NCBI GenBank assembly: GCA_049325415.1
Contig: JBMOLL010000040.1
Coordinates: forward strand, 11,859-75,858
Length of the DNA stretch: 64,000 nt
Origin: Bacteroidota bacterium
GTDB taxonomy: Bacteria; Bacteroidota; Bacteroidia; Bacteroidales; GCA-2748055
Direction: 5' to 3'
The translations under genes were made by a program, and so were the position numbers. Shown here piece by piece: positions 1 through 64,000 of this stretch. The notes under the pieces were generated by a model. It was not told the DNA's origin. It was given only the letters and a program-made list of their open reading frames with translations, and ran no database searches. The stretch's first letter is position 1; the number at the start of each line of letters is the position of its first letter.

Positions 1-294
1 GGCATCAATACTGTCCTGTACATAACGAACGATGACACGCCCACCGGTCGATTCCATGAGATGGTCCCTGAAATCCAGGGTTTCCTGGAAGTTATGGCCG
101 GTATCTATATGCAGGCAGGGAAAAGGCACCCTTTCCGGCCAGAAAGCTTTCAGGGCCAGGTAATACATTACGATAGAATCCTTCCCGCCTGAAAAAAGAA
201 GGGTGGGTTTTTCAAACTGGGCAGCGACCTCCCTGATCACATAGATGGCTTCAGCTTCAAGTTCCCTGAGGTGGGTAATGGAATACTCACTCAT
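1..294 (-). CDS. cysD: Sulfate adenylyltransferase subunit 2 (CysD), N-terminal 98 codons; the rest lies beyond the window start
   Basis: The ORF runs off the window edge, so it is absent from the ORF track. My reverse-complement translation from the ATG at 292-294 gives MSEYSITHLRELEAEAIYVIREVAAQFEKPTLLFSGGKDSIVMYYLALKAFWPERVPFPCLHIDTGHNFQETLDFRD. This is colinear with CysD N-termini, including the SGGKDS PP-loop. Confidence 0.85.
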   Translation of the reverse strand, partial: MSEYSITHLRELEAEAIYVIREVAAQFEKPTLLFSGGKDSIVMYYLALKAFWPERVPFPCLHIDTGHNFQETLDFRDHLMESTGGRVIVRYVQDSIDA

Positions 295-367
295 ACGACA
301 CAATTAAATTCGAATCATTTTAAAACTGCGCAAAGTTAATAAAATGATTCAAAAATCAAGATGCAAC

Positions 368-1075
368 TCAGCGACTGTTGCAATAGCCGACAACACGGAG
401 CAGGTCTTCCGGATCGTTCGTGGATATTTTATTTTGCTTTATAAAAGCCCCCATATCTTTTCCCGAATCCTTCAGCGCATCAAGGATGCTCTGTTTCGAT
501 TTAATCCTCACGGCAGGTTTACCGTTTTCCCGGATGTAATAGCTATCCGAAATCGGAAGGAACTGTGCCGGCTTTGCATCCTGGTAAAGCTTGGCCGGTT
601 CCGGATCGCGCAGGATGACCGAAGGGCGGCGCAACAACTGGAAGGGTCCATCTTCAAGAAGGACAAAAAAAGTGCTCTTTCCGGGCACATCGGCTTCCAT
701 TTCCGGGACATAAATGAATTTATACTCCCCGATCCCCACGGTATCCACCACCATGGGTGCAGAGAGCTGATAGACATATTCGCCGGCAATAAACTCAGGG
801 ATCTCGGCGTACATGTCATACCTGAATTTGCCCCGAAAGAACTGACCATCAAGGGTGCGGAGGTAGCCATCGGTGAATTCAGGGTATAGGTAACCCACAC
901 CATTGATCTCCACATAATTATTGCCCGAAGTAACCTGTTTCAGTTTATTCTGGCGCATCCTGTCGAGCATGGCTTCGGTACCGGGAACCTGCGTTTGCGC
1001 AGAAACTACGGTGCAGAAAAGCGCTGACAGCAACAGCAAACCGGATAACATGGTTTTATATCTCATATCTTTCAA
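368..1075 (-). CDS. Secreted protein of unknown function
   Basis: 235-aa ORF with an N-terminal signal peptide (KTMLSGLLLLSALFCTVVSAQ). The overlapping antisense ORF 344-889 has no comparable feature. No family recognised. Confidence 0.6.
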   Translation of the reverse strand: MKDMRYKTMLSGLLLLSALFCTVVSAQTQVPGTEAMLDRMRQNKLKQVTSGNNYVEINGVGYLYPEFTDGYLRTLDGQFFRGKFRYDMYAEIPEFIAGEYVYQLSAPMVVDTVGIGEYKFIYVPEMEADVPGKSTFFVLLEDGPFQLLRRPSVILRDPEPAKLYQDAKPAQFLPISDSYYIRENGKPAVRIKSKQSILDALKDSGKDMGAFIKQNKISTNDPEDLLRVVGYCNSR

Positions 1076-1111
1076 AATAAAAAAAAGGCTGTCCGAATGG
1101 ACAGCCTTTTT
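1075..1111 (-). terminator. Rho-independent terminator closing the susC/susD/lipoprotein operon (bidirectional shape)
   Basis: Perfect 8-bp stem GGCTGTCC-gaat-GGACAGCC (1087-1106) flanked by an A-run and a T-run, starting 13 nt after the stop of gene 1124-1975. Confidence 0.75.
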
Positions 1112-1123
1112 ATTGTTTACTAC

Positions 1124-1975
1124 TTAAACATCCGGGGTCATAAGTTCTTCAAATGCACGGGTACCGTTTGCACGGGTATATCCGTACCAGATGTGAATGA
1201 CACCGGTCTCCTCATCATAGGAGTTTGTGCCATCAGGCAGGGTGTGCAGGGCATCCCATTCATCTTCGTTGGATCTTACGGTTACCGTACCGCTTCCGAG
1301 ATCAATCTGGATGAACAGCTGAACATCGGTCCAGTCCGACATGAAGGTTTCGCACTCATCAGCACTGATAGCCACCAGGGATTTCGGAATATCCACATGG
1401 TCGATCAGAAGTCCGGAGGTCGGGTGATTATAGGTTACATTGGAAATGTAATCACCGGCAAAGAAGTTAGCCACACCAATCACGGTGGTAACCGTGTTTG
1501 TTACTTTCCTTCCGTCAGCCATCACGCTCACATACTTCAACGACCAGTTGTCACCGATCTGCAATTCACCTTCATCTGCGGGAAGGGTATAGTTCTCAAA
1601 GGTCAGGCCTTCCTTAAGATCTGCATAGGTAAGAGTAAAACTCTTGGCCACATTATCAGAGGCATTGGCACCGGCGATATCGATGGTCGTCAGAAGCACT
1701 TCTTCGGAAACATCAAGGGTATCCTTGCTTACTTTATGGGTAAAGGAATTATATACTTCAATGGTCTGAATGGCGGGTCCCTTCAGGGCGCTAACATTCA
1801 CATCAAATGAAGGCGTGGCAAGGAGCTTATAGGGGAAGGTCTTATCCGCCGAAATCAGCCCGCCTGTCTCAACATCAGAGGTCATGAGGTCAACAGGTTC
1901 GATGCAGGAGTTAAGCATCAGCATAAAACCGGCCGACAGCAAAAGGGTTGATATTGAAAATATTCTTTTCTTCAT
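1124..1975 (-). CDS. PUL-associated surface lipoprotein, unknown function (SusE/F position)
   Basis: 283-aa ORF with a lipoprotein signal (LLLSAGFMLMLNSC). It lies immediately downstream of the SusD-like gene on the same strand. Confidence 0.6.
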   Translation of the reverse strand: MKKRIFSISTLLLSAGFMLMLNSCIEPVDLMTSDVETGGLISADKTFPYKLLATPSFDVNVSALKGPAIQTIEVYNSFTHKVSKDTLDVSEEVLLTTIDIAGANASDNVAKSFTLTYADLKEGLTFENYTLPADEGELQIGDNWSLKYVSVMADGRKVTNTVTTVIGVANFFAGDYISNVTYNHPTSGLLIDHVDIPKSLVAISADECETFMSDWTDVQLFIQIDLGSGTVTVRSNEDEWDALHTLPDGTNSYDEETGVIHIWYGYTRANGTRAFEELMTPDV

Positions 1976-2000
1976 GGTATTATGAATTTAAGGTCATAAA

Positions 2001-3578
2001 TTAATTTACATCCCACCAAACCGGGGTGAGCAGATCGCTGGTTGAACTTCCCTGTGCAGCGGCAGCAGCCGTTACATTGGCGTTGTTACGGGCATACTCA
2101 TCGGAAGGATAATAAACCCTTTCCGGGATTTTCCCACCCAGAACACCGTCAACTGCCGGGGTCAGAGCCGGGTAACCGGTCCTTCTCCATTCGAACCACG
2201 ACTGCAGTCCCTGATCAAAAGTGGCCACCCAGCGCTGGGTTCCAATCTGCTCAAGTGCTACGGCGTCGTCGGTATCCAGCGGCCACCAGCCTCCCCAGTC
2301 CTTGAAATCCTGGAGTGCATACTCAAAGATATCCTCGTCGGTCATCCCCCAGCTTTCGAAGGTGGGTCTCCACACTTCATCAAGAACATCGGGGAATACG
2401 GAAATGTACTGCTCATATGAGCCAACAATACCTTTTTTGTAGAAGGAATCGGCAATGGCGTGTCCGCCGGGGATATACCCTTTAACGGCAGCCTCGGCAA
2501 TGATGAACTGAAGTTCGGCGTAGCTCATCAGCATTCCCGGGGTAGTAGCTTCTGTGAAATAGTCTCCGATTGTAGAGGTATTGGCCAGTCCGTTTCCGTT
2601 GAATGCAGCGGCATCGGCGGAAAGCATACCGTTGGGCAGACCAACATAATCACCTACACCGTCGGCCAGGTTCGCATATACGGAAACCCTGTAGTCCGGG
2701 CTGGCTGCATCGGCATACAGCAGGTTGATCAGGGTGGCGCTCACGCGGTGGTCGTCACGGGTCTTGCGGTTTTCATTGATCGGGTGGTTGTTCGGGGCTG
2801 ATCCGAGGTACTGCAGGGCAGCGTTGTCGGCATTGCTTTCGAAGATCGGATAGGTATCCGGGTCGTTGAAAACTTCCGTCATTTTTGCAGCCACATCAAC
2901 CTTGCCTGATTCACGAAGCAGAAGTCTGAGTTTCAATGAATTGGCAAACTTCTTCCATAAAACGATGTCATTTCCAAAAAGAATATCACCACTGATTTCC
3001 AGTCCGTCGGGATCAAGAATAGCATTGGCGGTATCCAGTTTAGCGATCATGTCGGCATAAATATCAGCCTGGCTGTCATATTCAGGAAGGAGGATGGCTT
3101 CGGCAGCTCCGCCTTTCCAGGCCTGAGTATAAGGAATATCACCAAACAGGTCGGTAAGAACAGAGGAAACATACACCTGAAGAACAAGTCCAACGCCCCT
3201 GTAGTTATCATTAAGGGTTGATTCACCAATACTGATCAGTGTGGCAATATCCATCCCCGAAGAAGCATAAAAACTGCTCCAGGTATTGTTGATAACAGCC
3301 ACCCTGGGGAGATAGCGGTCTTCGTCCGTATACTGGACTTTAGCCATATGCTGGGCCCAGCAGGAACCCATTTCATGTCCGAGAAAGATTTCATGCACGC
3401 GGTCGGTCATGCTTTCAATGGCATTCGTGAGCAGCATATCCGGTGCAGCAAGGTCGATCGACGGGCTGTTCGGATCGGTATTGATCGTATCAAAATCCTT
3501 TGTACAGCCTGAGCCTATAACCAGCAAAGTTACAAGCAGGAACGAAAGTATTTTTATTCTGGTTTTCATTGATTTCAT
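2001..3578 (-). CDS. SusD-like nutrient-binding outer-membrane lipoprotein (SusD_like_2 type)
   Basis: 525 aa. Lipobox LVIGSGC followed by TKDFDTINTDPNSP, as seen in SusD-like_2 proteins. Sits 9 nt downstream of a SusC gene. Confidence 0.85.
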   Translation of the reverse strand: MKSMKTRIKILSFLLVTLLVIGSGCTKDFDTINTDPNSPSIDLAAPDMLLTNAIESMTDRVHEIFLGHEMGSCWAQHMAKVQYTDEDRYLPRVAVINNTWSSFYASSGMDIATLISIGESTLNDNYRGVGLVLQVYVSSVLTDLFGDIPYTQAWKGGAAEAILLPEYDSQADIYADMIAKLDTANAILDPDGLEISGDILFGNDIVLWKKFANSLKLRLLLRESGKVDVAAKMTEVFNDPDTYPIFESNADNAALQYLGSAPNNHPINENRKTRDDHRVSATLINLLYADAASPDYRVSVYANLADGVGDYVGLPNGMLSADAAAFNGNGLANTSTIGDYFTEATTPGMLMSYAELQFIIAEAAVKGYIPGGHAIADSFYKKGIVGSYEQYISVFPDVLDEVWRPTFESWGMTDEDIFEYALQDFKDWGGWWPLDTDDAVALEQIGTQRWVATFDQGLQSWFEWRRTGYPALTPAVDGVLGGKIPERVYYPSDEYARNNANVTAAAAAQGSSTSDLLTPVWWDVN

Positions 3579-3587
3579 GATTTTGTA

Positions 3588-6500
3588 TTAAAACTTAAAG
3601 CTTACGTTGAAACCCAAACTTCTTGCAGAAGGCAGCTGTCCGAATTCAATCCCCTGTACGTTACCGTCAGCAAAGGCGGTTTCGGGATCGATATGGGGAA
3701 CAGATGTCTTCAGGATAGCCAGGTTCCTTCCAACCAATGAAACATTCACGTCTTTAACCGGTGAGTTCTTGATGTCGAAGGTATATCCAAGCCGTATTTC
3801 ACGGAGTTTGATATAGCTGGCATCGAATACACTCGACCAGGCCACATCGTTAACATAAGCTGATTTGTTGAAATTTTCGGCGCTTACAACCACATCGTTG
3901 GGAACATAGCTGCCGTCGGGACCTACCATTACACCGTCGCCGACGATACCACCTTCACGTCCGAGCAGGGTCTCTTCCAGTACACCCGCATAACGGCCCC
4001 AGGTAGTGGTCATAGAGTAGATATCCCCACCCTGGCGCATGTCGATCAGTGCACTCATGTAAAGATTGCCGAAGCGGAATTCGTTGGAAATACCTCCGGT
4101 CCAGTCGGGTGTGTAGCTACCAAGGATCTTAAGATCGCCCTGTGTTGGAAGACCGTTTTCATAAATAATATTCCCATTATCATCCCTTGCAAAGTCATAA
4201 CCATACAGAGAACCATACTTTTCACCGGGGATGGCCATAATATACATGCTCCAGTAGCTTCCCAACTGGTACTGATCAATACCGTCGGCCAGTTCAACCA
4301 CTTCGTTGCGGTTCAGGGCCCAGTTGATATTGATGTCCCAGCTGAATTTACCGGCTTGAACTGGCGTCAGCCCAAGTTCAAGTTCAATACCCTTGTTGTC
4401 GATCCGACCGGCATTGACATTCTTGGAAGTATAACCTGTGGCAGGTGATACAGGAATGCTGATGATCTGGTCAATGGACTGTGAGCTGTAAAGGGTCAGG
4501 TTAGCCCGTACCCTGGAAGCAAACAACCTTGCCTCGATACCGGCTTCAGTTGATTTTGTCTTCTGTGGTCTCAGTTCAGCATTCGGCATATTGTTGGGAA
4601 CAGCCAGGTTCAGCAGTTTGGTGCTGGCATTCCAGCCATCGCCAAAGGCAACCGTGGGTATCAATGAATAAGGATCAGTATCACCACCAACTTCAGCATA
4701 ACCGATACGGACTTTCGCAAAATTGAGGGTATTTGACTGAATATCAAGCAGATCGGTCAGCACAGCACTGGCAGATACAGCCGGATAGAGATAAGAGTTA
4801 TTTCCATCAGGAAGAGTACTCGACCAGTCGTTCCTCAATGAAAAATCAAGGTAGATAGCCCGTTTGAATCCAATCTGACCGAAAGCATAAAGGCTGTTCA
4901 CCCGCTTCAAGGTTTTCCCGTTATCGGCAACCAGTGCCACTTTGGAGTTCTTGACATTGTAAACACCCGGAACGGCCAGTTCGGAGGCTTCGCCATAGTT
5001 GAACTGGGTCCTGCGGTCCATGCGGTTACCCCCTGCGTTCAGAGAAACCTCGAAATCTTCGCCGAAAGCTTTCTGGAACATGAAGAGGAAGTCGCTGTTG
5101 GTTTCCGAATAGGTACTCAGGTTTTCGCTGTAGAAACCGGAGGGGAAGTCCATGTCGCCCACAGCCCTGCGGTAGGTACTGAGGTTGGAGTAATAGTCAC
5201 CACCGGTCCTAACATAAGCGCTTAACCAGTCGGTGATCTGATAACGTACCTGTGCATTCCCGATGAAACGGTCCCTGTCGAGGGTGTTCAGGTTCTCATA
5301 CAATGTGAACCAGGGGTTGTTATGGTAGTTGTAGTTCCAGTTATACTTGGTCCCGTCGGGGTTGGTATATTCCCTCAGACCGGGATAGTCGACCTGGCGG
5401 CCCGACCACATGAACTGCTGCATAATGTTCTCAGCGCTGTAACCATATTCCGGCATGTTACCGCTGTTGGCGTTAACAAACTGTCCGGAGGTCGAGATGG
5501 TAAGCTTTGAAGAAGGATTGGCAGAGGCATTCCATGAAATGGTCTTCTTATTATAATCGGTATTGGGAACCATCCCTTTCTGATTCAGCTGGGTGTAGGA
5601 AAGACGGAAGTTGGCTTTGTCATTTCCTCCCATCATGGCCACGTTGGTCGAGGTGGTGACCCCGGTCTGGAACATGCCACGGATATTATTGGGCTGAGAA
5701 ACCCAGGGAGTAGCTTCCCTGTTTCCGAATTCATCCACAGGTGAATTATACTGGGGTATCATGAGGCCTGCATCCAACTGGGGTCCCCAGCTCTCGTCCG
5801 TACCGTCATTAGTACCGCCACCTGCACCGTCGACAAAGGAGAATTTTCCCTGTGAACCCTGGCCGTAGCCGTTCTGGAAATCAGGCAGACGGAGCGGGGT
5901 TTCGAAGGAAGTGGTGTTGTTAACGGTTACACCCAGTGCCTTTTTGTCGGCTCCGGATTTGGTCGTGATAACGATGACCCCGTTGGAGGCACGCGAACCG
6001 TAAAGAGCGGCAGCGTTGGGCCCTTTCAGGATGGTGATCGAAGCAATGTCGTCGGGGTTGATGTCACCGGCACCGTTCCCTTTGTTGGTACCTTCGTTTC
6101 CGGTTCCACCGAAGTTGTCGTTGCTGATGGGAATACCATCGACCACAAACAGCGGCTGGTTATTGGCACCCAGGTTGGTAACACCGCGGAGGATGATCCT
6201 TGATGAAGCACCAACGGCACCGGAGGTATTTGTGATCTGTGCACCGGCTACCCTACCCTGGAGACTGTTGATAATGTTGGTCTCCTTGGCCTGGGAAATC
6301 TCATCGCCGCTTACATCCTGTACGGCATAGCTCAGCGCTTTCTTTTCCCTTGAAAGACCGAGGGCCGTTACAACGACTTCATCCAGGGCTTTTGCTTCAG
6401 GAACAAGTTCCACGTTAATTAATGTTCTTCCACCGATGGTTTCTTCCTTCGGGGTCATACCAACAAAGCTGAAGACCAGCGTCGTGGCATTGGCAGGGAC

Positions 6501-6689
6501 CGCAAGGCTGTAATCACCGTTGAAGTCTGTAACTGTACCGACCGTGGTTCCTTTCACTGCCACGGATACACCGGGCAGGGCGGTACCGTCCTCGGAATTG
6601 GTTACGTTACCCGTAATTTGTACACCCTGTGCCATCAGATTGTATCCGACAAACAACAGGAGTGACAACATGAAAACAAATCTTTTCAT
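3588..6689 (-). CDS. SusC/RagA-family TonB-dependent outer-membrane transporter
   Basis: 1033 aa. Has a signal peptide, a carboxypeptidase-regulatory-like N-domain (QITGNVTNSEDGTALPGVSVAVKGTTVGTVTDFNGDYSL), a plug (DEVVVTALG...ITILKGPNAAALYGSRASNGVIVITTK) and a C-terminal aromatic beta-barrel end (FNVSFKF). Confidence 0.95.
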   Translation of the reverse strand: MKRFVFMLSLLLFVGYNLMAQGVQITGNVTNSEDGTALPGVSVAVKGTTVGTVTDFNGDYSLAVPANATTLVFSFVGMTPKEETIGGRTLINVELVPEAKALDEVVVTALGLSREKKALSYAVQDVSGDEISQAKETNIINSLQGRVAGAQITNTSGAVGASSRIILRGVTNLGANNQPLFVVDGIPISNDNFGGTGNEGTNKGNGAGDINPDDIASITILKGPNAAALYGSRASNGVIVITTKSGADKKALGVTVNNTTSFETPLRLPDFQNGYGQGSQGKFSFVDGAGGGTNDGTDESWGPQLDAGLMIPQYNSPVDEFGNREATPWVSQPNNIRGMFQTGVTTSTNVAMMGGNDKANFRLSYTQLNQKGMVPNTDYNKKTISWNASANPSSKLTISTSGQFVNANSGNMPEYGYSAENIMQQFMWSGRQVDYPGLREYTNPDGTKYNWNYNYHNNPWFTLYENLNTLDRDRFIGNAQVRYQITDWLSAYVRTGGDYYSNLSTYRRAVGDMDFPSGFYSENLSTYSETNSDFLFMFQKAFGEDFEVSLNAGGNRMDRRTQFNYGEASELAVPGVYNVKNSKVALVADNGKTLKRVNSLYAFGQIGFKRAIYLDFSLRNDWSSTLPDGNNSYLYPAVSASAVLTDLLDIQSNTLNFAKVRIGYAEVGGDTDPYSLIPTVAFGDGWNASTKLLNLAVPNNMPNAELRPQKTKSTEAGIEARLFASRVRANLTLYSSQSIDQIISIPVSPATGYTSKNVNAGRIDNKGIELELGLTPVQAGKFSWDININWALNRNEVVELADGIDQYQLGSYWSMYIMAIPGEKYGSLYGYDFARDDNGNIIYENGLPTQGDLKILGSYTPDWTGGISNEFRFGNLYMSALIDMRQGGDIYSMTTTWGRYAGVLEETLLGREGGIVGDGVMVGPDGSYVPNDVVVSAENFNKSAYVNDVAWSSVFDASYIKLREIRLGYTFDIKNSPVKDVNVSLVGRNLAILKTSVPHIDPETAFADGNVQGIEFGQLPSARSLGFNVSFKF

Positions 6690-6754
6690 AGATTAAAGTT
6701 TTAGGTTTATACATTTAGTAATAGGAAAAAATGACTCTACAATTGCCAAAACTA
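6678..6754 (-). promoter_or_regulatory. Promoter and 5' leader of susC-1: -7 box TAGTTTTG, conserved TAGAGTCATTTT, conserved 22-nt leader before the ATG
   Basis: On the minus strand, 6754-6747 reads TAGTTTTG, matching the Bacteroidetes TAnnTTTG -7 consensus. Seven nt further on is TAGAGTCATTTT (6739-6728). 6678-6711 is 34/34 identical to 15475-15508 upstream of the second susC. Confidence 0.6.
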
Positions 6755-7144
6755 AAGAAAAAACGGAAAGAAAAAAATAATCAGCCGCGAAATATCCGGA
6801 TGCTGTTGCTAAACAGTATGTTTATAACTTTGAAAACGAAGGGATTAAATCTTCAAAGCAGCAATTCAGGAATTACATATTTTCAGTAATTTTTATTGTT
6901 TTACAAAAAACAGTAATCTGATCAGGTAAATTTATTGCGGATTAAAATAAAATACGCGAATGAAACTGCAGATTTTAATTTCCCTGTGTGAGGTATGAGA
7001 GAGCCAGATCCTCCGTCCTTGACATAAACAGGCTAACGTACTGTATTTCATAGATTTAATTGGATATAAAAACAAGACGCCTGCCTTTTCCGGTGCAGGA
7101 ATAACAGCACGAAAAACGGCAGGCATTTGTAGTAAAGCCCGGGC

Positions 7145-8839
7145 TTAATGAACTACCAGCAGGTGATCATAAATCCTGTTCAACCCGTCGCTGACAAGTA
7201 CAATATAGCTACCGGCCTGAAGCTCGCCGGTGTTCAGTTCAAGTTCATCGGCAAAGGGTCTTTGAAGGATAAGCTGACCCGTAACCGAATATATTTCAAG
7301 TGAACCTGAAGGAATTTCGCCCCTGGTGTCGATGCGTACCATACCTGAAGCAGGATTCGGACTCAGCAGCGGTAAACCGGCAGAATGCAGCGAAAGACCA
7401 GTCGTGTTTTGTACTACTTCATTAAGACTGATGTTAAATTCCTCAAAATAGAAATTTCCGGCGGTATCACTGACCTCGATACGGAGGAAGCGGTTTGTAC
7501 CATCGTCATATTCAAGAGTGGTCAAAGTCTTGAGGGAATCATTCTCAATATAGAATTCAGAGGGACCATAGCCTCCTTCTTCTCCGATGAAAAGATTGAA
7601 GGGCCCTTTACAAACGATATCATAGACATTACCTTCCATTTCATCCAGGATCGTAACTTTTCCAATAAAAGCTCCCGGTTCAAGGCCTTCATCAATACTG
7701 GTATTAGAAATTTCGATGTCATATGGTCCGGCATCGGGTGGCCTGATCCCAACAATGGCAGCCTGGTTTGCATTAAAGGAATAACTTCCCGGTGAAAGGG
7801 TGTTTATGGTATACCAGTCGTTATATGCACCCGACCAGCCCCAGTTAAGATGAAAGTACTCACCTCCCACCCCGTCAATATTGAACGCATGGCCTGCAGT
7901 ACCATCTCCCGGATTACCGGAATAAATAATCGGCCTTCCTGCCAGAAGTTCATTTGTCAGCAGTTCGATCCATTCCTGCTCATTCTCATAGCGCCCAACA
8001 CTTTTGGCAGTTGCAGAATAATTAAAATAGGTCTTCAGTGAACCCGCGCATTTACTGGTCTGAGCGCCAGAGCCATCGGGACCAAAATCCATATCCACGG
8101 TAACCGCACAGTGATACAGCAACTTTGCATTGTAATCATCTGAAGATGAAAGGCTCATCTGATCCCAGTCATATGGCTCCTGCATATCGAAATTCACAGA
8201 AACCGAACCATAGGTATTGTGTATATAGCTGGCTGTTCCCGTTCCTTTTGAAGGATACTGGTAGACCGACATGGCCTGCGCCTGCGCAACAGCCACACAA
8301 CCAACATAGGTATGACCTGAGGGGCCATCCTGATCTTCGGGGCAGAAGCGGTTCCAGCCGCCTCCCTGATCCCATTTGACTTTTATAATCGGGTCTACCT
8401 GGGCCTCGGTACTTTTCCTGGCAGAACCAGTGGCCAGTTCTTTCCATTCCCTGTTCTCCGGTAACTGGTCGGCAAGCTGAAGGGATCTCTCAATCTGTTT
8501 CTCGTAACCGCTCATCCAGTCTTTCTTGTTTTCGGGCCATAATTCCCTGGGTTGCCACTGGCTGTCGGGCGAATAGCCGATCACAGGCTTCAGTATGTCA
8601 TCGGCGGAAACAAGGATCCAGCCAGCGGGCTTTAACGAAACCACGTAATACGCCAGTTCCCCACCGGGAAGCCGGTACTCCGTTACCTCACCGGCAGAAT
8701 GATTCTCAGCAAAGCCATGGGCCTGCATAAAATTTATGGCAATCTCCAGAGCCTGTGTTCGGTTCACAGGTTTTCCCCACGACCAGACAGTGATCAGAAG
8801 TATGGCAATCGATATCAGAAACCTTTTCATTACACGCAT
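7145..8839 (-). CDS. C10-family (streptopain-like) cysteine peptidase with N-terminal inhibitor-type prodomain and T9SS C-terminal sorting domain
   Basis: Catalytic Cys context YVGCVAVAQAQAMSVY and His context GHAFNIDG. Prodomain-like KPVNRTQALEIAINFMQAHGF. C-terminal sorting domain SPNPASGMVRI...LEIYSVTGQLIL...LQAGSYIVLV. I moved the start from 9022 to MRVMKRFLISIAILL (8839; 8830 is also possible), which gives a signal peptide and removes the overlap with the upstream terminator and gene. Confidence 0.85.
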   Translation of the reverse strand: MRVMKRFLISIAILLITVWSWGKPVNRTQALEIAINFMQAHGFAENHSAGEVTEYRLPGGELAYYVVSLKPAGWILVSADDILKPVIGYSPDSQWQPRELWPENKKDWMSGYEKQIERSLQLADQLPENREWKELATGSARKSTEAQVDPIIKVKWDQGGGWNRFCPEDQDGPSGHTYVGCVAVAQAQAMSVYQYPSKGTGTASYIHNTYGSVSVNFDMQEPYDWDQMSLSSSDDYNAKLLYHCAVTVDMDFGPDGSGAQTSKCAGSLKTYFNYSATAKSVGRYENEQEWIELLTNELLAGRPIIYSGNPGDGTAGHAFNIDGVGGEYFHLNWGWSGAYNDWYTINTLSPGSYSFNANQAAIVGIRPPDAGPYDIEISNTSIDEGLEPGAFIGKVTILDEMEGNVYDIVCKGPFNLFIGEEGGYGPSEFYIENDSLKTLTTLEYDDGTNRFLRIEVSDTAGNFYFEEFNISLNEVVQNTTGLSLHSAGLPLLSPNPASGMVRIDTRGEIPSGSLEIYSVTGQLILQRPFADELELNTGELQAGSYIVLVSDGLNRIYDHLLVVH

Positions 8840-8922
8840 ATTCAGTGACAAACATTTATACGTAAAAATAATCAAAATGTTCAAAAAAAAAGGCCAATGT
8901 ATGTTAATAAAGGCATGAAAAT

Positions 8923-8953
8923 AAAAAAGGGTGCCCGAAGGACACCCTTTTTT
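8923..8953 (-). terminator. Rho-independent terminator after the second SusC/SusD operon
   Basis: AAAAAA-GGGTGCC-cgaa-GGaCACCC-TTTTTT, 17 nt after the stop of gene 8970-10097. Confidence 0.7.
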
Positions 8954-8969
8954 ATATATACATAGCCGA

Positions 8970-10097
8970 TTATAGCATGTTCCAGGTATAGGAGGCTTCA
9001 GCCAGCGGGTTACGTGCACCAACGGTCACGATTCCGGCTGTGCCACCGGCGAATTCATCAATTACAAGGGTAACTGAGGTATACGGGGTGGATCCATCAT
9101 AAGCCTGGTGAATGGTCAGATCGTGTCCGCTTGCAGCAAGATCTGCAAGGGTTACGGGAACGGCCAGATCACCAAAAGCGGTCTCATAAACAAGGGTCAG
9201 CCCCTGGGTAAAACCGGTAATCCTGACGTTGTAATCGAAAGTGAGAACAATGTCAAAACCGGCAGCCTGGGCAGCTGCTACATCGGGAGCAACTGTCGTA
9301 GCTTCCTGAGCTGCATAGGTAGCCCTGTAATAGAGCCCTGTCAGGTAGCCGCCGATTACACCGCTGACAACCGTGTCGCAAGCATTTCCGGAGAGGTCGG
9401 TAACCGTACCGCCGTCATAGGACAGGAATACATAGTCGCCATTGGGAAGATCAACTTCCGGAGTAATGGTTACGGTGTTCCCAACTACACTTTCAACGAT
9501 CCCTTTTACATCGGCATAGCCAAGGTAGTAGGTCGAGAAGATGAAATCCATGCTTTCATCAACCAGAACGGGTTCATCAAATGTCAGGACAAACGAACCG
9601 CCGGGTACATAAACTGCTGAAGTACCAACGGAAGGAGTGGTTGAAACAAGTCCGGGGCCGTAGTGGTCGGCGGTGGTCACGGTGATCACTTTAACCGAAC
9701 TTACAGCACCTCCGTCGATATTGCTGGCAGCCATCATGATTTCGTAGACAGCATCCTGAACAATATCAGTACCAAACACAATCTGGGCAGGAGTGTTTGC
9801 TTCAAGTTCCACGCTGACAAAATCAAGACTTGAGATATTGCCACGGAGTAACTGGAGTGAATCGGGAATGGCATTTCCCGTACCCTCAAAGACTGCAACA
9901 CCGATAAAACCGGCGAGTGAACTGGTCACCTCAACAGTGATTGCCGAATCGGCAACAGCAGAAGTCTGCAGGTCGAATGTGGGCGCATCGGGAACAGTAA
10001 TTGGCTTGAATTCCTCAAATTCAGCGCAGGAGAACACAAGCGTAGACATGAGGATAAAAGCACCAATCTGCTTGAAATATCTGTTTTTCATTTTCAT
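8970..10097 (-). CDS. PUL-associated surface lipoprotein with Ig-like repeats, unknown function
   Basis: 375 aa. Lipobox MSTLVFSC. Beta-rich T/V/G-rich repeats resemble bacterial Ig-like (SbsA/Big-type) domains. Last gene of the second SusC/SusD operon. Confidence 0.6.
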   Translation of the reverse strand: MKMKNRYFKQIGAFILMSTLVFSCAEFEEFKPITVPDAPTFDLQTSAVADSAITVEVTSSLAGFIGVAVFEGTGNAIPDSLQLLRGNISSLDFVSVELEANTPAQIVFGTDIVQDAVYEIMMAASNIDGGAVSSVKVITVTTADHYGPGLVSTTPSVGTSAVYVPGGSFVLTFDEPVLVDESMDFIFSTYYLGYADVKGIVESVVGNTVTITPEVDLPNGDYVFLSYDGGTVTDLSGNACDTVVSGVIGGYLTGLYYRATYAAQEATTVAPDVAAAQAAGFDIVLTFDYNVRITGFTQGLTLVYETAFGDLAVPVTLADLAASGHDLTIHQAYDGSTPYTSVTLVIDEFAGGTAGIVTVGARNPLAEASYTWNML

Positions 10098-10110
10098 AGT
10101 CGTTCAGATT

Positions 10111-11052
10111 TTATTTTAAGTTAGAATGCTTGCTATCCGGAACGAAACCTTTTACCTCGGCGCTTTTCTTGACTTGCTTGGTAAAATACAGGTCGAACGA
10201 ATCCCATACATAGCCCGTGTTGATCCCACCAACGAATTTGATGGCCACGTGGTCAATATGAATGGATCCGTCTTCTGAAAGTTCACCAACCATCGGATCG
10301 GTCAGACTAGCAATTCCACCAGCTTCGTCACCGAAGAAGATAGCCAGAGGTCCGCCATAAAGGCCATGGGTACCGATTTCCGAACCACCCAGCAGGGTGA
10401 TGGTCATGGCATCCATATCCACTGCTCCAACAACAGCGGTATGTGAGGAGTAAGCAGGACCACCGAAACCGGTCATAAGGAGGTTGTTGACATCATCCGG
10501 ATCGGGTTCGTTAACAACGGTCCAGGCCTCATCCCAGTTACCGGGATCGCCATAGCTGAGAGCAGCCACGTCGTAGGTTCCGATCCATTTTCCAAGCGGA
10601 TGTTCATTATCCTTAAGGGTCAGGATGTGGGTAGACAGTGCTCCGAAAGGATAATCCTGTGAATTGGAGGTCAGAACAACAGCAACAGTCTTGTTACCGG
10701 TGAATACGTCATTGTCGACCGGGGCAATCCAGATCGTGTCGTAGCCGTAGCCATCGGTGATATTAAGTGTCTGGGCGTCGTTCAGCAGGGTAAAATCTGT
10801 TCCGGGAACGGCAGGGTTTGTAATGCCTTCCGTTACGAATTCAAATGAAACAGTTACAGCAGGTGCATCCAGTCCGGCAGTTACGAGAACCGGGATACCG
10901 ACGGCAGCAGGATTCTGCTCATTTGCCGAGGTACCGGTACTTGTAAAAGCAACGAACGATTTAGAGCTGTCCCAGAGGATGGGTTCGGATTCACAACCGG
11001 CAAGTAGAAGGACAGCTGCCAAAATGTATAATAATTTAAAGCTCTTTTTCAT
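10111..11052 (-). CDS. PUL-associated lipoprotein with an N-terminal Calx-beta-like domain
   Basis: 313 aa. Lipobox LLLAGC. The segment VTVSFEFVTEG...GTDFTLLNDAQTLNITDG...IWIAPVDNDVFTGNKTVAVVL resembles the Calx-beta signature. Confidence 0.6.
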   Translation of the reverse strand: MKKSFKLLYILAAVLLLAGCESEPILWDSSKSFVAFTSTGTSANEQNPAAVGIPVLVTAGLDAPAVTVSFEFVTEGITNPAVPGTDFTLLNDAQTLNITDGYGYDTIWIAPVDNDVFTGNKTVAVVLTSNSQDYPFGALSTHILTLKDNEHPLGKWIGTYDVAALSYGDPGNWDEAWTVVNEPDPDDVNNLLMTGFGGPAYSSHTAVVGAVDMDAMTITLLGGSEIGTHGLYGGPLAIFFGDEAGGIASLTDPMVGELSEDGSIHIDHVAIKFVGGINTGYVWDSFDLYFTKQVKKSAEVKGFVPDSKHSNLK

Positions 11053-11065
11053 CTTTTCTTAATTT

Positions 11066-12502
11066 TTAGTTTGATGAATATCCGGGATTCTGCTCAACGT
11101 TCGGGTTAGCATCGATCTCAGCCTGCGGAATGGGCATGGCCCAGCGATAATCCGGGAAAGCGATGTCCTTGTTGATGGCACCGTCGTAATCGGTACGGGT
11201 CAGTCCCCTGCCGGTCCTTGCCAGGTCGAACAGTTCATGTCCTTCATAGCAAAGTTCCATGCGCCTTTCCAGGTAAACATCATCCAGGGTAGCATCGGTT
11301 AAGGAAGAAGCTCCTCTTGCAGTCCGAATGGCATTCAGGTCGGCATCGGCATCTCCGGTAGCTCCGTTCAGAACAGCTTCGGCCCTGATCAGGAACATTT
11401 CAGAAAGACGCAGAACGGGAATGTCATCTTCACGCAGGTTACCATCGGGTTCTTTACCGGGATATTTAAGTGTCCAGTAGTCATTGGGCCATTCGGCATC
11501 GTTGATGAAGAGGTTTTTCCTGACATCGGTATCTTCATAAAGATCGATCACGTCGTCGGAAGCTCCGATATCGCCATAGCCACCCGGGTTCATGATGTAA
11601 GAGATCACATCCCAGTTGCCGTGAGCGGAGTTGCCTTCAGCACCGTAAACTTCGAAGATCACTTCTTTACCTGCATCGGTACCCCAGTCGCCACCCAGAT
11701 CCCAGGTAGTATATTCGGCCTGTGTATAAAGGCCGGCAGCGCCACCGAAAGCATCGATTACATCCGTTGCATAGTCAGCGGCATCGGTCCATTCTTCCAT
11801 GTACAGTTTAACCCTTGCCATCAGAGCCTGGGCAGCAGCCTGGGTAGCCCAACCTGTAGGATCGGTACCACCGTTCTGTGATGCAACAGGAAGACCTGCA
11901 ATGGCATCTTCGAGGTCGAGAACAACCTGATCGTAAACTTCACCAAGGGTAGCCCTGGCAGGGGTTCCGATCTCGGTAACCAGTACAACGGGCACACCGA
12001 GCTGGTCTCTGCCTGCGGAATAAGGCTGGCAGTACATTCTTGCCAGGTCGAAATAGGCAAGAGCACGGAGGAATTTGCATTCAGCAGTCAGAACATCCAG
12101 CTGATCCTGGGTTACACCGACTTCTTCAAAACCTCCTTCGATCACATTGATCACGTTATTCACCCTTGCAATGGTGGTATAGGCAGTTCCCCAGAGTCCG
12201 GCGGTTGCGGTCGGGGTATTGTTCCAGAGGGATTCGGTAGTAAAACGTCCGGAAGTGATCGGGCTGATCTTGGCATTACCGCCTTTCAGATCGGCAATAA
12301 CCACAAAGTCCCTTCCGTACCATGATGTACCGTAAAGAGGTGAATAGGCACCCTGGGTTGACTTCAGCAATCCGTCATAGGTAGACAGCGTCAACTCATT
12401 GGTTTGGTTTAAGCGGGGTTGCTGGTAAAGGAAATCCTCGCAGGAAGTGAGCACCAGAAGGACTGCTAAAACCCCAAAAAATATTTTGTTGTGTGTTTTC
12501 AT
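11066..12502 (-). CDS. SusD/RagB-family nutrient-binding outer-membrane lipoprotein
   Basis: 478 aa. Lipobox VLTSC. Canonical SusD features: CKFLRALAYFDLARMY, VLRLSEMFLIRAEA and a C-terminal RWAMPIPQAEIDANPNVEQNPGY. Confidence 0.92.
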   Translation of the reverse strand: MKTHNKIFFGVLAVLLVLTSCEDFLYQQPRLNQTNELTLSTYDGLLKSTQGAYSPLYGTSWYGRDFVVIADLKGGNAKISPITSGRFTTESLWNNTPTATAGLWGTAYTTIARVNNVINVIEGGFEEVGVTQDQLDVLTAECKFLRALAYFDLARMYCQPYSAGRDQLGVPVVLVTEIGTPARATLGEVYDQVVLDLEDAIAGLPVASQNGGTDPTGWATQAAAQALMARVKLYMEEWTDAADYATDVIDAFGGAAGLYTQAEYTTWDLGGDWGTDAGKEVIFEVYGAEGNSAHGNWDVISYIMNPGGYGDIGASDDVIDLYEDTDVRKNLFINDAEWPNDYWTLKYPGKEPDGNLREDDIPVLRLSEMFLIRAEAVLNGATGDADADLNAIRTARGASSLTDATLDDVYLERRMELCYEGHELFDLARTGRGLTRTDYDGAINKDIAFPDYRWAMPIPQAEIDANPNVEQNPGYSSN

Positions 12503-12522
12503 CTTAAATCCTTTTTAGGTTG

Positions 12523-15486
12523 TTAAAAAGTCAGATCAAGACCAACCACGAAGCTCTTGGTCATCGGGTAGATACCGAAGCCCATTCCGTCTACACCCCT
12601 TTCAGGATCCCAGAAGTCAACATCGTGGAAGGTATAGGCGTTCACTGCACTACCATAGACGCGCAACTGATCAATTTTCAGCTTGCTGACCACGCTGGTC
12701 GGAAGTGTATAGGATACGGTAATGTTCTTGATCCTGAGGTATGAACCGTCATACTGCCACCTGGAGTTGTAATACCCGTTGGAGTTGGTGGTATTGTCGG
12801 CAATCGGTTTGGGGTTCATAGTAATGTCGCCGGGCTGTTTCCAGTAGTCGAGAACCACATTGGACTGGTTCTTGCCCCACCAGTAACCGTCGGCAACAGC
12901 GTAGTGAAGTTCTTCGATCAGTACCTCATTTCCCCACTTGTATTCAAAGTTCAGGTTAAGGGAAATGCCTTTCCAGCTGAAATCGGTATTGAAACCGCCA
13001 AGCAGTTCCGGTTCGGGAGATCCGGTGATCACTCTGCGGGCATCAGCATAAAGGTTGGTCAGCAATCCGTCGGCATTGTACCAGAGAGCTTCGCCGGTTA
13101 CAGGGTTAACACCTGCATAATCGCGCAGGTAGTAGCTGTAAAGACTTTCGCCAACCTGGTAGATCAGACGGCCCGAGATGATCTGCTCCTGGTCGCCCAG
13201 GTTCAGGATCTCGCTCTTGTTGTGGGCGAAGTTGAACCCAACGTTCCAAACGGCTGATCCGTCAAGGATGTTGATGTTGATCAAACCTTCAAAACCGGTG
13301 TTCTGCAGCTCACCAACGTTCTGACGGAAGTTGGCAAAACCTGAAGTCTGGGAGATCGGCACGTTGAGAAGCATGTCGGTGGTCTTCCTGTTGTAGAATT
13401 CGAAAGTACCGGTGATCTTCTGGAAGATACCGAAATCAAGACCGATGTTGTAACCTTTGTTGGTTTCCCAGGTCAGGTCGGGGTTAGCCGGCTGTGTAGG
13501 AGCCATACCGGAAACGGCGTTATAGGAAACAGGACCATAGATACCCCAGGCATCATAATCACCGATCCCGTCGTTACCGTTCAGACCGTAACCAACACGG
13601 AGTTTCAAAGCGTCAACGGCATTCACGTTCTCCAGGAAAGCTTCATTGTGCAGGTTCCATGAACCGCTGATGGAGTAGAAGGTACCCCAGCGGTTGTTGG
13701 CACCGAACCTTGAGCTACCATCGGTACGCAGACTACCTTTAATATAATACTTACGGGCGAAATTGTACTCCAGAATACCAAAGAATGAAGCCATGGTATA
13801 GCGGGATTCGCTGTAATCGCCATCATCAGTTTCAGCTGTGGCGGTATTCGGGAAAGGAATAGCAGGATCCACGCCCGGTGAATAGATGTAATAACTGTTA
13901 TAGTTATTGTCGATGGCTTCAAAACCGCCTAACAGACTGATGCTATGATCATTAAAGTATTTCTGATAAGAAACGGTATTCGAGGTTGTCATCTGTGAAT
14001 ACATGCTGTTGGAAACCTGGAGGGTAGCATCGCCGTTGGCGTCAGCTTCGGCCGACCAGTACCTGCGGCCTTCACCGTCAGTAAGTTCGTAAGCATTATT
14101 CGATTTGATTTTCAGACCCGGAACCGGTTCCCATTCGAAATAGGCACTGGTCTGTAACCTGTTCTGTTTTTCCCACTGGTCGTCGTACATGGCGGTGGCC
14201 AGGGGGTTGGTGTTACTCCACTCGGGAATATTCAGGTTATAGGTTCCGTCTTCGTTCTTGATCGGGGTCCAGGGTTCGATGAACATCCCGGCAAAGATCG
14301 GGTTTACAAAATAAAGCGACTGCATGGCCACGTCGTTGGAGTACGAGTGGAAGGCATTCATTTTAACCCCGACTTTCAGTTTGTCGGAAACTACATGGTC
14401 GATATTGGACCTCAGCTGATATTTCTCATAATCCACTCCGTAGAATACACCATCGCTCTTGTTGTAAAGTGCGGAGGTGTAGTGGCGGGTCTTTTCATTA
14501 CCGCCGTTTACGGAAAGTTCATATTCCTGAAGATTTCCATAGCGGGTGCTTTCCCTCAGCCAGTTGTTCACCGGACGGGAAGCATAGGCCAGCGGAGCAT
14601 AGTACTTACTGGTCGGATCATCCGGATTGGCTCCGGCATTGATGGCAGCAGCACGTTTGTACTCAACGTCCTGTTCGGGGGTAAGGATCCCGAAATCATT
14701 GTCATTGGCCAGTGAAGAGACCCCGTAGGATGCCCTGAAGTTTATTTTGGATTTACCCTGTTTTCCCGATTTGGTGGTGATCAGGATTACGCCGTTGGCA
14801 GCACGTGAACCATAAATGGCAGCGGCTGAAGCGTCTTTCAACACGGTGATGGACTCAATGTCGTTCGGGTTGATCATGGCCAGTGCATTACCGGTATTGG
14901 TAAAATAACTCTGGTTTCCCTGCATGATCTGAATACCATCAACCACATAAAGAGGTTCGTTTCCGGCGTTCAGTGAACTTGTACCACGGATACGTACCTG
15001 AGAGGAACTACCGGGCTGTCCGGACTGAGAAGTAATCTGCACACCGGCAACCTTACCGGCCAGCATTTTGTCAAAACTCATCTCGGGAACGTCCTGAATG
15101 GCTGCATCATCAACAACGGCAACGGATCCGGTGTTGGCTTCACGTGTCGAAACACCATAACCAACAACCACCACCTCGTCCATCTTGACGACGTCGGCCT
15201 GCATTACCACATCAATCACCGTCGAAGTACCAACGGCAATCTCCTGGGTCTGCATCCCGATGAATGAGAAGACAAGCGTAGTTGCTCCACTGGGTACACC
15301 AATTGTGTAATGACCGTCAAAATTGGTAACCGTACCCACTGTAGTCCCTTTGACTACAACAGAAACACCAGGTAGCGGTGACCCGTCTTCTGCCCCGGTC
15401 ACAGTACCTGTTATCTGCACACTTTGCGCCTGTAAAGTCATCCCTACAAACACGAAGAATGCAAGTAAAACAGTAAATCTTTTCAT
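12523..15486 (-). CDS. SusC/RagA-family TonB-dependent outer-membrane transporter (paralogue of 3588-6689)
   Basis: 987 aa. The N-terminus is colinear with the first SusC (MKRF...QITGTVTGAEDGSPLPGVSVVVKGTTVGTVTNFDGHY). Plug ITVLKDASAAAIYGSRAANGVILITTK. C-terminal VVGLDLTF. Confidence 0.95.
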   Translation of the reverse strand: MKRFTVLLAFFVFVGMTLQAQSVQITGTVTGAEDGSPLPGVSVVVKGTTVGTVTNFDGHYTIGVPSGATTLVFSFIGMQTQEIAVGTSTVIDVVMQADVVKMDEVVVVGYGVSTREANTGSVAVVDDAAIQDVPEMSFDKMLAGKVAGVQITSQSGQPGSSSQVRIRGTSSLNAGNEPLYVVDGIQIMQGNQSYFTNTGNALAMINPNDIESITVLKDASAAAIYGSRAANGVILITTKSGKQGKSKINFRASYGVSSLANDNDFGILTPEQDVEYKRAAAINAGANPDDPTSKYYAPLAYASRPVNNWLRESTRYGNLQEYELSVNGGNEKTRHYTSALYNKSDGVFYGVDYEKYQLRSNIDHVVSDKLKVGVKMNAFHSYSNDVAMQSLYFVNPIFAGMFIEPWTPIKNEDGTYNLNIPEWSNTNPLATAMYDDQWEKQNRLQTSAYFEWEPVPGLKIKSNNAYELTDGEGRRYWSAEADANGDATLQVSNSMYSQMTTSNTVSYQKYFNDHSISLLGGFEAIDNNYNSYYIYSPGVDPAIPFPNTATAETDDGDYSESRYTMASFFGILEYNFARKYYIKGSLRTDGSSRFGANNRWGTFYSISGSWNLHNEAFLENVNAVDALKLRVGYGLNGNDGIGDYDAWGIYGPVSYNAVSGMAPTQPANPDLTWETNKGYNIGLDFGIFQKITGTFEFYNRKTTDMLLNVPISQTSGFANFRQNVGELQNTGFEGLININILDGSAVWNVGFNFAHNKSEILNLGDQEQIISGRLIYQVGESLYSYYLRDYAGVNPVTGEALWYNADGLLTNLYADARRVITGSPEPELLGGFNTDFSWKGISLNLNFEYKWGNEVLIEELHYAVADGYWWGKNQSNVVLDYWKQPGDITMNPKPIADNTTNSNGYYNSRWQYDGSYLRIKNITVSYTLPTSVVSKLKIDQLRVYGSAVNAYTFHDVDFWDPERGVDGMGFGIYPMTKSFVVGLDLTF

Positions 15487-15571
15487 AGATTAAAGTTTTA
15501 GGTTTATAATTAGAACACAATAAAATGACTCTAAGAAGTTCAAATCTATATAAAAAATTACTTTTTACAAA
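15475..15571 (-). promoter_or_regulatory. Promoter and 5' leader of susC-2: -33 TTTG, 19-nt spacer, -7 TAGATTTG, conserved TAGAGTCATTTT and leader
   Basis: Minus strand: TTTG (15571-15568), a 19-nt spacer, TAGATTTG (15548-15541), 7 nt, then TAGAGTCATTTT (15533-15522). The leader 15508-15475 is identical to that of susC-1. Confidence 0.65.
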
Positions 15572-15902
15572 ATTTAACAGTGCCTGAAACAGGCAATTTT
15601 AAAGGGACAAGAGAAGATTTTCCCTCCATCCTTTCACCCTTTTTAACGATTTCAATTTATAAATCAACCAATTAAAGTGGACGAAAACGAACACTTTAAA
15701 ATCAGATCATGTTTGATATTTTATACATTTTTTCTCTATGACCCCCAATATTTATCTGTATGAGCAAACATATTTCATAGTTTTTACACATATACCCCCT
15801 ATATTTTAAGAGGTATAATAATATATATGTATTTCAGGAATAATATATACGGATTCGGTGCAATCCTGTCAGAAGATACCTGCTGATCTGTTTTAGATCA
15901 TT

Positions 15903-15957
15903 GAAAAAAGCGCAAATCTCGGGTCATTTTAACAGCTCTGACCCGAAAATTTGCGCT
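15903..15957 (-). terminator. Rho-independent terminator of the hutI-ftcD operon
   Basis: Long imperfect stem AGCGCAAATTTTCGGGTCA / TGACCCGAGATTTGCGCT (minus-strand reading) followed by TTTTTT, about 105 nt after the ftcD stop. Confidence 0.75.
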
Positions 15958-16062
15958 CTAAAACATAATTTTTTTCAAAAATTGCACGCTTTTGATACAC
16001 TTACCGGGGTATGACGACGTCAATTCCGGCGTGCGTACCGCCTAAAACGGAAGGGTGAACGG

Positions 16063-17757
16063 CTATTTTCCCGCAGTTATCCGCTCCATGACCTCTTTGC
16101 TGATGGCCGTCGCCCGTTGCTCCGACCCGGTCCTGATTTTTTCGGCTTCGGATTTTAGTTCCAGCAATTCTTTATCCGCTTCGATTCCGGTCATGTTGAT
16201 CAGAACATTCATGAAAGCACCCTGAACACCGGCATGAACGGCGAGGGCTCCCACGCCTGCATCGGAGAGGCTGTTCGGATTCCCTTCCTTAACCATGTAT
16301 TCAAGCAGCGGATAAGCTCCGGCAGCCGTTCTCATCACCTCGAGGGGGATGCGGATAGCTCCCACCGTGGCTTCCCTGATAGCCCGACTGCGTGCGGCTT
16401 TTTGTTCATCGGTGGTTTTCGGTAAGGCAAAGGCCTCCATGATCCGGTTAAAAGCTTTCGTGTCCTCATCGACCAGCACCAGCAGCCGCTCATGCAGAGC
16501 CTTACCTGTTTCCGCCCATACGGAAAACTCCTCCCAGCGTTCGTCCCAGCCCCTTTTGTGCGACGACAGGTTGGCCACCATGGTCCCCAGGGCAGCTCCC
16601 AGGGCTCCCATCAGGGCACTCACCGACCCGCCCCCGGGTGCCGCCGATTCGGAGGCCGTTTCTTCGGTGAAGGCTTTTACGCTCATGTCGGCCAGCCGTT
16701 TACCGGCCTTACCGGCAAGTTTATATTCAATGATCTTCTCCTCCGGCTTAAATGGGGCAAGGTCATCAAGGCCCATGGATTTGACGGCAATTTTGATCAG
16801 TTCGCTGTCGGAGACACCGGTGGAACGCTGTTGTTTCCGCAGAAAATAGCGGCCGGCATCGAGCATCGACTTCAGGGGAACCAGTCCCACCAGTTCCGAA
16901 CCGGTCACCCGGATCCCCCGTTCGGCGGCTTTCCGGCATACCTCATCAAAGGCAATATGAACCGGGGTGACGGAAATATCGGTCAGGTTCATGGATATCT
17001 GGGCTATCCCGTATTCCTCGATATACCAGCCGATGGCCTTCACCGCTTTCAGCGTACCGGGAACCATCACCTGGGCTCCCTTTTCATCCTTCACGATCTT
17101 TCCCGTGAGCGGATCGCCCTCCCGCAATACCCTTCCCCTTTCCCTGACATCAAAGGCAATGGCATTGGCCCTCCTTGTCGATGTGGTATTCAGGTTGACA
17201 TTGTATGCGATGAGAAAATCCCTCGCCCCTACCGCGATGGAACCTGTCCGCGGGACAAAAGTGGCGGGACCGAAATCGGGGGCCCATTCCTTCCGGGCCA
17301 GTTTGGCCGACAGCCCTTCGTATTCGCCCGACCTGACCGTGGCCAGGTTTTTCCTTTCCGGGGTGAATGCTGCACTTTCATAGCAATATACCGGGATACC
17401 GATCTCGTTGCCGATGCGCTCAGCCAGTTTTCTTGCATAGGCTACCGTTTCTTCCATGCTGATGCCCGACACCGGGATCAGCGGAAGTACGTCGGTGGCA
17501 CCGAAACGCGGATGTTCCCCGTGATGACGCGTCATGTCGATCACCTCCGCAGCCTTCCTGACCGCCCTGAAAGCTGCTTCGATCACCTGGTCGGGCTCAC
17601 CAACAAAGGTCACCACCGTGCGGTTCGTTGCTTTACCGGGATCCACATCCAGCAGGCTGATTCCTTCCACCTGTTCGATCACATCGGTGATCTGCCGGAT
17701 TACCGACATATCTCTACCTTCACTGAAATTCGGGACGCATTCAATAATTCTGTTCAT
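16063..17757 (-). CDS. ftcD: Bifunctional glutamate formimidoyltransferase / formimidoyltetrahydrofolate cyclodeaminase
   Basis: 564 aa. The N-terminus IECVPNFSEGRD...NRTVVTFVG is the formiminotransferase signature. The C-terminal ~200 aa helical domain (AAPGGGSVSALMGALGAAL) is cyclodeaminase-like. Adjacent to hutI. Confidence 0.9.
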   Translation of the reverse strand: MNRIIECVPNFSEGRDMSVIRQITDVIEQVEGISLLDVDPGKATNRTVVTFVGEPDQVIEAAFRAVRKAAEVIDMTRHHGEHPRFGATDVLPLIPVSGISMEETVAYARKLAERIGNEIGIPVYCYESAAFTPERKNLATVRSGEYEGLSAKLARKEWAPDFGPATFVPRTGSIAVGARDFLIAYNVNLNTTSTRRANAIAFDVRERGRVLREGDPLTGKIVKDEKGAQVMVPGTLKAVKAIGWYIEEYGIAQISMNLTDISVTPVHIAFDEVCRKAAERGIRVTGSELVGLVPLKSMLDAGRYFLRKQQRSTGVSDSELIKIAVKSMGLDDLAPFKPEEKIIEYKLAGKAGKRLADMSVKAFTEETASESAAPGGGSVSALMGALGAALGTMVANLSSHKRGWDERWEEFSVWAETGKALHERLLVLVDEDTKAFNRIMEAFALPKTTDEQKAARSRAIREATVGAIRIPLEVMRTAAGAYPLLEYMVKEGNPNSLSDAGVGALAVHAGVQGAFMNVLINMTGIEADKELLELKSEAEKIRTGSEQRATAISKEVMERITAGK

Positions 17758-17775
17758 TTGCTGTAAGTGTATGGA

Positions 17776-19008
17776 TTAAGAAACAGGAATACCGTTTAAA
17801 ATGACTTTTTCAATCTGCCGGCTGCCGTAAAAATAAGGCAGGGAGGATAGTTCCTTCAGTTCACGGGTAATCAGGATATTGGCCTTCTTCCCTGCCTCCA
17901 GGCTCCCCGTTTCCCGTTCAAGACCCATGGCATAGGCCCCGTTCAGTGTTAATGCCGTAAGGACCTCTGAAGGAAGCATTTTCAGCTTGATACAGGCCAG
18001 GGAAAACATGAAGGGCATGTTTCCCGATGGAGAGGACCCGGGATTGAAATCGGAGGCCAGGGCAAGGGGCAGACCGGCATCGATCATTTTCCGCGCCGGG
18101 GCATAGGGCAGACCCAGGAAAAAGGAAGCTCCCGGTAAAACCGTGGGCATGGTGCCCGAATCCTTCAGCACGGCGATCTCTTCCTCACCGGTGTATTCGA
18201 GATGATCGACCGACCGGGCGCGGTACTTCACCCCGGCCTGGATCCCACCGGAATAATCGAGTTCATTGGCATGGATCTTCGGAGGCAATCCGTACCGGGC
18301 CCCGGCTTCGAGGATCCGCTCCGTATCGGCTACGGTGAAGAAGCCCCTGTCGCAGAATACATCGATATAATCGGCCAGTTTCTCTGCGGCAACTGCCGGG
18401 ATCATCTCCTGAATGATCTGATCAACATAGCCCTCCCTGTTGTTTTTAAATTCTGTCGGTACAGCATGGGCGCCCAGGAATGTTCGCCGTACGGTGAGGG
18501 CTGTATCCTCTGCCAGGCGAGTGATTACGCGAAGCATTTTAAGTTCATCTTCCAGGTTCAGACCGTAACCGCTTTTAATTTCTACAGCCCCGGTCCCGGT
18601 GAGGGCAATTTCGTTCATCCTTCGGAGCGACTGCCGGTAAAGCTCTTCCTCGCCGGTCTCGTGCAGCAGTTTTGCCGAATTGAGTATCCCTCCTCCCCTC
18701 CTGGCTATTTCCTCATAGGACAAACCACGGATCTTGTCTTCAAACTCGCGCTCCCGGCTGCCGGCAAAAACCAGGTGGGTGTGAGAGTCGCAAAATGCGG
18801 GCAGGATGAGTCCTCCTTCTGCGTCAATCCTCCGGTCGAATGGTCCGTTGGGCGGGACACCTTCCCCGGTAGCAAGGATCCGCTCCCCGCTGATATGGAT
18901 CCATCCTTTCTCTGTTTCTTTCAGCTCCGACATCCTGCTGCCCGCTGCAAAACCGTTCTCACCCTCCAGCGCCGTAAAAAGATGTCCGTTATAAACCAGG
19001 ATCTCCAT
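17776..19008 (-). CDS. hutI: Imidazolonepropionase
   Basis: 410 aa. Amidohydrolase metal motif FCDSHTHLVFAGSRE, GGGILNS, KIHANELD and ALASDFNPGSSP, as expected for HutI. Confidence 0.92.
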   Translation of the reverse strand: MEILVYNGHLFTALEGENGFAAGSRMSELKETEKGWIHISGERILATGEGVPPNGPFDRRIDAEGGLILPAFCDSHTHLVFAGSREREFEDKIRGLSYEEIARRGGGILNSAKLLHETGEEELYRQSLRRMNEIALTGTGAVEIKSGYGLNLEDELKMLRVITRLAEDTALTVRRTFLGAHAVPTEFKNNREGYVDQIIQEMIPAVAAEKLADYIDVFCDRGFFTVADTERILEAGARYGLPPKIHANELDYSGGIQAGVKYRARSVDHLEYTGEEEIAVLKDSGTMPTVLPGASFFLGLPYAPARKMIDAGLPLALASDFNPGSSPSGNMPFMFSLACIKLKMLPSEVLTALTLNGAYAMGLERETGSLEAGKKANILITRELKELSSLPYFYGSRQIEKVILNGIPVS

Positions 19009-19111
19009 AAAGAATGATTTTGGCCTAAAAATAGAAATATTTGTTGAGCAGGCTGATGTTATAAAATATAGGAAGGGGAGCAGAAAAGCCTGGAGGCTTC
19101 CCTCCCGTTCC

Positions 19112-20269
19112 CTATTTCAGAAGATAGGCAGTAAAGACCCCGAGGTAGTTTCCCAGGGCATAACCGATGATACCGATGATCAGACCCGAGATTACCACCT
19201 CCTTGTTCTTGAGTGCGGCAGCCACCACCGGAACAAAGGGCGGCGACATGGAAAGTGCCACGGAAGTGATGATAAAGTGATCGGCATCGATCTTAAAGAT
19301 CTTCGACAGGAGCGCATGCAGCAACAGGGCTCCCACCACGGCCATCAGTATATAAATGGTGATGGCACCAACAACAGCCGAGGAACCCTTGCCGAACATT
19401 TCGCCCAGATCGGCCATGGAGGCTACAATCGTACTGAAGACAAGAATGAAGTACATCCCGGTCTGAAATGTCATCTTCAGTTTGTTGATCTTCGGCACCA
19501 GGGAAGCCAGGATACCCAGCGTGGTGATGGTGAGGATGGCAGCTACAGTGGCGTAATCCTGTCCGACTACAAACGTCAGACCAATACCTATTCCGGTGAT
19601 TACCAACGCAATACCAAAACCTTTCAGTATGCTTAAAAAATTCTCCCTTCTGAAAAAGCCCTTGTAGGATTCAAATTCCCTGACCTGCTGATCGATCTCC
19701 TCATCGCTCATCGTATTCGAAGAGCGGTATGGCTTCATAAAAAGGAGGAAAAAACGCTGTCCGATGGTCAGAAGAAAGAGGAGAACGAAGGCACCGACCA
19801 CCAGGTCGATGGTATGGGTTAGAATATAGATATCGGGGTCGACGCCCAGTGCCTTGTTGATGGCTGCAAGGTTGGGCGTTCCGCCGGAATATACGCCGAT
19901 GAGCATTCCGGATACCTTCCAGGCATCCGGGATAACATCCTTAAATAAATAAAAGCCGGCCACAACCATTACAAAAACGGAAACCAGCCCCAGGATCATG
20001 GAAAAAGCCGTAAGCCATGCCATCCGGAACCATTTCCGGATATCCTCCGAGAACAGGAGCAGCGGTATACCAAGAAGAATGGTCACGCTGGTAAGATTAT
20101 CCTGCAGACTTTCCAGTCCTTCGGGAAGAACATCAATATTCCCGACAACCAGACCCACGGCATAGCAGATCACAATCGAACCGATCCTGTTGACAACGGT
20201 AAAACGGGTACCCAGGAAGAGCACAAGTGCCGGAAACAGGAAATAGAAGAGAATTACAGCAACGGTCAT
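19112..20269 (-). CDS. Polytopic membrane protein (DUF819-like)
   Basis: 385 aa and about 10-12 hydrophobic segments. The overall pattern matches DUF819 integral membrane proteins (recognition from memory). Confidence 0.6.
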   Translation of the reverse strand: MTVAVILFYFLFPALVLFLGTRFTVVNRIGSIVICYAVGLVVGNIDVLPEGLESLQDNLTSVTILLGIPLLLFSEDIRKWFRMAWLTAFSMILGLVSVFVMVVAGFYLFKDVIPDAWKVSGMLIGVYSGGTPNLAAINKALGVDPDIYILTHTIDLVVGAFVLLFLLTIGQRFFLLFMKPYRSSNTMSDEEIDQQVREFESYKGFFRRENFLSILKGFGIALVITGIGIGLTFVVGQDYATVAAILTITTLGILASLVPKINKLKMTFQTGMYFILVFSTIVASMADLGEMFGKGSSAVVGAITIYILMAVVGALLLHALLSKIFKIDADHFIITSVALSMSPPFVPVVAAALKNKEVVISGLIIGIIGYALGNYLGVFTAYLLK

Positions 20270-20323
20270 AGGGGTAGGTGTTAGTTGCTGCTAAAGTATA
20301 AAAAGATTTTTAATTGGGGACGG

Positions 20324-20372
20324 GAGACGCGAGATGCGAAATACGAGACGCGAGACGCGAGATGCGAAACGC
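20324..20372. repeat. Heptanucleotide tandem array (GAGAYGC-type), 7 units
   Basis: Read directly: gagacgc gagatgc gaaatac gagacgc gagacgc gagatgc gaaacgc. Confidence 0.95.
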
Positions 20373-20379
20373 GGGAAGA

Positions 20380-20512
20380 GTGAGGAGTGTGGGGTGAGGA
20401 GTGAGAAGTGAGAAGTGAGAAGTGAGAAGTGAGAAGTGAGGAGTGAGGAGTGAGAAGTGAGAAGTGAGGAGTGAGAAGTGAGAAGTGAGAAGTGAGGAGT
20501 GACGAGTGATGA
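20380..20512. repeat. Heptanucleotide tandem array (GTGAGRA), 19 units, ~86% purine on the plus strand
   Basis: Read directly, in unbroken 7-nt register: gtgagga gtgtggg gtgagga (gtgagaa)x5 (gtgagga)x2 (gtgagaa)x2 gtgagga (gtgagaa)x3 gtgagga gtgacga gtgatga. Confidence 0.95.
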
Positions 20513-20571
20513 GAGAGGCGGGTTATCCCGAAAAACAACAAATCTTTATTTGGTAGTTTTTCGAGGTTCCT

Positions 20572-20606
20572 CGGGTTTCTGATAAAGCGCAGCTTTAGGA
20601 AACCCG
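20572..20606. other. Two-tier perfect hairpin between the heptamer arrays
   Basis: CGGGTTTC-tga-TAAAGC-gca-GCTTTA-g-GAAACCCG (8-bp outer plus 6-bp inner stem). There is no adjacent T-run on either strand, so it is not a canonical terminator. Confidence 0.6.
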
Positions 20607-20640
20607 GGACGGGTCGCGGGTGACGCGAGACGCGAGACGC
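20606..20640. repeat. Short second GAGACGC-type heptamer array (about 5 units, 2 degenerate)
   Basis: gggacgg gtcgcgg gtgacgc gagacgc gagacgc. Confidence 0.85.
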
Positions 20641-20646
20641 GGGGGG

Positions 20647-20837
20647 CGGGTTATGAGTGAGATTCCTGAGTGGTCCCTGAGCCAGTCGAAGGGCCAGCTA
20701 TCGGTAAATTGTAAAGGCCCTCCTTCGCTAAGTCCTTCGCCAAAGGCTTCGGCCGTCGGCGAATGCTTCGGAGGACGGAGGTTACGGGTTATCTCCTGAG
20801 CGGTCCCTGTCCCGATAGCCATCGGGATCGAAGGGCC
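20647..20837. repeat. Two diverged copies of a ~50-bp extragenic unit (CGGGTTAT...TCCTGAGYGGTCCCTG...CGAAGGGCC) with internal hairpins
   Basis: Copies at 20647-20695 and 20785-20837. The second carries the hairpin TCCCGAT-agcc-ATCGGGA (20810-20827). Between them lies CCTTCGCCAAAGGCTTCGG (20734-20752), which recurs inverted at 39341-39359 (18/19). Confidence 0.8.
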
Positions 20838-20914
20838 TGCCATCAGTAAATAGTAATGTGGAGAGGAAGTAACACGGGTCTCTAATAAGCTTTGATTAAG
20901 CAGTTGATACACTC

Positions 20915-20962
20915 AACCTCAATCTTAACCTCAACCTTAACCTCAACCTTAACCTCAATTAC
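20915..20962. repeat. Hexamer/dodecamer tandem repeat (AACCTC AACCTT)x4, ending 4 nt from the fabI stop codon
   Basis: aacctc aatctt aacctc aacctt aacctc aacctt aacctc aattac. Confidence 0.9.
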
Positions 20963-20966
20963 TCTT

Positions 20967-21797
20967 TTACTTGCATTCCTCGAAACTCTTCTCGTACTGC
21001 TGGATAGCGCGCAGGCTCATGCCCATGCTGGAAAATCCTCCGTCATGGTAGAGATTCTGCATGGTCACCTTGCGGGTCAGGTCGGAGAAAAGAGTGATAC
21101 AGTAATCGGCACAGTCGGCTGCAGAGGCATTTCCCAGTGGCGACATCCGTTCCGAAAAGTCTTCCAGCTTATCAAAGCCCTTGATACCGCTTCCTGCGGT
21201 GGTAAGCGTCGGTGACTGGGAAACGGTATTAATGCGGATCCTTTTCTCCCTCCCATAGATATAACCGAAGCTCCGGGCAATGGATTCAAGAATGGCCTTG
21301 GCATCCGCCATATCGTTATAACCCACAAAGGTACGCTGGGCCGCCACATAGGACAGGGCCACCACCGAACCCCATTCGCTGATCGCATCCAGCCTTCGGG
21401 CCGTGCTCAGCACTTTATGCAGGGAAAAGGCTGAAATATCAAGTGTCTTGTGATAGTATTCGTAATTCAGTTCATCATAGGAAATGCCTTTTCTGACATT
21501 TGGCGACATCCCGATGGAATGGAGCACAAAATCGATCTTTCCGCCCAGAATTTCCATGGATTTGGTAAAGAGGTTTTCCAGATCTTCCAGAGATGTGGCA
21601 TCGGCGGTAATCACCTGCGAATGGCATTTCTTTGCCAGTTCGTTGATTTCGCCCATCCTGACTGCCACAGGGGCATTGGTCAGCACGAATTCGGCACCTT
21701 CTTCCCAGGCTCTTTCAGCCACTTTCCACGCGATCGACTGCTCATTGAGTGCGCCGAAAATAATTCCTTTCTTTCCTTTTAACAGATTATAGCTCAT
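20967..21797 (-). CDS. fabI: Enoyl-[acyl-carrier-protein] reductase (NADH), FabI
   Basis: 276 aa. N-terminal LLKGKKGIIFGALNEQSIAW (a FabI-type Rossmann start). SDR fold with a SYVAAQR...Y..MADAK catalytic region. Confidence 0.9.
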   Translation of the reverse strand: MSYNLLKGKKGIIFGALNEQSIAWKVAERAWEEGAEFVLTNAPVAVRMGEINELAKKCHSQVITADATSLEDLENLFTKSMEILGGKIDFVLHSIGMSPNVRKGISYDELNYEYYHKTLDISAFSLHKVLSTARRLDAISEWGSVVALSYVAAQRTFVGYNDMADAKAILESIARSFGYIYGREKRIRINTVSQSPTLTTAGSGIKGFDKLEDFSERMSPLGNASAADCADYCITLFSDLTRKVTMQNLYHDGGFSSMGMSLRAIQQYEKSFEECK

Positions 21798-21880
21798 CAG
21801 ATCAGTATTAAATAATAAATAATTGATTCATGCAATTAACAATTAAAACAGGAGTTTGTGCGATAAAGATGGATCACAGA

Positions 21881-23542
21881 TCAGTTTTGCTTGATTTTCA
21901 GCAGTTCGCGGGCATTGGAAAGTGCGGCATCGGTGATCTTCTCCCCCGAAACCATTTTGGCGATCTCCACCACTCTCTCTTCCCCGCTGAGTTTCCTGAT
22001 CCGGGTGTGAGTGGCATTGTCGCTGTCTTCCTTGAATACCAGGTAATGGTCGGCTCCCTTTGCCGCAACCTGCGGCAGATGGGTGATCGCGATAAGTTGC
22101 CGTCCGCCGGCCATGCGCTGCATGATCTGGCCAACCTTATCGGCAATTTCCCCGCTGACGCCCGTATCGATTTCGTCGAGGATCAGGGTGGGCAGACCGG
22201 TGAAATCGGAGAGCAGTGATTTCAGTGAAAGCATCAGGCGGGATATTTCACCGCCGGAGGCAACATTGCCGATCTCTTCCAGTTCCGACTGCTTATTAGC
22301 TGAAAATAAGAACCTTACCTGGTCGCTGCCATAGGGATCAAAAATACCGGTATGATCCACCCGTACCTCAAAGCGGGCATTCGGGATGCCCAGCTGACGG
22401 AGCAGGGCCGCCACCTCCTTTTCAACCGTTTTACCGGCCTCCGTGCGCTTTTTGTGCATCGAAGCGGCCAGGCTGCCCATGCCTGATAGCAGTCCGGCAA
22501 TCTCTTTTTCCAGCCGTGCTGTTTTCTCATCCGACAGGGTGATGTCGCTTATGCGGCGGTCGAGCTCGTCCCTCAGGGCAATCAGCTCTTCCACCGTCTT
22601 CAGACGGTGTTTTTGCAGCAGCCTGTATAACAGGTCGATACGCTGTCGGACAATCTCCTGCCTTTCGGGCGAGAACTCCACCTTTCCGGCCAGGAGTTCC
22701 ATTTCCGTGGCGGCATCCTTGATATCGATCATAGCCGCTTCAAGTCGTTCAGCCAGCGCCCTGGCCGGATGATAATAGGCCAGGATCTTCTGGAGACGGA
22801 TATGTGTGTCTTTGAGCTGTCTGACCGTACCGGTTTCATCACCGTTCAGCGTCGCGGCTGATTCGCCCAGTGCCTGGCTGATTTCCCCGGCATGTCCGAG
22901 TACCTCGGCTTCCTCTTCCAGTTCTTCCATCTCGCCTTCCCTGAGCCTGGCGTCCTTCAGTTCGGTAAACTGGAACTCCAGGAACTCCAGTTCCTTGCGC
23001 GCACTTTCAAGCGAGGCCCTGAATGTCTCCAGTTCGGCGCTCTTTACCCTGTATTCCCCGTATATGGAACGGTATTCGGCCAGTTCGCTCCCGAGGCGCC
23101 CCACAAAATCGACCACCTCCATCTGGTAGACATGATCGTTCAGGCGGAGGTTCTGGTGCTGGGAATGGATGTCGACCAGTTGTGTCCCAAGCTCCTTCAT
23201 CTGGTTCAGGTTCACCGGCGTATCATTGATAAAGGCCCTCGACTTGCCGTTGGGTGTGATTTCCCGTCGCATGATGGTGACCGGCTGGAAATCGAGGTCG
23301 TTTTCCTCGAAAAATGTCCGGAAAGCCTGTCCCAGCCTGAAGGTACCCTCGACTGAACATTTCTCGTCAAGCTGTTTGAGTACCGTGGTATCGGCGCGCT
23401 GACCGAGGATCAGCGACAGTGCCCCCAGCAGGATGGATTTTCCCGCGCCGGTTTCCCCGGTAATCGTGGAGAATCCGTCGGAAAAACTGATCTCCAGTTC
23501 TTCGATCAATGCATAATTCCGGATATGGAGATGTTCGATCAT
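21881..23542 (-). CDS. recN: DNA repair protein RecN
   Basis: 553 aa. N-terminus MIEHLHIRNYALIEELEISF...ITGETGAGKSILLGAL (Walker A), a long coiled-coil middle and a C-terminal SGGEISRLMLSLK...LILDEIDTGVSG. Confidence 0.95.
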   Translation of the reverse strand: MIEHLHIRNYALIEELEISFSDGFSTITGETGAGKSILLGALSLILGQRADTTVLKQLDEKCSVEGTFRLGQAFRTFFEENDLDFQPVTIMRREITPNGKSRAFINDTPVNLNQMKELGTQLVDIHSQHQNLRLNDHVYQMEVVDFVGRLGSELAEYRSIYGEYRVKSAELETFRASLESARKELEFLEFQFTELKDARLREGEMEELEEEAEVLGHAGEISQALGESAATLNGDETGTVRQLKDTHIRLQKILAYYHPARALAERLEAAMIDIKDAATEMELLAGKVEFSPERQEIVRQRIDLLYRLLQKHRLKTVEELIALRDELDRRISDITLSDEKTARLEKEIAGLLSGMGSLAASMHKKRTEAGKTVEKEVAALLRQLGIPNARFEVRVDHTGIFDPYGSDQVRFLFSANKQSELEEIGNVASGGEISRLMLSLKSLLSDFTGLPTLILDEIDTGVSGEIADKVGQIMQRMAGGRQLIAITHLPQVAAKGADHYLVFKEDSDNATHTRIRKLSGEERVVEIAKMVSGEKITDAALSNARELLKIKQN

Positions 23543-23546
23543 CCCT

Positions 23547-24467
23547 TTATTCGTTGGTCTGCTGCATGATGGCCTTGTACTTGCCGGCGTTGGTCTTGTC
23601 GATCTCGCTGAGCAGGTTGTACACCCGGCTCTTTTCTTCGGGGAAGCCTTCGGAAAAAATGTTGATTATTTCATCAGCCTTTGCATCCAGCACAATACGA
23701 AGCGGATACATGTAGTTATCCGGCCGGCCTCTGAAAACTTTCTGCAACAATTCGAGTGAGGAGGCAATTTCCGCACGTCCCTCGGCTACTTTGCTGTCCA
23801 TGAGATCGAGTCCCTGCCTGTGATAGCGATACGAGAACTCGCGGATGGGCGCATAGTCGGAGTCGAGGATATCCTTAACCAGCCAGTAGCGGTTTTTATG
23901 GGAGATATCATCGATGGGTTTCCAGCCTTTATCATTGCCGTTCTGGGCATTGACCACAATTTTTTCTGCATTCTGAAAAAATGCCGTTCCTCCCTCAAAG
24001 GAAAACGAGTCGTAATCGAGCCCCAGGATATAATATGCATAGAAGGCAAGAATACTGGTAAGGTTGGAGGTAAAGGAATTCAGGTCGAATTCAAGGGGCT
24101 GGAATTCAATATAGCGAAACTGGATATCGTTATCGATAAAATTAAACATTACCGTATTGTAATTGGAGTTGAATACCGGCCTTCTCGACTGTACCTGCAG
24201 GGTTCCCCTGAACTCGTCGGCCGAAAGCTGTTCGGTCATATTGAACATCAGGTTGCATTCGATCCGCTCTTCCGGGGCATAGACATGATCGGTCCAGACC
24301 ATGTTGTTCATAAACTCGTAAATGGCATTCTGAAGGGTCTGAAAGACCTGTTTATTGGAGCCCTGGATCTGCTGACTGACGATCTGTACGTTACATTTCA
24401 GCTCCTGTGCAGCGGCCGGAATAAGCAGCGCCAGGAGAACAGCAGAAAGGAGGATGAATTTACGCAT
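23547..24467 (-). CDS. DUF4835-family protein (PorD-like, T9SS-associated)
   Basis: Signal peptide MRKFILLSAVLLALLIPAAAQ followed by ELKCNVQIVSQQIQGSNKQVFQTLQNAIYEFMN, as in DUF4835 proteins. Start chosen at M13 of the tracked ORF. The PorD equivalence is from memory. Confidence 0.7.
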   Translation of the reverse strand: MRKFILLSAVLLALLIPAAAQELKCNVQIVSQQIQGSNKQVFQTLQNAIYEFMNNMVWTDHVYAPEERIECNLMFNMTEQLSADEFRGTLQVQSRRPVFNSNYNTVMFNFIDNDIQFRYIEFQPLEFDLNSFTSNLTSILAFYAYYILGLDYDSFSFEGGTAFFQNAEKIVVNAQNGNDKGWKPIDDISHKNRYWLVKDILDSDYAPIREFSYRYHRQGLDLMDSKVAEGRAEIASSLELLQKVFRGRPDNYMYPLRIVLDAKADEIINIFSEGFPEEKSRVYNLLSEIDKTNAGKYKAIMQQTNE

Positions 24468-25679
24468 GTCCCGAAATTTTATAAGTTTTTTCCAGTATAT
24501 CAAGGGCCACCTCCTGCTTGGTTTTCAATTCAAAGGTATCAATTGTACCCGATTTATCCACCATCTTCACGCGGTTGGTATCTGTTCCGAAACCAGCCCC
24601 TTCATCCCGGAGAGAGTTCAGCACAATGAAATCCAGGTTCTTGCGCTGCAGTTTCCCGATGGCAGAGTTCAGCTCATCGGTGGTTTCCAGGGCAAAACCG
24701 ATGAAAACCTGACCTTCTTTCTTTCTTTTTCCCATTTCTCCGGCGATGTCCCGGGTTGGCTTCAGCACGAGATTCCAATCGCCGCTGCCCCGCTTGACCT
24801 TTTCCCCAGCCTGCTCTGCAGGAGTGAAATCGGCCACCGCCGCGCAAAAGACAACAATATCGGATTCACCGACCCTGTCGGAACAGGCAGTAAACATGGC
24901 TTCGGCAGTATCGGCCCTTTGCACAATAACGTCGGGGTGACGGGGTTTTATTGTAACCGGTCCGCTGATGATGGTTACCTCTGCACCCTCATCGGCAAAG
25001 GCATCAGCAATGGCATAGCCCATTTTTCCCGACGAATGGTTCCCAATAAAGCGCACTGGATCAATCGGTTCGTAGGTGGGACCGGCGGTAACAAGGACTT
25101 TTTTATTCAGGAATTTTTTTTTTTGCCTGAGGATGAACCCGGAAAATCCTTCAGGAAGGCAAGTATCTTTTCCGGATCGGGCATTCTCCCCTTCCCTTCC
25201 AGCCCGGAGGCCAGTTCCCCGCTTTCCGGCTCAATGACCGTATTGCCGTAGGACCTGAGTATCCGTATGTTTTCCTGAGTGGCCGGGTGGGCATACATAT
25301 CCATGTCCATAGCCGGCGAAAGCACCACCGGGCAACGCGCCGACAGATAAGTGGTTACCAGCAGGTTATCGGCTATTCCCCGGGCCATTTTACCCAGAGT
25401 GGTAGCCGTAACCGGTGCCACCAGCATCAGATCGGCGCTGACGCCCATATCGACATGGCTGTTCCAAGCTCCGCTGTCTTTTTCAAAAAAACCTGACAAC
25501 ACAGGCTTTCCCGAAAGAGCGGCAAAGGTAACCGGGGTAATGAATTCAAGGGCAGTGGGCGTCATAATCACCTGTACATCAGCACCTTCTTTTACAAGCA
25601 GACGCAGCAAATGCACAGCCTTATAGGCAGCAATACTTCCTGTAACACCCAGCAGTATTTTTTTTCCGCTCAGATCCAT
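24460..25679 (-). pseudogene. coaBC: coaBC (phosphopantothenoylcysteine decarboxylase / phosphopantothenate-cysteine ligase) split into two frames at an A11 run
   Basis: ORF 25107-25679 is the CoaC flavoprotein domain (KILLGVTGSIAAYK). The frame of ORF 24460-25056 extends upstream as FLNKKVLVTAGPTYEPIDPVRFIGNHSSGKMG (the CoaB N-terminal motif) with no start codon. The two frames meet in poly-T 25114-25124 (poly-A on the coding strand). Confidence 0.9.
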
Positions 25680-25693
25680 CAGGATGCAGAGGT

Positions 25694-26026
25694 TTATTCT
25701 TCGATTTCAGGGGTTTCGTTTATCCTGAAATAGATTTCTTCTTCATCAAGTTCCTGGAGTGCAATAAGGGTCGGTTTAGGCAGTCTTTCGAAAAAACGGG
25801 AGATCTCGATCTGCTCCGGATTCTCAAAAACTTCCTCCAGGTTATCGGTATACGAGGCAAACTCTTCAAGCTTCCTGTTCAGCTCCTGTTTAAGCTCAAC
25901 ACTGATCTGGTTGGCACGGCGGGAAACCACCATCACCGACTCGTAAATATTATCCGTCTGCCGGTCAAGATCATTCAGATTACGGGTTACGGTAGTAACC
26001 GAAGCTTTGGTTTTCTTATAATCCAT
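25694..26026 (-). CDS. rpoZ: Probable RNA polymerase omega subunit (Bacteroidetes type)
   Basis: 110 aa, acidic C-terminus, NIYESVMVVSRRANQI core. The position between bamD and coaBC is conserved in Bacteroidetes (from memory). Confidence 0.65.
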   Translation of the reverse strand: MDYKKTKASVTTVTRNLNDLDRQTDNIYESVMVVSRRANQISVELKQELNRKLEEFASYTDNLEEVFENPEQIEISRFFERLPKPTLIALQELDEEEIYFRINETPEIEE

Positions 26027-26840
26027 CTATTTTACTGGTTTGTTGATTTTCAAGTACTTTCATAGAAGCGTCATACATTTTCTGCGCTTCTTTCCGGAAA
26101 TCGCTTTCCGGAAATTCCGACTGAAAAGAGTAATATTCATCCACCGTCGACTGGAAGCGCTCCATGCGTTTGCTGGGGATGGACCCGTCGGCGAGCAGGT
26201 AACTCGATTTCAGGATCAGGAACATCATCTCTTCCCGGTGTTTGGTGTCGGGATACTCGGCCAGGCTGTTACGCAGGGCAATAATGGCCGATTTGTAATA
26301 CCCAAGGTCAAAATACAGACGGGCACTGATAAACGATTTTTCCACCAGCTTGTCGCTGAGTTCGGTAATCAGTTCCTTGCAGGTGGCCACCTTATCGGAG
26401 CCGGGATGTTTCAGCATGAACATCTGAAGCATTGAAATGGCCTTATAGGTATTATCCTGGTCGAGTTCGGGCCGGGGAGACATTTTATAATAGCAGTAGG
26501 CCGACATGAAATCCGCCTCATCCACATATACCGAGCTCGGGTAGGTGGAGGAGAGTTCGGTGAAATAGTGTCCGGCCATCATGTAATCGCGCTGGCCGTA
26601 ATAGCTTTTTGCCTGGAAATACTTAACGGTATCTGCTTTAATGGTACCCCTGTAAATGGTAACCACCTGGTCGAACAGCGTGGCGGCCTTTACAAACTCC
26701 CCTTCATCGTAATAGGTTTTGGCTTTTTCATATTTCAGGGCATAATCCCTGCTTTTGAGTAGTTTTTCATACTCACCGCAACCCGCCACCAGCATGAAGA
26801 GGGCAGGAACAAACCAGATCCACTTGAATTTTCCAAACAT
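26016..26840 (-). CDS. bamD: Outer membrane protein assembly factor BamD (YfiO-like TPR lipoprotein)
   Basis: 274 aa. Lipobox MLVAGC and TPR-like helices (YEKAKTYYDEGEFVKAATLFDQV...). Typical BamD size and context. Confidence 0.85.
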   Translation of the reverse strand: MFGKFKWIWFVPALFMLVAGCGEYEKLLKSRDYALKYEKAKTYYDEGEFVKAATLFDQVVTIYRGTIKADTVKYFQAKSYYGQRDYMMAGHYFTELSSTYPSSVYVDEADFMSAYCYYKMSPRPELDQDNTYKAISMLQMFMLKHPGSDKVATCKELITELSDKLVEKSFISARLYFDLGYYKSAIIALRNSLAEYPDTKHREEMMFLILKSSYLLADGSIPSKRMERFQSTVDEYYSFQSEFPESDFRKEAQKMYDASMKVLENQQTSKIDGL

Positions 26841-27017
26841 CGCGCAAAAATAGTATAAACGATTGATATTTTAAAATAAATCTAACTGCTCTGTAATAAA
26901 TATTTAACAGCCGGCAAAAGTCGTGCCACTCGGTCCGGTGAATGAAAAACCGGGGATATTTTTTTTATGCCGCCGGACTGCCAGATATAACGGGGTTTCA
27001 TATCGAATTATTTCAAT

Positions 27018-27049
27018 ATTTGGCGGCAATCTAAAAAAGAGTAAATTTG
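27018..27049 (+). promoter_or_regulatory. Bacteroidetes-type promoter for the alpha-oxoamine synthase gene
   Basis: TTTG (27018-27021), a 20-nt spacer, then TAAATTTG (27042-27049), 34 nt upstream of the GTG start. Confidence 0.55.
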
Positions 27050-27082
27050 CGCCATTATTAACCCTTTAAAAATTTAACATCC

Positions 27083-28342
27083 GTGGACATTTTTGAAAGA
27101 ATTACCAAGAACAGGGGTCCGATTGGACAGTACCAAAAAGACGGACATGGATATTTTGCATTTCCCAAGCTGGAAGGAGAAATAGCAGCCCACATGACCT
27201 TCCGGGGTAAAGAGGTTCTGACCTGGAGCCTTAACAACTACCTTGGGCTCGCCAATCATCCCGAAGTGAGGAAGGCTGACGCAGAAGCTGCTGCAAAGTA
27301 TGGAATGGCTTACCCTATGGGAGCCCGTATGATGTCGGGACAGACATCGAAGCACGAGGAACTTGAGCAGAAGCTCGCCGCATTCGTAGGCAAAGAAGAT
27401 GCATTTTTGCTGAACTACGGATACCAGGGAATGGCCTCGATCATCGACGCCGTGACCTCCAGGAATGATGTGATCGTTTACGACTCCGAATCACACGCAT
27501 GTATTCTTGATGGTATGAGAATGTCGTTCGCCAAACGTTTTGTGTTCCCGCACAACAACATGGAGAACCTCGAAAAACAGCTCGAAAGGGCCAGCAAACT
27601 GGCTGAAAAACAGAATGGTGGTGTACTTGTAATTACCGAGGGCGTATTCGGTATGGCCGGCGACCTTGGCAACCTCAAAGCCATCGCAGCATTAAAATCC
27701 AGATTTTCCTTCCGCCTGCTGGTGGATGATGCCCACGGTTTCGGCACAATGGGCAAGACCGGTCGCGGAACCGGGGAACATTACGGTGTCCTCGATCAGA
27801 TCGATCTTTATTTCGGCACCTTTGCCAAAGCCATGGCCGGTATCGGCGGTTTTGTCGCCAGCGAAAAAGAAGTTGTCGATTATCTGCGCTACAACATGAG
27901 GTCACAGACCTACGCCAAATCGCTCCCGATGCCCATGGTTATCGGAGCACTGAAACGTCTGGAACTGCTCCAGAACGATCCCAACCTGAGGGTCAAACTC
28001 TGGGATGTAGTGAACAACCTGCAGAAAGGTCTGAAAGAGGCCGGTTTCGATATCGGGAAAACCGAATCCATGGTTACCCCGGTTTATATGCATGGCGGTA
28101 TTGTTGAGGCCACCAACCTGATCGTCGACCTGAGGGAAAACTATGGCGTATTCTGCTCCATGGTGATCTATCCGGTGGTACCGAAAGGTGACATCCTCCT
28201 TCGCCTGATCCCCACAGCAACCCATACCCTGGATGACGTGAAGAAAACCATTGAAGCCTTCAAGGCCTGCCGCGAGAAACTCGAAAAAGGTGTATACAAC
28301 ACCGAGAGTTTCCCCAATCTGGCCAAGCTTATGGGCATGTAA
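27083..28342 (+). CDS. PLP-dependent alpha-oxoamine synthase family acyltransferase (BioF/Kbl/serine-palmitoyltransferase-like)
   Basis: 419 aa. NNYLGLANHPEV, DDAHGFG and the PLP-lysine context GTFAKAMAGIGGF. GTG start as tracked. Confidence 0.85.
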   Translation: MDIFERITKNRGPIGQYQKDGHGYFAFPKLEGEIAAHMTFRGKEVLTWSLNNYLGLANHPEVRKADAEAAAKYGMAYPMGARMMSGQTSKHEELEQKLAAFVGKEDAFLLNYGYQGMASIIDAVTSRNDVIVYDSESHACILDGMRMSFAKRFVFPHNNMENLEKQLERASKLAEKQNGGVLVITEGVFGMAGDLGNLKAIAALKSRFSFRLLVDDAHGFGTMGKTGRGTGEHYGVLDQIDLYFGTFAKAMAGIGGFVASEKEVVDYLRYNMRSQTYAKSLPMPMVIGALKRLELLQNDPNLRVKLWDVVNNLQKGLKEAGFDIGKTESMVTPVYMHGGIVEATNLIVDLRENYGVFCSMVIYPVVPKGDILLRLIPTATHTLDDVKKTIEAFKACREKLEKGVYNTESFPNLAKLMGM

Positions 28343-28358
28343 TCCATTAGTTAAGGTG

Positions 28359-28399
28359 AAAAAAAAGAGGCTGCGCTGTAAGTGCAGCTTCTTTTTTTT
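28359..28399. terminator. Bidirectional rho-independent terminator between the convergent alpha-oxoamine synthase gene and acr3
   Basis: A8 - GAGGCTGC - gctgtaagt - GCAGCTTC - T8. Confidence 0.8.
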
Positions 28400-28436
28400 G
28401 TCAGAAGCGACCATTGAACCGAAAGACCTGCCCGGA

Positions 28437-29471
28437 CTACTGGTACCGCCAGCGGTTTGCCAGAGCCACCAGAGAAAGCATAACGGGCACCTCGACCAGA
28501 ACCCCGACTACAGTAACCAGGGCCGCAGGAGACTGGAGACCGAAAAGGGAGATAGCCACCGCAACAGCCAGTTCAAAAAAATTACTTGCTCCGATCATGG
28601 CAGCCGGGGCACAAACCGGATAAGGCAGAGCAAGTTTCCTTCCTGCAAACCATGTGAGCAGGAAGATAAAAAATGTCTGGATAATAAGTGGCACTGCAAC
28701 GAGCAGGATGATCAGGGGACTTTCAAGGATCTTCATCCCCTGGAAGGCAAAAAGAAGAATAAGGGTCAGAAGAAGAGCCACAATGGAGACAGGTCTGAAC
28801 AGGGGCAGAAATTGGTGACGGAACCACTCCTCCCCTTTTTTCCTGATCAGGAGCCTGCTGGTAATGAATCCTGCGGTCAGCGGTATCACCACGAAAGTCA
28901 CCACGCTGGTAATCAGCGTGCCTACCGGTATATGAATATTGGAGATTCCCATGAGAAGGCTGACAATAGGAACAAAGGCAATGAGGAGAATCAGATCGTT
29001 TACCGACACCTGTACAAGGGTATAATTTGGATCTCCGTCGCTGAGGTAACTCCAGACAAAGACCATCGCCGTACAGGGAGCGGCTCCCAGAAGAATCGCT
29101 CCGGCGAGGTATTCCCCGGCCTGTTCAGGCAGGATCCATGCCTGGTAGACTTTTGTAAAGAAAAGCCAGGCAAAAAAAGCCATTGAAAAGGGTTTGATGA
29201 GCCAGTTCACGGTGACGGTCAGAAGCACACCCCTGGGTTTCCTTGCAACATTTTTCAGGGTGGTGAAATCAACCTGGAGCATCATCGGGTAAATCATCAG
29301 CCAGATCAACACCGCAACGGGCAGGTTCACCCCGAAAAGTTCCATTTTGCTCATACTGCTGACTGCCGATCCGCCGTAACGCCCGACAACAATTCCGGCC
29401 CCGATACATAAAAGAACCCAGAGGCTCAGATATTTTTCGAACAAGGCGATCCTTTTGCTTTCTTTTTTCAT
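28437..29471 (-). CDS. acr3: Arsenite efflux transporter, ACR3 family
   Basis: 344 aa. LFEKYLSLWVLLCIGAGIV...LIWLMIYPMMLQVDF...LTVTVNWLIKPF, as in ACR3/ArsB(BART) proteins. Confidence 0.9.
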   Translation of the reverse strand: MKKESKRIALFEKYLSLWVLLCIGAGIVVGRYGGSAVSSMSKMELFGVNLPVAVLIWLMIYPMMLQVDFTTLKNVARKPRGVLLTVTVNWLIKPFSMAFFAWLFFTKVYQAWILPEQAGEYLAGAILLGAAPCTAMVFVWSYLSDGDPNYTLVQVSVNDLILLIAFVPIVSLLMGISNIHIPVGTLITSVVTFVVIPLTAGFITSRLLIRKKGEEWFRHQFLPLFRPVSIVALLLTLILLFAFQGMKILESPLIILLVAVPLIIQTFFIFLLTWFAGRKLALPYPVCAPAAMIGASNFFELAVAVAISLFGLQSPAALVTVVGVLVEVPVMLSLVALANRWRYQ

Positions 29472-29542
29472 AGGAAGGGTCTGGAAGTAATTATACCTTA
29501 TACAGTTAATGGACAGGCAGGTTGAAATGCAGCCCAGGTTTC

Positions 29543-29560
29543 TTTCTCATTTCTGAGAAA
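29543..29560. promoter_or_regulatory. Perfect 7-bp palindrome TTTCTCA-tttc-TGAGAAA in the arsM-acr3 gap (operator or small hairpin)
   Basis: Read directly. It lies in the only sizeable gap (95 nt) of the ars operon. Confidence 0.35.
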
Positions 29561-29566
29561 TAATAT

Positions 29567-30361
29567 TTACCGGCTACCTGTCAGGGTTATACTCATAATT
29601 CGATGGGCAGAACGCGTGTAATCCGTAAGTTCCCGGTCTGTCAGATACTCCCGGAGCACCTTTTCCGGGATGGAAATCACCCTTTCCTCCAGGATGGCTA
29701 TCCCTTGAAAACCGACATCCGAAATAAGTTCCATGTATTCAGTCTTAACCAGAGCCCCTGAAACGCACCCTGCATACAGGGTGGCGACCTCTTTCAGCCG
29801 GGCCGGCAGCCCGCCCGAAAGTACAACATCGGAAATGCAGAACTGCCCACCCGGTTTAAGTACCCTGTATATCTCACTGAATGCCCTTCTCTTGTCGGGT
29901 ACAAGATTCAGAACGCAGTTGCTGATCACCACATCAAAACTATGCGGTTCGAAGGGCATATTTTCAATATCCCCCAGTATAAAATTTACATTAGCGTACC
30001 CTGTTTTCTCCAGATTCTCATTGGCCTTTTCAAGCATGGCTTCTGTAAAGTCGAGCCCGGTGACCGTTCCACTCCCGCCTGTCAGTGACCGTGCGACAAA
30101 ACAATCATTTCCTGCGCCACATCCAAGGTCCAGCACATGATCTCCTGTTTTAATCGCAGAATACCCAACCGGTAGTCCGCAACCCAGACCGTAGTCGGCC
30201 TCCGGCTGATAGCCGGGTGAATCGGAATATGATCCTCCGGTCATAGAAAAGCCGGAGGTACCGCAGCAATTTACTGTGCTGCAACAACCGGTATCCGAAC
30301 CCCTTTCTGCAACGATACTGTACTTTTCCTTTACCAGGAGCTTCAGTTCTTCAGGTTTCAT
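29567..30361 (-). CDS. arsM: Arsenite S-adenosylmethionine methyltransferase
   Basis: 264 aa. Cys-rich N-terminus (GCCSTVNCCG), SAM motif VLDLGCGAGNDCF, SNCVLNLVPDK. Confidence 0.9.
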   Translation of the reverse strand: MKPEELKLLVKEKYSIVAERGSDTGCCSTVNCCGTSGFSMTGGSYSDSPGYQPEADYGLGCGLPVGYSAIKTGDHVLDLGCGAGNDCFVARSLTGGSGTVTGLDFTEAMLEKANENLEKTGYANVNFILGDIENMPFEPHSFDVVISNCVLNLVPDKRRAFSEIYRVLKPGGQFCISDVVLSGGLPARLKEVATLYAGCVSGALVKTEYMELISDVGFQGIAILEERVISIPEKVLREYLTDRELTDYTRSAHRIMSITLTGSR

Positions 30362-30783
30362 AGTAGCGGTAATATCTCTTTGGAATAAAAATCCAGAAAA
30401 GCTCTTCTGATCTCCTCCCTGACCCTGATGAACTCGCTTTTGATAAAGTCTTCATCCCCGGTAGCCTTTGACGGATCATCGAAGCCGATATGCAGTTTTT
30501 TCTTCACCCTCCCGTTGAATACCGGGCAACTTTCCCTGGCATCGTCGCAGACGGTCACCACAAAATCCCATTCCTGATCCAGGAATTTCTCCACCGGGTT
30601 CGGCCAGTGCTCTGAAATATCAATACCGGTCTCTCCCATCACTTCTATCGCCATCGGGTTCACTCTTTCGGCCGGTTCGGTACCGGCGGATGCAACCAGG
30701 ATCTCGGAATCAAAAAACTGCAGGAAACCATGGGCCATCTGGCTCCGGCAACTGTTTCCCGTACAAAGAATTAATATTTTCAT
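30358..30783 (-). CDS. arsC: Arsenate reductase, LMW-PTPase type (thioredoxin-coupled)
   Basis: 141 aa. P-loop CTGNSCRS plus the Cys pair in TVCDDARESCP (7-residue spacing, as in the Cys82/Cys89 relay of pI258/Bacillus ArsC). ATGA overlap with arsM. Confidence 0.9.
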   Translation of the reverse strand: MKILILCTGNSCRSQMAHGFLQFFDSEILVASAGTEPAERVNPMAIEVMGETGIDISEHWPNPVEKFLDQEWDFVVTVCDDARESCPVFNGRVKKKLHIGFDDPSKATGDEDFIKSEFIRVREEIRRAFLDFYSKEILPLL

Positions 30784-30857
30784 AACTGAATTTTAGACGA
30801 ATTCCCGAAGATACAATAATACAATCTGCGGTATATCAAAAGAATGTTAATCCTCCG

Positions 30858-31637
30858 TTAAGGATGGATCTTAAGGTACAGGCCACCCAGCAATTCCCTG
30901 TACCGGGTCCTTATCTCCTCCTCGGCCGGTACCATGGGTTTTACCGGTACCAGATCAGTAAGCTTTTCATAGGAAAGTCCGGCATTAAAGTAGGTTTCCA
31001 TCGTACCTTCCAGCATTTCCTTCACTGCGGTAAAAGCCTCTTCCCTGCTCATACCGAAGCCAATGGCAAGATCAAGCAGTTCCTGGAACTGGAACCAGAA
31101 ATAGGTATGTCCCATGGCACTGATCATGGCATATGCCTCGAGCAGGTCCTCTCTGACCTCGGGCATCGCCCCCAGGGGGCTGAATAACTTCAACAGGTCT
31201 TCTTTGACGGCCTGTCCGGCTTCAGGATGAAAGGCCACCGGGTTAAAACCCTTACAAGAATATGAAGCGGCATTGGGGATCATGCGGGCGATCCGTGTAT
31301 GGCCCGGGAGTGCCCCGGAAAGTGCCTGAAGGGTAATCTTAGGCGCAAGTGACAGGACCAGGGCATCCTTCTTAATCAAATGGGATATTTCCCCCAGACT
31401 GCCTGACAGAACAGGAGGGTGAAGAGCCAGCAATACAAGGTCAGAACCGGCAGCTGCAGCCGGATCGGTAGCAGAAACACTTACCCGGGGAAATTCCTTT
31501 TCAAGTAAGGTAAGAACCGGCAAACTGGTGTCGTAGACACTGATCTGCCCTGTTTTAACACCGGCCTTTTCAAATCCTTTAAGCAGGATGGTGGCAACCC
31601 GGCCTCCACCGATGAATCCGATTGATTTCATAACCAT
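30858..31637 (-). CDS. Pyrroline-5-carboxylate-reductase-family NAD(P)H oxidoreductase embedded in the ars operon
   Basis: 259 aa. N-terminal Rossmann IGFIGGGRVA and a ProC-like helical C-terminal half. Starts 3 nt after the arsP stop. Confidence 0.7.
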   Translation of the reverse strand: MVMKSIGFIGGGRVATILLKGFEKAGVKTGQISVYDTSLPVLTLLEKEFPRVSVSATDPAAAAGSDLVLLALHPPVLSGSLGEISHLIKKDALVLSLAPKITLQALSGALPGHTRIARMIPNAASYSCKGFNPVAFHPEAGQAVKEDLLKLFSPLGAMPEVREDLLEAYAMISAMGHTYFWFQFQELLDLAIGFGMSREEAFTAVKEMLEGTMETYFNAGLSYEKLTDLVPVKPMVPAEEEIRTRYRELLGGLYLKIHP

Positions 31638-31640
31638 TGT

Positions 31641-32681
31641 TTAAAGTAAAACATTAAATAAGTATCCGACAATTACAATTCCTCCGGCAACCACGCCGAC
31701 AAAGACGGCAATCAGCTGCCATTTCAGGACTTTCTTGAGGATAATGATCTCGGGAAGGCTAAGTCCGATCACCGACATCATAAAGGCGAGGGCAGTTCCG
31801 AGGGATACCCCTTTTTCGATCAGTACACTCACGATGGGAATGATCCCTGCCGCATTGGAATACAGGGGGATACCCACCAGGATGGCCAGAGGAACGGAGT
31901 ACCAGTTCCCTGCCCCGAGCGCTCCGGCCAGAAAATCATCGGGTACAAAGCCGTGGGCTCCCGCACCGATGGCGATACCGGCAATAATATAGATCCAGAT
32001 CTTTGAAACAATCTCTTTCACTGCGCTGAAACCCATATCCACTCTTTTCGACCAGCCTGGCTTCTCCTGCTCATCATCCATCTTACCTACCTTTACGGAA
32101 TACACCCAGTCGGCCACAAAGCGCTGCAGGTGCAGCTTTTCCAGGACGAACCCGGCAAGAATAGCAATAACTAGACCTGTGACCACATAAATCACCGCAA
32201 CCTTCCATCCGAAAAGGCCGATCAGCATCACAAGGGCCACTTCATTGATCATCGGGGCGGCGATCAGAAAGGAAAAGGTCACTCCCAGGGGAATGCCTGC
32301 TTCCACAAAACCCAGGAAGAGCGGAATAGCCGAACAGGAGCAGAAAGGTGTTACGATGCCCAGCAGCGCCGCCATTACATTTCCTATAAAAAGCGGCTTG
32401 CCTTCCAGTGCTTTTCTTGTTTTTTCGGGGGAGAAGAACGACCTCACAATCCCGACCAGGAAAATGATCAGCACCAGGAGGAGGAAGACCTTTGGAACTT
32501 CGTAGATAAAAAAGCGGAGAGCCTCTGTCAGGTGAGCCCCGGCTTTGAGTCCCGGGATATGGTCCACCACCAGGTCGGCCAGCTCATCGATGTACAGAAA
32601 AGCCACCACCCAGAGAGCCAGTAAAAACGGAACAGGTTTGAGTCCCGAAAACCGAAGTTTTGATAATATATTGATCTTCAT
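31641..32681 (-). CDS. arsP: ArsP-type permease (putative organoarsenical efflux)
   Basis: 346 aa polytopic protein with the TPFCSCSAIPLF motif typical of the 'predicted permease' ArsP family. Confidence 0.75.
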   Translation of the reverse strand: MKINILSKLRFSGLKPVPFLLALWVVAFLYIDELADLVVDHIPGLKAGAHLTEALRFFIYEVPKVFLLLVLIIFLVGIVRSFFSPEKTRKALEGKPLFIGNVMAALLGIVTPFCSCSAIPLFLGFVEAGIPLGVTFSFLIAAPMINEVALVMLIGLFGWKVAVIYVVTGLVIAILAGFVLEKLHLQRFVADWVYSVKVGKMDDEQEKPGWSKRVDMGFSAVKEIVSKIWIYIIAGIAIGAGAHGFVPDDFLAGALGAGNWYSVPLAILVGIPLYSNAAGIIPIVSVLIEKGVSLGTALAFMMSVIGLSLPEIIILKKVLKWQLIAVFVGVVAGGIVIVGYLFNVLL

Positions 32682-33392
32682 TTAATTAAAAATATTCCAA
32701 CTCACAATAATAAACCAGATCCCGGTACCGATGAATACGACAGCCACTATCCTTCTGAACCAGCGCTCGAATGTCCGGATCCTTTTGTACCAGTTCCCTA
32801 TGCCCTTTACCGTATAAGCCAGCAGCCAGGCAAAAAGAATAACCGGCAGACCGGTGGCTAGCGCATAGACCAGGGAGAGAAAGACTCCCGAGGTGCTCTG
32901 AACTATTAGCGGGATCATCATTCCGAAGAAAATCACACCACTGTATGGACAAAATGCAAGTGCAAAAAGTATCCCGAGCAACAAAGGACCCTGTTTGCCG
33001 CCCAGGGCAACCCTGTTGATCCAGTCCGAAAACCTTCTGTTGCCACCTGAACGCCAATGAATGATATCAAGCATAAAAATGCCAAAAACGATCAACAGGG
33101 GACCTAGAATTTTCTCACCATAGATCTGAAGCCACGACGACAGGTTGGCTGAAACGGCCGTATACCGCAGAAGAACTGCCAGTACAAAATAGGATATGGC
33201 TCTCCCCAGGGTATATATCAACCCATTGATGAAAACCTTCCTGCGGTTTTCTTCCCCGCTGCTGATAAACCCGATAGCTGTGATGTTGGTTGCCAGCGGA
33301 CAGGGGCTTATGGCCGTCATAAGTCCCAGCAATGCAGCTGAAAAGACCGGCATACTGCTGCCGGCTAACAGTCCGTTAAGTATTTCTTCCAT
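32682..33392 (-). CDS. CcdA/DsbD-like 2-Cys polytopic membrane protein (ArsG-like label in some annotations, from memory)
   Basis: 236 aa and about 6 TM segments. One Cys lies in each of two hydrophobic segments (AISPCPL and AFCPYSG), the CcdA/DsbD_2 hallmark. Confidence 0.65.
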   Translation of the reverse strand: MEEILNGLLAGSSMPVFSAALLGLMTAISPCPLATNITAIGFISSGEENRRKVFINGLIYTLGRAISYFVLAVLLRYTAVSANLSSWLQIYGEKILGPLLIVFGIFMLDIIHWRSGGNRRFSDWINRVALGGKQGPLLLGILFALAFCPYSGVIFFGMMIPLIVQSTSGVFLSLVYALATGLPVILFAWLLAYTVKGIGNWYKRIRTFERWFRRIVAVVFIGTGIWFIIVSWNIFN

Positions 33393-33396
33393 ACCA

Positions 33397-33810
33397 TCAC
33401 GGAGTCAGAAGCCGGTCGATCTCCTGTCTGAGCTTATCCCTGTACTTTTCCGGAGTCTGCCTGGCATAGAGAAAAGCTTCATTGGTCAGATTTATCTGCT
33501 TATCACCGCAGACAACCAGCAAGGTCTGACCACTGATATTAAAAGAGGCGGCTTTTGCCTTCCCCTCCTCCTCCTCAATATTATAAGAGGTGAAGGTAAC
33601 CACTTTGCCCTGATAGGACTCTACAAGCTCACGGGTAACATCTTCCACAGCCAGACAGGTGGCACAGCGACGGGTCAGGTGGAAATAATAAACTTCCACC
33701 TTCCCGGGATCCGGTGATCCGGAAACTTTAACTTCCCTGCCGGCTTCGGACTGACAGGCCGGGGTGATGGCAAGAAACAGAATTCCTGCCAGTACCAACT
33801 TCATTTTCAT
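33397..33810 (-). CDS. Exported thioredoxin-fold CxxC lipoprotein (ArsF-like label in some annotations, from memory)
   Basis: 137 aa. Signal/lipobox LFLAITPAC. CxxC in YYFHLTRRCATCLAVE. Confidence 0.65.
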   Translation of the reverse strand: MKMKLVLAGILFLAITPACQSEAGREVKVSGSPDPGKVEVYYFHLTRRCATCLAVEDVTRELVESYQGKVVTFTSYNIEEEEGKAKAASFNISGQTLLVVCGDKQINLTNEAFLYARQTPEKYRDKLRQEIDRLLTP

Positions 33811-33820
33811 TTTCTCTTCA

Positions 33821-34060
33821 TTAAAGGTTTTTGCTGATGATGCTTTTTACTTCGGTCAGGCCGGGAACCGTACCGCTTAAAACCACCTTTTCATCAATGA
33901 CCAGCCCGGGGGTCCGCATAATACCGTAGGCCATGATGTCGGAAATATCCTCCACCTTGGTGACACGGGCATCAATTCCCAGTTCCTTTACAGCCTCAAT
34001 CGCTGTTTTTTCCAATGTTTTGCACCGGGCACAGCCGGTTCCTAAAATTTTTATTTCCAT
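33821..34060 (-). CDS. Small cytoplasmic thioredoxin-fold protein (Thioredoxin_3 / redox-active disulfide protein 2 type)
   Basis: 79 aa. MEIKILGTGCARCKTLE...GIMRTPGLVIDEKVV, the classic 78-80-aa glutaredoxin-like family often seen in ars operons. Confidence 0.8.
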   Translation of the reverse strand: MEIKILGTGCARCKTLEKTAIEAVKELGIDARVTKVEDISDIMAYGIMRTPGLVIDEKVVLSGTVPGLTEVKSIISKNL

Positions 34061-34116
34061 ATATCTGTATGTTAGTTCGTCTTTCGTGAAACTACGAATG
34101 AATCGGTTAAAAAAAA

Positions 34117-34416
34117 TCAGAGTTGCATGAATTTCCGGAAGAGGCGCTGGGCTTCTTCCCAGTTCTCCCGGTTGAGACAGTATTTAATTTTCGGAGCTTC
34201 GGTCTCCCCCTGGATCAGCCCCGCATCCTTCAGTTCCTTCAGGTGCTGGGAAAGGGTCGATTTTACCACGGGCAGATCCTCCGACAGATCACCGCTGTAA
34301 CAGCAACTTTGCCGCGATAGCAGATCGATCACATACATCCGGATCGGGTGCCCGAGTGCCTTTGCATAACGTGCAGCCTTTTTTTGTTCTTCGGTAATGA
34401 TGCCCTTGACCTCCAT
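34117..34416 (-). CDS. arsR: ArsR/SmtB-family metalloregulator
   Basis: HTH ALGHPIRMYVIDLL, Cys cluster SCCYSGDL, STLSQHLKELKDAGLI. Start moved to MEVKG (34416). Confidence 0.85.
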   Translation of the reverse strand: MEVKGIITEEQKKAARYAKALGHPIRMYVIDLLSRQSCCYSGDLSEDLPVVKSTLSQHLKELKDAGLIQGETEAPKIKYCLNRENWEEAQRLFRKFMQL

Positions 34417-34417
34417 A

Positions 34418-34437
34418 TGTTCGTATTTTACCGAACA
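34418..34437. promoter_or_regulatory. Candidate ArsR operator: TGTTCG-N8-CGAACA palindrome abutting the arsR start codon
   Basis: A perfect 6-bp inverted repeat with an AT-rich 8-nt spacer, 2 nt upstream of the arsR ATG. Confidence 0.35.
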
Positions 34438-34536
34438 AAGGTAAACAAGTTCATGAAATAATAATACCTGCAATTGAGAATTTTACAGAACTTTTATTAT
34501 AATTTTGAAAGAACCAAACCTATAAACACAAATAGC

Positions 34537-35031
34537 ATGAAGAACGTAACCCTTACCCTGCTGGCACTATTCTTCCTTGCCGGCGCTGCTTTCTCTCAGG
34601 TATCGATGGTATCGGAAGGGGGCAAATTTAAGGCTACTTTTCCCGGAGAGTATTCCTACAGTGAACAGACCATCGACACCGATCTCGGGCCGGTACTGAT
34701 GCACATTTACATGTATGAAGAAGGTGATGAAGCCGCCTACATGATCTCTTACAACGATTACCCTGCCGATGCTTTTGATCAGTCGCTCTACAAGGAATCC
34801 CTGGAGGGAGCCAAAGAGGGTTTCACCAGCAACCTGGGTTTAGAAGAAGAATACAGTATTGACATCAGCATGCTCGGCTACCCCGGCGTGTATTTTAAAG
34901 CCACCGACTATGACATTTATGCAACCATGTATGTCATTATCAGGGGGAACAGGCTTTACCAGGTAGGTGTACTCCAGCAGTATTATTATGCTGATCCTTC
35001 CTTTCTGGAATCCTTTAAGCTCCTCGAATAA
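34537..35031 (+). CDS. Secreted protein of unknown function
   Basis: Start moved to MKNVTLTLLALFFLAGAAFSQ (signal peptide). 164 aa. No family recognised. Confidence 0.55.
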   Translation: MKNVTLTLLALFFLAGAAFSQVSMVSEGGKFKATFPGEYSYSEQTIDTDLGPVLMHIYMYEEGDEAAYMISYNDYPADAFDQSLYKESLEGAKEGFTSNLGLEEEYSIDISMLGYPGVYFKATDYDIYATMYVIIRGNRLYQVGVLQQYYYADPSFLESFKLLE

Positions 35032-35051
35032 AAGTACTTCAGCCGGCTGGC

Positions 35052-35762
35052 TCAGCCCAGCCGGTTGATCTCTTCCAGCCTGTTGCGGTCCAGGATCTGT
35101 ACATCTTTGCCATTCAGGCCAAGAATGCCTTCCTTTTCAAATTCACGGATATAGCGTGTTGCGCTCTCAGCCGTAATGGACGCAAAATCAGCTATATCCT
35201 GCCGGCTGAGATACTGAAAGATCTCTTCCTGAAGTAATACGGGATCGGACAGGTAAAGCAGGGCCGAAGCCAGTTTACCTCGCATTTGTTTGGCCGACAG
35301 GTTATGGATCAGCTCCAGGTAACGGTTTTCACCGCTGCAATTGCGGTTCAGGATCCGCATAGCGAAGGAGGCATTCTGCATGAAGAGTTGTTTCAGCGCT
35401 GTCTTGTCGATCATACAGACAGTAGCGTCCTTAATAGCCACAGCCGAGCAGTTATATACATTTTCCCCGAAGATGGAAGAAAATGCCATAAAATCTCCCG
35501 CTGCCACGATCCGGATATTCACCTGACGGGTACGGTCGGCCTGGAGATAGATGCGAGCCAGTCCGCTGACCATATAAAGGATATACGGTGCAAAGGCCCC
35601 CTGTTTAAAAATGGTTTCTCCTCTGAGATAGGTCAGATGGGTCTTCCTGCTGTCGAGAAAGGTCTGTTCCTCTGGCAGAAGGGCCTGGAAACAATCGGCG
35701 GTTTTACCGCATTCCTGACAGCAATCGTCTTCGGAAGTCACGGGATCTTTTTTTGAATTCAC
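35052..35762 (-). CDS. FNR-type Crp/Fnr regulator with N-terminal [4Fe-4S]-type Cys cluster
   Basis: 236 aa. C15-x2-C18-x5-C24 plus C116 reproduces the spacing of E. coli FNR C20/C23/C29/C122. Has a cNMP-binding-like barrel and a C-terminal HTH (SRQDIADFASITAESATRYI). Confidence 0.8.
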   Translation of the reverse strand: MNSKKDPVTSEDDCCQECGKTADCFQALLPEEQTFLDSRKTHLTYLRGETIFKQGAFAPYILYMVSGLARIYLQADRTRQVNIRIVAAGDFMAFSSIFGENVYNCSAVAIKDATVCMIDKTALKQLFMQNASFAMRILNRNCSGENRYLELIHNLSAKQMRGKLASALLYLSDPVLLQEEIFQYLSRQDIADFASITAESATRYIREFEKEGILGLNGKDVQILDRNRLEEINRLG

Positions 35763-35961
35763 CCTGCAAAAATAAGCAGAATTGCGCTTTTCTCCCCACG
35801 GTCATGCTGTTAAACTTAAACCGGCAGGGATTAACATCCTGCTTTCTGCATTCTGACAGCCAAAAAACTGTAAAATTTCAATCCGGGAACGTAATCCAGA
35901 CAGTCAGAACATTTTTACGGGGCAAAAAAGCCGGGTAATTTTGCAGGGTAAAAATGAAGTG

Positions 35962-36306
35962 ATGAAACGAATAGCCGTACCGGTAAGCGGAAATCTTCTC
36001 AGCGAGCACTTCGGGCAGTGTGAAGCTTACAGAATTTTCGTGATCGGGGAAGATGAAGTAAGCAGCGAACGGGTTGAGATCCCTCCGCAGATGGAAGTGA
36101 GTATGCTTCCCGGCTGGGCATCAGCACTGGGAATTACCGATATCATTGCCTATCGTGTGGATAAAAGCATCATCGCACTATTTACACCTTTCAGAATCAA
36201 TCTTTTCGTGGGGATACCCCGGGAAACGCCGGAGAAACTCATCGACGATTACCTGAACGGACGACTGAAATCCGATGAGCGGATCATCTCGGAAATTATC
36301 AAATGA
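35962..36306 (+). CDS. NifB/NifX-family (dinitrogenase FeMo-cofactor-binding fold) small protein
   Basis: MKRIAVPVSGNLLSEHFGQCEAYRIF...GITDIIAYRVD fits the ~115-aa NifX-like family. ATG at 35962 chosen over the tracked TTG. Confidence 0.7.
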   Translation: MKRIAVPVSGNLLSEHFGQCEAYRIFVIGEDEVSSERVEIPPQMEVSMLPGWASALGITDIIAYRVDKSIIALFTPFRINLFVGIPRETPEKLIDDYLNGRLKSDERIISEIIK

Positions 36307-36351
36307 AATTCATATTAATCTTATTATTAATTATTTAATATATCAACAGAC

Positions 36352-36699
36352 ATGAAATTTTTAAGAACAGCCATTCATGAAATTGAGTCTGCTGCCGAGC
36401 TGCAGAAGATCATCAACGAAAATGAAAATGTAATGGTATGCTGTGGCCGCATGGGGCCCATGTGTATCCCGGTTTACGACACTATGGAAGAGCTTGAGGG
36501 AGAACGTCCCGCTATCCGTTTCTTCTCCATGGCCTTCGATTCTCCCGAATCGGCCGCCATCCGCACTGCACCGCTTTGCCGCGGTTTCATGGGCCTGCCT
36601 TTTACGGTCTATTACAAAAACGGTGAGATGGTAAAGGCCACAACCAGCATCCAGAACAGGAGCCAGATTGTCTCCATCCTCGATGAATACCTGAGCTAA
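36352..36699 (+). CDS. Atypical thioredoxin-fold protein (CCGRMGPMC in place of WCGPC)
   Basis: 115 aa. Thioredoxin-like layout (..VMVCCGRMGPMCIP...LPFTVYYKNGEMV...) but a non-canonical active site. Confidence 0.65.
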   Translation: MKFLRTAIHEIESAAELQKIINENENVMVCCGRMGPMCIPVYDTMEELEGERPAIRFFSMAFDSPESAAIRTAPLCRGFMGLPFTVYYKNGEMVKATTSIQNRSQIVSILDEYLS

Positions 36700-36768
36700 G
36701 TGTAATACAGCCATGATCCCGTTTGTCCCGCCCCTGCGGGATGAGCGGGATTTTTAAAAAACTGAAAA

Positions 36769-37698
36769 ATGGAAGAGATTTTTGATGTGATGATCATCGG
36801 CGGGGGGGCAGCCGGTCTTACTGCCGGGATCTACAGTTCCAGGGCCCGGCTCAGCACCCTGATCCTCAACGAAGGCGCCGTTGGCGGACAGATGGTTCTG
36901 ACCAATGAAATAGCCAATTACCCGGGAGTTGAAACCACCAAAGGTTACCTGCTGGCCGGAATCATGAAAGACCAGGCAAAAAGCTTTGGCTGCCAGATCA
37001 AAACCAATGTCAAAATTACGGGCTATGAGCTGGAAGGCGAAGTGAAAAAAGTTTTGCTGGAGGATGGACGGCGTTTTTCAGCCCGAACGGTGATCCTCGC
37101 TCCCGGTGGCCGCCCCCGTTCACTCAACATTCCCGGCGAGGAAGAATTCAAAGGAACCGGTATATCCTACTGCGCCACCTGCGACGGTGAGTTTTTTACC
37201 GGGAAAGAACTGGTTGTTATCGGGGGAGGAAACTCCGCCCTCGAAGAAGCCGATGCCCTCACCACCTATGCCTCTAAAGTAACCATTGTTCATCAGTTCG
37301 ACCATTTTCAGGCCTTCGAACATGCCGTTCAGGTTGCAAGGAATAACCCGAAGATTGATTTTATAATGGAGTCGGAACCCAGAGGCTTCTTTGGTAACGG
37401 CCAGCTGGAAAAAGTTGCTATCGAACACCTGCCAAGCGGGAATATCTCGGAAGTTAAGGTTGGAGGTGCTTTTATTTTCGTGGGATATCTCCCCAATACC
37501 GAAAGTCTCAAGGGTATTGTTCAGATGAATGAAAGAAATGAGATAGTGGTGGACAGCGATATGAAGACAAATATTCCCGGCGTTTTTGCTGCCGGCGACT
37601 GTATCAACAAACGCTACAGACAGGTTACGACAGCAGTGGCAGAAGGAACCATCGCGGCACTGAGTGCCGCAGAATTTCTGAGAAACCGGCCAAAATGA
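36769..37698 (+). CDS. Thioredoxin-reductase-like flavoprotein lacking the NADPH 2'-phosphate motif
   Basis: 309 aa. FAD motif VMIIGGGAAGLTAG and redox-active CATCDG. GGGNSALEEA is followed by VHQFDHFQA where E. coli TrxB and the paralogue at 54305-55306 have HRRDxFRA / VRRDELRA. Confidence 0.85.
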   Translation: MEEIFDVMIIGGGAAGLTAGIYSSRARLSTLILNEGAVGGQMVLTNEIANYPGVETTKGYLLAGIMKDQAKSFGCQIKTNVKITGYELEGEVKKVLLEDGRRFSARTVILAPGGRPRSLNIPGEEEFKGTGISYCATCDGEFFTGKELVVIGGGNSALEEADALTTYASKVTIVHQFDHFQAFEHAVQVARNNPKIDFIMESEPRGFFGNGQLEKVAIEHLPSGNISEVKVGGAFIFVGYLPNTESLKGIVQMNERNEIVVDSDMKTNIPGVFAAGDCINKRYRQVTTAVAEGTIAALSAAEFLRNRPK

Positions 37699-37713
37699 CC
37701 GGTTTATTTTTTT
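37683..37713 (+). terminator. Rho-independent terminator of the nifX-like/trx/trxR-like operon
   Basis: AAACCGG-ccaaaatga-CCGGTTT followed by A + T7. Overlaps the stop codon. Confidence 0.7.
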
Positions 37714-38296
37714 AACTGAGAATCATTTCCTCCCTCAGACGATTCAGAACAGAGGTGGTAATTCCGAGGTAAGAGGCAATCTGACTGCTCTGGGCATAAC
37801 GGAATATATCCGGTTGCTCCGAAAGCAGTTTCCGGTAACGTGCTTCTTCGGTATCGCTGAGCAGACCAATCAATCTTTGTTTCATCCTGTTATACCCGTC
37901 AAGGATCAGCAAACGGCAGAATTCCCTGAATTCAACAGAACTATGGTACCTGTTTTCGATTTCCTCCCAGGAAATCACCCAGCCCGAACACTCGGTAAGT
38001 GTCTGAAAAGTTTCAGTAGAAGGTTGCTGGGAAAAAAAAGTATTGAAATCGTTCAGAAAACATTTCGGCGAGTATATCCCTGTGGTCAGTTCAAGGCCCT
38101 TGCTGTCATTCATAAACGACCTGACATATCCTTCCTCAAGAAAATAGGCGTGCCGGTCAAGGCGCTGTTCCTCAATAAGATATTCGCCACTCTGAAAGAT
38201 AACCGGCTTGAAGCCATAGGAAATCTCCATGGCCTTCTCCCTGGAGACCTTGTAAATCGACTGGATATAGGCTATAAAGACTTTCTTGTTTGTCAT
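37712..38296 (-). CDS. Crp/Fnr-family transcriptional regulator (no Cys cluster)
   Basis: cNMP-binding-like barrel plus a C-terminal HTH (SSQIASYLGITTSVLNRLR). Start moved to MTNKK. Confidence 0.75.
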   Translation of the reverse strand: MTNKKVFIAYIQSIYKVSREKAMEISYGFKPVIFQSGEYLIEEQRLDRHAYFLEEGYVRSFMNDSKGLELTTGIYSPKCFLNDFNTFFSQQPSTETFQTLTECSGWVISWEEIENRYHSSVEFREFCRLLILDGYNRMKQRLIGLLSDTEEARYRKLLSEQPDIFRYAQSSQIASYLGITTSVLNRLREEMILS

Positions 38297-38608
38297 AACA
38301 TCCTGTTTCTGTAAGCTCATACGGTTCAATGTAAACCGCAGATCCGCATGAGTTTGTCAACACACGGAGAAACGAAATTAAAGCTTAAATTCCTATCTCC
38401 GAAAGAACAGAACAGGCCTTTGATGACGGCACCTTTTAAGGCATTGAACGCGGTATGGATGTGGCCGACCGGAGGCGGAAGTGACTAATGGATGATTGGG
38501 ATTTTAATCACACTTTTCAACATCTTAGTCACAGTTTATTAACATTTCGTCAAACCTATTTTTTCAGTCCTGGTCCGTTGAAATGAACGGTCCTGCTGAT
38601 ATCCAGGG

Positions 38609-39031
38609 CTATTTCAGTGTTTTCTTACATTCAACAATTTTCATCAGCACGGGCACCTGCTCCGGTTCCTGCAGATTGATCACCAGGGGAAGCAGTTTAC
38701 CTACCGGCGCATTCGCCCTGAACCCGCTTTTAATCGTTTCAGGGATATCCAGCTCTTCAACTTTCGGAGCCGTCTTCTCCGTAAAATAGAAAGCCACAGT
38801 TGCATAGCCGTCCCAGACCGATAACCAGCACAGGTTTTTCTTTTTAAAAAGGTGCTTTCTGAGCCAGGAATGGCCATCGCGATAATAGTTCCATTCGGGC
38901 TCAATGCCCGAATCAGGGTCTGTCAGCATCCCGGTAAATTCGCGGAATGCCGGATAGGCTTTTCCCAGTATTTTTTCCAGAAGTTCATCGGAAGGATAAA
39001 CAGCAGGGTCATTCAACAGAGGTTGTTCCAT
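38609..39031 (-). CDS. DUF3788-like small protein
   Basis: 140 aa. EPEWNYYRDGHSWLRKHLFKKKNLCWLSVWDGYATVAFYF resembles DUF3788 proteins (from memory). Confidence 0.55.
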   Translation of the reverse strand: MEQPLLNDPAVYPSDELLEKILGKAYPAFREFTGMLTDPDSGIEPEWNYYRDGHSWLRKHLFKKKNLCWLSVWDGYATVAFYFTEKTAPKVEELDIPETIKSGFRANAPVGKLLPLVINLQEPEQVPVLMKIVECKKTLK

Positions 39032-39110
39032 CTATATCAGGTTTATAGTTTAAAAATCTATTCTTTCCCTAACAAACCGTTCAGCCCATCCTGCTGCCCT
39101 TATCCTGCCT

Positions 39111-39217
39111 CCCCTCTCTCACCTCTATCACCTTTCTCACCTTTCTCACCTTTCTCACTTTTCTCACTCCTCACTCCTCACTCATCACTCATCCCGCGTC
39201 TCGCGTCTCGCATCTCG
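39111..39217. repeat. Composite 9-mer/7-mer array, inverse orientation of the 20324-20512 module
   Basis: (tcacctttc)x3 tcacttttc (tcactcc)x2 (tcactca)x2 tcccgcg tctcgcg tctcgca tctcg, then A9. The reverse complement reads [GAGAYGC]n then [GTGAKGA]n, the same order as at 20.3 kb. Confidence 0.95.
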
Positions 39218-39298
39218 AAAAAAAAAGACACAAAGGTGTAACGCTAAGGTTCAAAGACTCAAAGGCGCTAAACATCGCATAAAAGGTAAACTCCCCCG

Positions 39299-39450
39299 TC
39301 ACTCCTCACTCATCACTCATCACTCCTCTCGTTCCACCCGCCGAAGCCTCTGGCGAAGGCAGGCGTCTCCCGTCTCCCATCTCGCGTTTCGCACAACTCG
39401 TAACCCGTAACCCGTAACCCGCCACTCCTCACTCCTCACTCCTCACTCCC
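39299..39450. repeat. Second mosaic of heptamer arrays (TCACTCM, CGTCTCC, CGTAACC, CCTCACT) around a 19-mer shared with locus 20734-20752
   Basis: tcactcc tcactca tcactca tcactcc ... ccgaagcctctggcgaagg ... cgtctcc cgtctcc catctcg cgtttcg ... (cgtaacc)x3 ... (cctcact)x3. It ends at the stop codon of gene 39451-41145. Confidence 0.9.
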
Positions 39451-41145
39451 CTACCTGTACCTGTACAACTTCAGGAACTGTATCCCCGTCTCACCGGCCG
39501 GGATCCTCAGGTGCCGTCCCTGATGGCTCTGGTCTCCGTTCAACCGGCGGACCGGCATCCATATCCCGTTTTCCATTGTTCCCTCATCAATTTTTTCAAT
39601 GCCTGTAAGGTATCCGTCCTGATCCGGAGGAAAGGTGAGAACGATCCCATCGCCGGCAACGAAATATTTTCCCTCCCCGGTACAAATGATCAGGCCTCCT
39701 TTAACTGGCCAGGTTTCTTCAGCAGCTCCAGCGTCCCATCCGAGGGTATAATCGTGCTTCGCGATTATGGTAAAACCACCAAGGACGATCGTATCTGCCG
39801 GATGCTCCCTGTCGAACAGGAAACCTCTCATGGTGCCTTTGCCCTGATTTTCAAGGATCAGGGGAGCCAGCTGTGAAAGAACCGAATAAGTATTGGTCAT
39901 GGGTTCCTTCACGAGATCGGAAGTCGATTCAATGAAAAAAGGGCTGAAACCCAGGGCATCATAATTCCCGATAGAGAAGAAAGCCTTTGGTCCGCAGGCA
40001 GTTTCATAGCCGCCCGGGATCTGTTCGTAACGGACTTCCGGAAGAAAAAGGGCATTCCCGTCGCGCTTGTACAAACCGGCCCAGTGCCGGAAATCGGCAA
40101 AATATATATCGGGAGCCAGCAGATCAACCGAAGGAGCCGCTACCTTCCATATATCCATCAGGTGAGGCAAGGGACCGGCGGAAGGATATTGCCCGGGAAG
40201 CCAGCCAGGACGGTTCAGCGCGGCATTCACATAGGCCGGGATCGGATAAACAGCTTTCCCTGCCGCAGTGATCTGTTCCATATAACGACCAAAATACCAG
40301 GCCATGAAGATCTCTTCCGTAGCCAGATCGTCGCCGAAAACCTCCTTCCATGAGCCCCTTGTCCGGGAGCCGTGATCCCTCCATTTTTCCCTGATTTCAG
40401 GAGCATAGAGGGTCGACGAAGATTGGATATAACGGATCAGCTCTCCGGGTACTTCATTGTTATAGGCGCTGTTGGCTGCCGGGCTGTGGTCTCTTGCATC
40501 GGGCAGCATACCGATCTCATTTTCAACCTGCATCATGATCACCGTATGTTCGTTCCCGTCAAACTCCCTGATAAACTTCATCAAAGCCGTATAGGCCTGT
40601 TTATCGGCGACGAGATTTCTGAGTTCGAAGGGACTCAGGATCTCCACTGCTTTACCGTTACGGTCACAGGCCCTGGGGAAACGCCTGTAATCCTCTTTTA
40701 CCCAGCCCGGAGCATAGCACGACATGCTATTCTTCCAGCTACCGAACCATAACAGGACCAGTTTCATCTGGTTCTGACGGGCATCAACGATCAGATCCCT
40801 GACCAGGTTAAAGTCGAATCTCCCCTCTTCCGGCTCAATCAGTTCCCAATAGACCGGAGCCAGGACTGTATTCAGCCTGTTTTGCCGCAACACCGGCCAC
40901 AGCTCTTTCATGTATTCCGTGGAGGACGAACTGGAGTTCCCCAGCTCACCGCCCAGCATCAGAAAGGGCTTGCCACCGACAATGAGCCGCTGGGTATTCC
41001 CCCGTACTTCAAGGTGCGGGGGAGCTGCCTGCTTCTGGGCAGAAAGAATACCAGGAGAGGTTTGAAATAAAAGGATGAACAGGAGGCATAACCCGGTATG
41101 GCACAGGCGGGTTGAGGGGAATTCGCTTTTGAATGTTGTTTTCAT
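39451..41145 (-). CDS. Secreted GH35/GH42-like TIM-barrel glycoside hydrolase (DUF5597-type C-terminus)
   Basis: 564 aa with a signal peptide. [15 protein letters not shown] and [10 protein letters not shown] (acid/base Glu context), as in clan GH-A beta-galactosidase-like enzymes. Confidence 0.7.
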
Positions 41146-41299
41146 GGATTACAGCTCTGGGTAAATGTTCCTGAAATCAATTTCACAGGAGGATAAACAG
41201 TCATCTGAAAATCAGATGGACTTCAAAATAGCACTTTTATAAGGAATATCAAAAACAAATTCCTTTAACGGGATGTACAGGGCTTCCGCAAGCGCTCTG

Positions 41300-42439
41300 T
41301 TATCGTTTCCTGATCTCCGAGCGCCGGTATCCCGACACGTTCAGCTTGCTGTCCTGATTTGGATTATACGACTGATTATCCGTGTAAATTACATCTCCCC
41401 TGTCGTTCTCCCAGCGGTAGCCCCATTCATTCGAGCCCCGCTCGGTCTCCCCGGTCCAGGGATTTACATAATCCTCCTGTCCGGTAAGGTTGAGATACAT
41501 GTCGTTGTTGATCTCTGAATTGGTATTCGCCCGGTGTTCGCTGATCTCCTTTTCGATCCGGGCGATATCCTGCTGGGTCTGCAGTACGATCTGCCCGTTC
41601 ACCTGCTGGCTTTTTATTTCCCTGACCAGCCAGTCGGTATTGATCTTTACGGATTGCCCGATCGTGGCAAAAACCGGCGACATTTTCTCAAAACTCCCTT
41701 TCTCAGCCCGCACATACCACATCTCCTTATTCCCCCAGAGCCCGTTACCCAGCTGTCCGTAATCTTCAATCACACAGTACATTTTCTCGAGATATGCAAT
41801 ACCGTTTTCCGAATATTCAAGGGTAATAACAGCCACCTGGTAGCCAAAGGCATAACCCGGGATCATCTGAGCCGACAGATTGCGGTAGCGCTCTGCCAGA
41901 CCGGGCATCGGCGAAACGGAAGTAATCCTGACATTCTGCGCTGCCGGATGGGCAAAAGGAACAGCCACCTGTGCCACGAACTGCTCCGGGGCAGAAAGCG
42001 GCCACACCAGCATTCCGTTGTAATTGCTGCCGTAGGGGTACATCCCCCCGATAAGATTATTTGTCGGGCAGCGCTGAATATCAAAGAAACGCGTGTCGGG
42101 CAACCAGCCGAGTTCAGCTTTTTTATCCGGGGAACTTAACTTCATATACAGTTTTGCCTCAATGGCATTACCAGCACCTCCCGCGGCACCCGGATCAACC
42201 CGGGTTATACCTCCCGTGACCGTCCAGCCCACCGGTTTCAGAAATGTGAAGGCGTTTTCATTGGGTTCAGCAGTCCTGACAAAGCGGACCTCAGCCGGGA
42301 CCTGCCTTGTGGCATAGCACATACTGCTGTCCATAGCCACTGCCGAAAGGAAGGGCGAAAGGATAATCAGCAGAAGCAGAAAAAGAAAGAGCTTATTGTT
42401 TTTCAATTGGATGAGGGATAAAGAATTAAATACATACAA
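41300..42439 (-). CDS. Secreted protein of unknown function
   Basis: 379 aa with a hydrophobic N-terminus (LFLFLLLLIILSPFLSAVA). No family recognised. Long uninterrupted ORF with ordinary composition. Confidence 0.55.
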   Translation of the reverse strand: MYVFNSLSLIQLKNNKLFLFLLLLIILSPFLSAVAMDSSMCYATRQVPAEVRFVRTAEPNENAFTFLKPVGWTVTGGITRVDPGAAGGAGNAIEAKLYMKLSSPDKKAELGWLPDTRFFDIQRCPTNNLIGGMYPYGSNYNGMLVWPLSAPEQFVAQVAVPFAHPAAQNVRITSVSPMPGLAERYRNLSAQMIPGYAFGYQVAVITLEYSENGIAYLEKMYCVIEDYGQLGNGLWGNKEMWYVRAEKGSFEKMSPVFATIGQSVKINTDWLVREIKSQQVNGQIVLQTQQDIARIEKEISEHRANTNSEINNDMYLNLTGQEDYVNPWTGETERGSNEWGYRWENDRGDVIYTDNQSYNPNQDSKLNVSGYRRSEIRKR

Positions 42440-42695
42440 AAACTGTATACGAATTTATGAAATAATCCTGATCTACTGCATGTCAGAAAATTAATCTCAA
42501 ATCAGACAATTTTCTAATGCAATGCAATAGAAAATGAAGAGACGAAAAAACTCTAATGCATAAAATGGGTTAATTGGAAATACCCCACTTTTTATTAAAA
42601 TCTAAAAGAAAGCCAAAGCTGTATAATTACAACTGTATATGAATCTGACCATGAAAACGTGGAAATAAATCATATAGAAGTACATGAAATCCATA

Positions 42696-42869
42696 GTCAG
42701 AAACCCGACAGACAGTCCTTCGACTCGTAACTCGATAAACTCGTTACTTCGCTCTCCGCGTGCCGCCGTAGCTTCAGCGGAGGGGCAGGAACCTGTACAC
42801 AAAATTCTTCGTCAGAAACCCGACATGCAATCCTTCGACTCGTAACTCGATAAACTCGTTACTTCGCTC
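42696..42869. repeat. Two copies of a 59-bp direct repeat (period 115 bp)
   Basis: GTCAGAAACCCGACA..CA.TCCTTCGACTCGTAACTCGATAAACTCGTTACTTCGCTC at 42696-42754 and 42811-42869. The two differ at about 3 positions. Confidence 0.9.
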
Positions 42870-42942
42870 AGGAACCGACGCATAGAGTTAGGGGTGGTAA
42901 ACCTCGACAGGCTCGGTTTACCATCGCTGGATCGAGCTGGTT

Positions 42943-43113
42943 GGTGAGCGAAGTCGAACCACTGTCGAGATCCCTTTCCTGATTTTTATAACACCGGTTC
43001 CTGAGCGCCGTGGTGAGCTTGTCGAACCACAAGTCGAAGGACCTCTTCATCCTGTGAGCATAGCCTTTCATTAGGGCGAACAATGGTGAGTTTGCCGAAC
43101 CACAAGCCGAAGG
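42943..43113. repeat. Three copies of a ~29-bp unit GGTGAGYKWGYCGAACCAC(AAGYCGAAGGA), period ~70 bp
   Basis: Copies at 42943-42970, 43012-43041 and 43085-43113. Also a 13-bp perfect inverted repeat CGCTCAGGAACCG / CGGTTCCTGAGCG (42865-42877 / 42995-43007) and the hairpin GGTAAACC-n11-GGTTTACC (42896-42922). Confidence 0.85.
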
Positions 43114-43485
43114 ATTGAAGAAAAACAATCGTCAGTCTAATAATGTGTTGGGTGATTAAATTATATACTTGAATTATAAAAAAATGATACAAAAATCTAT
43201 TGAGAATGATAAGACCATCCAAACTGATTCAAGTAGTTCGCCTTCCCGAGTTATCGGGAAACGCAATTTCTTCGGCTCTTAGTGAATAATTTGGGATAAA
43301 CCCATTTTATGCATCAAAAAAGTCACAATGTATAAAAAACCAGAGTCTGGACACACCTCACTTTTCCGGTACGTTTAAATATCTATCTCTTCAGCCTGGG
43401 ACTCAGCCAATAATCCTGCTCTATCAGTCTTTATTATTTGGGTAAGTCCAAAGAACCTTAAATATTTGCCCGGCTCCCTTCTCAG

Positions 43486-44829
43486 CTACTCTTCTTCCGG
43501 CTTCTTTCCCTCCCAGAACAACTCTTCCCGGATATCTCCGATCCGCTGCTTCGCATAATCGTAATACGAGATGGTGGTTCCCTCAGAATAGACCTTGCCC
43601 GGTTTAAAATTGTCTCCTTTCGGACGGGTCTCCAGGAAACGGTTATAATAGTCCAGTGCCTTTCCCCGGTCGCGGATCCAGACATCGTAATGACTGGCAA
43701 TACGGAAAAGCAGCAGGGTGTCGCCGGGTGTGAGTTCCATCGCTTTCATATAATCAGCGAGCGCTTCATCGTAGCGGTAAAAGCCGGTATTTGCGGCAGC
43801 AAGGTCCTGGTAGATCCTGGAAAGCAGATCCGGTGGCGGGGTCAGCAGGGCTATCGATTTCTTCAGGTAACCAATCCCCCTTTCCCGATAAAATGCCTTG
43901 TCGCAGGCCAGGCCGAGGATATAGGACAATTCGGCATCGGCTGTATCGGTGAGAAAGGCCCTTTCAAGGTATTTCATGGCGCTGTCGTATTCTTCCGTTT
44001 TAAAATAGCTGAAGCCGATATATTTATTTGTAAACTCTGAAATATCATTTAATGCCAGACATTTTTCAAAGGTCTGCACGGCATTCCCAAAGTCATTGCC
44101 CAGAAAATACAGGTAACCGTGCAATTTAAGCATCCGCAGATTCAGGGAGTCCTGACCCAGGTGATGACCGGTAACAACCAGCGCACTGTCGTACAACTCC
44201 TTATCCCTGTACATAACGGCCAGGCGGTAGGAAGTCTGCAGATCGATCCGGGTAGCCTCCACCGCCTTCCTGTACATTAAAATGGCCGAATCGGTCTGTT
44301 CCAGGTTATCGTAGCAGCGGCCGGTCTGTTTTAAAAGGTAGTAAGAGGAATCAAGGCTGAGCGCCTGCCTGTAACAGGCCAGCGCTCCCGTAAAATGATC
44401 GTCCTGGAAATATGCATCAGCCATTTTTTGAAGGAAAAAGGCGTTTTGCGGACTTATCTCCAGTGCACGCCGGTAATATTCCCGGGCCCCTGCCTGATCT
44501 CCCATCGACCCATAGCAGGATCCCAGTTCAGACAGGACCTGGATGTCTGTCGTGTCAGAATCAAACAGGATCCTGTATTGCCGGGCCGCCTCCGGGTAAC
44601 GGTTCAGGCCTTTGTACAATTTTGCCTTTAAAGCTGTATAATCAACAGTTCGCCCTGCACACTCCAGACTGTCAATATATGCGAGCGCCCTTTCATACTC
44701 AAATTGATCCACAAGTGCAGAAAGGCGGCTATCCTCCTGACTGTAGACCGACACCGCACCAAGCATAAAAACCGTAATAATTGCCTTTGCCAGATACGAA
44801 CGCTTCTGTAGGCACCATGTCCTTATCAT
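43486..44829 (-). CDS. Tetratricopeptide-repeat protein (exported)
   Basis: 447 aa with an N-terminal hydrophobic segment. Multiple TPR-like A..Y......P.. helices (e.g. AREYYRRALEISPQNAFFLQKMADAY). Confidence 0.7.
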   Translation of the reverse strand: MIRTWCLQKRSYLAKAIITVFMLGAVSVYSQEDSRLSALVDQFEYERALAYIDSLECAGRTVDYTALKAKLYKGLNRYPEAARQYRILFDSDTTDIQVLSELGSCYGSMGDQAGAREYYRRALEISPQNAFFLQKMADAYFQDDHFTGALACYRQALSLDSSYYLLKQTGRCYDNLEQTDSAILMYRKAVEATRIDLQTSYRLAVMYRDKELYDSALVVTGHHLGQDSLNLRMLKLHGYLYFLGNDFGNAVQTFEKCLALNDISEFTNKYIGFSYFKTEEYDSAMKYLERAFLTDTADAELSYILGLACDKAFYRERGIGYLKKSIALLTPPPDLLSRIYQDLAAANTGFYRYDEALADYMKAMELTPGDTLLLFRIASHYDVWIRDRGKALDYYNRFLETRPKGDNFKPGKVYSEGTTISYYDYAKQRIGDIREELFWEGKKPEEE

Positions 44830-44833
44830 ACTT

Positions 44834-44875
44834 CAACTAAATTTTTAGTTAAAAGTACAACTAAAGTTTTAGTTG
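44834..44875. promoter_or_regulatory. Twin palindromic operator-like sites CAACTAAA-N-TTTTAGTT(G), 24 bp centre to centre
   Basis: caactaaatttttagtt (44834-44850) and caactaaagttttagttg (44858-44875). They lie in the divergent region between the TPR gene (start 44829) and tolC (45076). Confidence 0.5.
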
Positions 44876-45075
44876 ATCAATAGGCTGTCCCCGTTTTTCT
44901 TCATGAAAATTGAAAAAAACTCAGAATCCTAACTCAGAGTGCGCAAAATTGATCTCTCGCTGCACCGGATGAAGAGGAAAAATCAGCCCGTTCATCGACA
45001 GAATCACACTGTACGTCGACTACACTTTTTGATTGCGCAAGCCTTCAATAGTTTTGTGCCAACATTCATTTTAAG

Positions 45076-46419
45076 ATGTTCAATATGATAAAACGAAGCA
45101 TAATCACAGGTCTTTTCCTGGTCACTTTACTTTCATCTGGTTTTGGACAGGAAACAGCCGGTGCATGGAGCCTGGATGACTGTATCAGCTATGCACTGGG
45201 CAAGAATATAACGGTTCAGCAGGCCGGACTGGCAAGCGACAGGAACAGTCTTTACCTGGAGCAGGCCAGAGCCGCCCGGCTGCCTTCGCTGAGTGCAGGA
45301 CTCAGTCAGAATTTTTCCTGGGGAAAATCATATGATGTGCAAAACAGCACCTACGGTTCAATGGAAGGTTCCGCCAACGGCAGTTACTCAATCAGTTCGG
45401 GCATGACCCTCTTCAACGGTAATCGCCTGCAGAACGGGATCAGCCAGTCGGAGCTCAACCTGGAAAGCAGTCAGTACTATTCCGAAACGGTGAAGGAAAC
45501 ACTCGAGCTGAATATCCTGAGTGCCTTCCTGCAGGTGGTTTATACCGGTGAAAGCGTCGCCAATGCAGAAAAACAGATTGAAGCCACCAGGGAACAACTT
45601 GCACTGGCGGAGGAGCGGCAGAAGCTTGGAGCCATATCCCGGAGTGATTATCTGCAGATCAAATCCGAACTTGCCAGCGAGAACCTGACCCTGGCTCAGG
45701 CAAAAAGTCAGTACTCGCTTGCCCGTGTAAGTCTGATGCAGCTTATGGAACTGCCGGTTGACGACAGTTTCCGGATTGCGATACCCGACCTGGACCAGAT
45801 CCTCAACGAGGAACGGGAACCCGATGCAGCCGGGATATATGAACAGGCCCTGGCAATTAAGCCTCAGATCATGCAAGCCGAATTGAATAAGCAGAGTGCC
45901 GGACTGGAGGATAAAATTGCCCGTGCTGGTCTGTATCCTTCCGTAACGTTGAATGCCGGGCTCGGCACTTCCTATGCTTCAAACCTGGAGACAGTCTCCT
46001 ATGGGAGCCAGATCGGCAATCAGATCTCCCCATCTGTCGGTCTGCAGATCTCCGTTCCCATCTTTCAGAAGAAACAGGTAAAGACAGATATCGGACTGGC
46101 CCGGATCAGCTATTCCGAAGCTGAGCTTGAGGAAATCAATACCCGGAACCAGCTGAGGAAGGATATTGAACAGGCAACAGCCGATGTTCTTTCCGCGCAG
46201 ATGGAATATGAAGCCAGCCTGGAAAAATACCGGGCTCTTCAGGAGTCGAACCAGGTCTCCCTGGAGAAATTTAGCCTGGGCCTGATGAGTTCCGTTGATT
46301 ACCTCTACGAAAAAACCAGCCTGATCACGGCTGAAAGCAGTCTGTTGCAGTCAAAATTCAGGCTGATCTTCAGCTATAAGATCCTCGATTTTTACAAAGG
46401 AATTCCCATATCATTATAA
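45076..46419 (+). CDS. tolC: TolC-family outer-membrane efflux protein
   Basis: 447 aa with a signal peptide. Opens WSLDDCISYALGKNITVQQA, as in Bacteroidetes TolC, and has two OEP repeats. Confidence 0.88.
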   Translation: MFNMIKRSIITGLFLVTLLSSGFGQETAGAWSLDDCISYALGKNITVQQAGLASDRNSLYLEQARAARLPSLSAGLSQNFSWGKSYDVQNSTYGSMEGSANGSYSISSGMTLFNGNRLQNGISQSELNLESSQYYSETVKETLELNILSAFLQVVYTGESVANAEKQIEATREQLALAEERQKLGAISRSDYLQIKSELASENLTLAQAKSQYSLARVSLMQLMELPVDDSFRIAIPDLDQILNEEREPDAAGIYEQALAIKPQIMQAELNKQSAGLEDKIARAGLYPSVTLNAGLGTSYASNLETVSYGSQIGNQISPSVGLQISVPIFQKKQVKTDIGLARISYSEAELEEINTRNQLRKDIEQATADVLSAQMEYEASLEKYRALQESNQVSLEKFSLGLMSSVDYLYEKTSLITAESSLLQSKFRLIFSYKILDFYKGIPISL

Positions 46420-46430
46420 TTATCAAGACT

Positions 46431-47702
46431 ATGAAAAAAAGTGTCATTTATATTTCTCTATCCGTTGTGATCCTGGCCGGAGCCTTTACCGCCTTCAAAC
46501 TATCCGGTAAAGTCCGTCCGGTTGCCGAACTGGAAACCGTTAGCATCGGACGTGGCGACCTCAGCAACATCACAACAGCCACCGGAACACTGGAGGCGAT
46601 TGAAACCGTTGAAGTGGGCACGCAGGTATCCGGGGTGATCGATCATATCTATGTCGATTTCAACTCGGAGGTGAAGCGTGGCCAGATCCTGGCCAAACTC
46701 GATGAGACCCCGTTGCTTGCCTCACTGGAGCAGAGCAAGGCCACGGTGGACAATGCACAGGCCGAACTCGATTACCAGAAAGCCAACTACGAAAGGATCA
46801 GGATCCTGGCAGAAAAAAACCTGATCGCTGAAAGCGATTTTGAACTGGCCCAGTATAACTACCGCAAGGCAGAGGCTTCGCTGAAGAATGCCCAGTCGGT
46901 TTATGACAAAAACAAGATCAACCTGGCCTATGCCACCATTTATTCACCCATCGATGGCATTGTACTCGACCGGGCGGTGGATGAGGGGCAGACCGTTGCT
47001 GCCAGTTTCAGCACCCCTACCCTGTTCACTATTGTACAGGACCTGACCAAGATGCAGGTGGAAGCCAGCGTGGCTGAAGCCGATATCGGTTCCATCAGGC
47101 AGGGTCAGCGTGTTGAGTTTACCGTGGATGCTTACCCCGATCTTTCCTTTGGCGGAGAGGTCACCCAGATCAGGCTTCAGCCGGTGGAAAGTGCCAACGT
47201 CATCACCTACACAGTCATTATTGATGCACCCAATCCCGATAAAAAACTGATGCCGGGAATGACGGCCAATGTATCCTTTTACGTAACTGAAAAGAAGAAT
47301 ATCCTGCTCGTCCCTGCCCAGGCGATCTGGTTCACCCCGGAGCCGGCCAAATGGGAGGCTTACCTTAAGAATCACCCGGAGATGAGTGTCGATCCCGGAC
47401 CACAACAGGACCAGGGAGTCCCTCCAGCCAGCAGTCAGGAACTTACCTCCTCCCCACTCCAAAATGCTGAAGCAGACAGGACAAATGAAAAAACGGTATG
47501 GGTGGTGAACGGGAATCATATATCCCCCCGAAAAATTAAAACCGGCGATACCGATGAAATGTACTATGAATTGCTGAGCGGACTGAATGAAGGAGACCTG
47601 CTGGTCAGCTCAGTTTCTTCATCGGAAACCGTCAGCACGGTGAAAGAAAGTGAAGCCCGCAGTCCCTTTATGCCGCAAAGACCGGGTAGCAACAAAAAAT
47701 AA
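46431..47702 (+). CDS. macA: Efflux periplasmic adaptor (HlyD/MacA family)
   Basis: 423 aa. GTLEAIETVEVGTQVSGVI...V.RGQILAKLD, a coiled-coil hairpin and YATIYSPIDGIVL. Confidence 0.88.
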   Translation: MKKSVIYISLSVVILAGAFTAFKLSGKVRPVAELETVSIGRGDLSNITTATGTLEAIETVEVGTQVSGVIDHIYVDFNSEVKRGQILAKLDETPLLASLEQSKATVDNAQAELDYQKANYERIRILAEKNLIAESDFELAQYNYRKAEASLKNAQSVYDKNKINLAYATIYSPIDGIVLDRAVDEGQTVAASFSTPTLFTIVQDLTKMQVEASVAEADIGSIRQGQRVEFTVDAYPDLSFGGEVTQIRLQPVESANVITYTVIIDAPNPDKKLMPGMTANVSFYVTEKKNILLVPAQAIWFTPEPAKWEAYLKNHPEMSVDPGPQQDQGVPPASSQELTSSPLQNAEADRTNEKTVWVVNGNHISPRKIKTGDTDEMYYELLSGLNEGDLLVSSVSSSETVSTVKESEARSPFMPQRPGSNKK

Positions 47703-47710
47703 ACAGGATC

Positions 47711-48463
47711 ATGAAGCAGAATAGCATCATAGAAGTCAGGGAACTGAAGAAGGATTTCCATGTGGGCGACATCACGGTGCATGCCCTGAAGGGGATCAAC
47801 CTGGAGATCAGGGAAGGAGAGTTCCTTGGGATTATGGGCACGAGCGGATCGGGAAAATCGACCATGCTCAATGTGCTTGGTTGCCTTGACAAACCAACTG
47901 AAGGAAGTTATATGCTGGATAAAACCGATGTCGGCGAGTTGAACAAGAACCAGCTTGCCGCACTGCGCAACCAGAAACTGGGCTTTATCTTCCAGTCCTA
48001 CAACCTTCTCCCCCGCACCTCGGCCCTTGAGAATGTGGAGCTTCCCCTGTTCTATAATTCCGGGATCAGGCCTAAGGAAAGGCGGGAGCGTGCAATTGCG
48101 GCACTGGAGGCTGTTGGCCTGACGGACAGGATGTACCACATGCCCAATCAGCTGTCGGGCGGACAGCAGCAGCGCGTGGCCATTGCCCGGTCGCTGGTGA
48201 ACGACCCGGTGGTTATCCTGGCCGACGAGGCAACGGGGAACCTGGATACACGTACTTCCTACGAGATTATGGCACTTTTGCAGGAACTCAATTCACGGGG
48301 CAAAACCATTGTTTTTGTAACCCACGAACCCGACATTGCCCGATGCATGACCCGGAACGTAGTTTTCCGTGACGGCCACATCCTTAAGGAGGAAATAGTA
48401 GAAAACAGGTTAATGGCTGCGGAGGTGCTAAAAAGCCTTCCTGCCGAAAATGAGGATATTTAA
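47711..48463 (+). CDS. macB: ABC transporter ATP-binding protein (MacB/LolD-type)
   Basis: 250 aa. Walker [10 protein letters not shown], signature [15 protein letters not shown], Walker [12 protein letters not shown]. Confidence 0.92.
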
Positions 48464-48473
48464 GTGTAAGAAA

Positions 48474-49694
48474 ATGAACTACTCGAATACCATAAAAATC
48501 GCATTTAATGCCCTGAAAAGGAATAAGTTCCGGGCATTTCTTACCATGCTCGGGATCATCATCGGCGTGGCTTCGGTCATCGCCATGCTGGCCATCGGAC
48601 AGGGTTCTAAACAAAGCATCGAGGATCAGATGTCGGGCATGGGCACCAACCTGATCTTTGCCGTACCCGGATCGGAGGAAAGAGGAGGCGTACGGGTAGG
48701 TAACAGTGATGCGCAGAACATGAAGCTCAGCGATGTGGACGCCATCGCAAGGGATTGTCCGGCGATCAGTGCCGTATCCCCCGAAGTGAGGGCCAGCGGC
48801 CAGCTGATTTACGGGAACAGCAACTGGCCGACCTCGGTGGAAGGCGTCAATACAGCGTTCCTCGGGATCCGCAAGTACTCCCTGGAAACCGGCAGGATCT
48901 TTACCGATGCCGAGATCAGATCCTATGCAAAGGTTTGCCTGATAGGCCAGACAATCGTGGAGAATCTGTTTCCGAATGGGGAAAATCCCATCGGACAAAC
49001 AATTCGATTCGGCAATGTGCCTTTCAAGGTGATCGGCGTGCTGGCCGATAAGGGAGAGAACGGGATGGGACAGGACCAGGATGACCTGATCGTTGCCCCC
49101 TACACCACGGTCATGAAAAGGATTCTTTCCCAGACCCACATCTCAGCCATCATGGCGTCGGCTGCTTCTGAAGAGCTCAACGACGAGGCCATCGACCAGC
49201 TTACGGCTTCATTGCGGAAATCGCACCGTATCAAGGAGGGTGGCGAAGACGATTTCCGGGTGAGGTCACAATCGGAACTGGTGCAAACCTTTACCTCCAT
49301 CAGCGACATCCTTACGGTACTGCTGGGTGCCATTGCGGGGATCTCCCTGCTAGTCGGCGGGATCGGGATCATGAATATTATGTTTGTTTCCGTAACGGAG
49401 CGGACAAGAGAGATCGGTCTGCGGCTGTCGGTAGGAGGAAAGGAAAAAGACATCATGCTTCAGTTCCTGGTGGAATCGATAATGCTGAGCGTGACCGGCG
49501 GTGTGATTGGTATTCTTCTGGGGATACTGATTACAGCAGTTGTTGGTTCTCTTATGAGCTGGCCCGTGGTGGTCATGACCTCTTCGGTGGTGGTATCCTT
49601 CCTGGTCTGTACTGCGATCGGCATCTTTTTCGGCTGGTACCCGGCCCGTAAGGCCGCCTCGCTGAATCCGATCGATGCCGTGCGTTACGAATAA
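48474..49694 (+). CDS. ABC transporter permease (MacB periplasmic domain + FtsX)
   Basis: IAFNALKRNKFRAFLTMLGIIIGVASVI at the N-terminus and an FtsX-like C-terminus (VGGIGIMNIMFVSVTERTREIG). Start moved to MNYSN (48474), just after the ATPase stop. Confidence 0.9.
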   Translation: MNYSNTIKIAFNALKRNKFRAFLTMLGIIIGVASVIAMLAIGQGSKQSIEDQMSGMGTNLIFAVPGSEERGGVRVGNSDAQNMKLSDVDAIARDCPAISAVSPEVRASGQLIYGNSNWPTSVEGVNTAFLGIRKYSLETGRIFTDAEIRSYAKVCLIGQTIVENLFPNGENPIGQTIRFGNVPFKVIGVLADKGENGMGQDQDDLIVAPYTTVMKRILSQTHISAIMASAASEELNDEAIDQLTASLRKSHRIKEGGEDDFRVRSQSELVQTFTSISDILTVLLGAIAGISLLVGGIGIMNIMFVSVTERTREIGLRLSVGGKEKDIMLQFLVESIMLSVTGGVIGILLGILITAVVGSLMSWPVVVMTSSVVVSFLVCTAIGIFFGWYPARKAASLNPIDAVRYE

Positions 49695-49756
49695 TGCAGC
49701 AGCCGATCTGAAAATGAGCGATTTTTCACTAATTTACCCACAAAATCCGAGAACCC

Positions 49757-50848
49757 ATGCAGCTCAATACAAGGTCGAACAGAAGGCTCACTGTCACCCT
49801 CCACATCCTGGCCTGGGTGCTCGTGCTCCTGATACCAAGCATCGTCGCATCAACATTCGGTGACGGGAATAACGGCCATCTGATCCATTTTTACATTAAC
49901 ACCCTCTTTTACGGCTTCCTGTTTTACCTCTCCTACCTCTGGATCGTACCCCGGTTCTATTTCGGCGCAAAAAGATGGAAGTATTTCGCCGTTTCCGCCA
50001 CACTGGTACTGCTGTTCTGCCTCGCGCTCTGGCTGATCAATGACTTCCTCTTCATCGACAGGGAACGGGAAGCGCAGATTGCCAGAGTGATGGAGGAGAT
50101 CAACAAGGGTAAGGAAGGGACGGCACCCCCGTTGAAATTGTTCCGGCTGTTCAATTACTTCTATTCTTCCATCCTGATTGTCGGATTCTCCCTGGGGATG
50201 GGCGTTCTTGAAAAACTGCGCCAGAACGAAAAGGAAAGAAAGGATCTGGAGAAGGAAAAACTCCATTCCGAACTGGCTTTCCTGAAGAACCAGGTCAGTC
50301 CGCACTTTTTCTTTAACACCCTCAACAACATTTACTCCCTGATCGACACCGATACCGGGGAGGCCAGAGAAACGGTGCATAAACTTTCAAGCCTGATGCG
50401 CTATCTCCTTTACGACACGGCCCAGGAAAATGCCGATCTCAATGATGAGATCCGCTTTATGAAAAATTACGTGGACCTGATGAAACTGAGGATCAGCTCA
50501 CGCGTGGACCTGCAGGTCGACTTTCCGGAGAACATCCCGGAGCTGAAGGTCCCGCCGCTGCTTTTCATTCCGGTCATTGAAAATGCCTTCAAGCACGGAA
50601 TCAGTTACCGTGATCCCTCCTTTATCCATATCCGGATGAGCATCAGGGATAAAAAAGTGCTGTTTCTGGTTGAAAACAGTATCCGGAGAGCCAATATGCC
50701 CGAAGTAGAGGGCCATTCAGGTATCGGTCTTGAAAATGTCAGGAAAAGGGTTGCCTTGCTTTTCCCCGGATCACACCGGCTGGATATACGCGAAGAAGAA
50801 GACCGCTTCAGTGTTGAGATTGAAATTGATACCACGCACACCGCATGA
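49757..50848 (+). CDS. LytS/YehU-type sensor histidine kinase (His_kinase family)
   Basis: 363 aa. N-terminal TM segments, then LKNQVSPHFFFNTLNNIYSL and ENAFKHG...GIGLENV. Confidence 0.88.
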   Translation: MQLNTRSNRRLTVTLHILAWVLVLLIPSIVASTFGDGNNGHLIHFYINTLFYGFLFYLSYLWIVPRFYFGAKRWKYFAVSATLVLLFCLALWLINDFLFIDREREAQIARVMEEINKGKEGTAPPLKLFRLFNYFYSSILIVGFSLGMGVLEKLRQNEKERKDLEKEKLHSELAFLKNQVSPHFFFNTLNNIYSLIDTDTGEARETVHKLSSLMRYLLYDTAQENADLNDEIRFMKNYVDLMKLRISSRVDLQVDFPENIPELKVPPLLFIPVIENAFKHGISYRDPSFIHIRMSIRDKKVLFLVENSIRRANMPEVEGHSGIGLENVRKRVALLFPGSHRLDIREEEDRFSVEIEIDTTHTA

Positions 50849-51564
50849 TAAAACTGAGAACGATAGCCATCGATGATGAGCCCCCGGCCCTGAAGCTCGT
50901 GAGTGATAATATCCGGAAGACGCCCTTCCTGGAACTGACCGGGGCTTTTGACAATCCGATCGACGCCATTGACTTCCTCCAGGAACATACTGCCGATCTG
51001 ATCCTGCTCGATATTCACATGCCCGACCTCACAGGAATTGAATTCTTACGCAGCCTCGAACAGGCCCCGAAGGTGATCTTTACCACGGCCTACGATAAAT
51101 ATGCCATCGAGGGTTTCCGGCTGAACGTGGTGGACTACCTGCTGAAACCCTTCAGCTATGAGGAATTCCTGGTTGCTGTGCAAAAGGCAAAAAAACTGGT
51201 TGAGCTGGAACAGTCGGCCCTCCCCACGGCCGATGTCGGGAACCGCTTCCTCTTTCTGAAGTCGGAATACCGCATCAGGCGGATCAATTTTGACGAGATC
51301 CTGTATATCGAAGGTCTGAAGGATTATGTTAAGGTCTATACAACAAAGGAAGACAAACCCGTACTTTCGCTGAATACCATAAAATCGCTGGAGGAAAAGC
51401 TTCCGCAGGAAATGTTTATGCGGGTGCACCGTTCCTTTATTGTCAACCTGGAAAAGATCGAAACGATTGAACGCAGCAGGATTATCTTCGGGAAAGTATA
51501 TATCCCTGTCGGTGAGCAGTATAAAGAGAAGTTTGAACTGTATGTGAAGAATAATTTTCTTTGA
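50845..51564 (+). CDS. LytTR-family DNA-binding response regulator
   Basis: 239 aa. Receiver domain (IAIDDE...DLILLDIHMPDLTG) plus LytTR (ILYIEGLKDYVKVYT...MRVHRSFIVNL). ATGA overlap with the kinase gene. Confidence 0.92.
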   Translation: MIKLRTIAIDDEPPALKLVSDNIRKTPFLELTGAFDNPIDAIDFLQEHTADLILLDIHMPDLTGIEFLRSLEQAPKVIFTTAYDKYAIEGFRLNVVDYLLKPFSYEEFLVAVQKAKKLVELEQSALPTADVGNRFLFLKSEYRIRRINFDEILYIEGLKDYVKVYTTKEDKPVLSLNTIKSLEEKLPQEMFMRVHRSFIVNLEKIETIERSRIIFGKVYIPVGEQYKEKFELYVKNNFL

Positions 51565-51605
51565 ACCAGGCCTGTCCGGCAAGGTACCTGAATAATGATC
51601 GTACA

Positions 51606-52403
51606 CTAACGGTACTCCCTCCCCACCAGCCAGTAGATGTGAAACTGTCCGCCCGCCACTGTTTCAAATCCAAGCTTACGGTAAACCGCTTCACCCATCG
51701 CCGAGGCATGCAGTATCACGGTCGCAACTCCTTCGCGCCGGGCAATTTCAAGGCATTTCGCGGTAACGGCACTGCCAATACCACGGTTTCTGTATTCGGG
51801 AAGCGTGGCCACAAAATAGATCCCTCCTCCCCTGCCCGACAGGAAGATGGCACTGCTTGCCACAGCTTTCCCGCCGATCCGCCCCGTCACCATCCTGAAA
51901 CGGTCGACGTGCAGCAACAGGCGGGCCAGTGAAAGATCCATCGGCGAGGCTTCCAGTAAAGTAGCGTTCACCACGCTTACAAACGATTCCAGGTCCTCTT
52001 CGGAACTGACCTCGCAAAGTTCAAGTCCGGATACGGTTTTTTGTTCAGGCCAGCCTTTTCCGGTGTCAACCGACATACCGGTCCATGTATAGACTTCCCT
52101 GAAACGGTTTTTCTTCAGCAGGTCGCCAAGCGCATCCTGGCCATAACCGGGAACAACATTCCAGTAAGGCGGAAGTTCATGGGTCCTTATGCGCCCGATC
52201 ACCTGCATCGCCTCTTCTTCGAAGCTTTGCTGATCAAAGTTCTGGCCAACCACCCACCTGGGCCACTTCCCCGCATTGTTTTTTATCCAGAATACTGCTT
52301 CTTCCCCGGAGGGGATTCCTGTTTTTTCCGCCACTAAACGGTAAAAACCGAAGAGATTTTCGCTAAGAAGCGCAAAGTCATCATTCATTTTTCTACCCTG
52401 CAT
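51606..52403 (-). CDS. GNAT-family N-acetyltransferase
   Basis: 265 aa. Acetyl-CoA motif VATLPEYRNRGIGSAVT near the C-terminus. Confidence 0.75.
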   Translation of the reverse strand: MQGRKMNDDFALLSENLFGFYRLVAEKTGIPSGEEAVFWIKNNAGKWPRWVVGQNFDQQSFEEEAMQVIGRIRTHELPPYWNVVPGYGQDALGDLLKKNRFREVYTWTGMSVDTGKGWPEQKTVSGLELCEVSSEEDLESFVSVVNATLLEASPMDLSLARLLLHVDRFRMVTGRIGGKAVASSAIFLSGRGGGIYFVATLPEYRNRGIGSAVTAKCLEIARREGVATVILHASAMGEAVYRKLGFETVAGGQFHIYWLVGREYR

Positions 52404-52429
52404 TTGAATTGTGACCTTGTCAGACGTGA

Positions 52430-53671
52430 CTAATTATTTTGCTGAAGGGAACCAAGAACCTCATTGATCCTGATCATCAGCGGAGCCATATCCCCGGCTG
52501 TCAGCAAGGGAAGTTCAAAATCGCCGTGGAAATTAAAACGTTTTTTATCGGTCGACCAGAATGACAGGTAGACCGAACCCTTTACCACTTTATCAGTGAC
52601 AGAGGATAGGGAGATGGTACCTTCATAACTTTGGGATTCAATAACATAGCCTATGGGACCATAGTGCCAGTAGCCCAGTTTTGCAACTACCGGGCTTGTC
52701 ATATCCAGGGTATATTCTCCAACAGCCAGTTCGGGCAGGGCAATCAGAACGGAATAGTTGGTCTCATCGTCGATTACATCCGGCTTCCCCTCAAAGAAAT
52801 GATGAAAGCAGAGCAGTGTTTTCTTTCCGTAAACCGGGTAAAAAATATAGCCTGAGAGAAGATCCATCAGGTTCTGTGAAGCCCGGGGACTGATATCCGC
52901 ATCACGCAGGACATAACTGCGATCGATGGTGAAGGAGAAGAGTTTCCCTCCCTGAAGACTGGCTTTCATGTCATTTCCCGGATAAAGCGTAGAGTTGAAG
53001 AGCGAATCGTAAAAAGCCTTCTCAATGCCGGCAATCTGTTCAAGGACAGAAAGGACTGCCTCCTGCCTTTCGTTTTCCCTGTTTCTCCGTTCTTTCTCTG
53101 CGCGGACAAATCCTTCATAGGAACTGGCCGGGATTGCTGCTTTGGAAAACACGATTTTTTGCTGGGAATCAGACTGTTCACCTTTTATTGTTACCGTACC
53201 GCTGAGGACTCTGCTGCCACCCGGCCCCTGAGTCATGGTGAGGAGACCTGAAGCTTCACTTAGCGGTTCGTATTCCCCCCGCGACAGGTAATTGCAGACC
53301 ATATGAAGACGGTTCCTCATGGTATCCAGCATAAACGAACGGGTGCCGGAAGGTATCGCTGCCGCAAACATGAAGGAACCCGAAGCCGTAATTTTACTCC
53401 ATTCTCCTTCGGGAAGGCTGTTGCTGTTCATGGCCACCAGGATCAGGTCCGTACCCTGCTCCGGCTGCAGCGACTCGTCGCTAAGCCAGCCATACCTGTC
53501 GCGGTAGCCGGTATTCTCCAGGTAAGAGACATAGGAGAGCGGAAGGTCATGGTAGCGGTTTTCTCCGCTCACGAAACGGGAATAACGAAGGGTATCGGAA
53601 GGGAACAACTGGGCGGAAGACAGTTGGAAGAAGGAAAGCATGCCTGCCAGAAGTATCAGCCTGTTTCTCAT
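52430..53671 (-). CDS. Secreted protein of unknown function
   Basis: 413 aa with signal peptide MRNRLILLAGMLSFFQLSSAQ. No family recognised. Confidence 0.55.
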   Translation of the reverse strand: MRNRLILLAGMLSFFQLSSAQLFPSDTLRYSRFVSGENRYHDLPLSYVSYLENTGYRDRYGWLSDESLQPEQGTDLILVAMNSNSLPEGEWSKITASGSFMFAAAIPSGTRSFMLDTMRNRLHMVCNYLSRGEYEPLSEASGLLTMTQGPGGSRVLSGTVTIKGEQSDSQQKIVFSKAAIPASSYEGFVRAEKERRNRENERQEAVLSVLEQIAGIEKAFYDSLFNSTLYPGNDMKASLQGGKLFSFTIDRSYVLRDADISPRASQNLMDLLSGYIFYPVYGKKTLLCFHHFFEGKPDVIDDETNYSVLIALPELAVGEYTLDMTSPVVAKLGYWHYGPIGYVIESQSYEGTISLSSVTDKVVKGSVYLSFWSTDKKRFNFHGDFELPLLTAGDMAPLMIRINEVLGSLQQNN

Positions 53672-53911
53672 GGATCAGAAGTTTATTGAACAATTATCCG
53701 GAGTTGTACGCAGCAATTTGCATTCCAAAGATAAGCACCTGAAACAAATAACGACCGTTAAAAGGAGGATTTGAGTAAGGGATGATGGCTCAACAAAAGC
53801 CCACAGGTAAGATCAGCGCATGCACATTCACCCACAGGCATCTCCCATGGGTTTGTTTCCCAGTGATTTATCCGCTTCCTCCGCCATCAGGAACATTTTA
53901 GCCCCGATTAT

Positions 53912-53942
53912 TTTGTGATTTGCGCAGGTATGATTAAATTTG
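53912..53942 (+). promoter_or_regulatory. Bacteroidetes-type promoter for tRNA-Pro
   Basis: TTTG (53912-53915), a 19-nt spacer, then TAAATTTG (53935-53942), 33 nt upstream of the tRNA 5' end. Confidence 0.6.
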
Positions 53943-53975
53943 CGTCCGCAACTGACAAAGGCAGTTGTTTTCAAT

Positions 53976-54049
53976 CGGGGTGTGGCGCAGTTGGCTAGCG
54001 CACTTGCATGGGGTGCAAGGGGTCGTACGTTCAAGTCGTATCACCCCGA
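53976..54049 (+). tRNA. tRNA-Pro (anticodon GGG)
   Basis: Folded by hand. Acceptor CGGGGTG/CACCCCG with A73. D arm GCGC-agttggcta-GCGC. Anticodon arm CTTGC-AT GGG GT-GCAAG (U33, G37). T arm GTACG-TTCAAGT-CGTAT. The C1-G72/A73/G37 combination is typical of bacterial tRNA-Pro. No encoded CCA. Confidence 0.9.
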
Positions 54050-54056
54050 CGGATCA

Positions 54057-54091
54057 GAGGAACGGGCAGAAACCTGTTCCTCTTTTTTTTT
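54057..54091 (+). terminator. Rho-independent terminator after tRNA-Pro
   Basis: GAGGAAC-gggcagaaacct-GTTCCTC followed by T9. Confidence 0.8.
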
Positions 54092-54304
54092 GCAGTCGGA
54101 TAGCGCATCCCGGCACGGAGTGTCGGGAGGGTCGTACCGGACTGGTTCCGGCCGGCACTGCCATCCCGTCAGAAATTGAAATAATCTGATAAAAAAAAGT
54201 GCTAACTTGTCGCATCGTTCCAACTTTTCCGTGTTCTGTCTGTTTTGGTATTATTATTGACCGGATGCTCACATCTGAATAAAACAAACAAAAAACAGTA
54301 TACA

Positions 54305-55306
54305 ATGGATCTTTTCAAACCTATGCAAAGCAATTCCCCCGAGGAGAAAGTAAAAAAAGAACTTATTCCCTCAGAACATTTTAAATGTCTTATCCTGGGT
54401 TCCGGCCCGGCAGGCTACACCGCAGCCATCTATGCCGCCCGAGCCAACCTTAAACCGGTGATGTACACCGGTATGCAGATGGGCGGTCAGCTGACGACCA
54501 CCACCGAAGTGGAGAACTTCCCCGGTTACCCCCAGGGTGTTACAGGACCCGAAATGATGGAAGACCTGAAAACCCAGGCCGAGCGTTTCGGAACCGATGT
54601 CCGTTTCGGCATGGCCACCGAAGTTGATTTCTCAGGAAAGGTCAAGAAAGTCGTGATCGATGAGGATAAACTGGTAACCGCCGATACCGTGATCATTGCC
54701 ACGGGTGCCACCGCAAAATACCTCGGACTGGAATCGGAAGAGAAATATAAGGGTTATGGAGTCTCGGCCTGTGCCACCTGCGACGGCTTTTTCTACCGCG
54801 GTAAGGTGGTGGCCGTGGTTGGCGGAGGCGATACGGCTGCTGAAGAGGCAACCTACCTTGCCGGGCTCGCCAAAAAGGTCTACCTGATCGTCAGAAGGGA
54901 CGAACTCAGAGCCTCCAAGGCTATGCAGAAAAGGGTGATGAACACGCCGAACCTGGAAGTACTCTGGAAGCATCAGACAAAGGAACTGATCGGCGACCAG
55001 GTGGTAAAAGGTGTGGTTCTCTGGAAAAACAAGGGTGAAGCCGGTGAGGAAACGGTGACGATCGATATCGACGGCTATTTCCTGGCGATCGGTCATACGC
55101 CCAACTCGGACATTTTCAAACCTTATATTGAAACCGACGAGACCGGATATATCAACACGGTTCCCGGAACCACCAAAACCAGCGTTCCCGGTGTTTTTGC
55201 CTGTGGCGATGTACAGGACAAACACTACCGTCAGGCCATTACAGCAGCCGGAACCGGCTGTATGGCAGCCCTGGAAGCCGAGCGTTACCTCGGTGAGCAG
55301 GACTAA
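54305..55306 (+). CDS. trxB: Thioredoxin-disulfide reductase (canonical, NADPH-dependent)
   Basis: Start moved to MDLFKP. GSGPAGYTAAIYAAR, CATCDGFFYRGK, GGGDTAAEEATYL...VRRDELRA (NADPH motif present), GVFACGDVQD. Confidence 0.92.
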   Translation: MDLFKPMQSNSPEEKVKKELIPSEHFKCLILGSGPAGYTAAIYAARANLKPVMYTGMQMGGQLTTTTEVENFPGYPQGVTGPEMMEDLKTQAERFGTDVRFGMATEVDFSGKVKKVVIDEDKLVTADTVIIATGATAKYLGLESEEKYKGYGVSACATCDGFFYRGKVVAVVGGGDTAAEEATYLAGLAKKVYLIVRRDELRASKAMQKRVMNTPNLEVLWKHQTKELIGDQVVKGVVLWKNKGEAGEETVTIDIDGYFLAIGHTPNSDIFKPYIETDETGYINTVPGTTKTSVPGVFACGDVQDKHYRQAITAAGTGCMAALEAERYLGEQD

Positions 55307-55420
55307 AATCTGATTTCTTCAGACAGATCCCGGTACCACTGTTTCAGGACAGGTCGGACCGGGATTTTTTTGCGGACAGCGCGGACTTTTCTAACTTACG
55401 GGATTAACAGATCTGTTCAA

Positions 55421-56536
55421 ATGCGCATTCTTATAGCCCCGAACAGCATGAAAGGCAGCCTTGATGCTCTCGCTTTTGCCGAAGCGCTGGCTTCCGGTCT
55501 GCGCCGCTCGGGCGGACCGTATGAGCTCATACTTTGCCCGGTTGCCGACGGTGGCGATCATACCGGGCCGGTCCTGGCAAAGGCCATGGGTTTAAGCGCC
55601 CGGTTCGCCGACGTGAGAGGCCCGTTTGGGCAGCCGGTCAGGGCGCCCTATTACCTTTCGGGCATAGACGCTGTGGTTGAACTGGCCGATGCCTCGGGTA
55701 TGAAACTATGTTCCGGAAAAGAACTCAATCCCCTGGAAGCTTCGACCTTCGGGACCGGCCAGCTCATCCTTGAAGCCATCCGGAACGGGGCCCGGGAACT
55801 GATCCTTGGAATCGGGGGAAGTGCGACAGTCGACGGAGGCAGCGGCTGTCTGGAGGCGCTGGGTTTTACTTTTCGCGACCTGCAGGGGAACATTCTGCCT
55901 GGCTGCGGAAGGAATCTGGAAAGGATCACCACGATTGAACCTCCTGCACTTGCTCCCTTTTCCGGATGCCGCATTACAGTGGCCTGTGACGTCGACAATC
56001 CCCTCTGCGGCGAAAACGGTGCAGCCCGGGTGTATGCACCTCAAAAAGGCGCGGGGCCCGAGGAAACACGCCTCCTCGAAAAGGGCCTGCTTGCATGGAG
56101 GAGGCTGTTATCGGAGTTTACCCGTGGGAGATGGAATGACCATGCCATGTGCGGCGCAGCCGGAGGGTGTGCTGCCGGTCTGGAGGCCCTGGCCGGAGCA
56201 CGTCTTACGGGCGGTGCGGAGCTGGTGCTGAAGGAAAGCGGATTCAATGAACTGCTTCCGGTCGCAGACCTTGTCATCACTGGTGAAGGCAGAATTGATT
56301 CCCAGACCGGTCATCTAAAGGCGCCCATGGCTGTGGCCCAGAAAGCGCTTCAGGCAGGGAAGAAAGTGATCGCTGTTGCAGGAACCGCCGACAATCCTCC
56401 CGATCTGTTTAACCGGATCCTGCTTTTCAGGGACATGGAAAACGACGTAGGTCGCTGTATGATGAATGCTCCGGAACTGGCAGAAAGAGCAGGCTTTCTG
56501 CTGGGACAGGAACTTAAGAGCTGGTCCGGCCGGTAA
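55421..56536 (+). CDS. glxK: Glycerate kinase
   Basis: MRILIAPNSMKGSLDA...CPVADGGDHTG...GIGGSATVDGGSG...VITGEGRIDSQT, the glycerate kinase family pattern. Start moved to 55421. Confidence 0.85.
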   Translation: MRILIAPNSMKGSLDALAFAEALASGLRRSGGPYELILCPVADGGDHTGPVLAKAMGLSARFADVRGPFGQPVRAPYYLSGIDAVVELADASGMKLCSGKELNPLEASTFGTGQLILEAIRNGARELILGIGGSATVDGGSGCLEALGFTFRDLQGNILPGCGRNLERITTIEPPALAPFSGCRITVACDVDNPLCGENGAARVYAPQKGAGPEETRLLEKGLLAWRRLLSEFTRGRWNDHAMCGAAGGCAAGLEALAGARLTGGAELVLKESGFNELLPVADLVITGEGRIDSQTGHLKAPMAVAQKALQAGKKVIAVAGTADNPPDLFNRILLFRDMENDVGRCMMNAPELAERAGFLLGQELKSWSGR

Positions 56537-57332
56537 GCCTGTCGATGTTCTTTTCAAAATCATCCGGACAGAATTCCGGGTTATACTGTGGATTTCTGTA
56601 GACTTCTCCCGTGTTGTAATTCACATAACCTTTGACAAACTGCAACGGAAGCAGGTAAATATCATCCGGTTCGCCCGAAGCGTTGCAGGGTGAGGACAGA
56701 ATGTGTTCAATGCTGAAATGCCGCATCTTCTGGAGAGCAAGTACTTCATCGTATCTGTGAAAGAGTTCCCTGGCAATGCCGATAATCACAAGGTACTCGC
56801 CCTGGTTTTTGCGCATATTGTGTTTATAGACGAGGTCGAGCTTATCTTTCCCGATGTTCTCCAGATCGTGATGAAAAGAATCCACAAAACGAAAACCATG
56901 GCCGAGTGTGTGTTCCACTTCACTTTTCCTGGAAAAATAACGGACATAAAGTACGGTTTCCACCGGATCCTGCAGAATAAAATCCTGTATGCGTTCGTCG
57001 AGGAACTTGTCCTTCCTGAAAAAGTGATCGAGGTTGACAAACTGCAGATTGCGGAGTAATTCCAGGATCTCCGATTGTTTCAGCTTACGGCTGGTTCCGA
57101 ATAACCTGACGGTAATGGATTCAATGAATATATTCTTCCTTGCCAGCTGAATGTTCAGGTAAACAATATAAGCCGCAAGCAGAATAATCAGTATATACTC
57201 AAGTTTGAACATCTCATCAGCGTATCTCAGAAGCCCTTTCCACCGCACCCGGCAGGCAGTATTGGCCCCTTTTAAACACTGTGTTGCATCAATGCTTTGT
57301 TCAAATGTACATTTTTCTGACTTGCCATGCAA
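56514..57332 (-). CDS. Membrane-anchored protein of unknown function (alternative start 57212)
   Basis: 272-aa ORF. A TM helix (YILIILLAAYIVYL) follows M41, so MFKLEY at 57212 is an equally plausible start. Lies downstream of, and co-oriented with, the cyclase gene. Its 3' end overlaps glxK convergently by 23 nt. Confidence 0.5.
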   Translation of the reverse strand: MHGKSEKCTFEQSIDATQCLKGANTACRVRWKGLLRYADEMFKLEYILIILLAAYIVYLNIQLARKNIFIESITVRLFGTSRKLKQSEILELLRNLQFVNLDHFFRKDKFLDERIQDFILQDPVETVLYVRYFSRKSEVEHTLGHGFRFVDSFHHDLENIGKDKLDLVYKHNMRKNQGEYLVIIGIARELFHRYDEVLALQKMRHFSIEHILSSPCNASGEPDDIYLLPLQFVKGYVNYNTGEVYRNPQYNPEFCPDDFEKNIDRLTGRTSS

Positions 57333-57377
57333 TCCTGCTTATGAACAGGCTGTTGCATCTTCACCTGGAAGATGCCT

Positions 57378-58769
57378 TTATTCATCATCCAGCAGGCTCC
57401 GGATCCGGTCGATCTGCATCTGCTTATTTACCTCCCGCAGGCTCTGGGCAGTACGTGTAAAATACTGGTGGCCCGAAATGAACTTTATCTGAAGCTTGTT
57501 CCAGTCATTTAGGGTTCCAATCTTATTCTGTTCCTTCAGTTCCTTGTAAAGCGTGTTGGAAACAGGGATCATATCACTTCTTCCGAGGTAATCGAGGTCG
57601 GCGTCGCAGATGATTTCTTCCAGCAGGTTAGTGGGTCTTGGCGGAAGCTTGGTGGCCATAATGATCTCACAGATCCGGTCGATCTCTTCAGCGGTATAGG
57701 CAAAGTCGGGAAGGATCTTTCTGGCGAGTACGGTTCCGTGATACTCATGATTGTCGTAGGCAACGGTATGACCCGCGTCGTGAAACAGCCCGGCTGTTTT
57801 CAGGAGCAGGATCTCATCATCGTTGACTCCCTCTGCCCAGCCGATCAGCTCAACTTCGGTGGTCACATCAACGGTATGCTTGACATTGTGGTAATACAGG
57901 TAAGCCGGTAATTCCTTTTCCAGTTTATCCAGGATGATTTCCTGCAGGTCGGTGAACTGGATCAGCTTGAATTTCGTATCGAAGCCCGGGTTTGGTTTCT
58001 TTCCCTCTCCGTTTACCGAAAACTCGGGCCTTATCCCCTGAACAACAAACATTTCAAGGTCGCCTTTGTATTTTACCGGCATTTTCCCGTAATAGGCGCA
58101 CACAAAGAACTCCTTGATCAGCTCATAGGTCATGACGGAGATCAGTACCTTCCCGCTGTCACCGATACTCTGCATCCGGTGGGCGATATTTACCGTGTCC
58201 CCTTTCAGGTCATAGCTGATCTTTCGCTTACCCGTTATTGAGGCGGTAACCGGACCGGTATGGATGCCCAGGCTGATGTTCCAGACCTGCCGTCCGCTTT
58301 CGGTGACCAGCGACCTCAGATAATCGCTCATCTCCAGAGCAGCCATAACCACCTGGATGGGGTTGGTGATATTTTTTTCCGGGATACCCCCAGCGGCCAT
58401 GTAAGTATCCCCGATGGTCTTGATCTTGTGGATCTTGTATTTTTTCAGGATCCTGTCGAAAAAGATCATTACTTCGTCCAGCTGATCCATCATGCGCGTT
58501 GAGTCCTGATCCTCCGTCACCACCGAGAATCCACTGATATTGACAAAAAGGATCGTGGCCATTTTGAACTTCCGGATCACCTCCTCTTCTCCGGTAAGTT
58601 CCAGCTTTCCATCATATTTGGACTGCCTGAGCAGGGCTTCGATCCGTTCGTTCTTTTCCGACAATTCTTCCAGCTGACGTTGCAGCTTATCATTGGTCTC
58701 GATAAGCTCCTGGTTCTGTTTGACCAGGCGCGAAATACGCTTCAGCAGTTCATCCTGTTTCTGGTTCAT
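57378..58769 (-). CDS. Coiled-coil / class III nucleotidyl cyclase / HD-domain fusion protein
   Basis: 463 aa. Has an N-terminal coiled coil. The cyclase core is ILFVNISGFS...KTIGDTYMAAGG...YDLKGDTVNIAHRMQS. The C-terminal domain carries YYHNVKHTVDV...LFHDAGH...DADLDYLG (an HD / PDE-like metal motif). Confidence 0.8.
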   Translation of the reverse strand: MNQKQDELLKRISRLVKQNQELIETNDKLQRQLEELSEKNERIEALLRQSKYDGKLELTGEEEVIRKFKMATILFVNISGFSVVTEDQDSTRMMDQLDEVMIFFDRILKKYKIHKIKTIGDTYMAAGGIPEKNITNPIQVVMAALEMSDYLRSLVTESGRQVWNISLGIHTGPVTASITGKRKISYDLKGDTVNIAHRMQSIGDSGKVLISVMTYELIKEFFVCAYYGKMPVKYKGDLEMFVVQGIRPEFSVNGEGKKPNPGFDTKFKLIQFTDLQEIILDKLEKELPAYLYYHNVKHTVDVTTEVELIGWAEGVNDDEILLLKTAGLFHDAGHTVAYDNHEYHGTVLARKILPDFAYTAEEIDRICEIIMATKLPPRPTNLLEEIICDADLDYLGRSDMIPVSNTLYKELKEQNKIGTLNDWNKLQIKFISGHQYFTRTAQSLREVNKQMQIDRIRSLLDDE

Positions 58770-58891
58770 GGGCTTGATTTACTCAACAAATGTGCTGCAG
58801 TGACGTTAAAGGAAAATAAATATAAGTTTTTTTCCGCTATGCAATTTTATATTTTTACGCAATTATCCTCCTAAATGTTATTTAAAATTCC

Positions 58892-59914
58892 ATGAGAAGA
58901 ACCGGATTACCCCTGCTTTTATTTCTGTTCCTGACCTTAACGGCAGGAGCCCAGAACAATAAGAATTTTACCGTACTTTTCTACAATGCTGAAAACCTTT
59001 TTGATACCCTGGATGCCAGTGGCTTTTCGGACGAGGAATTCACACCTGCCGGACGAAAGAACTGGACCTCCGATCGTTACGAAAAGAAAATCAACGACAT
59101 AGGAAGAGTTATGAATTCCCTTCCCGACCCCGGACTTCCCGATATTATCGGTCTGGCTGAAGTGGAAAACCAGAAGGTTCTGGAGGACCTCACCCGATCG
59201 GCCGGGTTATCGGCTGGAAATTATGCCATTGTTCACGAGGAATCCCGCGATGAGAGAGGCATCGACTGCGCCCTGCTTTACAGAAAGGAGGTATTCAGGT
59301 ACAAAGGTCATGAAGCCATTGCTGTGTCCGACCCCAGGGATACCTCTGCCGTTTACAGGGACATTCTTCATGTATGGGGTCTTGCCCCGGACGGAAAGAT
59401 GATCCATTTTTTTGTCAACCACTGGAAATCCAGGATAGGCGGTGCGGAACAAACCGAGTACCAGCGCATGTTCTCCGCAGTTGTTCTCCGGAGGGCTGTG
59501 GACCAGCTTTATTCCCAGGAGCGCGATCCGCGGGTTGTCATTATGGGGGATTTCAACGATGAGCCTACGAACAAGAGCCTTACCGATGTTCTGCATGCGG
59601 CCAATAAGCGAAAGAACACAGGGATCGGCGATCTGTACAACCTGATGTACGATATGAACAACCTCGACCTGGAAGGAAGTTACAATTACCGGGGAACCTG
59701 GCAGAATTACGACCAGATCATTGTAAGCTACAACCTCCTTCGCCAGCAGGGCGGGCTCTCGGCGGGCTACGACAATGGAAAGATACTCAAAGCCGAATGG
59801 ATGCTGATGGACAGCGACGGGATCAGGGTGCCTTCGCCGGTCTACAGGGGGAGCAGTTATCTCGGGGGAGTCAGTGACCACCTGCCGGTATACGTGGTTT
59901 TTAATATCAAATAA
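58892..59914 (+). CDS. Secreted endonuclease/exonuclease/phosphatase (EEP) family protein
   Basis: 340 aa with a signal peptide. FTVLFYNAENLFD, GLAEVEN, MGDFND, SDHLPV, the EEP catalytic motifs. Confidence 0.85.
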   Translation: MRRTGLPLLLFLFLTLTAGAQNNKNFTVLFYNAENLFDTLDASGFSDEEFTPAGRKNWTSDRYEKKINDIGRVMNSLPDPGLPDIIGLAEVENQKVLEDLTRSAGLSAGNYAIVHEESRDERGIDCALLYRKEVFRYKGHEAIAVSDPRDTSAVYRDILHVWGLAPDGKMIHFFVNHWKSRIGGAEQTEYQRMFSAVVLRRAVDQLYSQERDPRVVIMGDFNDEPTNKSLTDVLHAANKRKNTGIGDLYNLMYDMNNLDLEGSYNYRGTWQNYDQIIVSYNLLRQQGGLSAGYDNGKILKAEWMLMDSDGIRVPSPVYRGSSYLGGVSDHLPVYVVFNIK

Positions 59915-61923
59915 TGGATTTCAGGCTTACCTCCGAATACACGCCTACCGGTGATCAGCCGGAAGCCATCCGTGAACTGGTGGAAGGATTGCGCTCAGGT
60001 GAACCTTATATGACCCTGCTCGGGGTGACCGGATCAGGCAAGACTTTTACCGTTGCCAACGTCATCAGGGAGCTTAACCGGCCCACCCTTGTGCTGAGCC
60101 ACAACAAAACCCTTGCAGCCCAGTTATACAGCGAGTTCAAGCAGTTCTTCCCCGATAATGCCGTGGAATACTTTGTTTCGTATTACGATTATTACCAGCC
60201 GGAGGCCTATCTGCCGGTAACGGACACCTATATCGAGAAAGACCTTTCGATTAATGAAGAGATTGAAAAACTGAGGCTGAGTGCAACCAGCGCCCTGCTT
60301 TCAGGCAGGAAGGATGTGATTGTGGTATCCTCTGTTTCCTGTCTCTACGGCATCGGCAACCCGGATGATTTCCATTCCACGACCATCAGGCTTCGGCGGG
60401 GAGAAACACTGAGCCGGAATGTGTTGTTGCGCAGGCTGGTCGACAGTCTGTATTCGAGGAATGAAGTGGATTTCAAAGCCGGGACTTTCCGGGTCAGGGG
60501 AGATACCGTGGATATCAGCCTGGCCTACACTGATCTGGGCTACAGGATCAGTTTCTGGGGGGATGAAATGGAGACGCTGCAGTCTTTTGATCCCTTAACC
60601 GGGCATATTATTGAGGAGATGGAAGAAATGACCATTTTCCCGGCGAATATTTTTATCACCTCGAAAAACAGGATCAAACAGGCTCTGATTGAGATCCAGG
60701 ACGATATGATGAAACAGGTGGAGTTTTTCAAGTCACAAAGTCGTTTCATCGAAGCCCAGCGAATTGAAGAGCGGGTGACCTACGACCTGGAAATGATCCG
60801 TGAGCTGGGCCATTGTCCGGGGATCGAGAACTATTCCCGCTATTTCGACGGCCGTCCGTCAGGGACCCGCCCCTTTTGCCTTCTCGACTACTTTCCGGAG
60901 GATTTCCTGACCGTCATTGATGAAAGTCATGTGACCATCCCACAGATCCGCGGGATGTACGGAGGTGACAACAGCCGTAAAAGGAACCTCGTTGAATACG
61001 GCTTTCGCCTGCCTGCCGCGGTCGACAACCGTCCGCTGCAGTTCGAGGAATTTGAGGAACTGGTCGGCCAGGTTTTGTATGTCAGTGCCACACCGGCCGA
61101 TTATGAGCTGGAGCGTTCCGGCGGGGTGGTTGTGGAACAGGTCATTCGTCCGACCGGTCTACTGGACCCGCTGATAGATGTCAGGCCCAGCCTGAACCAG
61201 ATCGACCATCTCATCGGGGAAATAAACAGGCGTGTGGCTGAAAAAGAAAGGGTTCTTGTAACGACCCTGACGAAGCGTATGGCAGAGGAACTCACGGCCT
61301 ATCTGATCCGCCTGAATATCAAGACCCGTTATGTACACAGCGATGTGGACACCCTTGAGCGGGTTGAGATCCTCGACGGTCTGCGTAAAGGAACCTTTGA
61401 TGTGCTTGTGGGGGTAAACCTGCTGCGTGAAGGCCTGGATCTGCCCGAGGTATCGCTGGTGGCCATACTGGATGCAGACAAGGAAGGATTCCTGCGTTCG
61501 GAGCGCTCACTCACGCAGACAGCCGGCCGCGCAGCAAGGAACATCAACGGTAAGGTGATCATGTATGCCGATAACATGACCCGGTCGATGAAAGCGATGA
61601 TCGAGGAGACCAACCGGCGCAGGGAGAAGCAGCTGAAGTACAATGAGGAAAACAACATCACGCCGCAGCAGATCAGAAAGGCGCATGTTTCCCTGTTCGA
61701 TCAGCGCAGCGATCTCGACAGGCCGGGGGTATATGCCGGCCAGGCCCGGGCGGAGATTGCTGCTGATCCGGTGGTGAAGTACATGGGCCGGGAAGCTCTG
61801 GAGAAAGCCATTGAGAATGCTAAAAGATCGATGGAGAAGGCAGCCCGTGAGCTGGACTTCATTGAAGCGGCGCGTTTCAGGGATGAGATGTACGCCTATC
61901 AGGAACGTCTGCGCTCGCTGTAA
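59914..61923 (+). CDS. uvrB: Excinuclease ABC subunit B
   Basis: 669 aa. YTPTGDQPEAI, GVTGSGKTFT, helicase motifs and a C-terminal UVR domain (ELDFIEAARFRDE). Confidence 0.97.
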   Translation: MDFRLTSEYTPTGDQPEAIRELVEGLRSGEPYMTLLGVTGSGKTFTVANVIRELNRPTLVLSHNKTLAAQLYSEFKQFFPDNAVEYFVSYYDYYQPEAYLPVTDTYIEKDLSINEEIEKLRLSATSALLSGRKDVIVVSSVSCLYGIGNPDDFHSTTIRLRRGETLSRNVLLRRLVDSLYSRNEVDFKAGTFRVRGDTVDISLAYTDLGYRISFWGDEMETLQSFDPLTGHIIEEMEEMTIFPANIFITSKNRIKQALIEIQDDMMKQVEFFKSQSRFIEAQRIEERVTYDLEMIRELGHCPGIENYSRYFDGRPSGTRPFCLLDYFPEDFLTVIDESHVTIPQIRGMYGGDNSRKRNLVEYGFRLPAAVDNRPLQFEEFEELVGQVLYVSATPADYELERSGGVVVEQVIRPTGLLDPLIDVRPSLNQIDHLIGEINRRVAEKERVLVTTLTKRMAEELTAYLIRLNIKTRYVHSDVDTLERVEILDGLRKGTFDVLVGVNLLREGLDLPEVSLVAILDADKEGFLRSERSLTQTAGRAARNINGKVIMYADNMTRSMKAMIEETNRRREKQLKYNEENNITPQQIRKAHVSLFDQRSDLDRPGVYAGQARAEIAADPVVKYMGREALEKAIENAKRSMEKAARELDFIEAARFRDEMYAYQERLRSL

Positions 61924-61930
61924 AACAAAC

Positions 61931-61951
61931 GGGGCCGCTGTCAGCGGCCCC
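61931..61951 (-). terminator. GC-rich hairpin between convergent uvrB and rpoD (terminator, better tail on the minus strand)
   Basis: GGGGCCGCT-gtc-AGCGGCCCC, a perfect 9-bp stem. The minus-strand tail is GTTTGTTTTA. Confidence 0.65.
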
Positions 61952-61973
61952 GAATCACAATCTTTTCTATGTT

Positions 61974-62834
61974 CTAACCAAGGTATCCTTTCAGTAATTT
62001 GCTCCTGGATGTGTGGCGCAGCCTTCTGATTGCCTTCTCCTTGATCTGACGAACGCGCTCGCGGGTCAGACCGAACTTCTCGCCGATCTCTTCCAGGGTC
62101 ATCTCCTGACAACTAATACCAAAAAAGAGTTTGATGATGTCCCTCTCACGCTCCGTCAATGTGGCCAGTGCCCGGTCCACCTCTTTCGACAGCGACTCAT
62201 TGATGAGTACATTGTCGGCATTGGGTGAATCATTATTGACGAGGACGTCGAGCAGACTGTTGTCTTCACCGTCGACAAAAGGTGCATCAACAGATACATG
62301 GCGACCCGAAACCCGCAGGGTATCGGAAACCTTCTCCTTGGGCAACTCCAGTGCATCAGCCAGCTCTTCCGGGGTCGGGGTACGTTCGTACTCCTGCTCA
62401 AATTTCGAAAAAGCCTTGTTGATTTTGTTCAGGGAGCCTACCTGGTTCAGGGGAAGGCGAACAATTCTTGATTGTTCGGCCAGTGCCTGAAGAATGGACT
62501 GACGGATCCACCAAACCGCATAGGAAATAAACTTGAAGCCCCTGGTTTCGTCGAATTTTTCAGCAGCCTTGATCAGTCCTAAATTTCCCTCATTAATGAG
62601 GTCTGGCAAACTAAGCCCCTGATTCTGATACTGCTTTGCAACTGATACAACAAACCTGAGGTTCGCTCTGGTGAGCTTTTCAAGTGCGGCACGGTCTCCT
62701 TTCTTGATCCGTTGAGCCAATTCCACCTCTTCCTCAACAGTGATCAACTCTTCCTTACCAATCTCCTGTAAATACTTGTCCAAAGAAGCACTCTCTCTGT
62801 TGGTAATAGATTTTGTGATCTTTAACTGTCTCAT
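61974..62834 (-). CDS. rpoD: Primary RNA polymerase sigma factor (sigma-A, Bacteroidetes short form)
   Basis: 286 aa. [27 protein letters not shown], region 2 [38 protein letters not shown], region 4 [23 protein letters not shown]. Confidence 0.95.
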
Positions 62835-62994
62835 TATACCTCCTCTAAAAAAGAATAAAATAAAAACGCTGCAAATTTATTGCTATATTTATTTGTAATC
62901 AATTTAAATTACAAACATTTTCAAACAAACAGGTGAAGGAGCTTCACCAGGAAGGCCTCCTTCACCCTTATTTTATGTGGTAAAAAGCCCTGTT

Positions 62995-64000
62995 TTACAG
63001 ACCAAAGGCATAGTAGGAACGGGATCCGTCGCCGTAGACACCTTCGATGTAAACTCCTCCTTCAACTTTACTGATGATCTCCTTAATATCATTAACGCTA
63101 TTAACCGGCTGATTGTTGACTGAAGTGATAATAAATCCTTCTTTTATGCCAACTTTCATAAATTTGCCTGAGCTGACCGAGGTCACTTTCACACCGTTTC
63201 GCAGTCCCAGTGCCTTTATTTCCCTCTCGGATGCCGGTTCAAATGTGGCTCCCAGTGAGGCAATCGTGTCGGTTGCCCTGACAATATCCGTGTTTCCGCT
63301 GGTGTTACGTAAAACAACCTCAAATTGTTTCAATTTACCATCCCTGTTGACATCAACGGTAATTTTATCCTTCGGGCGGTATTTGCTGACCTGTTCCTGG
63401 AGTTCGGCCACCGATTTGACCTTGATCCCGTTTATGGAGGTCACAACATCGCCAGCCTTTATCCCGGCTTCGATGGCAGCGCCGTCTTCACGAAGACCGT
63501 TAACATAGACTCCTTCCATGGTTTCAATCTTGAGTTCTTTAGCCAGATCCGAGGTTATATCCTGAATCGTGATCCCCAGGATAGCCCGCTGAACATCGCC
63601 GAATTCAATGAGGTCGGAAACCACTTTATGAACAATACTTACCGGAATGGCAAAGGAATAGCCCGAATAGTCACCCGTTCGTGATGCAATGGCCGTATTG
63701 ATCCCGACAAGTTCGCCGTTGGTATTGACCAGTGCTCCTCCGCTGTTACCGGGATTGACTGCCGCATCGGTCTGGATAAACGATTCGATGGAGAAATCTC
63801 CCCTGAGGATATTGATATTTCTGGCCTTGGCACTTACAATACCGGCAGTAACCGTAGAGGTGAGGTTATAGGGATTACCGATCGCTAGCACCCATTCTCC
63901 CAGTCTTAACTTGTCTGAATCGCCATAGGACAGATAGGGCAATCCGGTTTCGTCGATCTTGAGCAGTGCAAGGTCCGTGGTTGGATCGGTCCCAACCAGT
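62995..64000 (-). CDS. htrA: HtrA/DegP-family serine protease with PDZ domains (N-terminus beyond the window end)
   Basis: TDAAVNPGNSGGALVN catalytic-Ser motif and two PDZ-like regions. The reading frame stays open to position 64000 (..LVGTDPTTDLALLKIDETGLPYLSYGDS..). Confidence 0.9.
   Translation of the reverse strand, partial: LVGTDPTTDLALLKIDETGLPYLSYGDSDKLRLGEWVLAIGNPYNLTSTVTAGIVSAKARNINILRGDFSIESFIQTDAAVNPGNSGGALVNTNGELVGINTAIASRTGDYSGYSFAIPVSIVHKVVSDLIEFGDVQRAILGITIQDITSDLAKELKIETMEGVYVNGLREDGAAIEAGIKAGDVVTSINGIKVKSVAELQEQVSKYRPKDKITVDVNRDGKLKQFEVVLRNTSGNTDIVRATDTIASLGATFEPASEREIKALGLRNGVKVTSVSSGKFMKVGIKEGFIITSVNNQPVNSVNDIKEIISKVEGGVYIEGVYGDGSRSYYAFGL

Follow-up and report, generated by a model that had tools for sequence, protein, structure and literature searches.

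What is the long array of seven-nucleotide repeats that lies ahead of a DUF819 family gene in an uncultured Bacteroidota lineage: a control element of this gene, or a repeat that has expanded in a spacer permissive for it? The question reaches beyond a single locus as, in many bacteria, no long simple repeat is commoner than the heptamer array, which breaks short-read assemblies and inflates intergenic spacers. The origin and any function of such arrays have been in question since 1990. The array was analyzed in a window of 64,000 nucleotides, the term used here for the whole stretch of DNA under study, and all coordinates refer to this window. As first described, the array is situated upstream of the DUF819 start codon and downstream of fabI, occupying 55 to 243 bp before the DUF819 ATG (20269) and beginning 455 bp past the fabI stop (20967), with both genes on the minus strand. 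The features of this region are as follows.

19112..20269, minus strand: DUF819 family gene, downstream of the array.
20270..20323, minus strand: conserved 54-nt region, putative promoter and leader, between the array and the DUF819 ATG; 4 of 54 positions mismatched against a sister strain.
20324..20372, plus strand: GAGAYGC-type block of seven units, GCRTCTC on the transcribed minus strand; also present in the sister strain (L243) with unit substitutions.
20373..20379, plus strand: transitional unit GGGAAGA, in the register common to both blocks; the sister strain has an extra GCATCTC unit at the same position.
20380..20512, plus strand: GTGAGRA-type block of 19 units, TYCTCAC and G-free on the transcribed minus strand; unpaired in RNA and DNA folds.
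20513..20526, plus strand: two decayed in-register units, GAGAGGC and GGGTTAT (family D5).
20527..20605, no strand assigned: non-repetitive A/T-rich segment with two hairpins.
20606..20662, plus strand: short version of the heptamer array, GGGACGG GTCGCGG GTGACGC GAGACGC GAGACGC GGGGGGC GGGTTAT GAGTGAG (families D2 and D5).
20664..20856, plus strand: two copies of a 130-142 bp module, TCCTGAGYGGTCCCTG ... TCGAAGGGCC.GC.ATC.GTAAAT.GTAA (families D6 and D7).
20912..20958, plus strand: (AACCTCAACCTT)x3.7 array, which reads AAGGTTGAGGTT on the sense (minus) strand, is G-rich and C-free there, and begins 9 nt past the fabI stop.
20967..21797, minus strand: fabI (enoyl-ACP reductase), upstream of the spacer.
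21881..23542, minus strand: recN, on the same strand as fabI and DUF819.

Read in steps of seven nucleotides from 20324, the letters form a single continuous period-7 register of about 27 units that extends to 20519. Tandem Repeats Finder reported period 7 in both parts of it: the stretch 20319-20373 scored 61 with 7.9 copies, and the stretch 20378-20518 scored 177 with 20.1 copies. The first block runs, from 20324, GAGACGC GAGATGC GAAATAC GAGACGC GAGACGC GAGATGC GAAACGC, so that five of the seven units match the consensus GAGAYGC exactly, and an exact match to GTGAGRA was found for 16 of the 19 units of the second block, the off-consensus units being GTGTGGG, GTGACGA and GTGATGA. The core of the array is pure and its edges are degenerate. 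Since the two blocks keep a common register and are alike at four of the seven unit positions, they constitute one array with two sub-families rather than two arrays. The preliminary description of back-to-back (GAGAYGC)7-(GTGAGRA)19 arrays therefore holds for its coordinates, its 7-nt periodicity and its unbroken register but not for the number of arrays, as a transitional unit joins two sub-families of one. No period-7 array was found in block-shuffled controls of the 1.33 Mb surveyed below, which places the array at 20324-20512 far above chance. Two finer regularities found no support: the GAA and GGA variants, said to alternate non-randomly, form 7 runs where a random order would give 8.5, a difference that is not significant by permutation (P = 0.29, with no higher-order lag), and the equation of three units, or 21 bp, with two helical turns is arithmetic only. 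L001, an independent contig built from short reads of this strain, agrees with the window through all of the GAGAYGC block and for 33 nt into the GTGAGRA block, where it ends; because it stops inside the second block, the count of 19 units comes from the window assembly only.

The array is not the only repeat between the two genes. The spacer measures 697 bp and is filled with repeats nearly throughout, in the order, from fabI to DUF819, of the AAGGTTGAGGTT array, the two modules, the short heptamer array, the A/T-rich segment with its hairpins, the long array and a 54-nt unique segment. Each copy of the 130-142 bp module holds a hairpin-like core, CCCTGAGC..GTCGAAGGG or TCCCGATAGCCATCGGGA. 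A hexamer or dodecamer array past fabI was observed in three sequences (window 20912-20958, L002 10843-10960 and L003 884-937); in the sister strain contig L003, whose FabI protein is identical, AGGATA and AGGATG units stand where the window has AGGTTA and AGGTTG. The same-strain short-read contig L002 leaves this hexamer array into a different sequence, which includes heptamer-like YAGCTTG runs and is absent from the window. Either the strain varies here, or the assembly may have been joined wrongly across a repeat with a further copy at another locus.

The preliminary exclusion of a coding repeat, a CRISPR array and a terminator is supported. The array is no credible coding repeat, for its period of 7 does not fit a triplet frame, and both minus-strand open reading frames of the spacer, of 86 aa (20281-20541) and 105 aa (20595-20912), have no Pfam match. 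Nor is it a CRISPR array, given that its 7-nt units are contiguous and lack spacers, whereas CRISPR arrays consist of 23-50 nt repeats with unique spacers. It is also not a terminator hairpin, as the GTGAGRA block is fully unpaired. No match to a known RNA family of Rfam 15 was found anywhere in the window at the gathering score, and a search of this spacer and of the second repeat-bearing spacer described below at E <= 1 returned chance-level matches to eukaryotic snoRNAs and miRNAs only. The accession numbers of the DUF819 protein (MFZ5939874) and of FabI (MFZ5939876) skip one number between them, which suggests that the public annotation likely places a hypothetical protein inside the spacer; such a protein would be spurious.

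Comparison with relatives bears on the age of this arrangement. The closest FabI among species representatives has 87% identity and belongs to an uncultured Bacteroidetes MAG, followed by those of Bacteroidia, Marinilabiliales and Bacteroidales MAGs and then of Marinifilum. The order fabI-DUF819 is kept in about ten related genomes, where the spacers are 60-270 bp long or hold an extra small gene, and arrays were found in none of them; in the closest relative the spacer is about 58 bp. From the short, array-free spacers of these syntenic relatives it follows that about 640 extra bp are specific to the present lineage, and an array so recent in the lineage is not a conserved control element of DUF819. 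In the closest relative, a MAG assembled from long reads, DUF819 (L004 10893-12000) matches only in pieces and looks frameshifted, probably due to homopolymer assembly errors.

Logan short-read contigs were available for the same strain (SRR32167786) and for a sister strain (SRR23004074). Those of the same strain are identical to the window in their overlaps and have ends inside the arrays. The sister strain is separated from the present one by a dS of 0.13 in fabI and 0.33 in DUF819 (dN 0.018 in the latter), and its GCRTCTC block keeps the register of the window, with 9 of 56 positions different and the block boundary shifted. As the array occurs in both strains, it is older than their split, and it has persisted since then (dS 0.13-0.33). 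Judged from these substitutions, its units drift at roughly the synonymous rate and thus nearly neutrally. The 54-nt proximal segment has an identical 37-nt core in the two strains, and this segment, not the array, is the constrained element. The locus is a clean case in an uncultured Bacteroidota lineage in that its relatives supply the ancestral 60-bp spacer and its sister strain supplies a near-neutral rate for the units.

We consider it probable that the array is a slippage-born, nearly neutral and lineage-specific heptanucleotide microsatellite patchwork in a permissive spacer, and we infer both its origin by slippage and its absence of function. According to this reading, the array would belong to a patchwork of short-unit repeats of about 640 bp that has inflated an ancestrally short fabI-DUF819 spacer. 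A seed heptamer would have expanded through strand slippage or unequal exchange, point mutations would have given rise to the sub-families GAGAYGC and GTGAGRA, which differ at three of seven positions, and each of these would then have been amplified, while the ends of the array would be decaying on both sides. The array would hold no conserved regulatory information for DUF819, with the conserved 54-nt promoter or leader segment lying between the two. Probable incidental effects would be that strains differ in unit number, that the spacer is lengthened and that short-read assemblies break at the array.

The extra 640 bp could instead be the cargo or the remnant of a mobile element of the MITE or REP type that settled between fabI and DUF819. 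They do hold the duplicated 130-142 bp modules and a 20-nt piece common to the second locus described below. However, not one inverted pair of at least 12 nt occurs in 20270-20966, so terminal inverted repeats are lacking, and no target duplication was seen. The modules were found in 0 of 240 fetched loci, and the arrays are simple tandem units. We regard an origin from a mobile element as extremely improbable.

The position of the array relative to the promoter of DUF819 bears on any regulatory role. The sequence TACTTTAG lies 22-29 nt before the DUF819 ATG and is one mismatch away from the Bacteroidetes -7 box TAnnTTTG, a motif for which the upstream regions of the window's other genes are enriched. 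The 54-nt proximal segment is therefore a putative DUF819 promoter, and if it serves as such the array would lie upstream of about -40. A sigma-70 promoter scan was also carried out, a type of scan that is not informative for Bacteroidota.

This placement matters for the proposal that the number of units tunes the expression of DUF819 as a contingency locus or rheostat, in the manner of the (ATCTTTC)n repeats of the Haemophilus influenzae HMW adhesins. In hmw1A, the repeat is located in the 5'-UTR of a surface adhesin gene and pairs with a downstream G-rich partner, and the resulting hairpin is cleaved by RNase III (PMC12721329). The present array resembles hmw1A and hmw2A in being a heptamer array with a G-free sense strand, of a unit class similar to ATCTTTC, that precedes a start codon and breaks short-read assemblies (PMC12721329), and its block boundary is unlike between strains. 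In contrast to hmw (PMC12721329), no G-rich segment lies between the array and the ATG, the fold of the 726-nt spacer contains no long hairpin, and the array is probably located upstream of the promoter, which makes a 5'-UTR placement improbable. DUF819 is neither a surface gene nor a contingency gene, many Bacteroidia have related arrays beside fabI and other housekeeping genes, and the array is missing in relatives. Tuning of this kind appears quite improbable here.

As RNA of the transcribed strand, the long array has the form (UYCUCAC)19(GCRUCUC)7, with 46% C and 6% G. Over the 189 nt, the sense strand contains 87 C, 66 U, 24 A and 12 G, including 61 YC dinucleotides, and it lacks start codons as well as stop codons in all three frames. 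The TYCTCAC block is fully unpaired in the predicted folds; when the 726-nt spacer is folded in its entirety, about 95 nt of this block remain unpaired, and the centroid structure leaves it without pairing. These properties correspond to the composition of a rut site, namely at least 80 nt of C-rich, G-poor and unstructured RNA that is presumably untranslated. The main rival to the microsatellite reading is an insulator at which Rho loads on the array in read-through RNA from fabI and terminates before DUF819, which would then depend on its own proximal promoter. Apart from base composition and folding, this is consistent with the finding that no site resembling an intrinsic terminator occurs on the minus strand downstream of fabI, and with the conserved promoter-like segment between the array and the ATG. 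Against it, the sense strand of the same units is G-rich at 39109-39450 and hence not rut-like, which argues against a general role; arrays that adjoin stop codons at other loci are likewise preferentially G-rich on the sense strand; and the relatives cope with 60-bp spacers. The array also differs from rut sites, which are not tandem repeats, in consisting of tandem units whose orientation is inconsistent between the two loci. A Rho-loading insulator is in our view unlikely, and any effect on Rho would perhaps be only incidental. Under the microsatellite reading, the tract (UYCUCAC)n would simply be tolerated in its present orientation because, being G-free, it offers no ATG, GTG or TTG start, no SD-like motif and no self-pairing.

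The unit families of the array recur in the window in a second assemblage of heptamers, which is located in the spacer 39032-39450.

39109..39450, plus strand: second assemblage, consisting of CTCACCTTT x6.6, CTCACTC x4, CGCGTCT x3.3, TCACTCA x3.9, CGTCTCC x3.4, AACCCGT x3.9 and CACTCCT x3.9.

This assemblage adjoins the stop codon of the gene 39451-41145 and contains the unit families of the first array in the opposite orientation. Its families are GTGAGGA, GTGATGA, GAGACGC and ACGGGTT, accompanied by the 9-mer GGTGAGAAA and by the 20-nt non-repeat piece common to both spacers, and it is flanked by minus-strand genes, a GH35/42-like gene and a DUF3788 gene. Two other loci had been claimed for the unit families; one of them, 20622-20641, lies in the same spacer as the array at a distance of 110 bp, and 39109-39450 is a separate intergenic region. 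The claim of a recurring, slippage-prone repeat class is supported by this second region. The GTGAGRA, GAGAYGC and ACGGGTT families are hence common to two spacers within 64 kb, and for the same few units to occur at both, local slippage alone is insufficient: exchange between loci, a shared seed or selection is needed. The 20-nt piece, at 20734-20753 inside a module, recurs inverted at 39340-39359, and the latter position is the exact break point of two short-read contigs of the same strain.

A regulatory role for the array at DUF819, which had also been suggested, is not supported by these observations, as relatives with the same synteny have short spacers free of arrays and the same units stand beside unrelated genes in the opposite orientation. 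The array could otherwise serve as a series of binding sites for a protein on DNA or RNA, or as a substrate for non-B DNA such as H-DNA, G-quadruplexes or phased bending. Its periodicity is regular, with three units making 21 bp, the same units occur at two spacers, and Csp-type proteins with an OB-fold can bind heptamer repeats (PMC4679880). We did not find the features of a non-B substrate proposed earlier: the GTGAGRA block is no mirror repeat, each of its units carries a T and it has only two G runs of at least three. H-DNA and G-quadruplexes found no support on the same grounds, since the reversed unit is no rotation of the unit, the purine content of 20380-20512 is 83.5% (about 86% had been given previously), and a G-quadruplex requires at least four such G runs. 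Furthermore, the units mutate at about the synonymous rate, both orientations occur, each related genome has different units, and GTGAGRA is no commoner than permuted control units. An array of binding sites or a non-B structure is very improbable on this evidence. Overall, the preliminary description got the structure right, and the functions that it suggested mostly find no support.

The extent to which such arrays are general was assessed with a census of 1.33 Mb, comprising 80 Bacteroidia loci around fabI and the window, in which tandem arrays were counted from about four copies upward. Nineteen arrays of period 7 were found, followed by nine of period 4 (seven in shuffled sequence), five of period 11, two each of periods 6, 8 and 12, one of period 9 and none of periods 5 and 10; among periods 5 to 12, only period 7 exceeds five arrays. 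The units are different in each related genome of this census. All 18 arrays examined in the related loci and the window (16 of them of period 7) are intergenic and several flank fabI, and in the window itself every period-7 array lies in a spacer although about 89% of the window is in open reading frames. Matches to (GTGAGRA)4 were found in more than 120 metagenome contigs, with 35-71% GC among the matches listed; none of these listed matches is from the same species, and only the arrays match. In a viral contig collection, (GTGAGRA)4 occurs at 19 loci compared to 4 and 13 loci for two permuted units of matched composition. GTGAGRA was rejected as a special unit, as permuted controls are similarly common, which indicates that it is one of many heptamers that form arrays.

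The array is a new case of a described class, the heptanucleotide long simple sequence repeats (SSRs), with units that are unpublished; a literature search for dimers of the present units (GTGAGRA and GAGAYGC) returned no bacterial paper. The earlier remark that no function is known to be described for it passes over several accounts of this class, namely heptamer long SSRs, the STRRs, the TAACTGA and related heptamer assemblages of Bacteroidetes, and the hmw repeats (ATCTTTC)n. The cyanobacterial STRR1-3 of Mazel et al. (1990) are reportedly a few genome-specific heptamers that are repeated in tandem at many intergenic sites. Their units are CCCCAGT, TTGGTCA and CAACAGT, and they are defined for heterocystous cyanobacteria. 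The present array likewise consists of tandem intergenic heptamers but belongs to a different phylum and has different units, which places it outside the STRRs in the strict sense.

As summarized in PMC4679880 and PMC4692102, the survey of Mrazek, Guo and Shah (2007) showed that the long SSRs of most prokaryotic genomes are heptanucleotides more often than anything else, and its authors suggested that they originate by polymerase slippage. In the same summaries (PMC4679880, PMC4692102), heptanucleotides are the commonest unit length among repeats of 5-11 nt and are distributed sporadically across phyla. Like the long SSRs characterized there (PMC4679880, PMC4692102), the present array has tandem 7-nt units, is longer than chance and is intergenic; its units run head to tail, and it is variable between strains and not conserved at the orthologous site. 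A closer counterpart was described by MacGregor (2015), who observed several heptamers side by side in Bacteroidetes spacers, short repeat-free spacers in the same neighbourhood of close relatives, and contigs that end inside the repeats (PMC4679880). The array shares with TAACTGA and the "assemblages of heptamer repeats" of Gramella, Aequorivita and Elizabethkingia (PMC4679880) its occurrence in Bacteroidota, the adjacency of several heptamers, the repeat-free relatives and the contig breaks. Unlike TAACTGA, which is usually found within a few nucleotides of start codons in one orientation (PMC4679880), it has other units, lies 55 nt from the start codon and belongs to a unit family that occurs in both orientations. 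Similarly, GGGAATC arrays vary strongly in length and sequence between Xanthomonas species (Rehm et al. 2015; PMC4692102). The GGGAATC and GGGGAYT repeats of Xanthomonas and Nostoc are intergenic heptamers that vary among close relatives, as the present array does, and sometimes form inverted pairs; their runs of three to four G make them capable of G-quadruplexes (PMC4692102), which GTGAGRA cannot form. Taken alone, the fabI-DUF819 array is an ordinary member of the class.

The orientation of such arrays relative to genes shows a polarity, which is a lead and not a result because the sample was chosen by one unit and the gene calls were crude. At loci of no more than 55% GC, arrays lying no more than 30 nt before a start codon have more C than G on the sense strand in 18 cases against 3, and arrays within 30 nt downstream of a stop codon have more G than C in 42 against 14. 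The sample comprised the FabI loci from L004 upward, metagenome and viral loci up to L239 and the window, with crude calls of open reading frames. At the Bacteroidia FabI loci, every array located 3-30 nt before a start has more C than G on the sense strand, and most contain few G or none. Where both flanking genes run in the same direction, arrays with a G-rich sense strand were found by the stop and those with a C-rich sense strand nearer the start in three data sets (P = 0.04, 0.01 and 0.11). Adjacent inverted pairs of arrays have the order 5'-G-rich ... C-rich-3' in 28 cases (20 loci) versus 2 (1 locus) among the loci L096-L233, for example at L103 (6048-6120 and 6302-6387), L138 (1184-1276) and L132 (7710-7784). 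As the order of G first and C last reads the same on both strands, this count is independent of gene calls. On the metagenome contig L103, an L30 gene that closely precedes L15 is flanked by a pair of perfect (GTGAGAA)4-loop-(TTCTCAC)4 hairpins. The polarity is kept in both spacers of the window, and in the fabI-DUF819 spacer the G-rich AAGGTTGAGGTT array lies at the stop and TYCTCAC near the start.

The simplest cause of this polarity is tolerance. G-free tracts, with neither start codons nor SD-like motifs, would be harmless before a start, whereas C-free, G-rich tracts, which hold TGA in three frames as well as GTG and GGAG, would be harmless only just past a stop. The regularities of position and orientation show at least purifying selection at the transcript level on such arrays. 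A stronger proposal is that intergenic heptamer arrays obey a polarity rule that neutral slippage does not predict and that reflects function as a widespread intergenic punctuation; we hold this to be unlikely. If the polarity is functional, the arrays might act as translation stops in all frames, as hairpins that never expose the C-rich Rho-loading arm, or as clean unstructured leaders. The polarity may be new. Should it be upheld in an unbiased census, it would be the first constraint of a general kind on the placement and orientation in which such arrays can persist and would provide a testable hypothesis.

Some further observations concern the rest of the window. The genes change from mostly minus strand to mostly plus strand near 45 kb, where the cumulative GC skew flattens. 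No DnaA-box cluster was found in the window, with 18 near-matches against 13.8 expected and these scattered, and a check of GC skew and DnaA boxes near 42-46 kb gave no positive sign of a replication origin. A gene-free region of 1046 bp (42440-43485), for which there was no Rfam or tRNA match, contains a direct repeat whose copies are about 115 bp apart (about 42699-42756 and 42814-42870). The same region has short ACTCGTA and ACTCGAT runs, related to the ACCCGTA units of 39394-39421, and several REP-like hairpins of the type GGTGAGCTTGTCGAACCAC.

Follow-up and report, generated by a model that had tools for sequence, protein, structure and literature searches.

The region analyzed here is best explained, with about even confidence, as an atypical thioredoxin system that is self-contained and has a regulator of its own, present beside a housekeeping thioredoxin reductase (TrxB) and outside the arsenic (ars) island of the window, that is, of the whole 64,000-nucleotide stretch of Bacteroidota DNA that was analyzed. 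Behind this explanation are observations on the genes and their motifs, on the fold of one product, on the retention of the genes as a unit, and on the enrichment of a palindrome. The five ORFs and every motif quoted in the initial annotation are present as stated; independent gene calls on the identical public contig agree with the ORF coordinates. A Crp/Fnr-family regulator of 236 aa (35052–35762, minus strand; Pfam cNMP_binding and HTH_Crp_2) is divergent from a plus-strand operon that encodes a NifX/NafY-like small protein of the Nitro_FeMo-Co superfamily (35941–36306), an atypical thioredoxin-fold protein of 115 aa (36352–36699; the Trx-like protein), and a low-Mr thioredoxin-reductase paralog of 309 aa (36769–37698; the TrxR-like protein); these are followed by a second Crp-like regulator, identified by a cNMP-binding match (37712–38329, minus strand).

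In the pathway that we propose, the divergent regulator probably binds CTGAA-N4-TTCAG in the shared intergenic region and, in response to a putative signal, would control the operon for the accessory NifX-like protein, the thioredoxin-fold carrier, and the reductase. The carrier would operate with a CGPC site expanded to CGRMGPMC; the reductase would operate with its three pocket arginines exchanged for a conserved neutral HQF..FQ and with its FAD, CATC, and pyrophosphate motifs kept. A nucleotide without a 2′-phosphate, most likely NADH, would reduce the FAD, from which electrons would pass to the CATC disulfide and then to C31/C38 in the Trx-like protein. The reduced carrier would in turn serve thiol-dependent stress enzymes; the candidates encoded in the operons of relatives are a peroxidase of the OsmC type, a thioredoxin (WCGPC/WCAPC) with a membrane anchor, and, in a sister clade, rhodaneses and a CoA-disulfide-reductase/rhodanese (CoADR-rhodanese) fusion.

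Conservation of the unit and its operon partners

Gene order was compared in 80 Bacteroidota species genomes (clade 1; 69 evaluable loci) and in a sister clade of 80 metagenome loci that are more divergent, many of them short contigs. The core order is common to both clades: the divergent Crp/Fnr regulator, then the Trx-like gene, then the TrxR-like gene. In clade 1, the Trx-like gene is directly followed by the TrxR-like gene in 64 of the 69 evaluable loci, and a divergent regulator ortholog is located 5′ of the Trx-like gene in 51. In the sister clade, a divergent regulator ortholog is found in 52/80 loci (again, many are short contigs), and the TrxR-like gene, whose product is 61–65% identical, is found in 33 of the 49 loci having enough downstream sequence. 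The initial annotation had proposed a neighborhood analysis and had offered an independent redox-stress module as an alternative; the retention of regulator, Trx-like, and TrxR-like genes together across two clades bears that alternative out. The NifX-like gene is an accessory: it is 5′ of the Trx-like gene in 33/69 evaluable clade 1 loci and is absent from the 80 sister-clade loci. Relatives do not keep the second Crp-like gene downstream of the module.

The additional operon members are informative. Among 63 clade 1 loci, OsmC is encoded in the operon in 28 and a membrane-anchored thioredoxin in 30; in the sister clade, the anchored thioredoxin is found in 43 loci, a rhodanese in 11, and the CoADR-rhodanese fusion in 8. 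Both OsmC and the anchored thioredoxin are absent from this window. These partners suggest a function in peroxide, disulfide, or persulfide stress.

The reductase and its electron donor

The sequence of the TrxR-like protein contains GGGAAG, CATC, GGGNSALEEA, and VHQFDHFQA. As the initial annotation had claimed, the FAD motif and the CATC disulfide are retained, and the three arginines for the 2′-phosphate are replaced, with HQFDHFQA in place of HRRDxxRA; the replacement extends to all orthologs. VHQFDHFQA occupies the same alignment columns as HRRDxxRA in solved NADPH enzymes and as VRRDELRA in the canonical housekeeping TrxB of the window (54305–55306; 385 bits). In about 100 orthologs from the two clades, HQF[D/N/E/G]xFQA and GGGNSALE are essentially invariant, which indicates that the site is under selection and is not the product of chance decay; the conservation continues past the pocket into the following helix (QAFeHA..EA). 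Judged from its motifs, the reductase has lost only the NADPH 2′-phosphate pocket. The protein is full length and has no C-terminal tail. The GR/KG position for thioredoxin binding is altered (G-T-G in the window's reductase) and is variable across the family.

That the protein is an ordinary NADPH-dependent TrxB paralog in which a motif variant is tolerated is very unlikely. Its best PDB relatives are indeed NADPH-dependent TrxRs (242 bits, compared with 116 for FFTR and 92 for TRi), and some databases label its orthologs ‘thioredoxin reductase (NADPH)’. However, every ortholog has all three 2′-phosphate arginines replaced, a canonical TrxB is already encoded in the window, and the TIGR01292 score (328.8 bits) is below the equivalog cut-off of 343.45; the NCBI name is only ‘NAD(P)/FAD-dependent oxidoreductase’.

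The initial annotation took the loss of the arginines as the signature of a ferredoxin- or flavodoxin-dependent enzyme. This step is not supported, because TR3, T. maritima TR, and AhpF, which are NADH-linked, are also without HRR. To be classed as FFTR, DDOR, or TRi by the published definitions, an enzyme must in addition have a lost or degenerate GxGxxA(xE) (PMC9025218, PMC10880999, PMC5627308); in the TrxR-like protein, this motif is intact and invariant (GGGNSALEE), placing the reductase outside these definitions. The FFTRs, DTRs, and DDORs resemble it as low-Mr TrxR-family members with CxxC kept and HRRxxxR lost, but FFTR and DDOR are without GxGxxA/G, the chains of clostridial FFTRs are shorter (288–294 aa in 6gna/6gnc/6gnd), and cyanobacterial FFTR needs a C-terminal Trp tail for ferredoxin binding; no such DTR-type Trp tail was found in the TrxR-like protein. 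DDOR is without the FF residues for thioredoxin binding, a feature that is not applicable here. D. vulgaris TRi, which is NAD(P)H-independent, is likewise an extra TrxR paralog of anaerobes; O2 raises the expression of its gene, which has a protective effect under disulfide stress. The motifs of TRi are TQ/NGK and GEGxxAxN, in place of which the window's reductase has HQFD and GGGNSALE, and the TRi structure 5nii is the source of the score of only 92 bits.

A pyridine-nucleotide-independent reductase with FFTR-like function is nevertheless a real, if unlikely, possibility. Its donor would be ferredoxin, flavodoxin, or another Fe-S/cofactor protein, for which the NifX-like protein and a membrane 4Fe-4S (Fer4_5) protein are possible candidates, and the conserved HQFDHFQAFEHA would be a docking surface instead of a pocket for a nucleotide. 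In favor of this possibility, the three arginines are lost without a compensating acidic residue, and the conserved stretch reaches the next helix. In half of the loci, the gene for the NifX-like cofactor-binding protein belongs to the same transcription unit, and most hosts of the module are anaerobes whose metabolism is based on ferredoxin. A Fer4_5 gene is present in the operon in 5 clade 1 and 6 sister-clade loci, so an Fe-S donor is conceivable; however, these are 11 of 160 related loci, the gene is absent here, and the neighborhoods contain no conserved ferredoxin or flavodoxin gene. T. acidophilum TrxR keeps GGGNSG and is reported not to use NAD(P)H, so an intact glycine motif is no proof of nucleotide use. 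The invariant GxGxxA, the missing Trp tail, the absence of the TRi motif, and FFTR and TRi scores far below those of the NADPH enzymes all argue against this possibility.

By analogy with D. vulgaris TR3 and AhpF, NADH is the likeliest electron donor. TR3/Trx3 pairs an NADH-preferring TrxR with a non-canonical thioredoxin of its own (Pieulle 2011, Valette 2017); in TR3, GGGxxAxE is kept and HRR is absent (PMC5627308). As in that system, the TrxR-like protein is a second low-Mr TrxR of an anaerobe that also has a canonical NADPH TrxB, its gene adjoins that of an atypical thioredoxin partner, and, compared with TR3 by its published description, GGGxxAxE is retained, HRR is lost (here, HQFDHFQA), and the GR/KG position is altered. 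Unlike Trx3, a CxxC variant, the partner here has a CX6C site (CGRMGPMC) and is unmatched by Pfam thioredoxin models; the module also differs in its dedicated Crp/Fnr regulator, its NifX-like accessory protein, and its occurrence mainly in Bacteroidota. AhpF, which prefers NADH, is a TrxR-like flavoprotein with GGGNSxxE and no arginine pocket (GGGNSGVE...LLEFAPEMKA, verified in PDB 1fl2), and in AhpF/AhpC, electrons reach a thiol peroxidase by way of a dithiol carrier with a thioredoxin fold, much as we propose here; in many relatives, an OsmC peroxidase gene follows the module genes. The TrxR-like protein matches models for AhpF and AhpF homologs with 256–310 bits. In contrast to AhpF, with its fused N-terminal double-Trx domain, the proposed carrier stands alone as a 115-aa protein, and the peroxidase partner is of the OsmC type, not AhpC. 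A point against NADH is that the acidic residue that usually marks its use at the end of strand β2 (Glu in AhpF and the CoADR fusion) is absent; a His is retained.

The thioredoxin-like protein, a proposed carrier, and the NifX-like protein

No Pfam or NCBIfam model matches the 115-aa Trx-like protein. Its AlphaFold model (pLDDT 94) has a thioredoxin fold, and Foldseek aligns it to solved thioredoxins with a TM of ∼0.77. The family includes 5173 homologs, typically 75–80% identical, that form only 149 clusters at 50% identity. The protein contains CCGRMGPMC and the cysteines C30, C31, C38, and C76; the expanded active-site loop is C31-GRMGPM-C38. All four cysteines are conserved in the Bacteroidota clade, to which C30 and C76 (the latter within an insertion that is specific to the family and precedes the cis-Pro) are specific; the sister clade keeps only C31 and C38, which are thus the pair that the two clades have in common. 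C38 is present in 33/33 sister-clade loci that carry the reductase. We infer that C31 and C38 form a redox disulfide; position 38 is Ser in more distant family members, so this disulfide is not universal.

The NifX-like protein falls below the Pfam PF02579 cut-off (18.7 vs 26.3 bits), and it matches the NCBIfam model of the MrpORP C-terminal domain (E 8.9e−19) and the PDB entries for TM1290/PH0822 (E ∼4e−4). Like the stand-alone Nitro_FeMo-Co proteins TM1290 of T. maritima and PH0822 and like the MrpORP domain, it is a small α/β domain with an SEHFG motif; those proteins are without an established function or a known link to thioredoxin systems. Its true start is probably the ATG at 35962 (MKRIAVPV...).

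These features permit a different explanation, in which the Bacteroidota Trx-like protein, and perhaps the NifX-like protein, bind metal or Fe-S clusters and the operon handles or repairs clusters or cofactors under stress; the flavoprotein would be a reductase, and the Trx-like protein would not be a dithiol carrier. The four cysteines near the active site, the homology of the NifX-like protein to the cluster-carrier MrpORP domain, and the Fe-S type cysteines of the window's regulator favor this explanation. We consider it quite unlikely: the sister clade has the same reductase and motifs with C31 and C38 only, the NifX-like gene is dispensable in half of the loci and missing from the sister clade, and the operon partners are thiol peroxidases and thioredoxins, not Isc or Suf proteins.

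The regulator, the ars genes, and the role of the module

The regulator has cysteines at 14, 15, 18, 24, 105, 116, and 142. The FNR-like spacing on which the initial annotation based O2 sensing is real in this protein (C15-x2-C18-x5-C24, with C116 at +92), and the Crp/Fnr fold is also that of E. coli FNR, the [4Fe-4S] O2 sensor. However, CxxCx5C occurs in only 4 of 53 orthologous regulators, 41 of which have 0–1 N-terminal Cys; all NCBIfam matches are far below their cut-offs (47.6 vs 228 bits for the Fnr model); and the TTGAT-N4-ATCAA FNR box, a search for which had been suggested, was not found. The candidate operator, AACTGTAAAATTTCAATC (35866–35883, no strand), instead contains the core CTGTAAAATTTCAA (35868–35881), which has two mismatches to CTGAA-N4-TTCAG; no intergenic sequence in the window matches this palindrome better. 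It shares the 5-N4-5 palindrome geometry of the FNR box and differs in its half-site (CTGAA vs TTGAT). With ≤1 mismatch, CTGAANNNNTTCAG is found in 15/51 orthologous intergenic regions (0.45 expected from shuffles) and with ≤2 mismatches in 32/51 (∼6 expected); the sites are mostly 92–133 bp 5′ of the first plus-strand gene. This palindrome is probably the operator to which the regulator binds. Just 5′ of the operon, TAATTTTG (35936–35943, plus strand), a predicted promoter element, fits TAnnTTTG, the Bacteroidetes −7 promoter consensus.

The functional link that the initial annotation preferred, in which the module would supply reductant specifically to the neighboring ArsC, is highly improbable. 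ArsC (30358–30783, minus strand) is of the thioredoxin-coupled type, as claimed (LMWPc family; C7, C79, and C86), and arsR is ∼600 bp from the module. In the sister clade (80 loci), an ArsP-like gene (67% identical) adjoins the regulator in one locus, and an ArsM-like gene is a neighbor in another. However, arsC, arsR, and other ars genes are beside the module in 0/80 Bacteroidota loci, which makes the arsenic link coincidental. Moreover, an ArsR and several thiol-disulfide proteins (Thioredoxin_3, DsbD_2, and a CxxC lipoprotein) are encoded within the ars island itself, and between the island and the module there is an unrelated ORF of 185 aa, located on the opposite strand.

A literature search for either motif found no paper. 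The role of the module is most likely in thiol, peroxide, or sulfur stress, not in arsenic resistance; the regulator, the Trx-like protein, and the TrxR-like protein constitute a widespread, unstudied module of anaerobic Bacteroidota.

Gene content and conservation of the module

The module consists of a gene for a Crp/Fnr-family regulator (35052–35762, − strand) and, transcribed divergently from it, ORFs for a NifX-like protein (121 aa; 35941–36306, +; the ATG at 35962 is the probable real start), a thioredoxin (Trx)-like carrier (115 aa; 36352–36699, +), and a thioredoxin reductase (TrxR)-like flavoprotein (309 aa; 36769–37698, +), the ‘HQF reductase’; the gene for a cNMP-binding protein (37712–38329, −) is convergent with these. 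All five genes appear both in the ORF list and in gene calls made independently on a public Bacteroidota MAG contig of identical sequence. The motifs quoted in the initial annotation were all found: the 115-aa protein has CCGRMGPMC; the flavoprotein has CATC and VHQFDHFQA, along with GGGNSALEEA; the second TrxB of the window (54305–55306) has VRRDELRA; and the regulator has C15-x2-C18-x5-C24, followed by C116 at +92. A terminator-like hairpin in the gap between the carrier and reductase genes (36733–36749) does not exceed chance expectation.

Homologues of the 115-aa protein number 5173 in a 90%-clustered database and are typically 75–80% identical; clustering at 50% identity reduces them to only 149 groups. 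At least 586 loci were located in species-representative genomes, and 80 were retrieved for neighborhood analysis (clade 1). All 80 are from Bacteroidota, with hosts that include Bacteroidales, Marinilabiliales, Tenuifilaceae, Rikenellaceae, Paludibacter, Proteiniphilum, Mariniphaga, Maribellus, and Draconibacterium; Maribellus comscasis and Mariniphaga anaerophila are examples in culture. Among the 69 evaluable loci, the flavoprotein gene is located 3′ of the carrier gene in 64, an orthologous regulator is upstream and divergent in 51, and the NifX-like gene is found in 33. A search of metagenomes in which remoter Trx-like family members served as seeds recovered a sister clade of 80 loci with the identical architecture, that is, regulator(−)/carrier(+) reductase(+); its carriers are ∼55–65% and its reductases 61–65% identical. 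From the conservation counts in both clades, the core is the regulator, Trx-like, and TrxR-like proteins, and the NifX-like protein is accessory; the proposal of a dedicated redox module is thus borne out, because the three core genes are conserved together in both the evaluable loci and the sister clade.

Two downstream genes, one for the cNMP-binding protein (a second Crp-like regulator in which Pfam does not detect an HTH) and one for a DUF3788 protein (38609–39031, −), were considered as members of the module and rejected: conservation with the module is not seen in the related loci, and a second Crp-like gene is beside the module in none of the 80 clade-1 loci.

Upstream of the module is an entire ars island that includes an ArsR of its own (28437–34473, −). 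It encodes Acr3/SBF, ArsM, an LMWP ArsC (C7/C79/C86), a P5CR-like F420_oxidored protein, and an ArsP_1 permease as well as thiol-disulfide proteins (DsbD_2, a 137-aa CxxC lipoprotein, and Thioredoxin_3). The module had been suggested as a possible supply of reductant to ArsC; this link to arsenate was rejected by a neighborhood test over the 160 loci of both clades, with arsC, arsR, and other ars genes beside the module in 0/80 clade-1 loci. The position of the module beside ars is specific to this genome.

The reductase and its electron donor

The reductase matches Pyr_redox_2 (E 1.5e-52). Alignment to the TrxB of E. coli and that of the window shows the N-terminal FAD motif GGGAAG (residues 11–16) and the C-terminal GD motif VFAAGD. 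Of the 68 clade-1 reductase ORFs, 62 keep the redox-active CATC (residues 135–138), the others being truncated; so do 32 of the 33 reductases of the sister clade, where the single exception has CVTC. At the site of the NADPH 2′-phosphate motif, VxxxHRRDxxRA, the reductase carries VTIVHQFDHFQA, and all three 2′-phosphate arginines are substituted in every orthologue. GGGNSALE is found in 63/68 clade-1 ORFs (the other five, which lack a regular-expression match, are probably truncated), and the sister-clade reductases all have GGGNSALE or GGGNSAIE. When ∼100 orthologues of the two clades are compared, GGGNSALEE proves essentially invariant and VTIVHQFDhFQAFeHA nearly so, even at 62% overall identity; the site is under purifying selection and is not decaying.

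The arginine loss and a TIGR01292 score of 328.8 bits, below the equivalog cut-off of 343.45, rule out the NADPH TrxB equivalog; the score accords with the NCBI name of the orthologues, merely ‘NAD(P)/FAD-dependent oxidoreductase’. The housekeeping TrxB of the window (54305–55306, +) scores 385.5 bits, above the cut-off, yet its VRRDELRA has Val for the usual His; in two related loci (L051 and L080), a TrxB of the VRRDELRA type is encoded <2 kb from the atypical carrier–reductase pair.

The initial annotation took the loss of HRR to signify dependence on ferredoxin or flavodoxin. Alignment with solved NADPH enzymes and the second TrxB of the window upheld the loss of the arginines of the 2′-phosphate pocket; the step to ferredoxin as the default reading is wrong or at least unsupported because FFTR and DDOR lack GxGxxA/G as well as HRRxxxR (PMC9025218, PMC10880999), and GxGxxA/G is retained here. 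Ferredoxin binding by the cyanobacterial FFTR also requires a C-terminal Trp tail (PMC8154056); the reductase ends in ...AAEFLRNRPK, flush with the end of E. coli TrxB, without extension and without Trp. The lack of HRRxxxR (here HQFDHFQ) agrees with FFTR/DTR, and membership was rejected on the other motifs. DDOR lacks both GxGxxA/G and the Trx-binding (GR/KG, FF) motifs and binds a second flavin; it is ruled out by GGGNSA and by DGEFF, which retains the FF pair of Trx-binding residues. In TRi, TQ/NGK replaces HRRD and the glycine motif is a degenerate GEGxxAxN (PMC5627308); it is ruled out by the HQFD and GGGNSALE motifs and by a score of 92 bits to the D. vulgaris enzyme (5nii). In the same PDB comparison, the best relatives are NADPH TrxRs (5mh4, 242 bits), that is, ordinary enzymes from Firmicutes and Deinococcus, with 187 bits to the Gloeobacter DTR/FFTR and 116 bits to the clostridial FFTR. 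The AlphaFold model of the reductase has a mean pLDDT of only 69, because the alignment is shallow; Foldseek with this model identifies TrxRs, among which the L. lactis TrxR in the FR conformation superposes best, and is uninformative on cofactor choice. Judged by its motifs and scores, the reductase belongs to the low-Mr TrxR superfamily, outside the NADPH TrxB equivalog, FFTR, DDOR, and TRi.

TR3, which prefers NADH, retains GGGxxAxE without HRR; its GR/KG Trx-binding site is altered, and it is active only with the non-canonical Trx3 (PMC5627308). The HQF reductase resembles TR3 (compared by its published motifs), T. maritima TR, and AhpF in keeping GGGxxAxE with the HRR arginines lost; it is full length and tail-less and, like TR3 with Trx3, adjoins a non-canonical Trx. 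AhpF prefers NADH. Its motif (GGGNSGVE...LLEFAPEMKA, checked in PDB 1fl2) has an acidic residue, Glu (LLEF), at the end of strand β2 to bind the ribose diol; the reductase has His (IVHQF) there. In its presumed mode of action, the system is closest to TR3/Trx3 of D. vulgaris and to a ‘split’ AhpF.

Because the motif pattern is like that of TR3 and AhpF, the most economical reading is NADH, or a nucleotide bound without discrimination of the 2′-phosphate; we regard an NADH-type donor as an even prospect and residual use of NADPH as very improbable. Caution on NADH comes from three sides: the reductase keeps His where NADH sites typically have an acidic residue; the T. acidophilum TrxR reportedly uses neither NADH nor NADPH, though GGGNSG is kept; and a membrane Fer4_5 4Fe-4S protein is encoded inside the operon in 11/160 related loci, although not in the window. 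This NapH/CcoG-like protein (165–182 aa, with Fer4_5 and dicluster 4Fe-4S motifs) occurs in five clade-1 loci (L008, at 5458–5985; L015, L021, L049, and L080) and six sister-clade loci (L082, at 5995–6492; L084, L092, L099, L128, and L141), and electrons might enter through it instead.

A non-nucleotide donor receives a minority share, and we consider it unlikely. It is part of a broader and similarly doubtful reading, that the pair is an undescribed class of thioredoxin system in which a CX6C carrier is served by a reductase with a non-NAD(P)H donor. The conserved HQFDHFQAFEHA surface would then be a docking site for the donor and not a nicotinamide-nucleotide pocket; the candidate donors would include the NifX-like protein, the membrane Fer4_5 protein, ferredoxin, and flavodoxin; and the reductase would represent a fourth, independently evolved lineage of NAD(P)H-independent low-Mr thioredoxin reductases, common in anaerobic Bacteroidota and feeding OsmC-type peroxidases or persulfide carriers. 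No conserved ferredoxin or flavodoxin gene was found near the module in the related loci.

The carrier, the NifX-like protein, and the regulator

Pfam and NCBIfam models gave zero matches to the 115-aa carrier at E<0.01. Its AlphaFold model (pLDDT 94) is placed by Foldseek at TM 0.73–0.79 (∼0.77) to many thioredoxins at 15–23% identity, with GLPF at the cis-Pro position, aligned with GIPT; a profile–profile comparison with canonical Trx gave a probability of 91% over residues 37–113 only. The carrier has a confidently modelled thioredoxin fold and lies outside PF00085. Its active site is CGRMGPMC vs WCGPC in PF00085. In the model, strand β2 ends at C30-C31-G32 and helix α2 starts from residue 39; by these boundaries, C31 and C38 flank a loop with four more residues than CGPC. 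The alignments are split on whether C38 is in register with Trx C32 or C35, and ‘expanded CX6C loop’ is therefore as specific as our description of the site can be.

The C31/C38 pair is retained in both clades, and C38 is Cys in 33/33 sister-clade loci with the HQF reductase; more distant family members have CGRMxPxS. These two residues would form a dithiol–disulfide couple that is reduced by the adjacent flavoprotein. C30 and C76, the latter within a five-residue insertion, are limited to the Bacteroidota clade, and the four-Cys carrier of that clade is possibly metal-binding. Family members with ∼30–46% identity are annotated in Asgard archaeal MAGs (P0284, P0285, and P0176; Promethearchaeota, Lokiarchaeota). 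A full-text literature search found no publication for CGRMGPMC or HQFDHFQA. The NifX-like protein scores 18.7 bits against PF02579 (gathering threshold 26.3) and has superfamily-level homology to the MrpORP domain (E 8.9e-19) and TM1290 (E 3.5e-4).

The regulator is far under every curated Crp/Fnr subfamily cut-off (47.6 bits on the Fnr model vs 228). FNR-type sensing had been proposed from its cysteines. The window regulator does have the FNR-like set (C15, C18, C24, and C116), which makes an Fe-S cluster in this protein plausible; the proposal is only partly upheld, and the set is not typical of the family: among 53 same-context Bacteroidota orthologues CxxCx5C is found in only 4, Cx5C in 5, and 0–1 N-terminal Cys in 41, with the distal Cys (C116) common (46/53). 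The signal sensed may be O2, NO, thiol oxidation, or persulfide. Sister-clade regulators have another four-Cys pattern (Cx5C, C113, C142). The FNR box TTGAT-N4-ATCAA is absent from the intergenic region of the window and is not enriched over 51 intergenic regions (the window and 50 orthologous; scattered matches with 1–2 mismatches in 13/51).

De novo palindrome counting in the same 51 regions found CTGAA-N4-TTCAG (extended form AACTGAAAnnTTTCAGTT), with ≤1 mismatch in 15 regions vs 0.45 expected and ≤2 mismatches in 32 vs ∼6 expected; the sites are mostly 92–133 bp 5′ of the first operon gene. The copy in the window, a candidate operator at 35866–35883, has two mismatches in the core and does not reach significance inside the window alone; a TAnnTTTG-type −7 box is located at 35936–35943. 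The palindrome is at background level in the sister clade, which suggests that the candidate operator is specific to the Bacteroidota regulator. A weak copy (three mismatches) is located within the second cNMP regulator gene (38001–38018).

Operon partners and significance

Additional genes recur downstream of the carrier–reductase pair in the related loci, with identities confirmed by Pfam. An OsmC-family peroxidase is found in 28/63 loci of the Bacteroidota clade and 7/80 of the sister clade, and a membrane-anchored WCGPC/WCAPC thioredoxin in 30/63 and 43/80; 12 loci of the Bacteroidota clade encode a Grx-like fusion. The sister clade also contributes a rhodanese (11/80), a YgaP-like TM protein (9/80), a 757-aa CoA-disulfide-reductase/rhodanese fusion (8/80), and, in one locus, an SQR-like flavoprotein. 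The present window has none of these partners.

The reductase is gone from five loci of the Draconibacterium/other Prolixibacteraceae type that keep NifX-Trx-like-OsmC-anchored Trx. The CoA-disulfide-reductase/rhodanese fusion, which has a typical NADH-type VVEMMP motif, substitutes for the HQF reductase; this replacement is seen in the sister-clade loci L094, L107, L117, and L148 (∼4850–7200, +), with a stand-alone rhodanese downstream of it. From the fusion, rhodanese, and YgaP-like context, the Trx-like protein may have a role that involves persulfide or polysulfide. In the sister-clade locus L136 (5668–6936, +), a 422-aa fusion joins an N-terminal thioredoxin (CPPC) to a TrxR with GGGNSAIEE and HQFDKFTA, so that the HQF-type pocket is also found in a Trx-TrxR fusion, beside rhodanese-type genes. 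The recurrent partners are genes characteristic of stress from peroxide, disulfides, and reactive sulfur rather than from arsenic.

Eight clade-1 loci (e.g., L016, 859–1515, +) encode a 218-aa UbiE/COQ5-type SAM methyltransferase between the NifX-like and Trx-like genes; ArsM-type Cys motifs are absent from it. ORFs of perfect tandem peptide repeats (VRKLQIELFGGVVA...; RSDRTIG...) are found at L070 (7825–8178, −) and L082 (2349–2796, both strands), which means that the DNA close to the module contains short tandem repeats in both of these unrelated loci.

The usual picture of Bacteroidota is of a single NADPH TrxB that serves several thioredoxins; the module would be a second, separately regulated disulfide-reducing system, present in at least 586 species-representative genomes and thousands of metagenomic sequences, with a carrier protein that is missed by all curated domain models. 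For genome annotation, ‘loss of HRR’ by itself should not be taken as ferredoxin dependence, and the near-invariant HQFDHFQA provides a clean test case for the evolution of cofactor specificity in the TrxR family. With NADH or a low-potential protein as donor, the stress defence of these anaerobes would be uncoupled from the NADPH pool; if the targets are OsmC or persulfide carriers, the module would be their missing physiological reductant.
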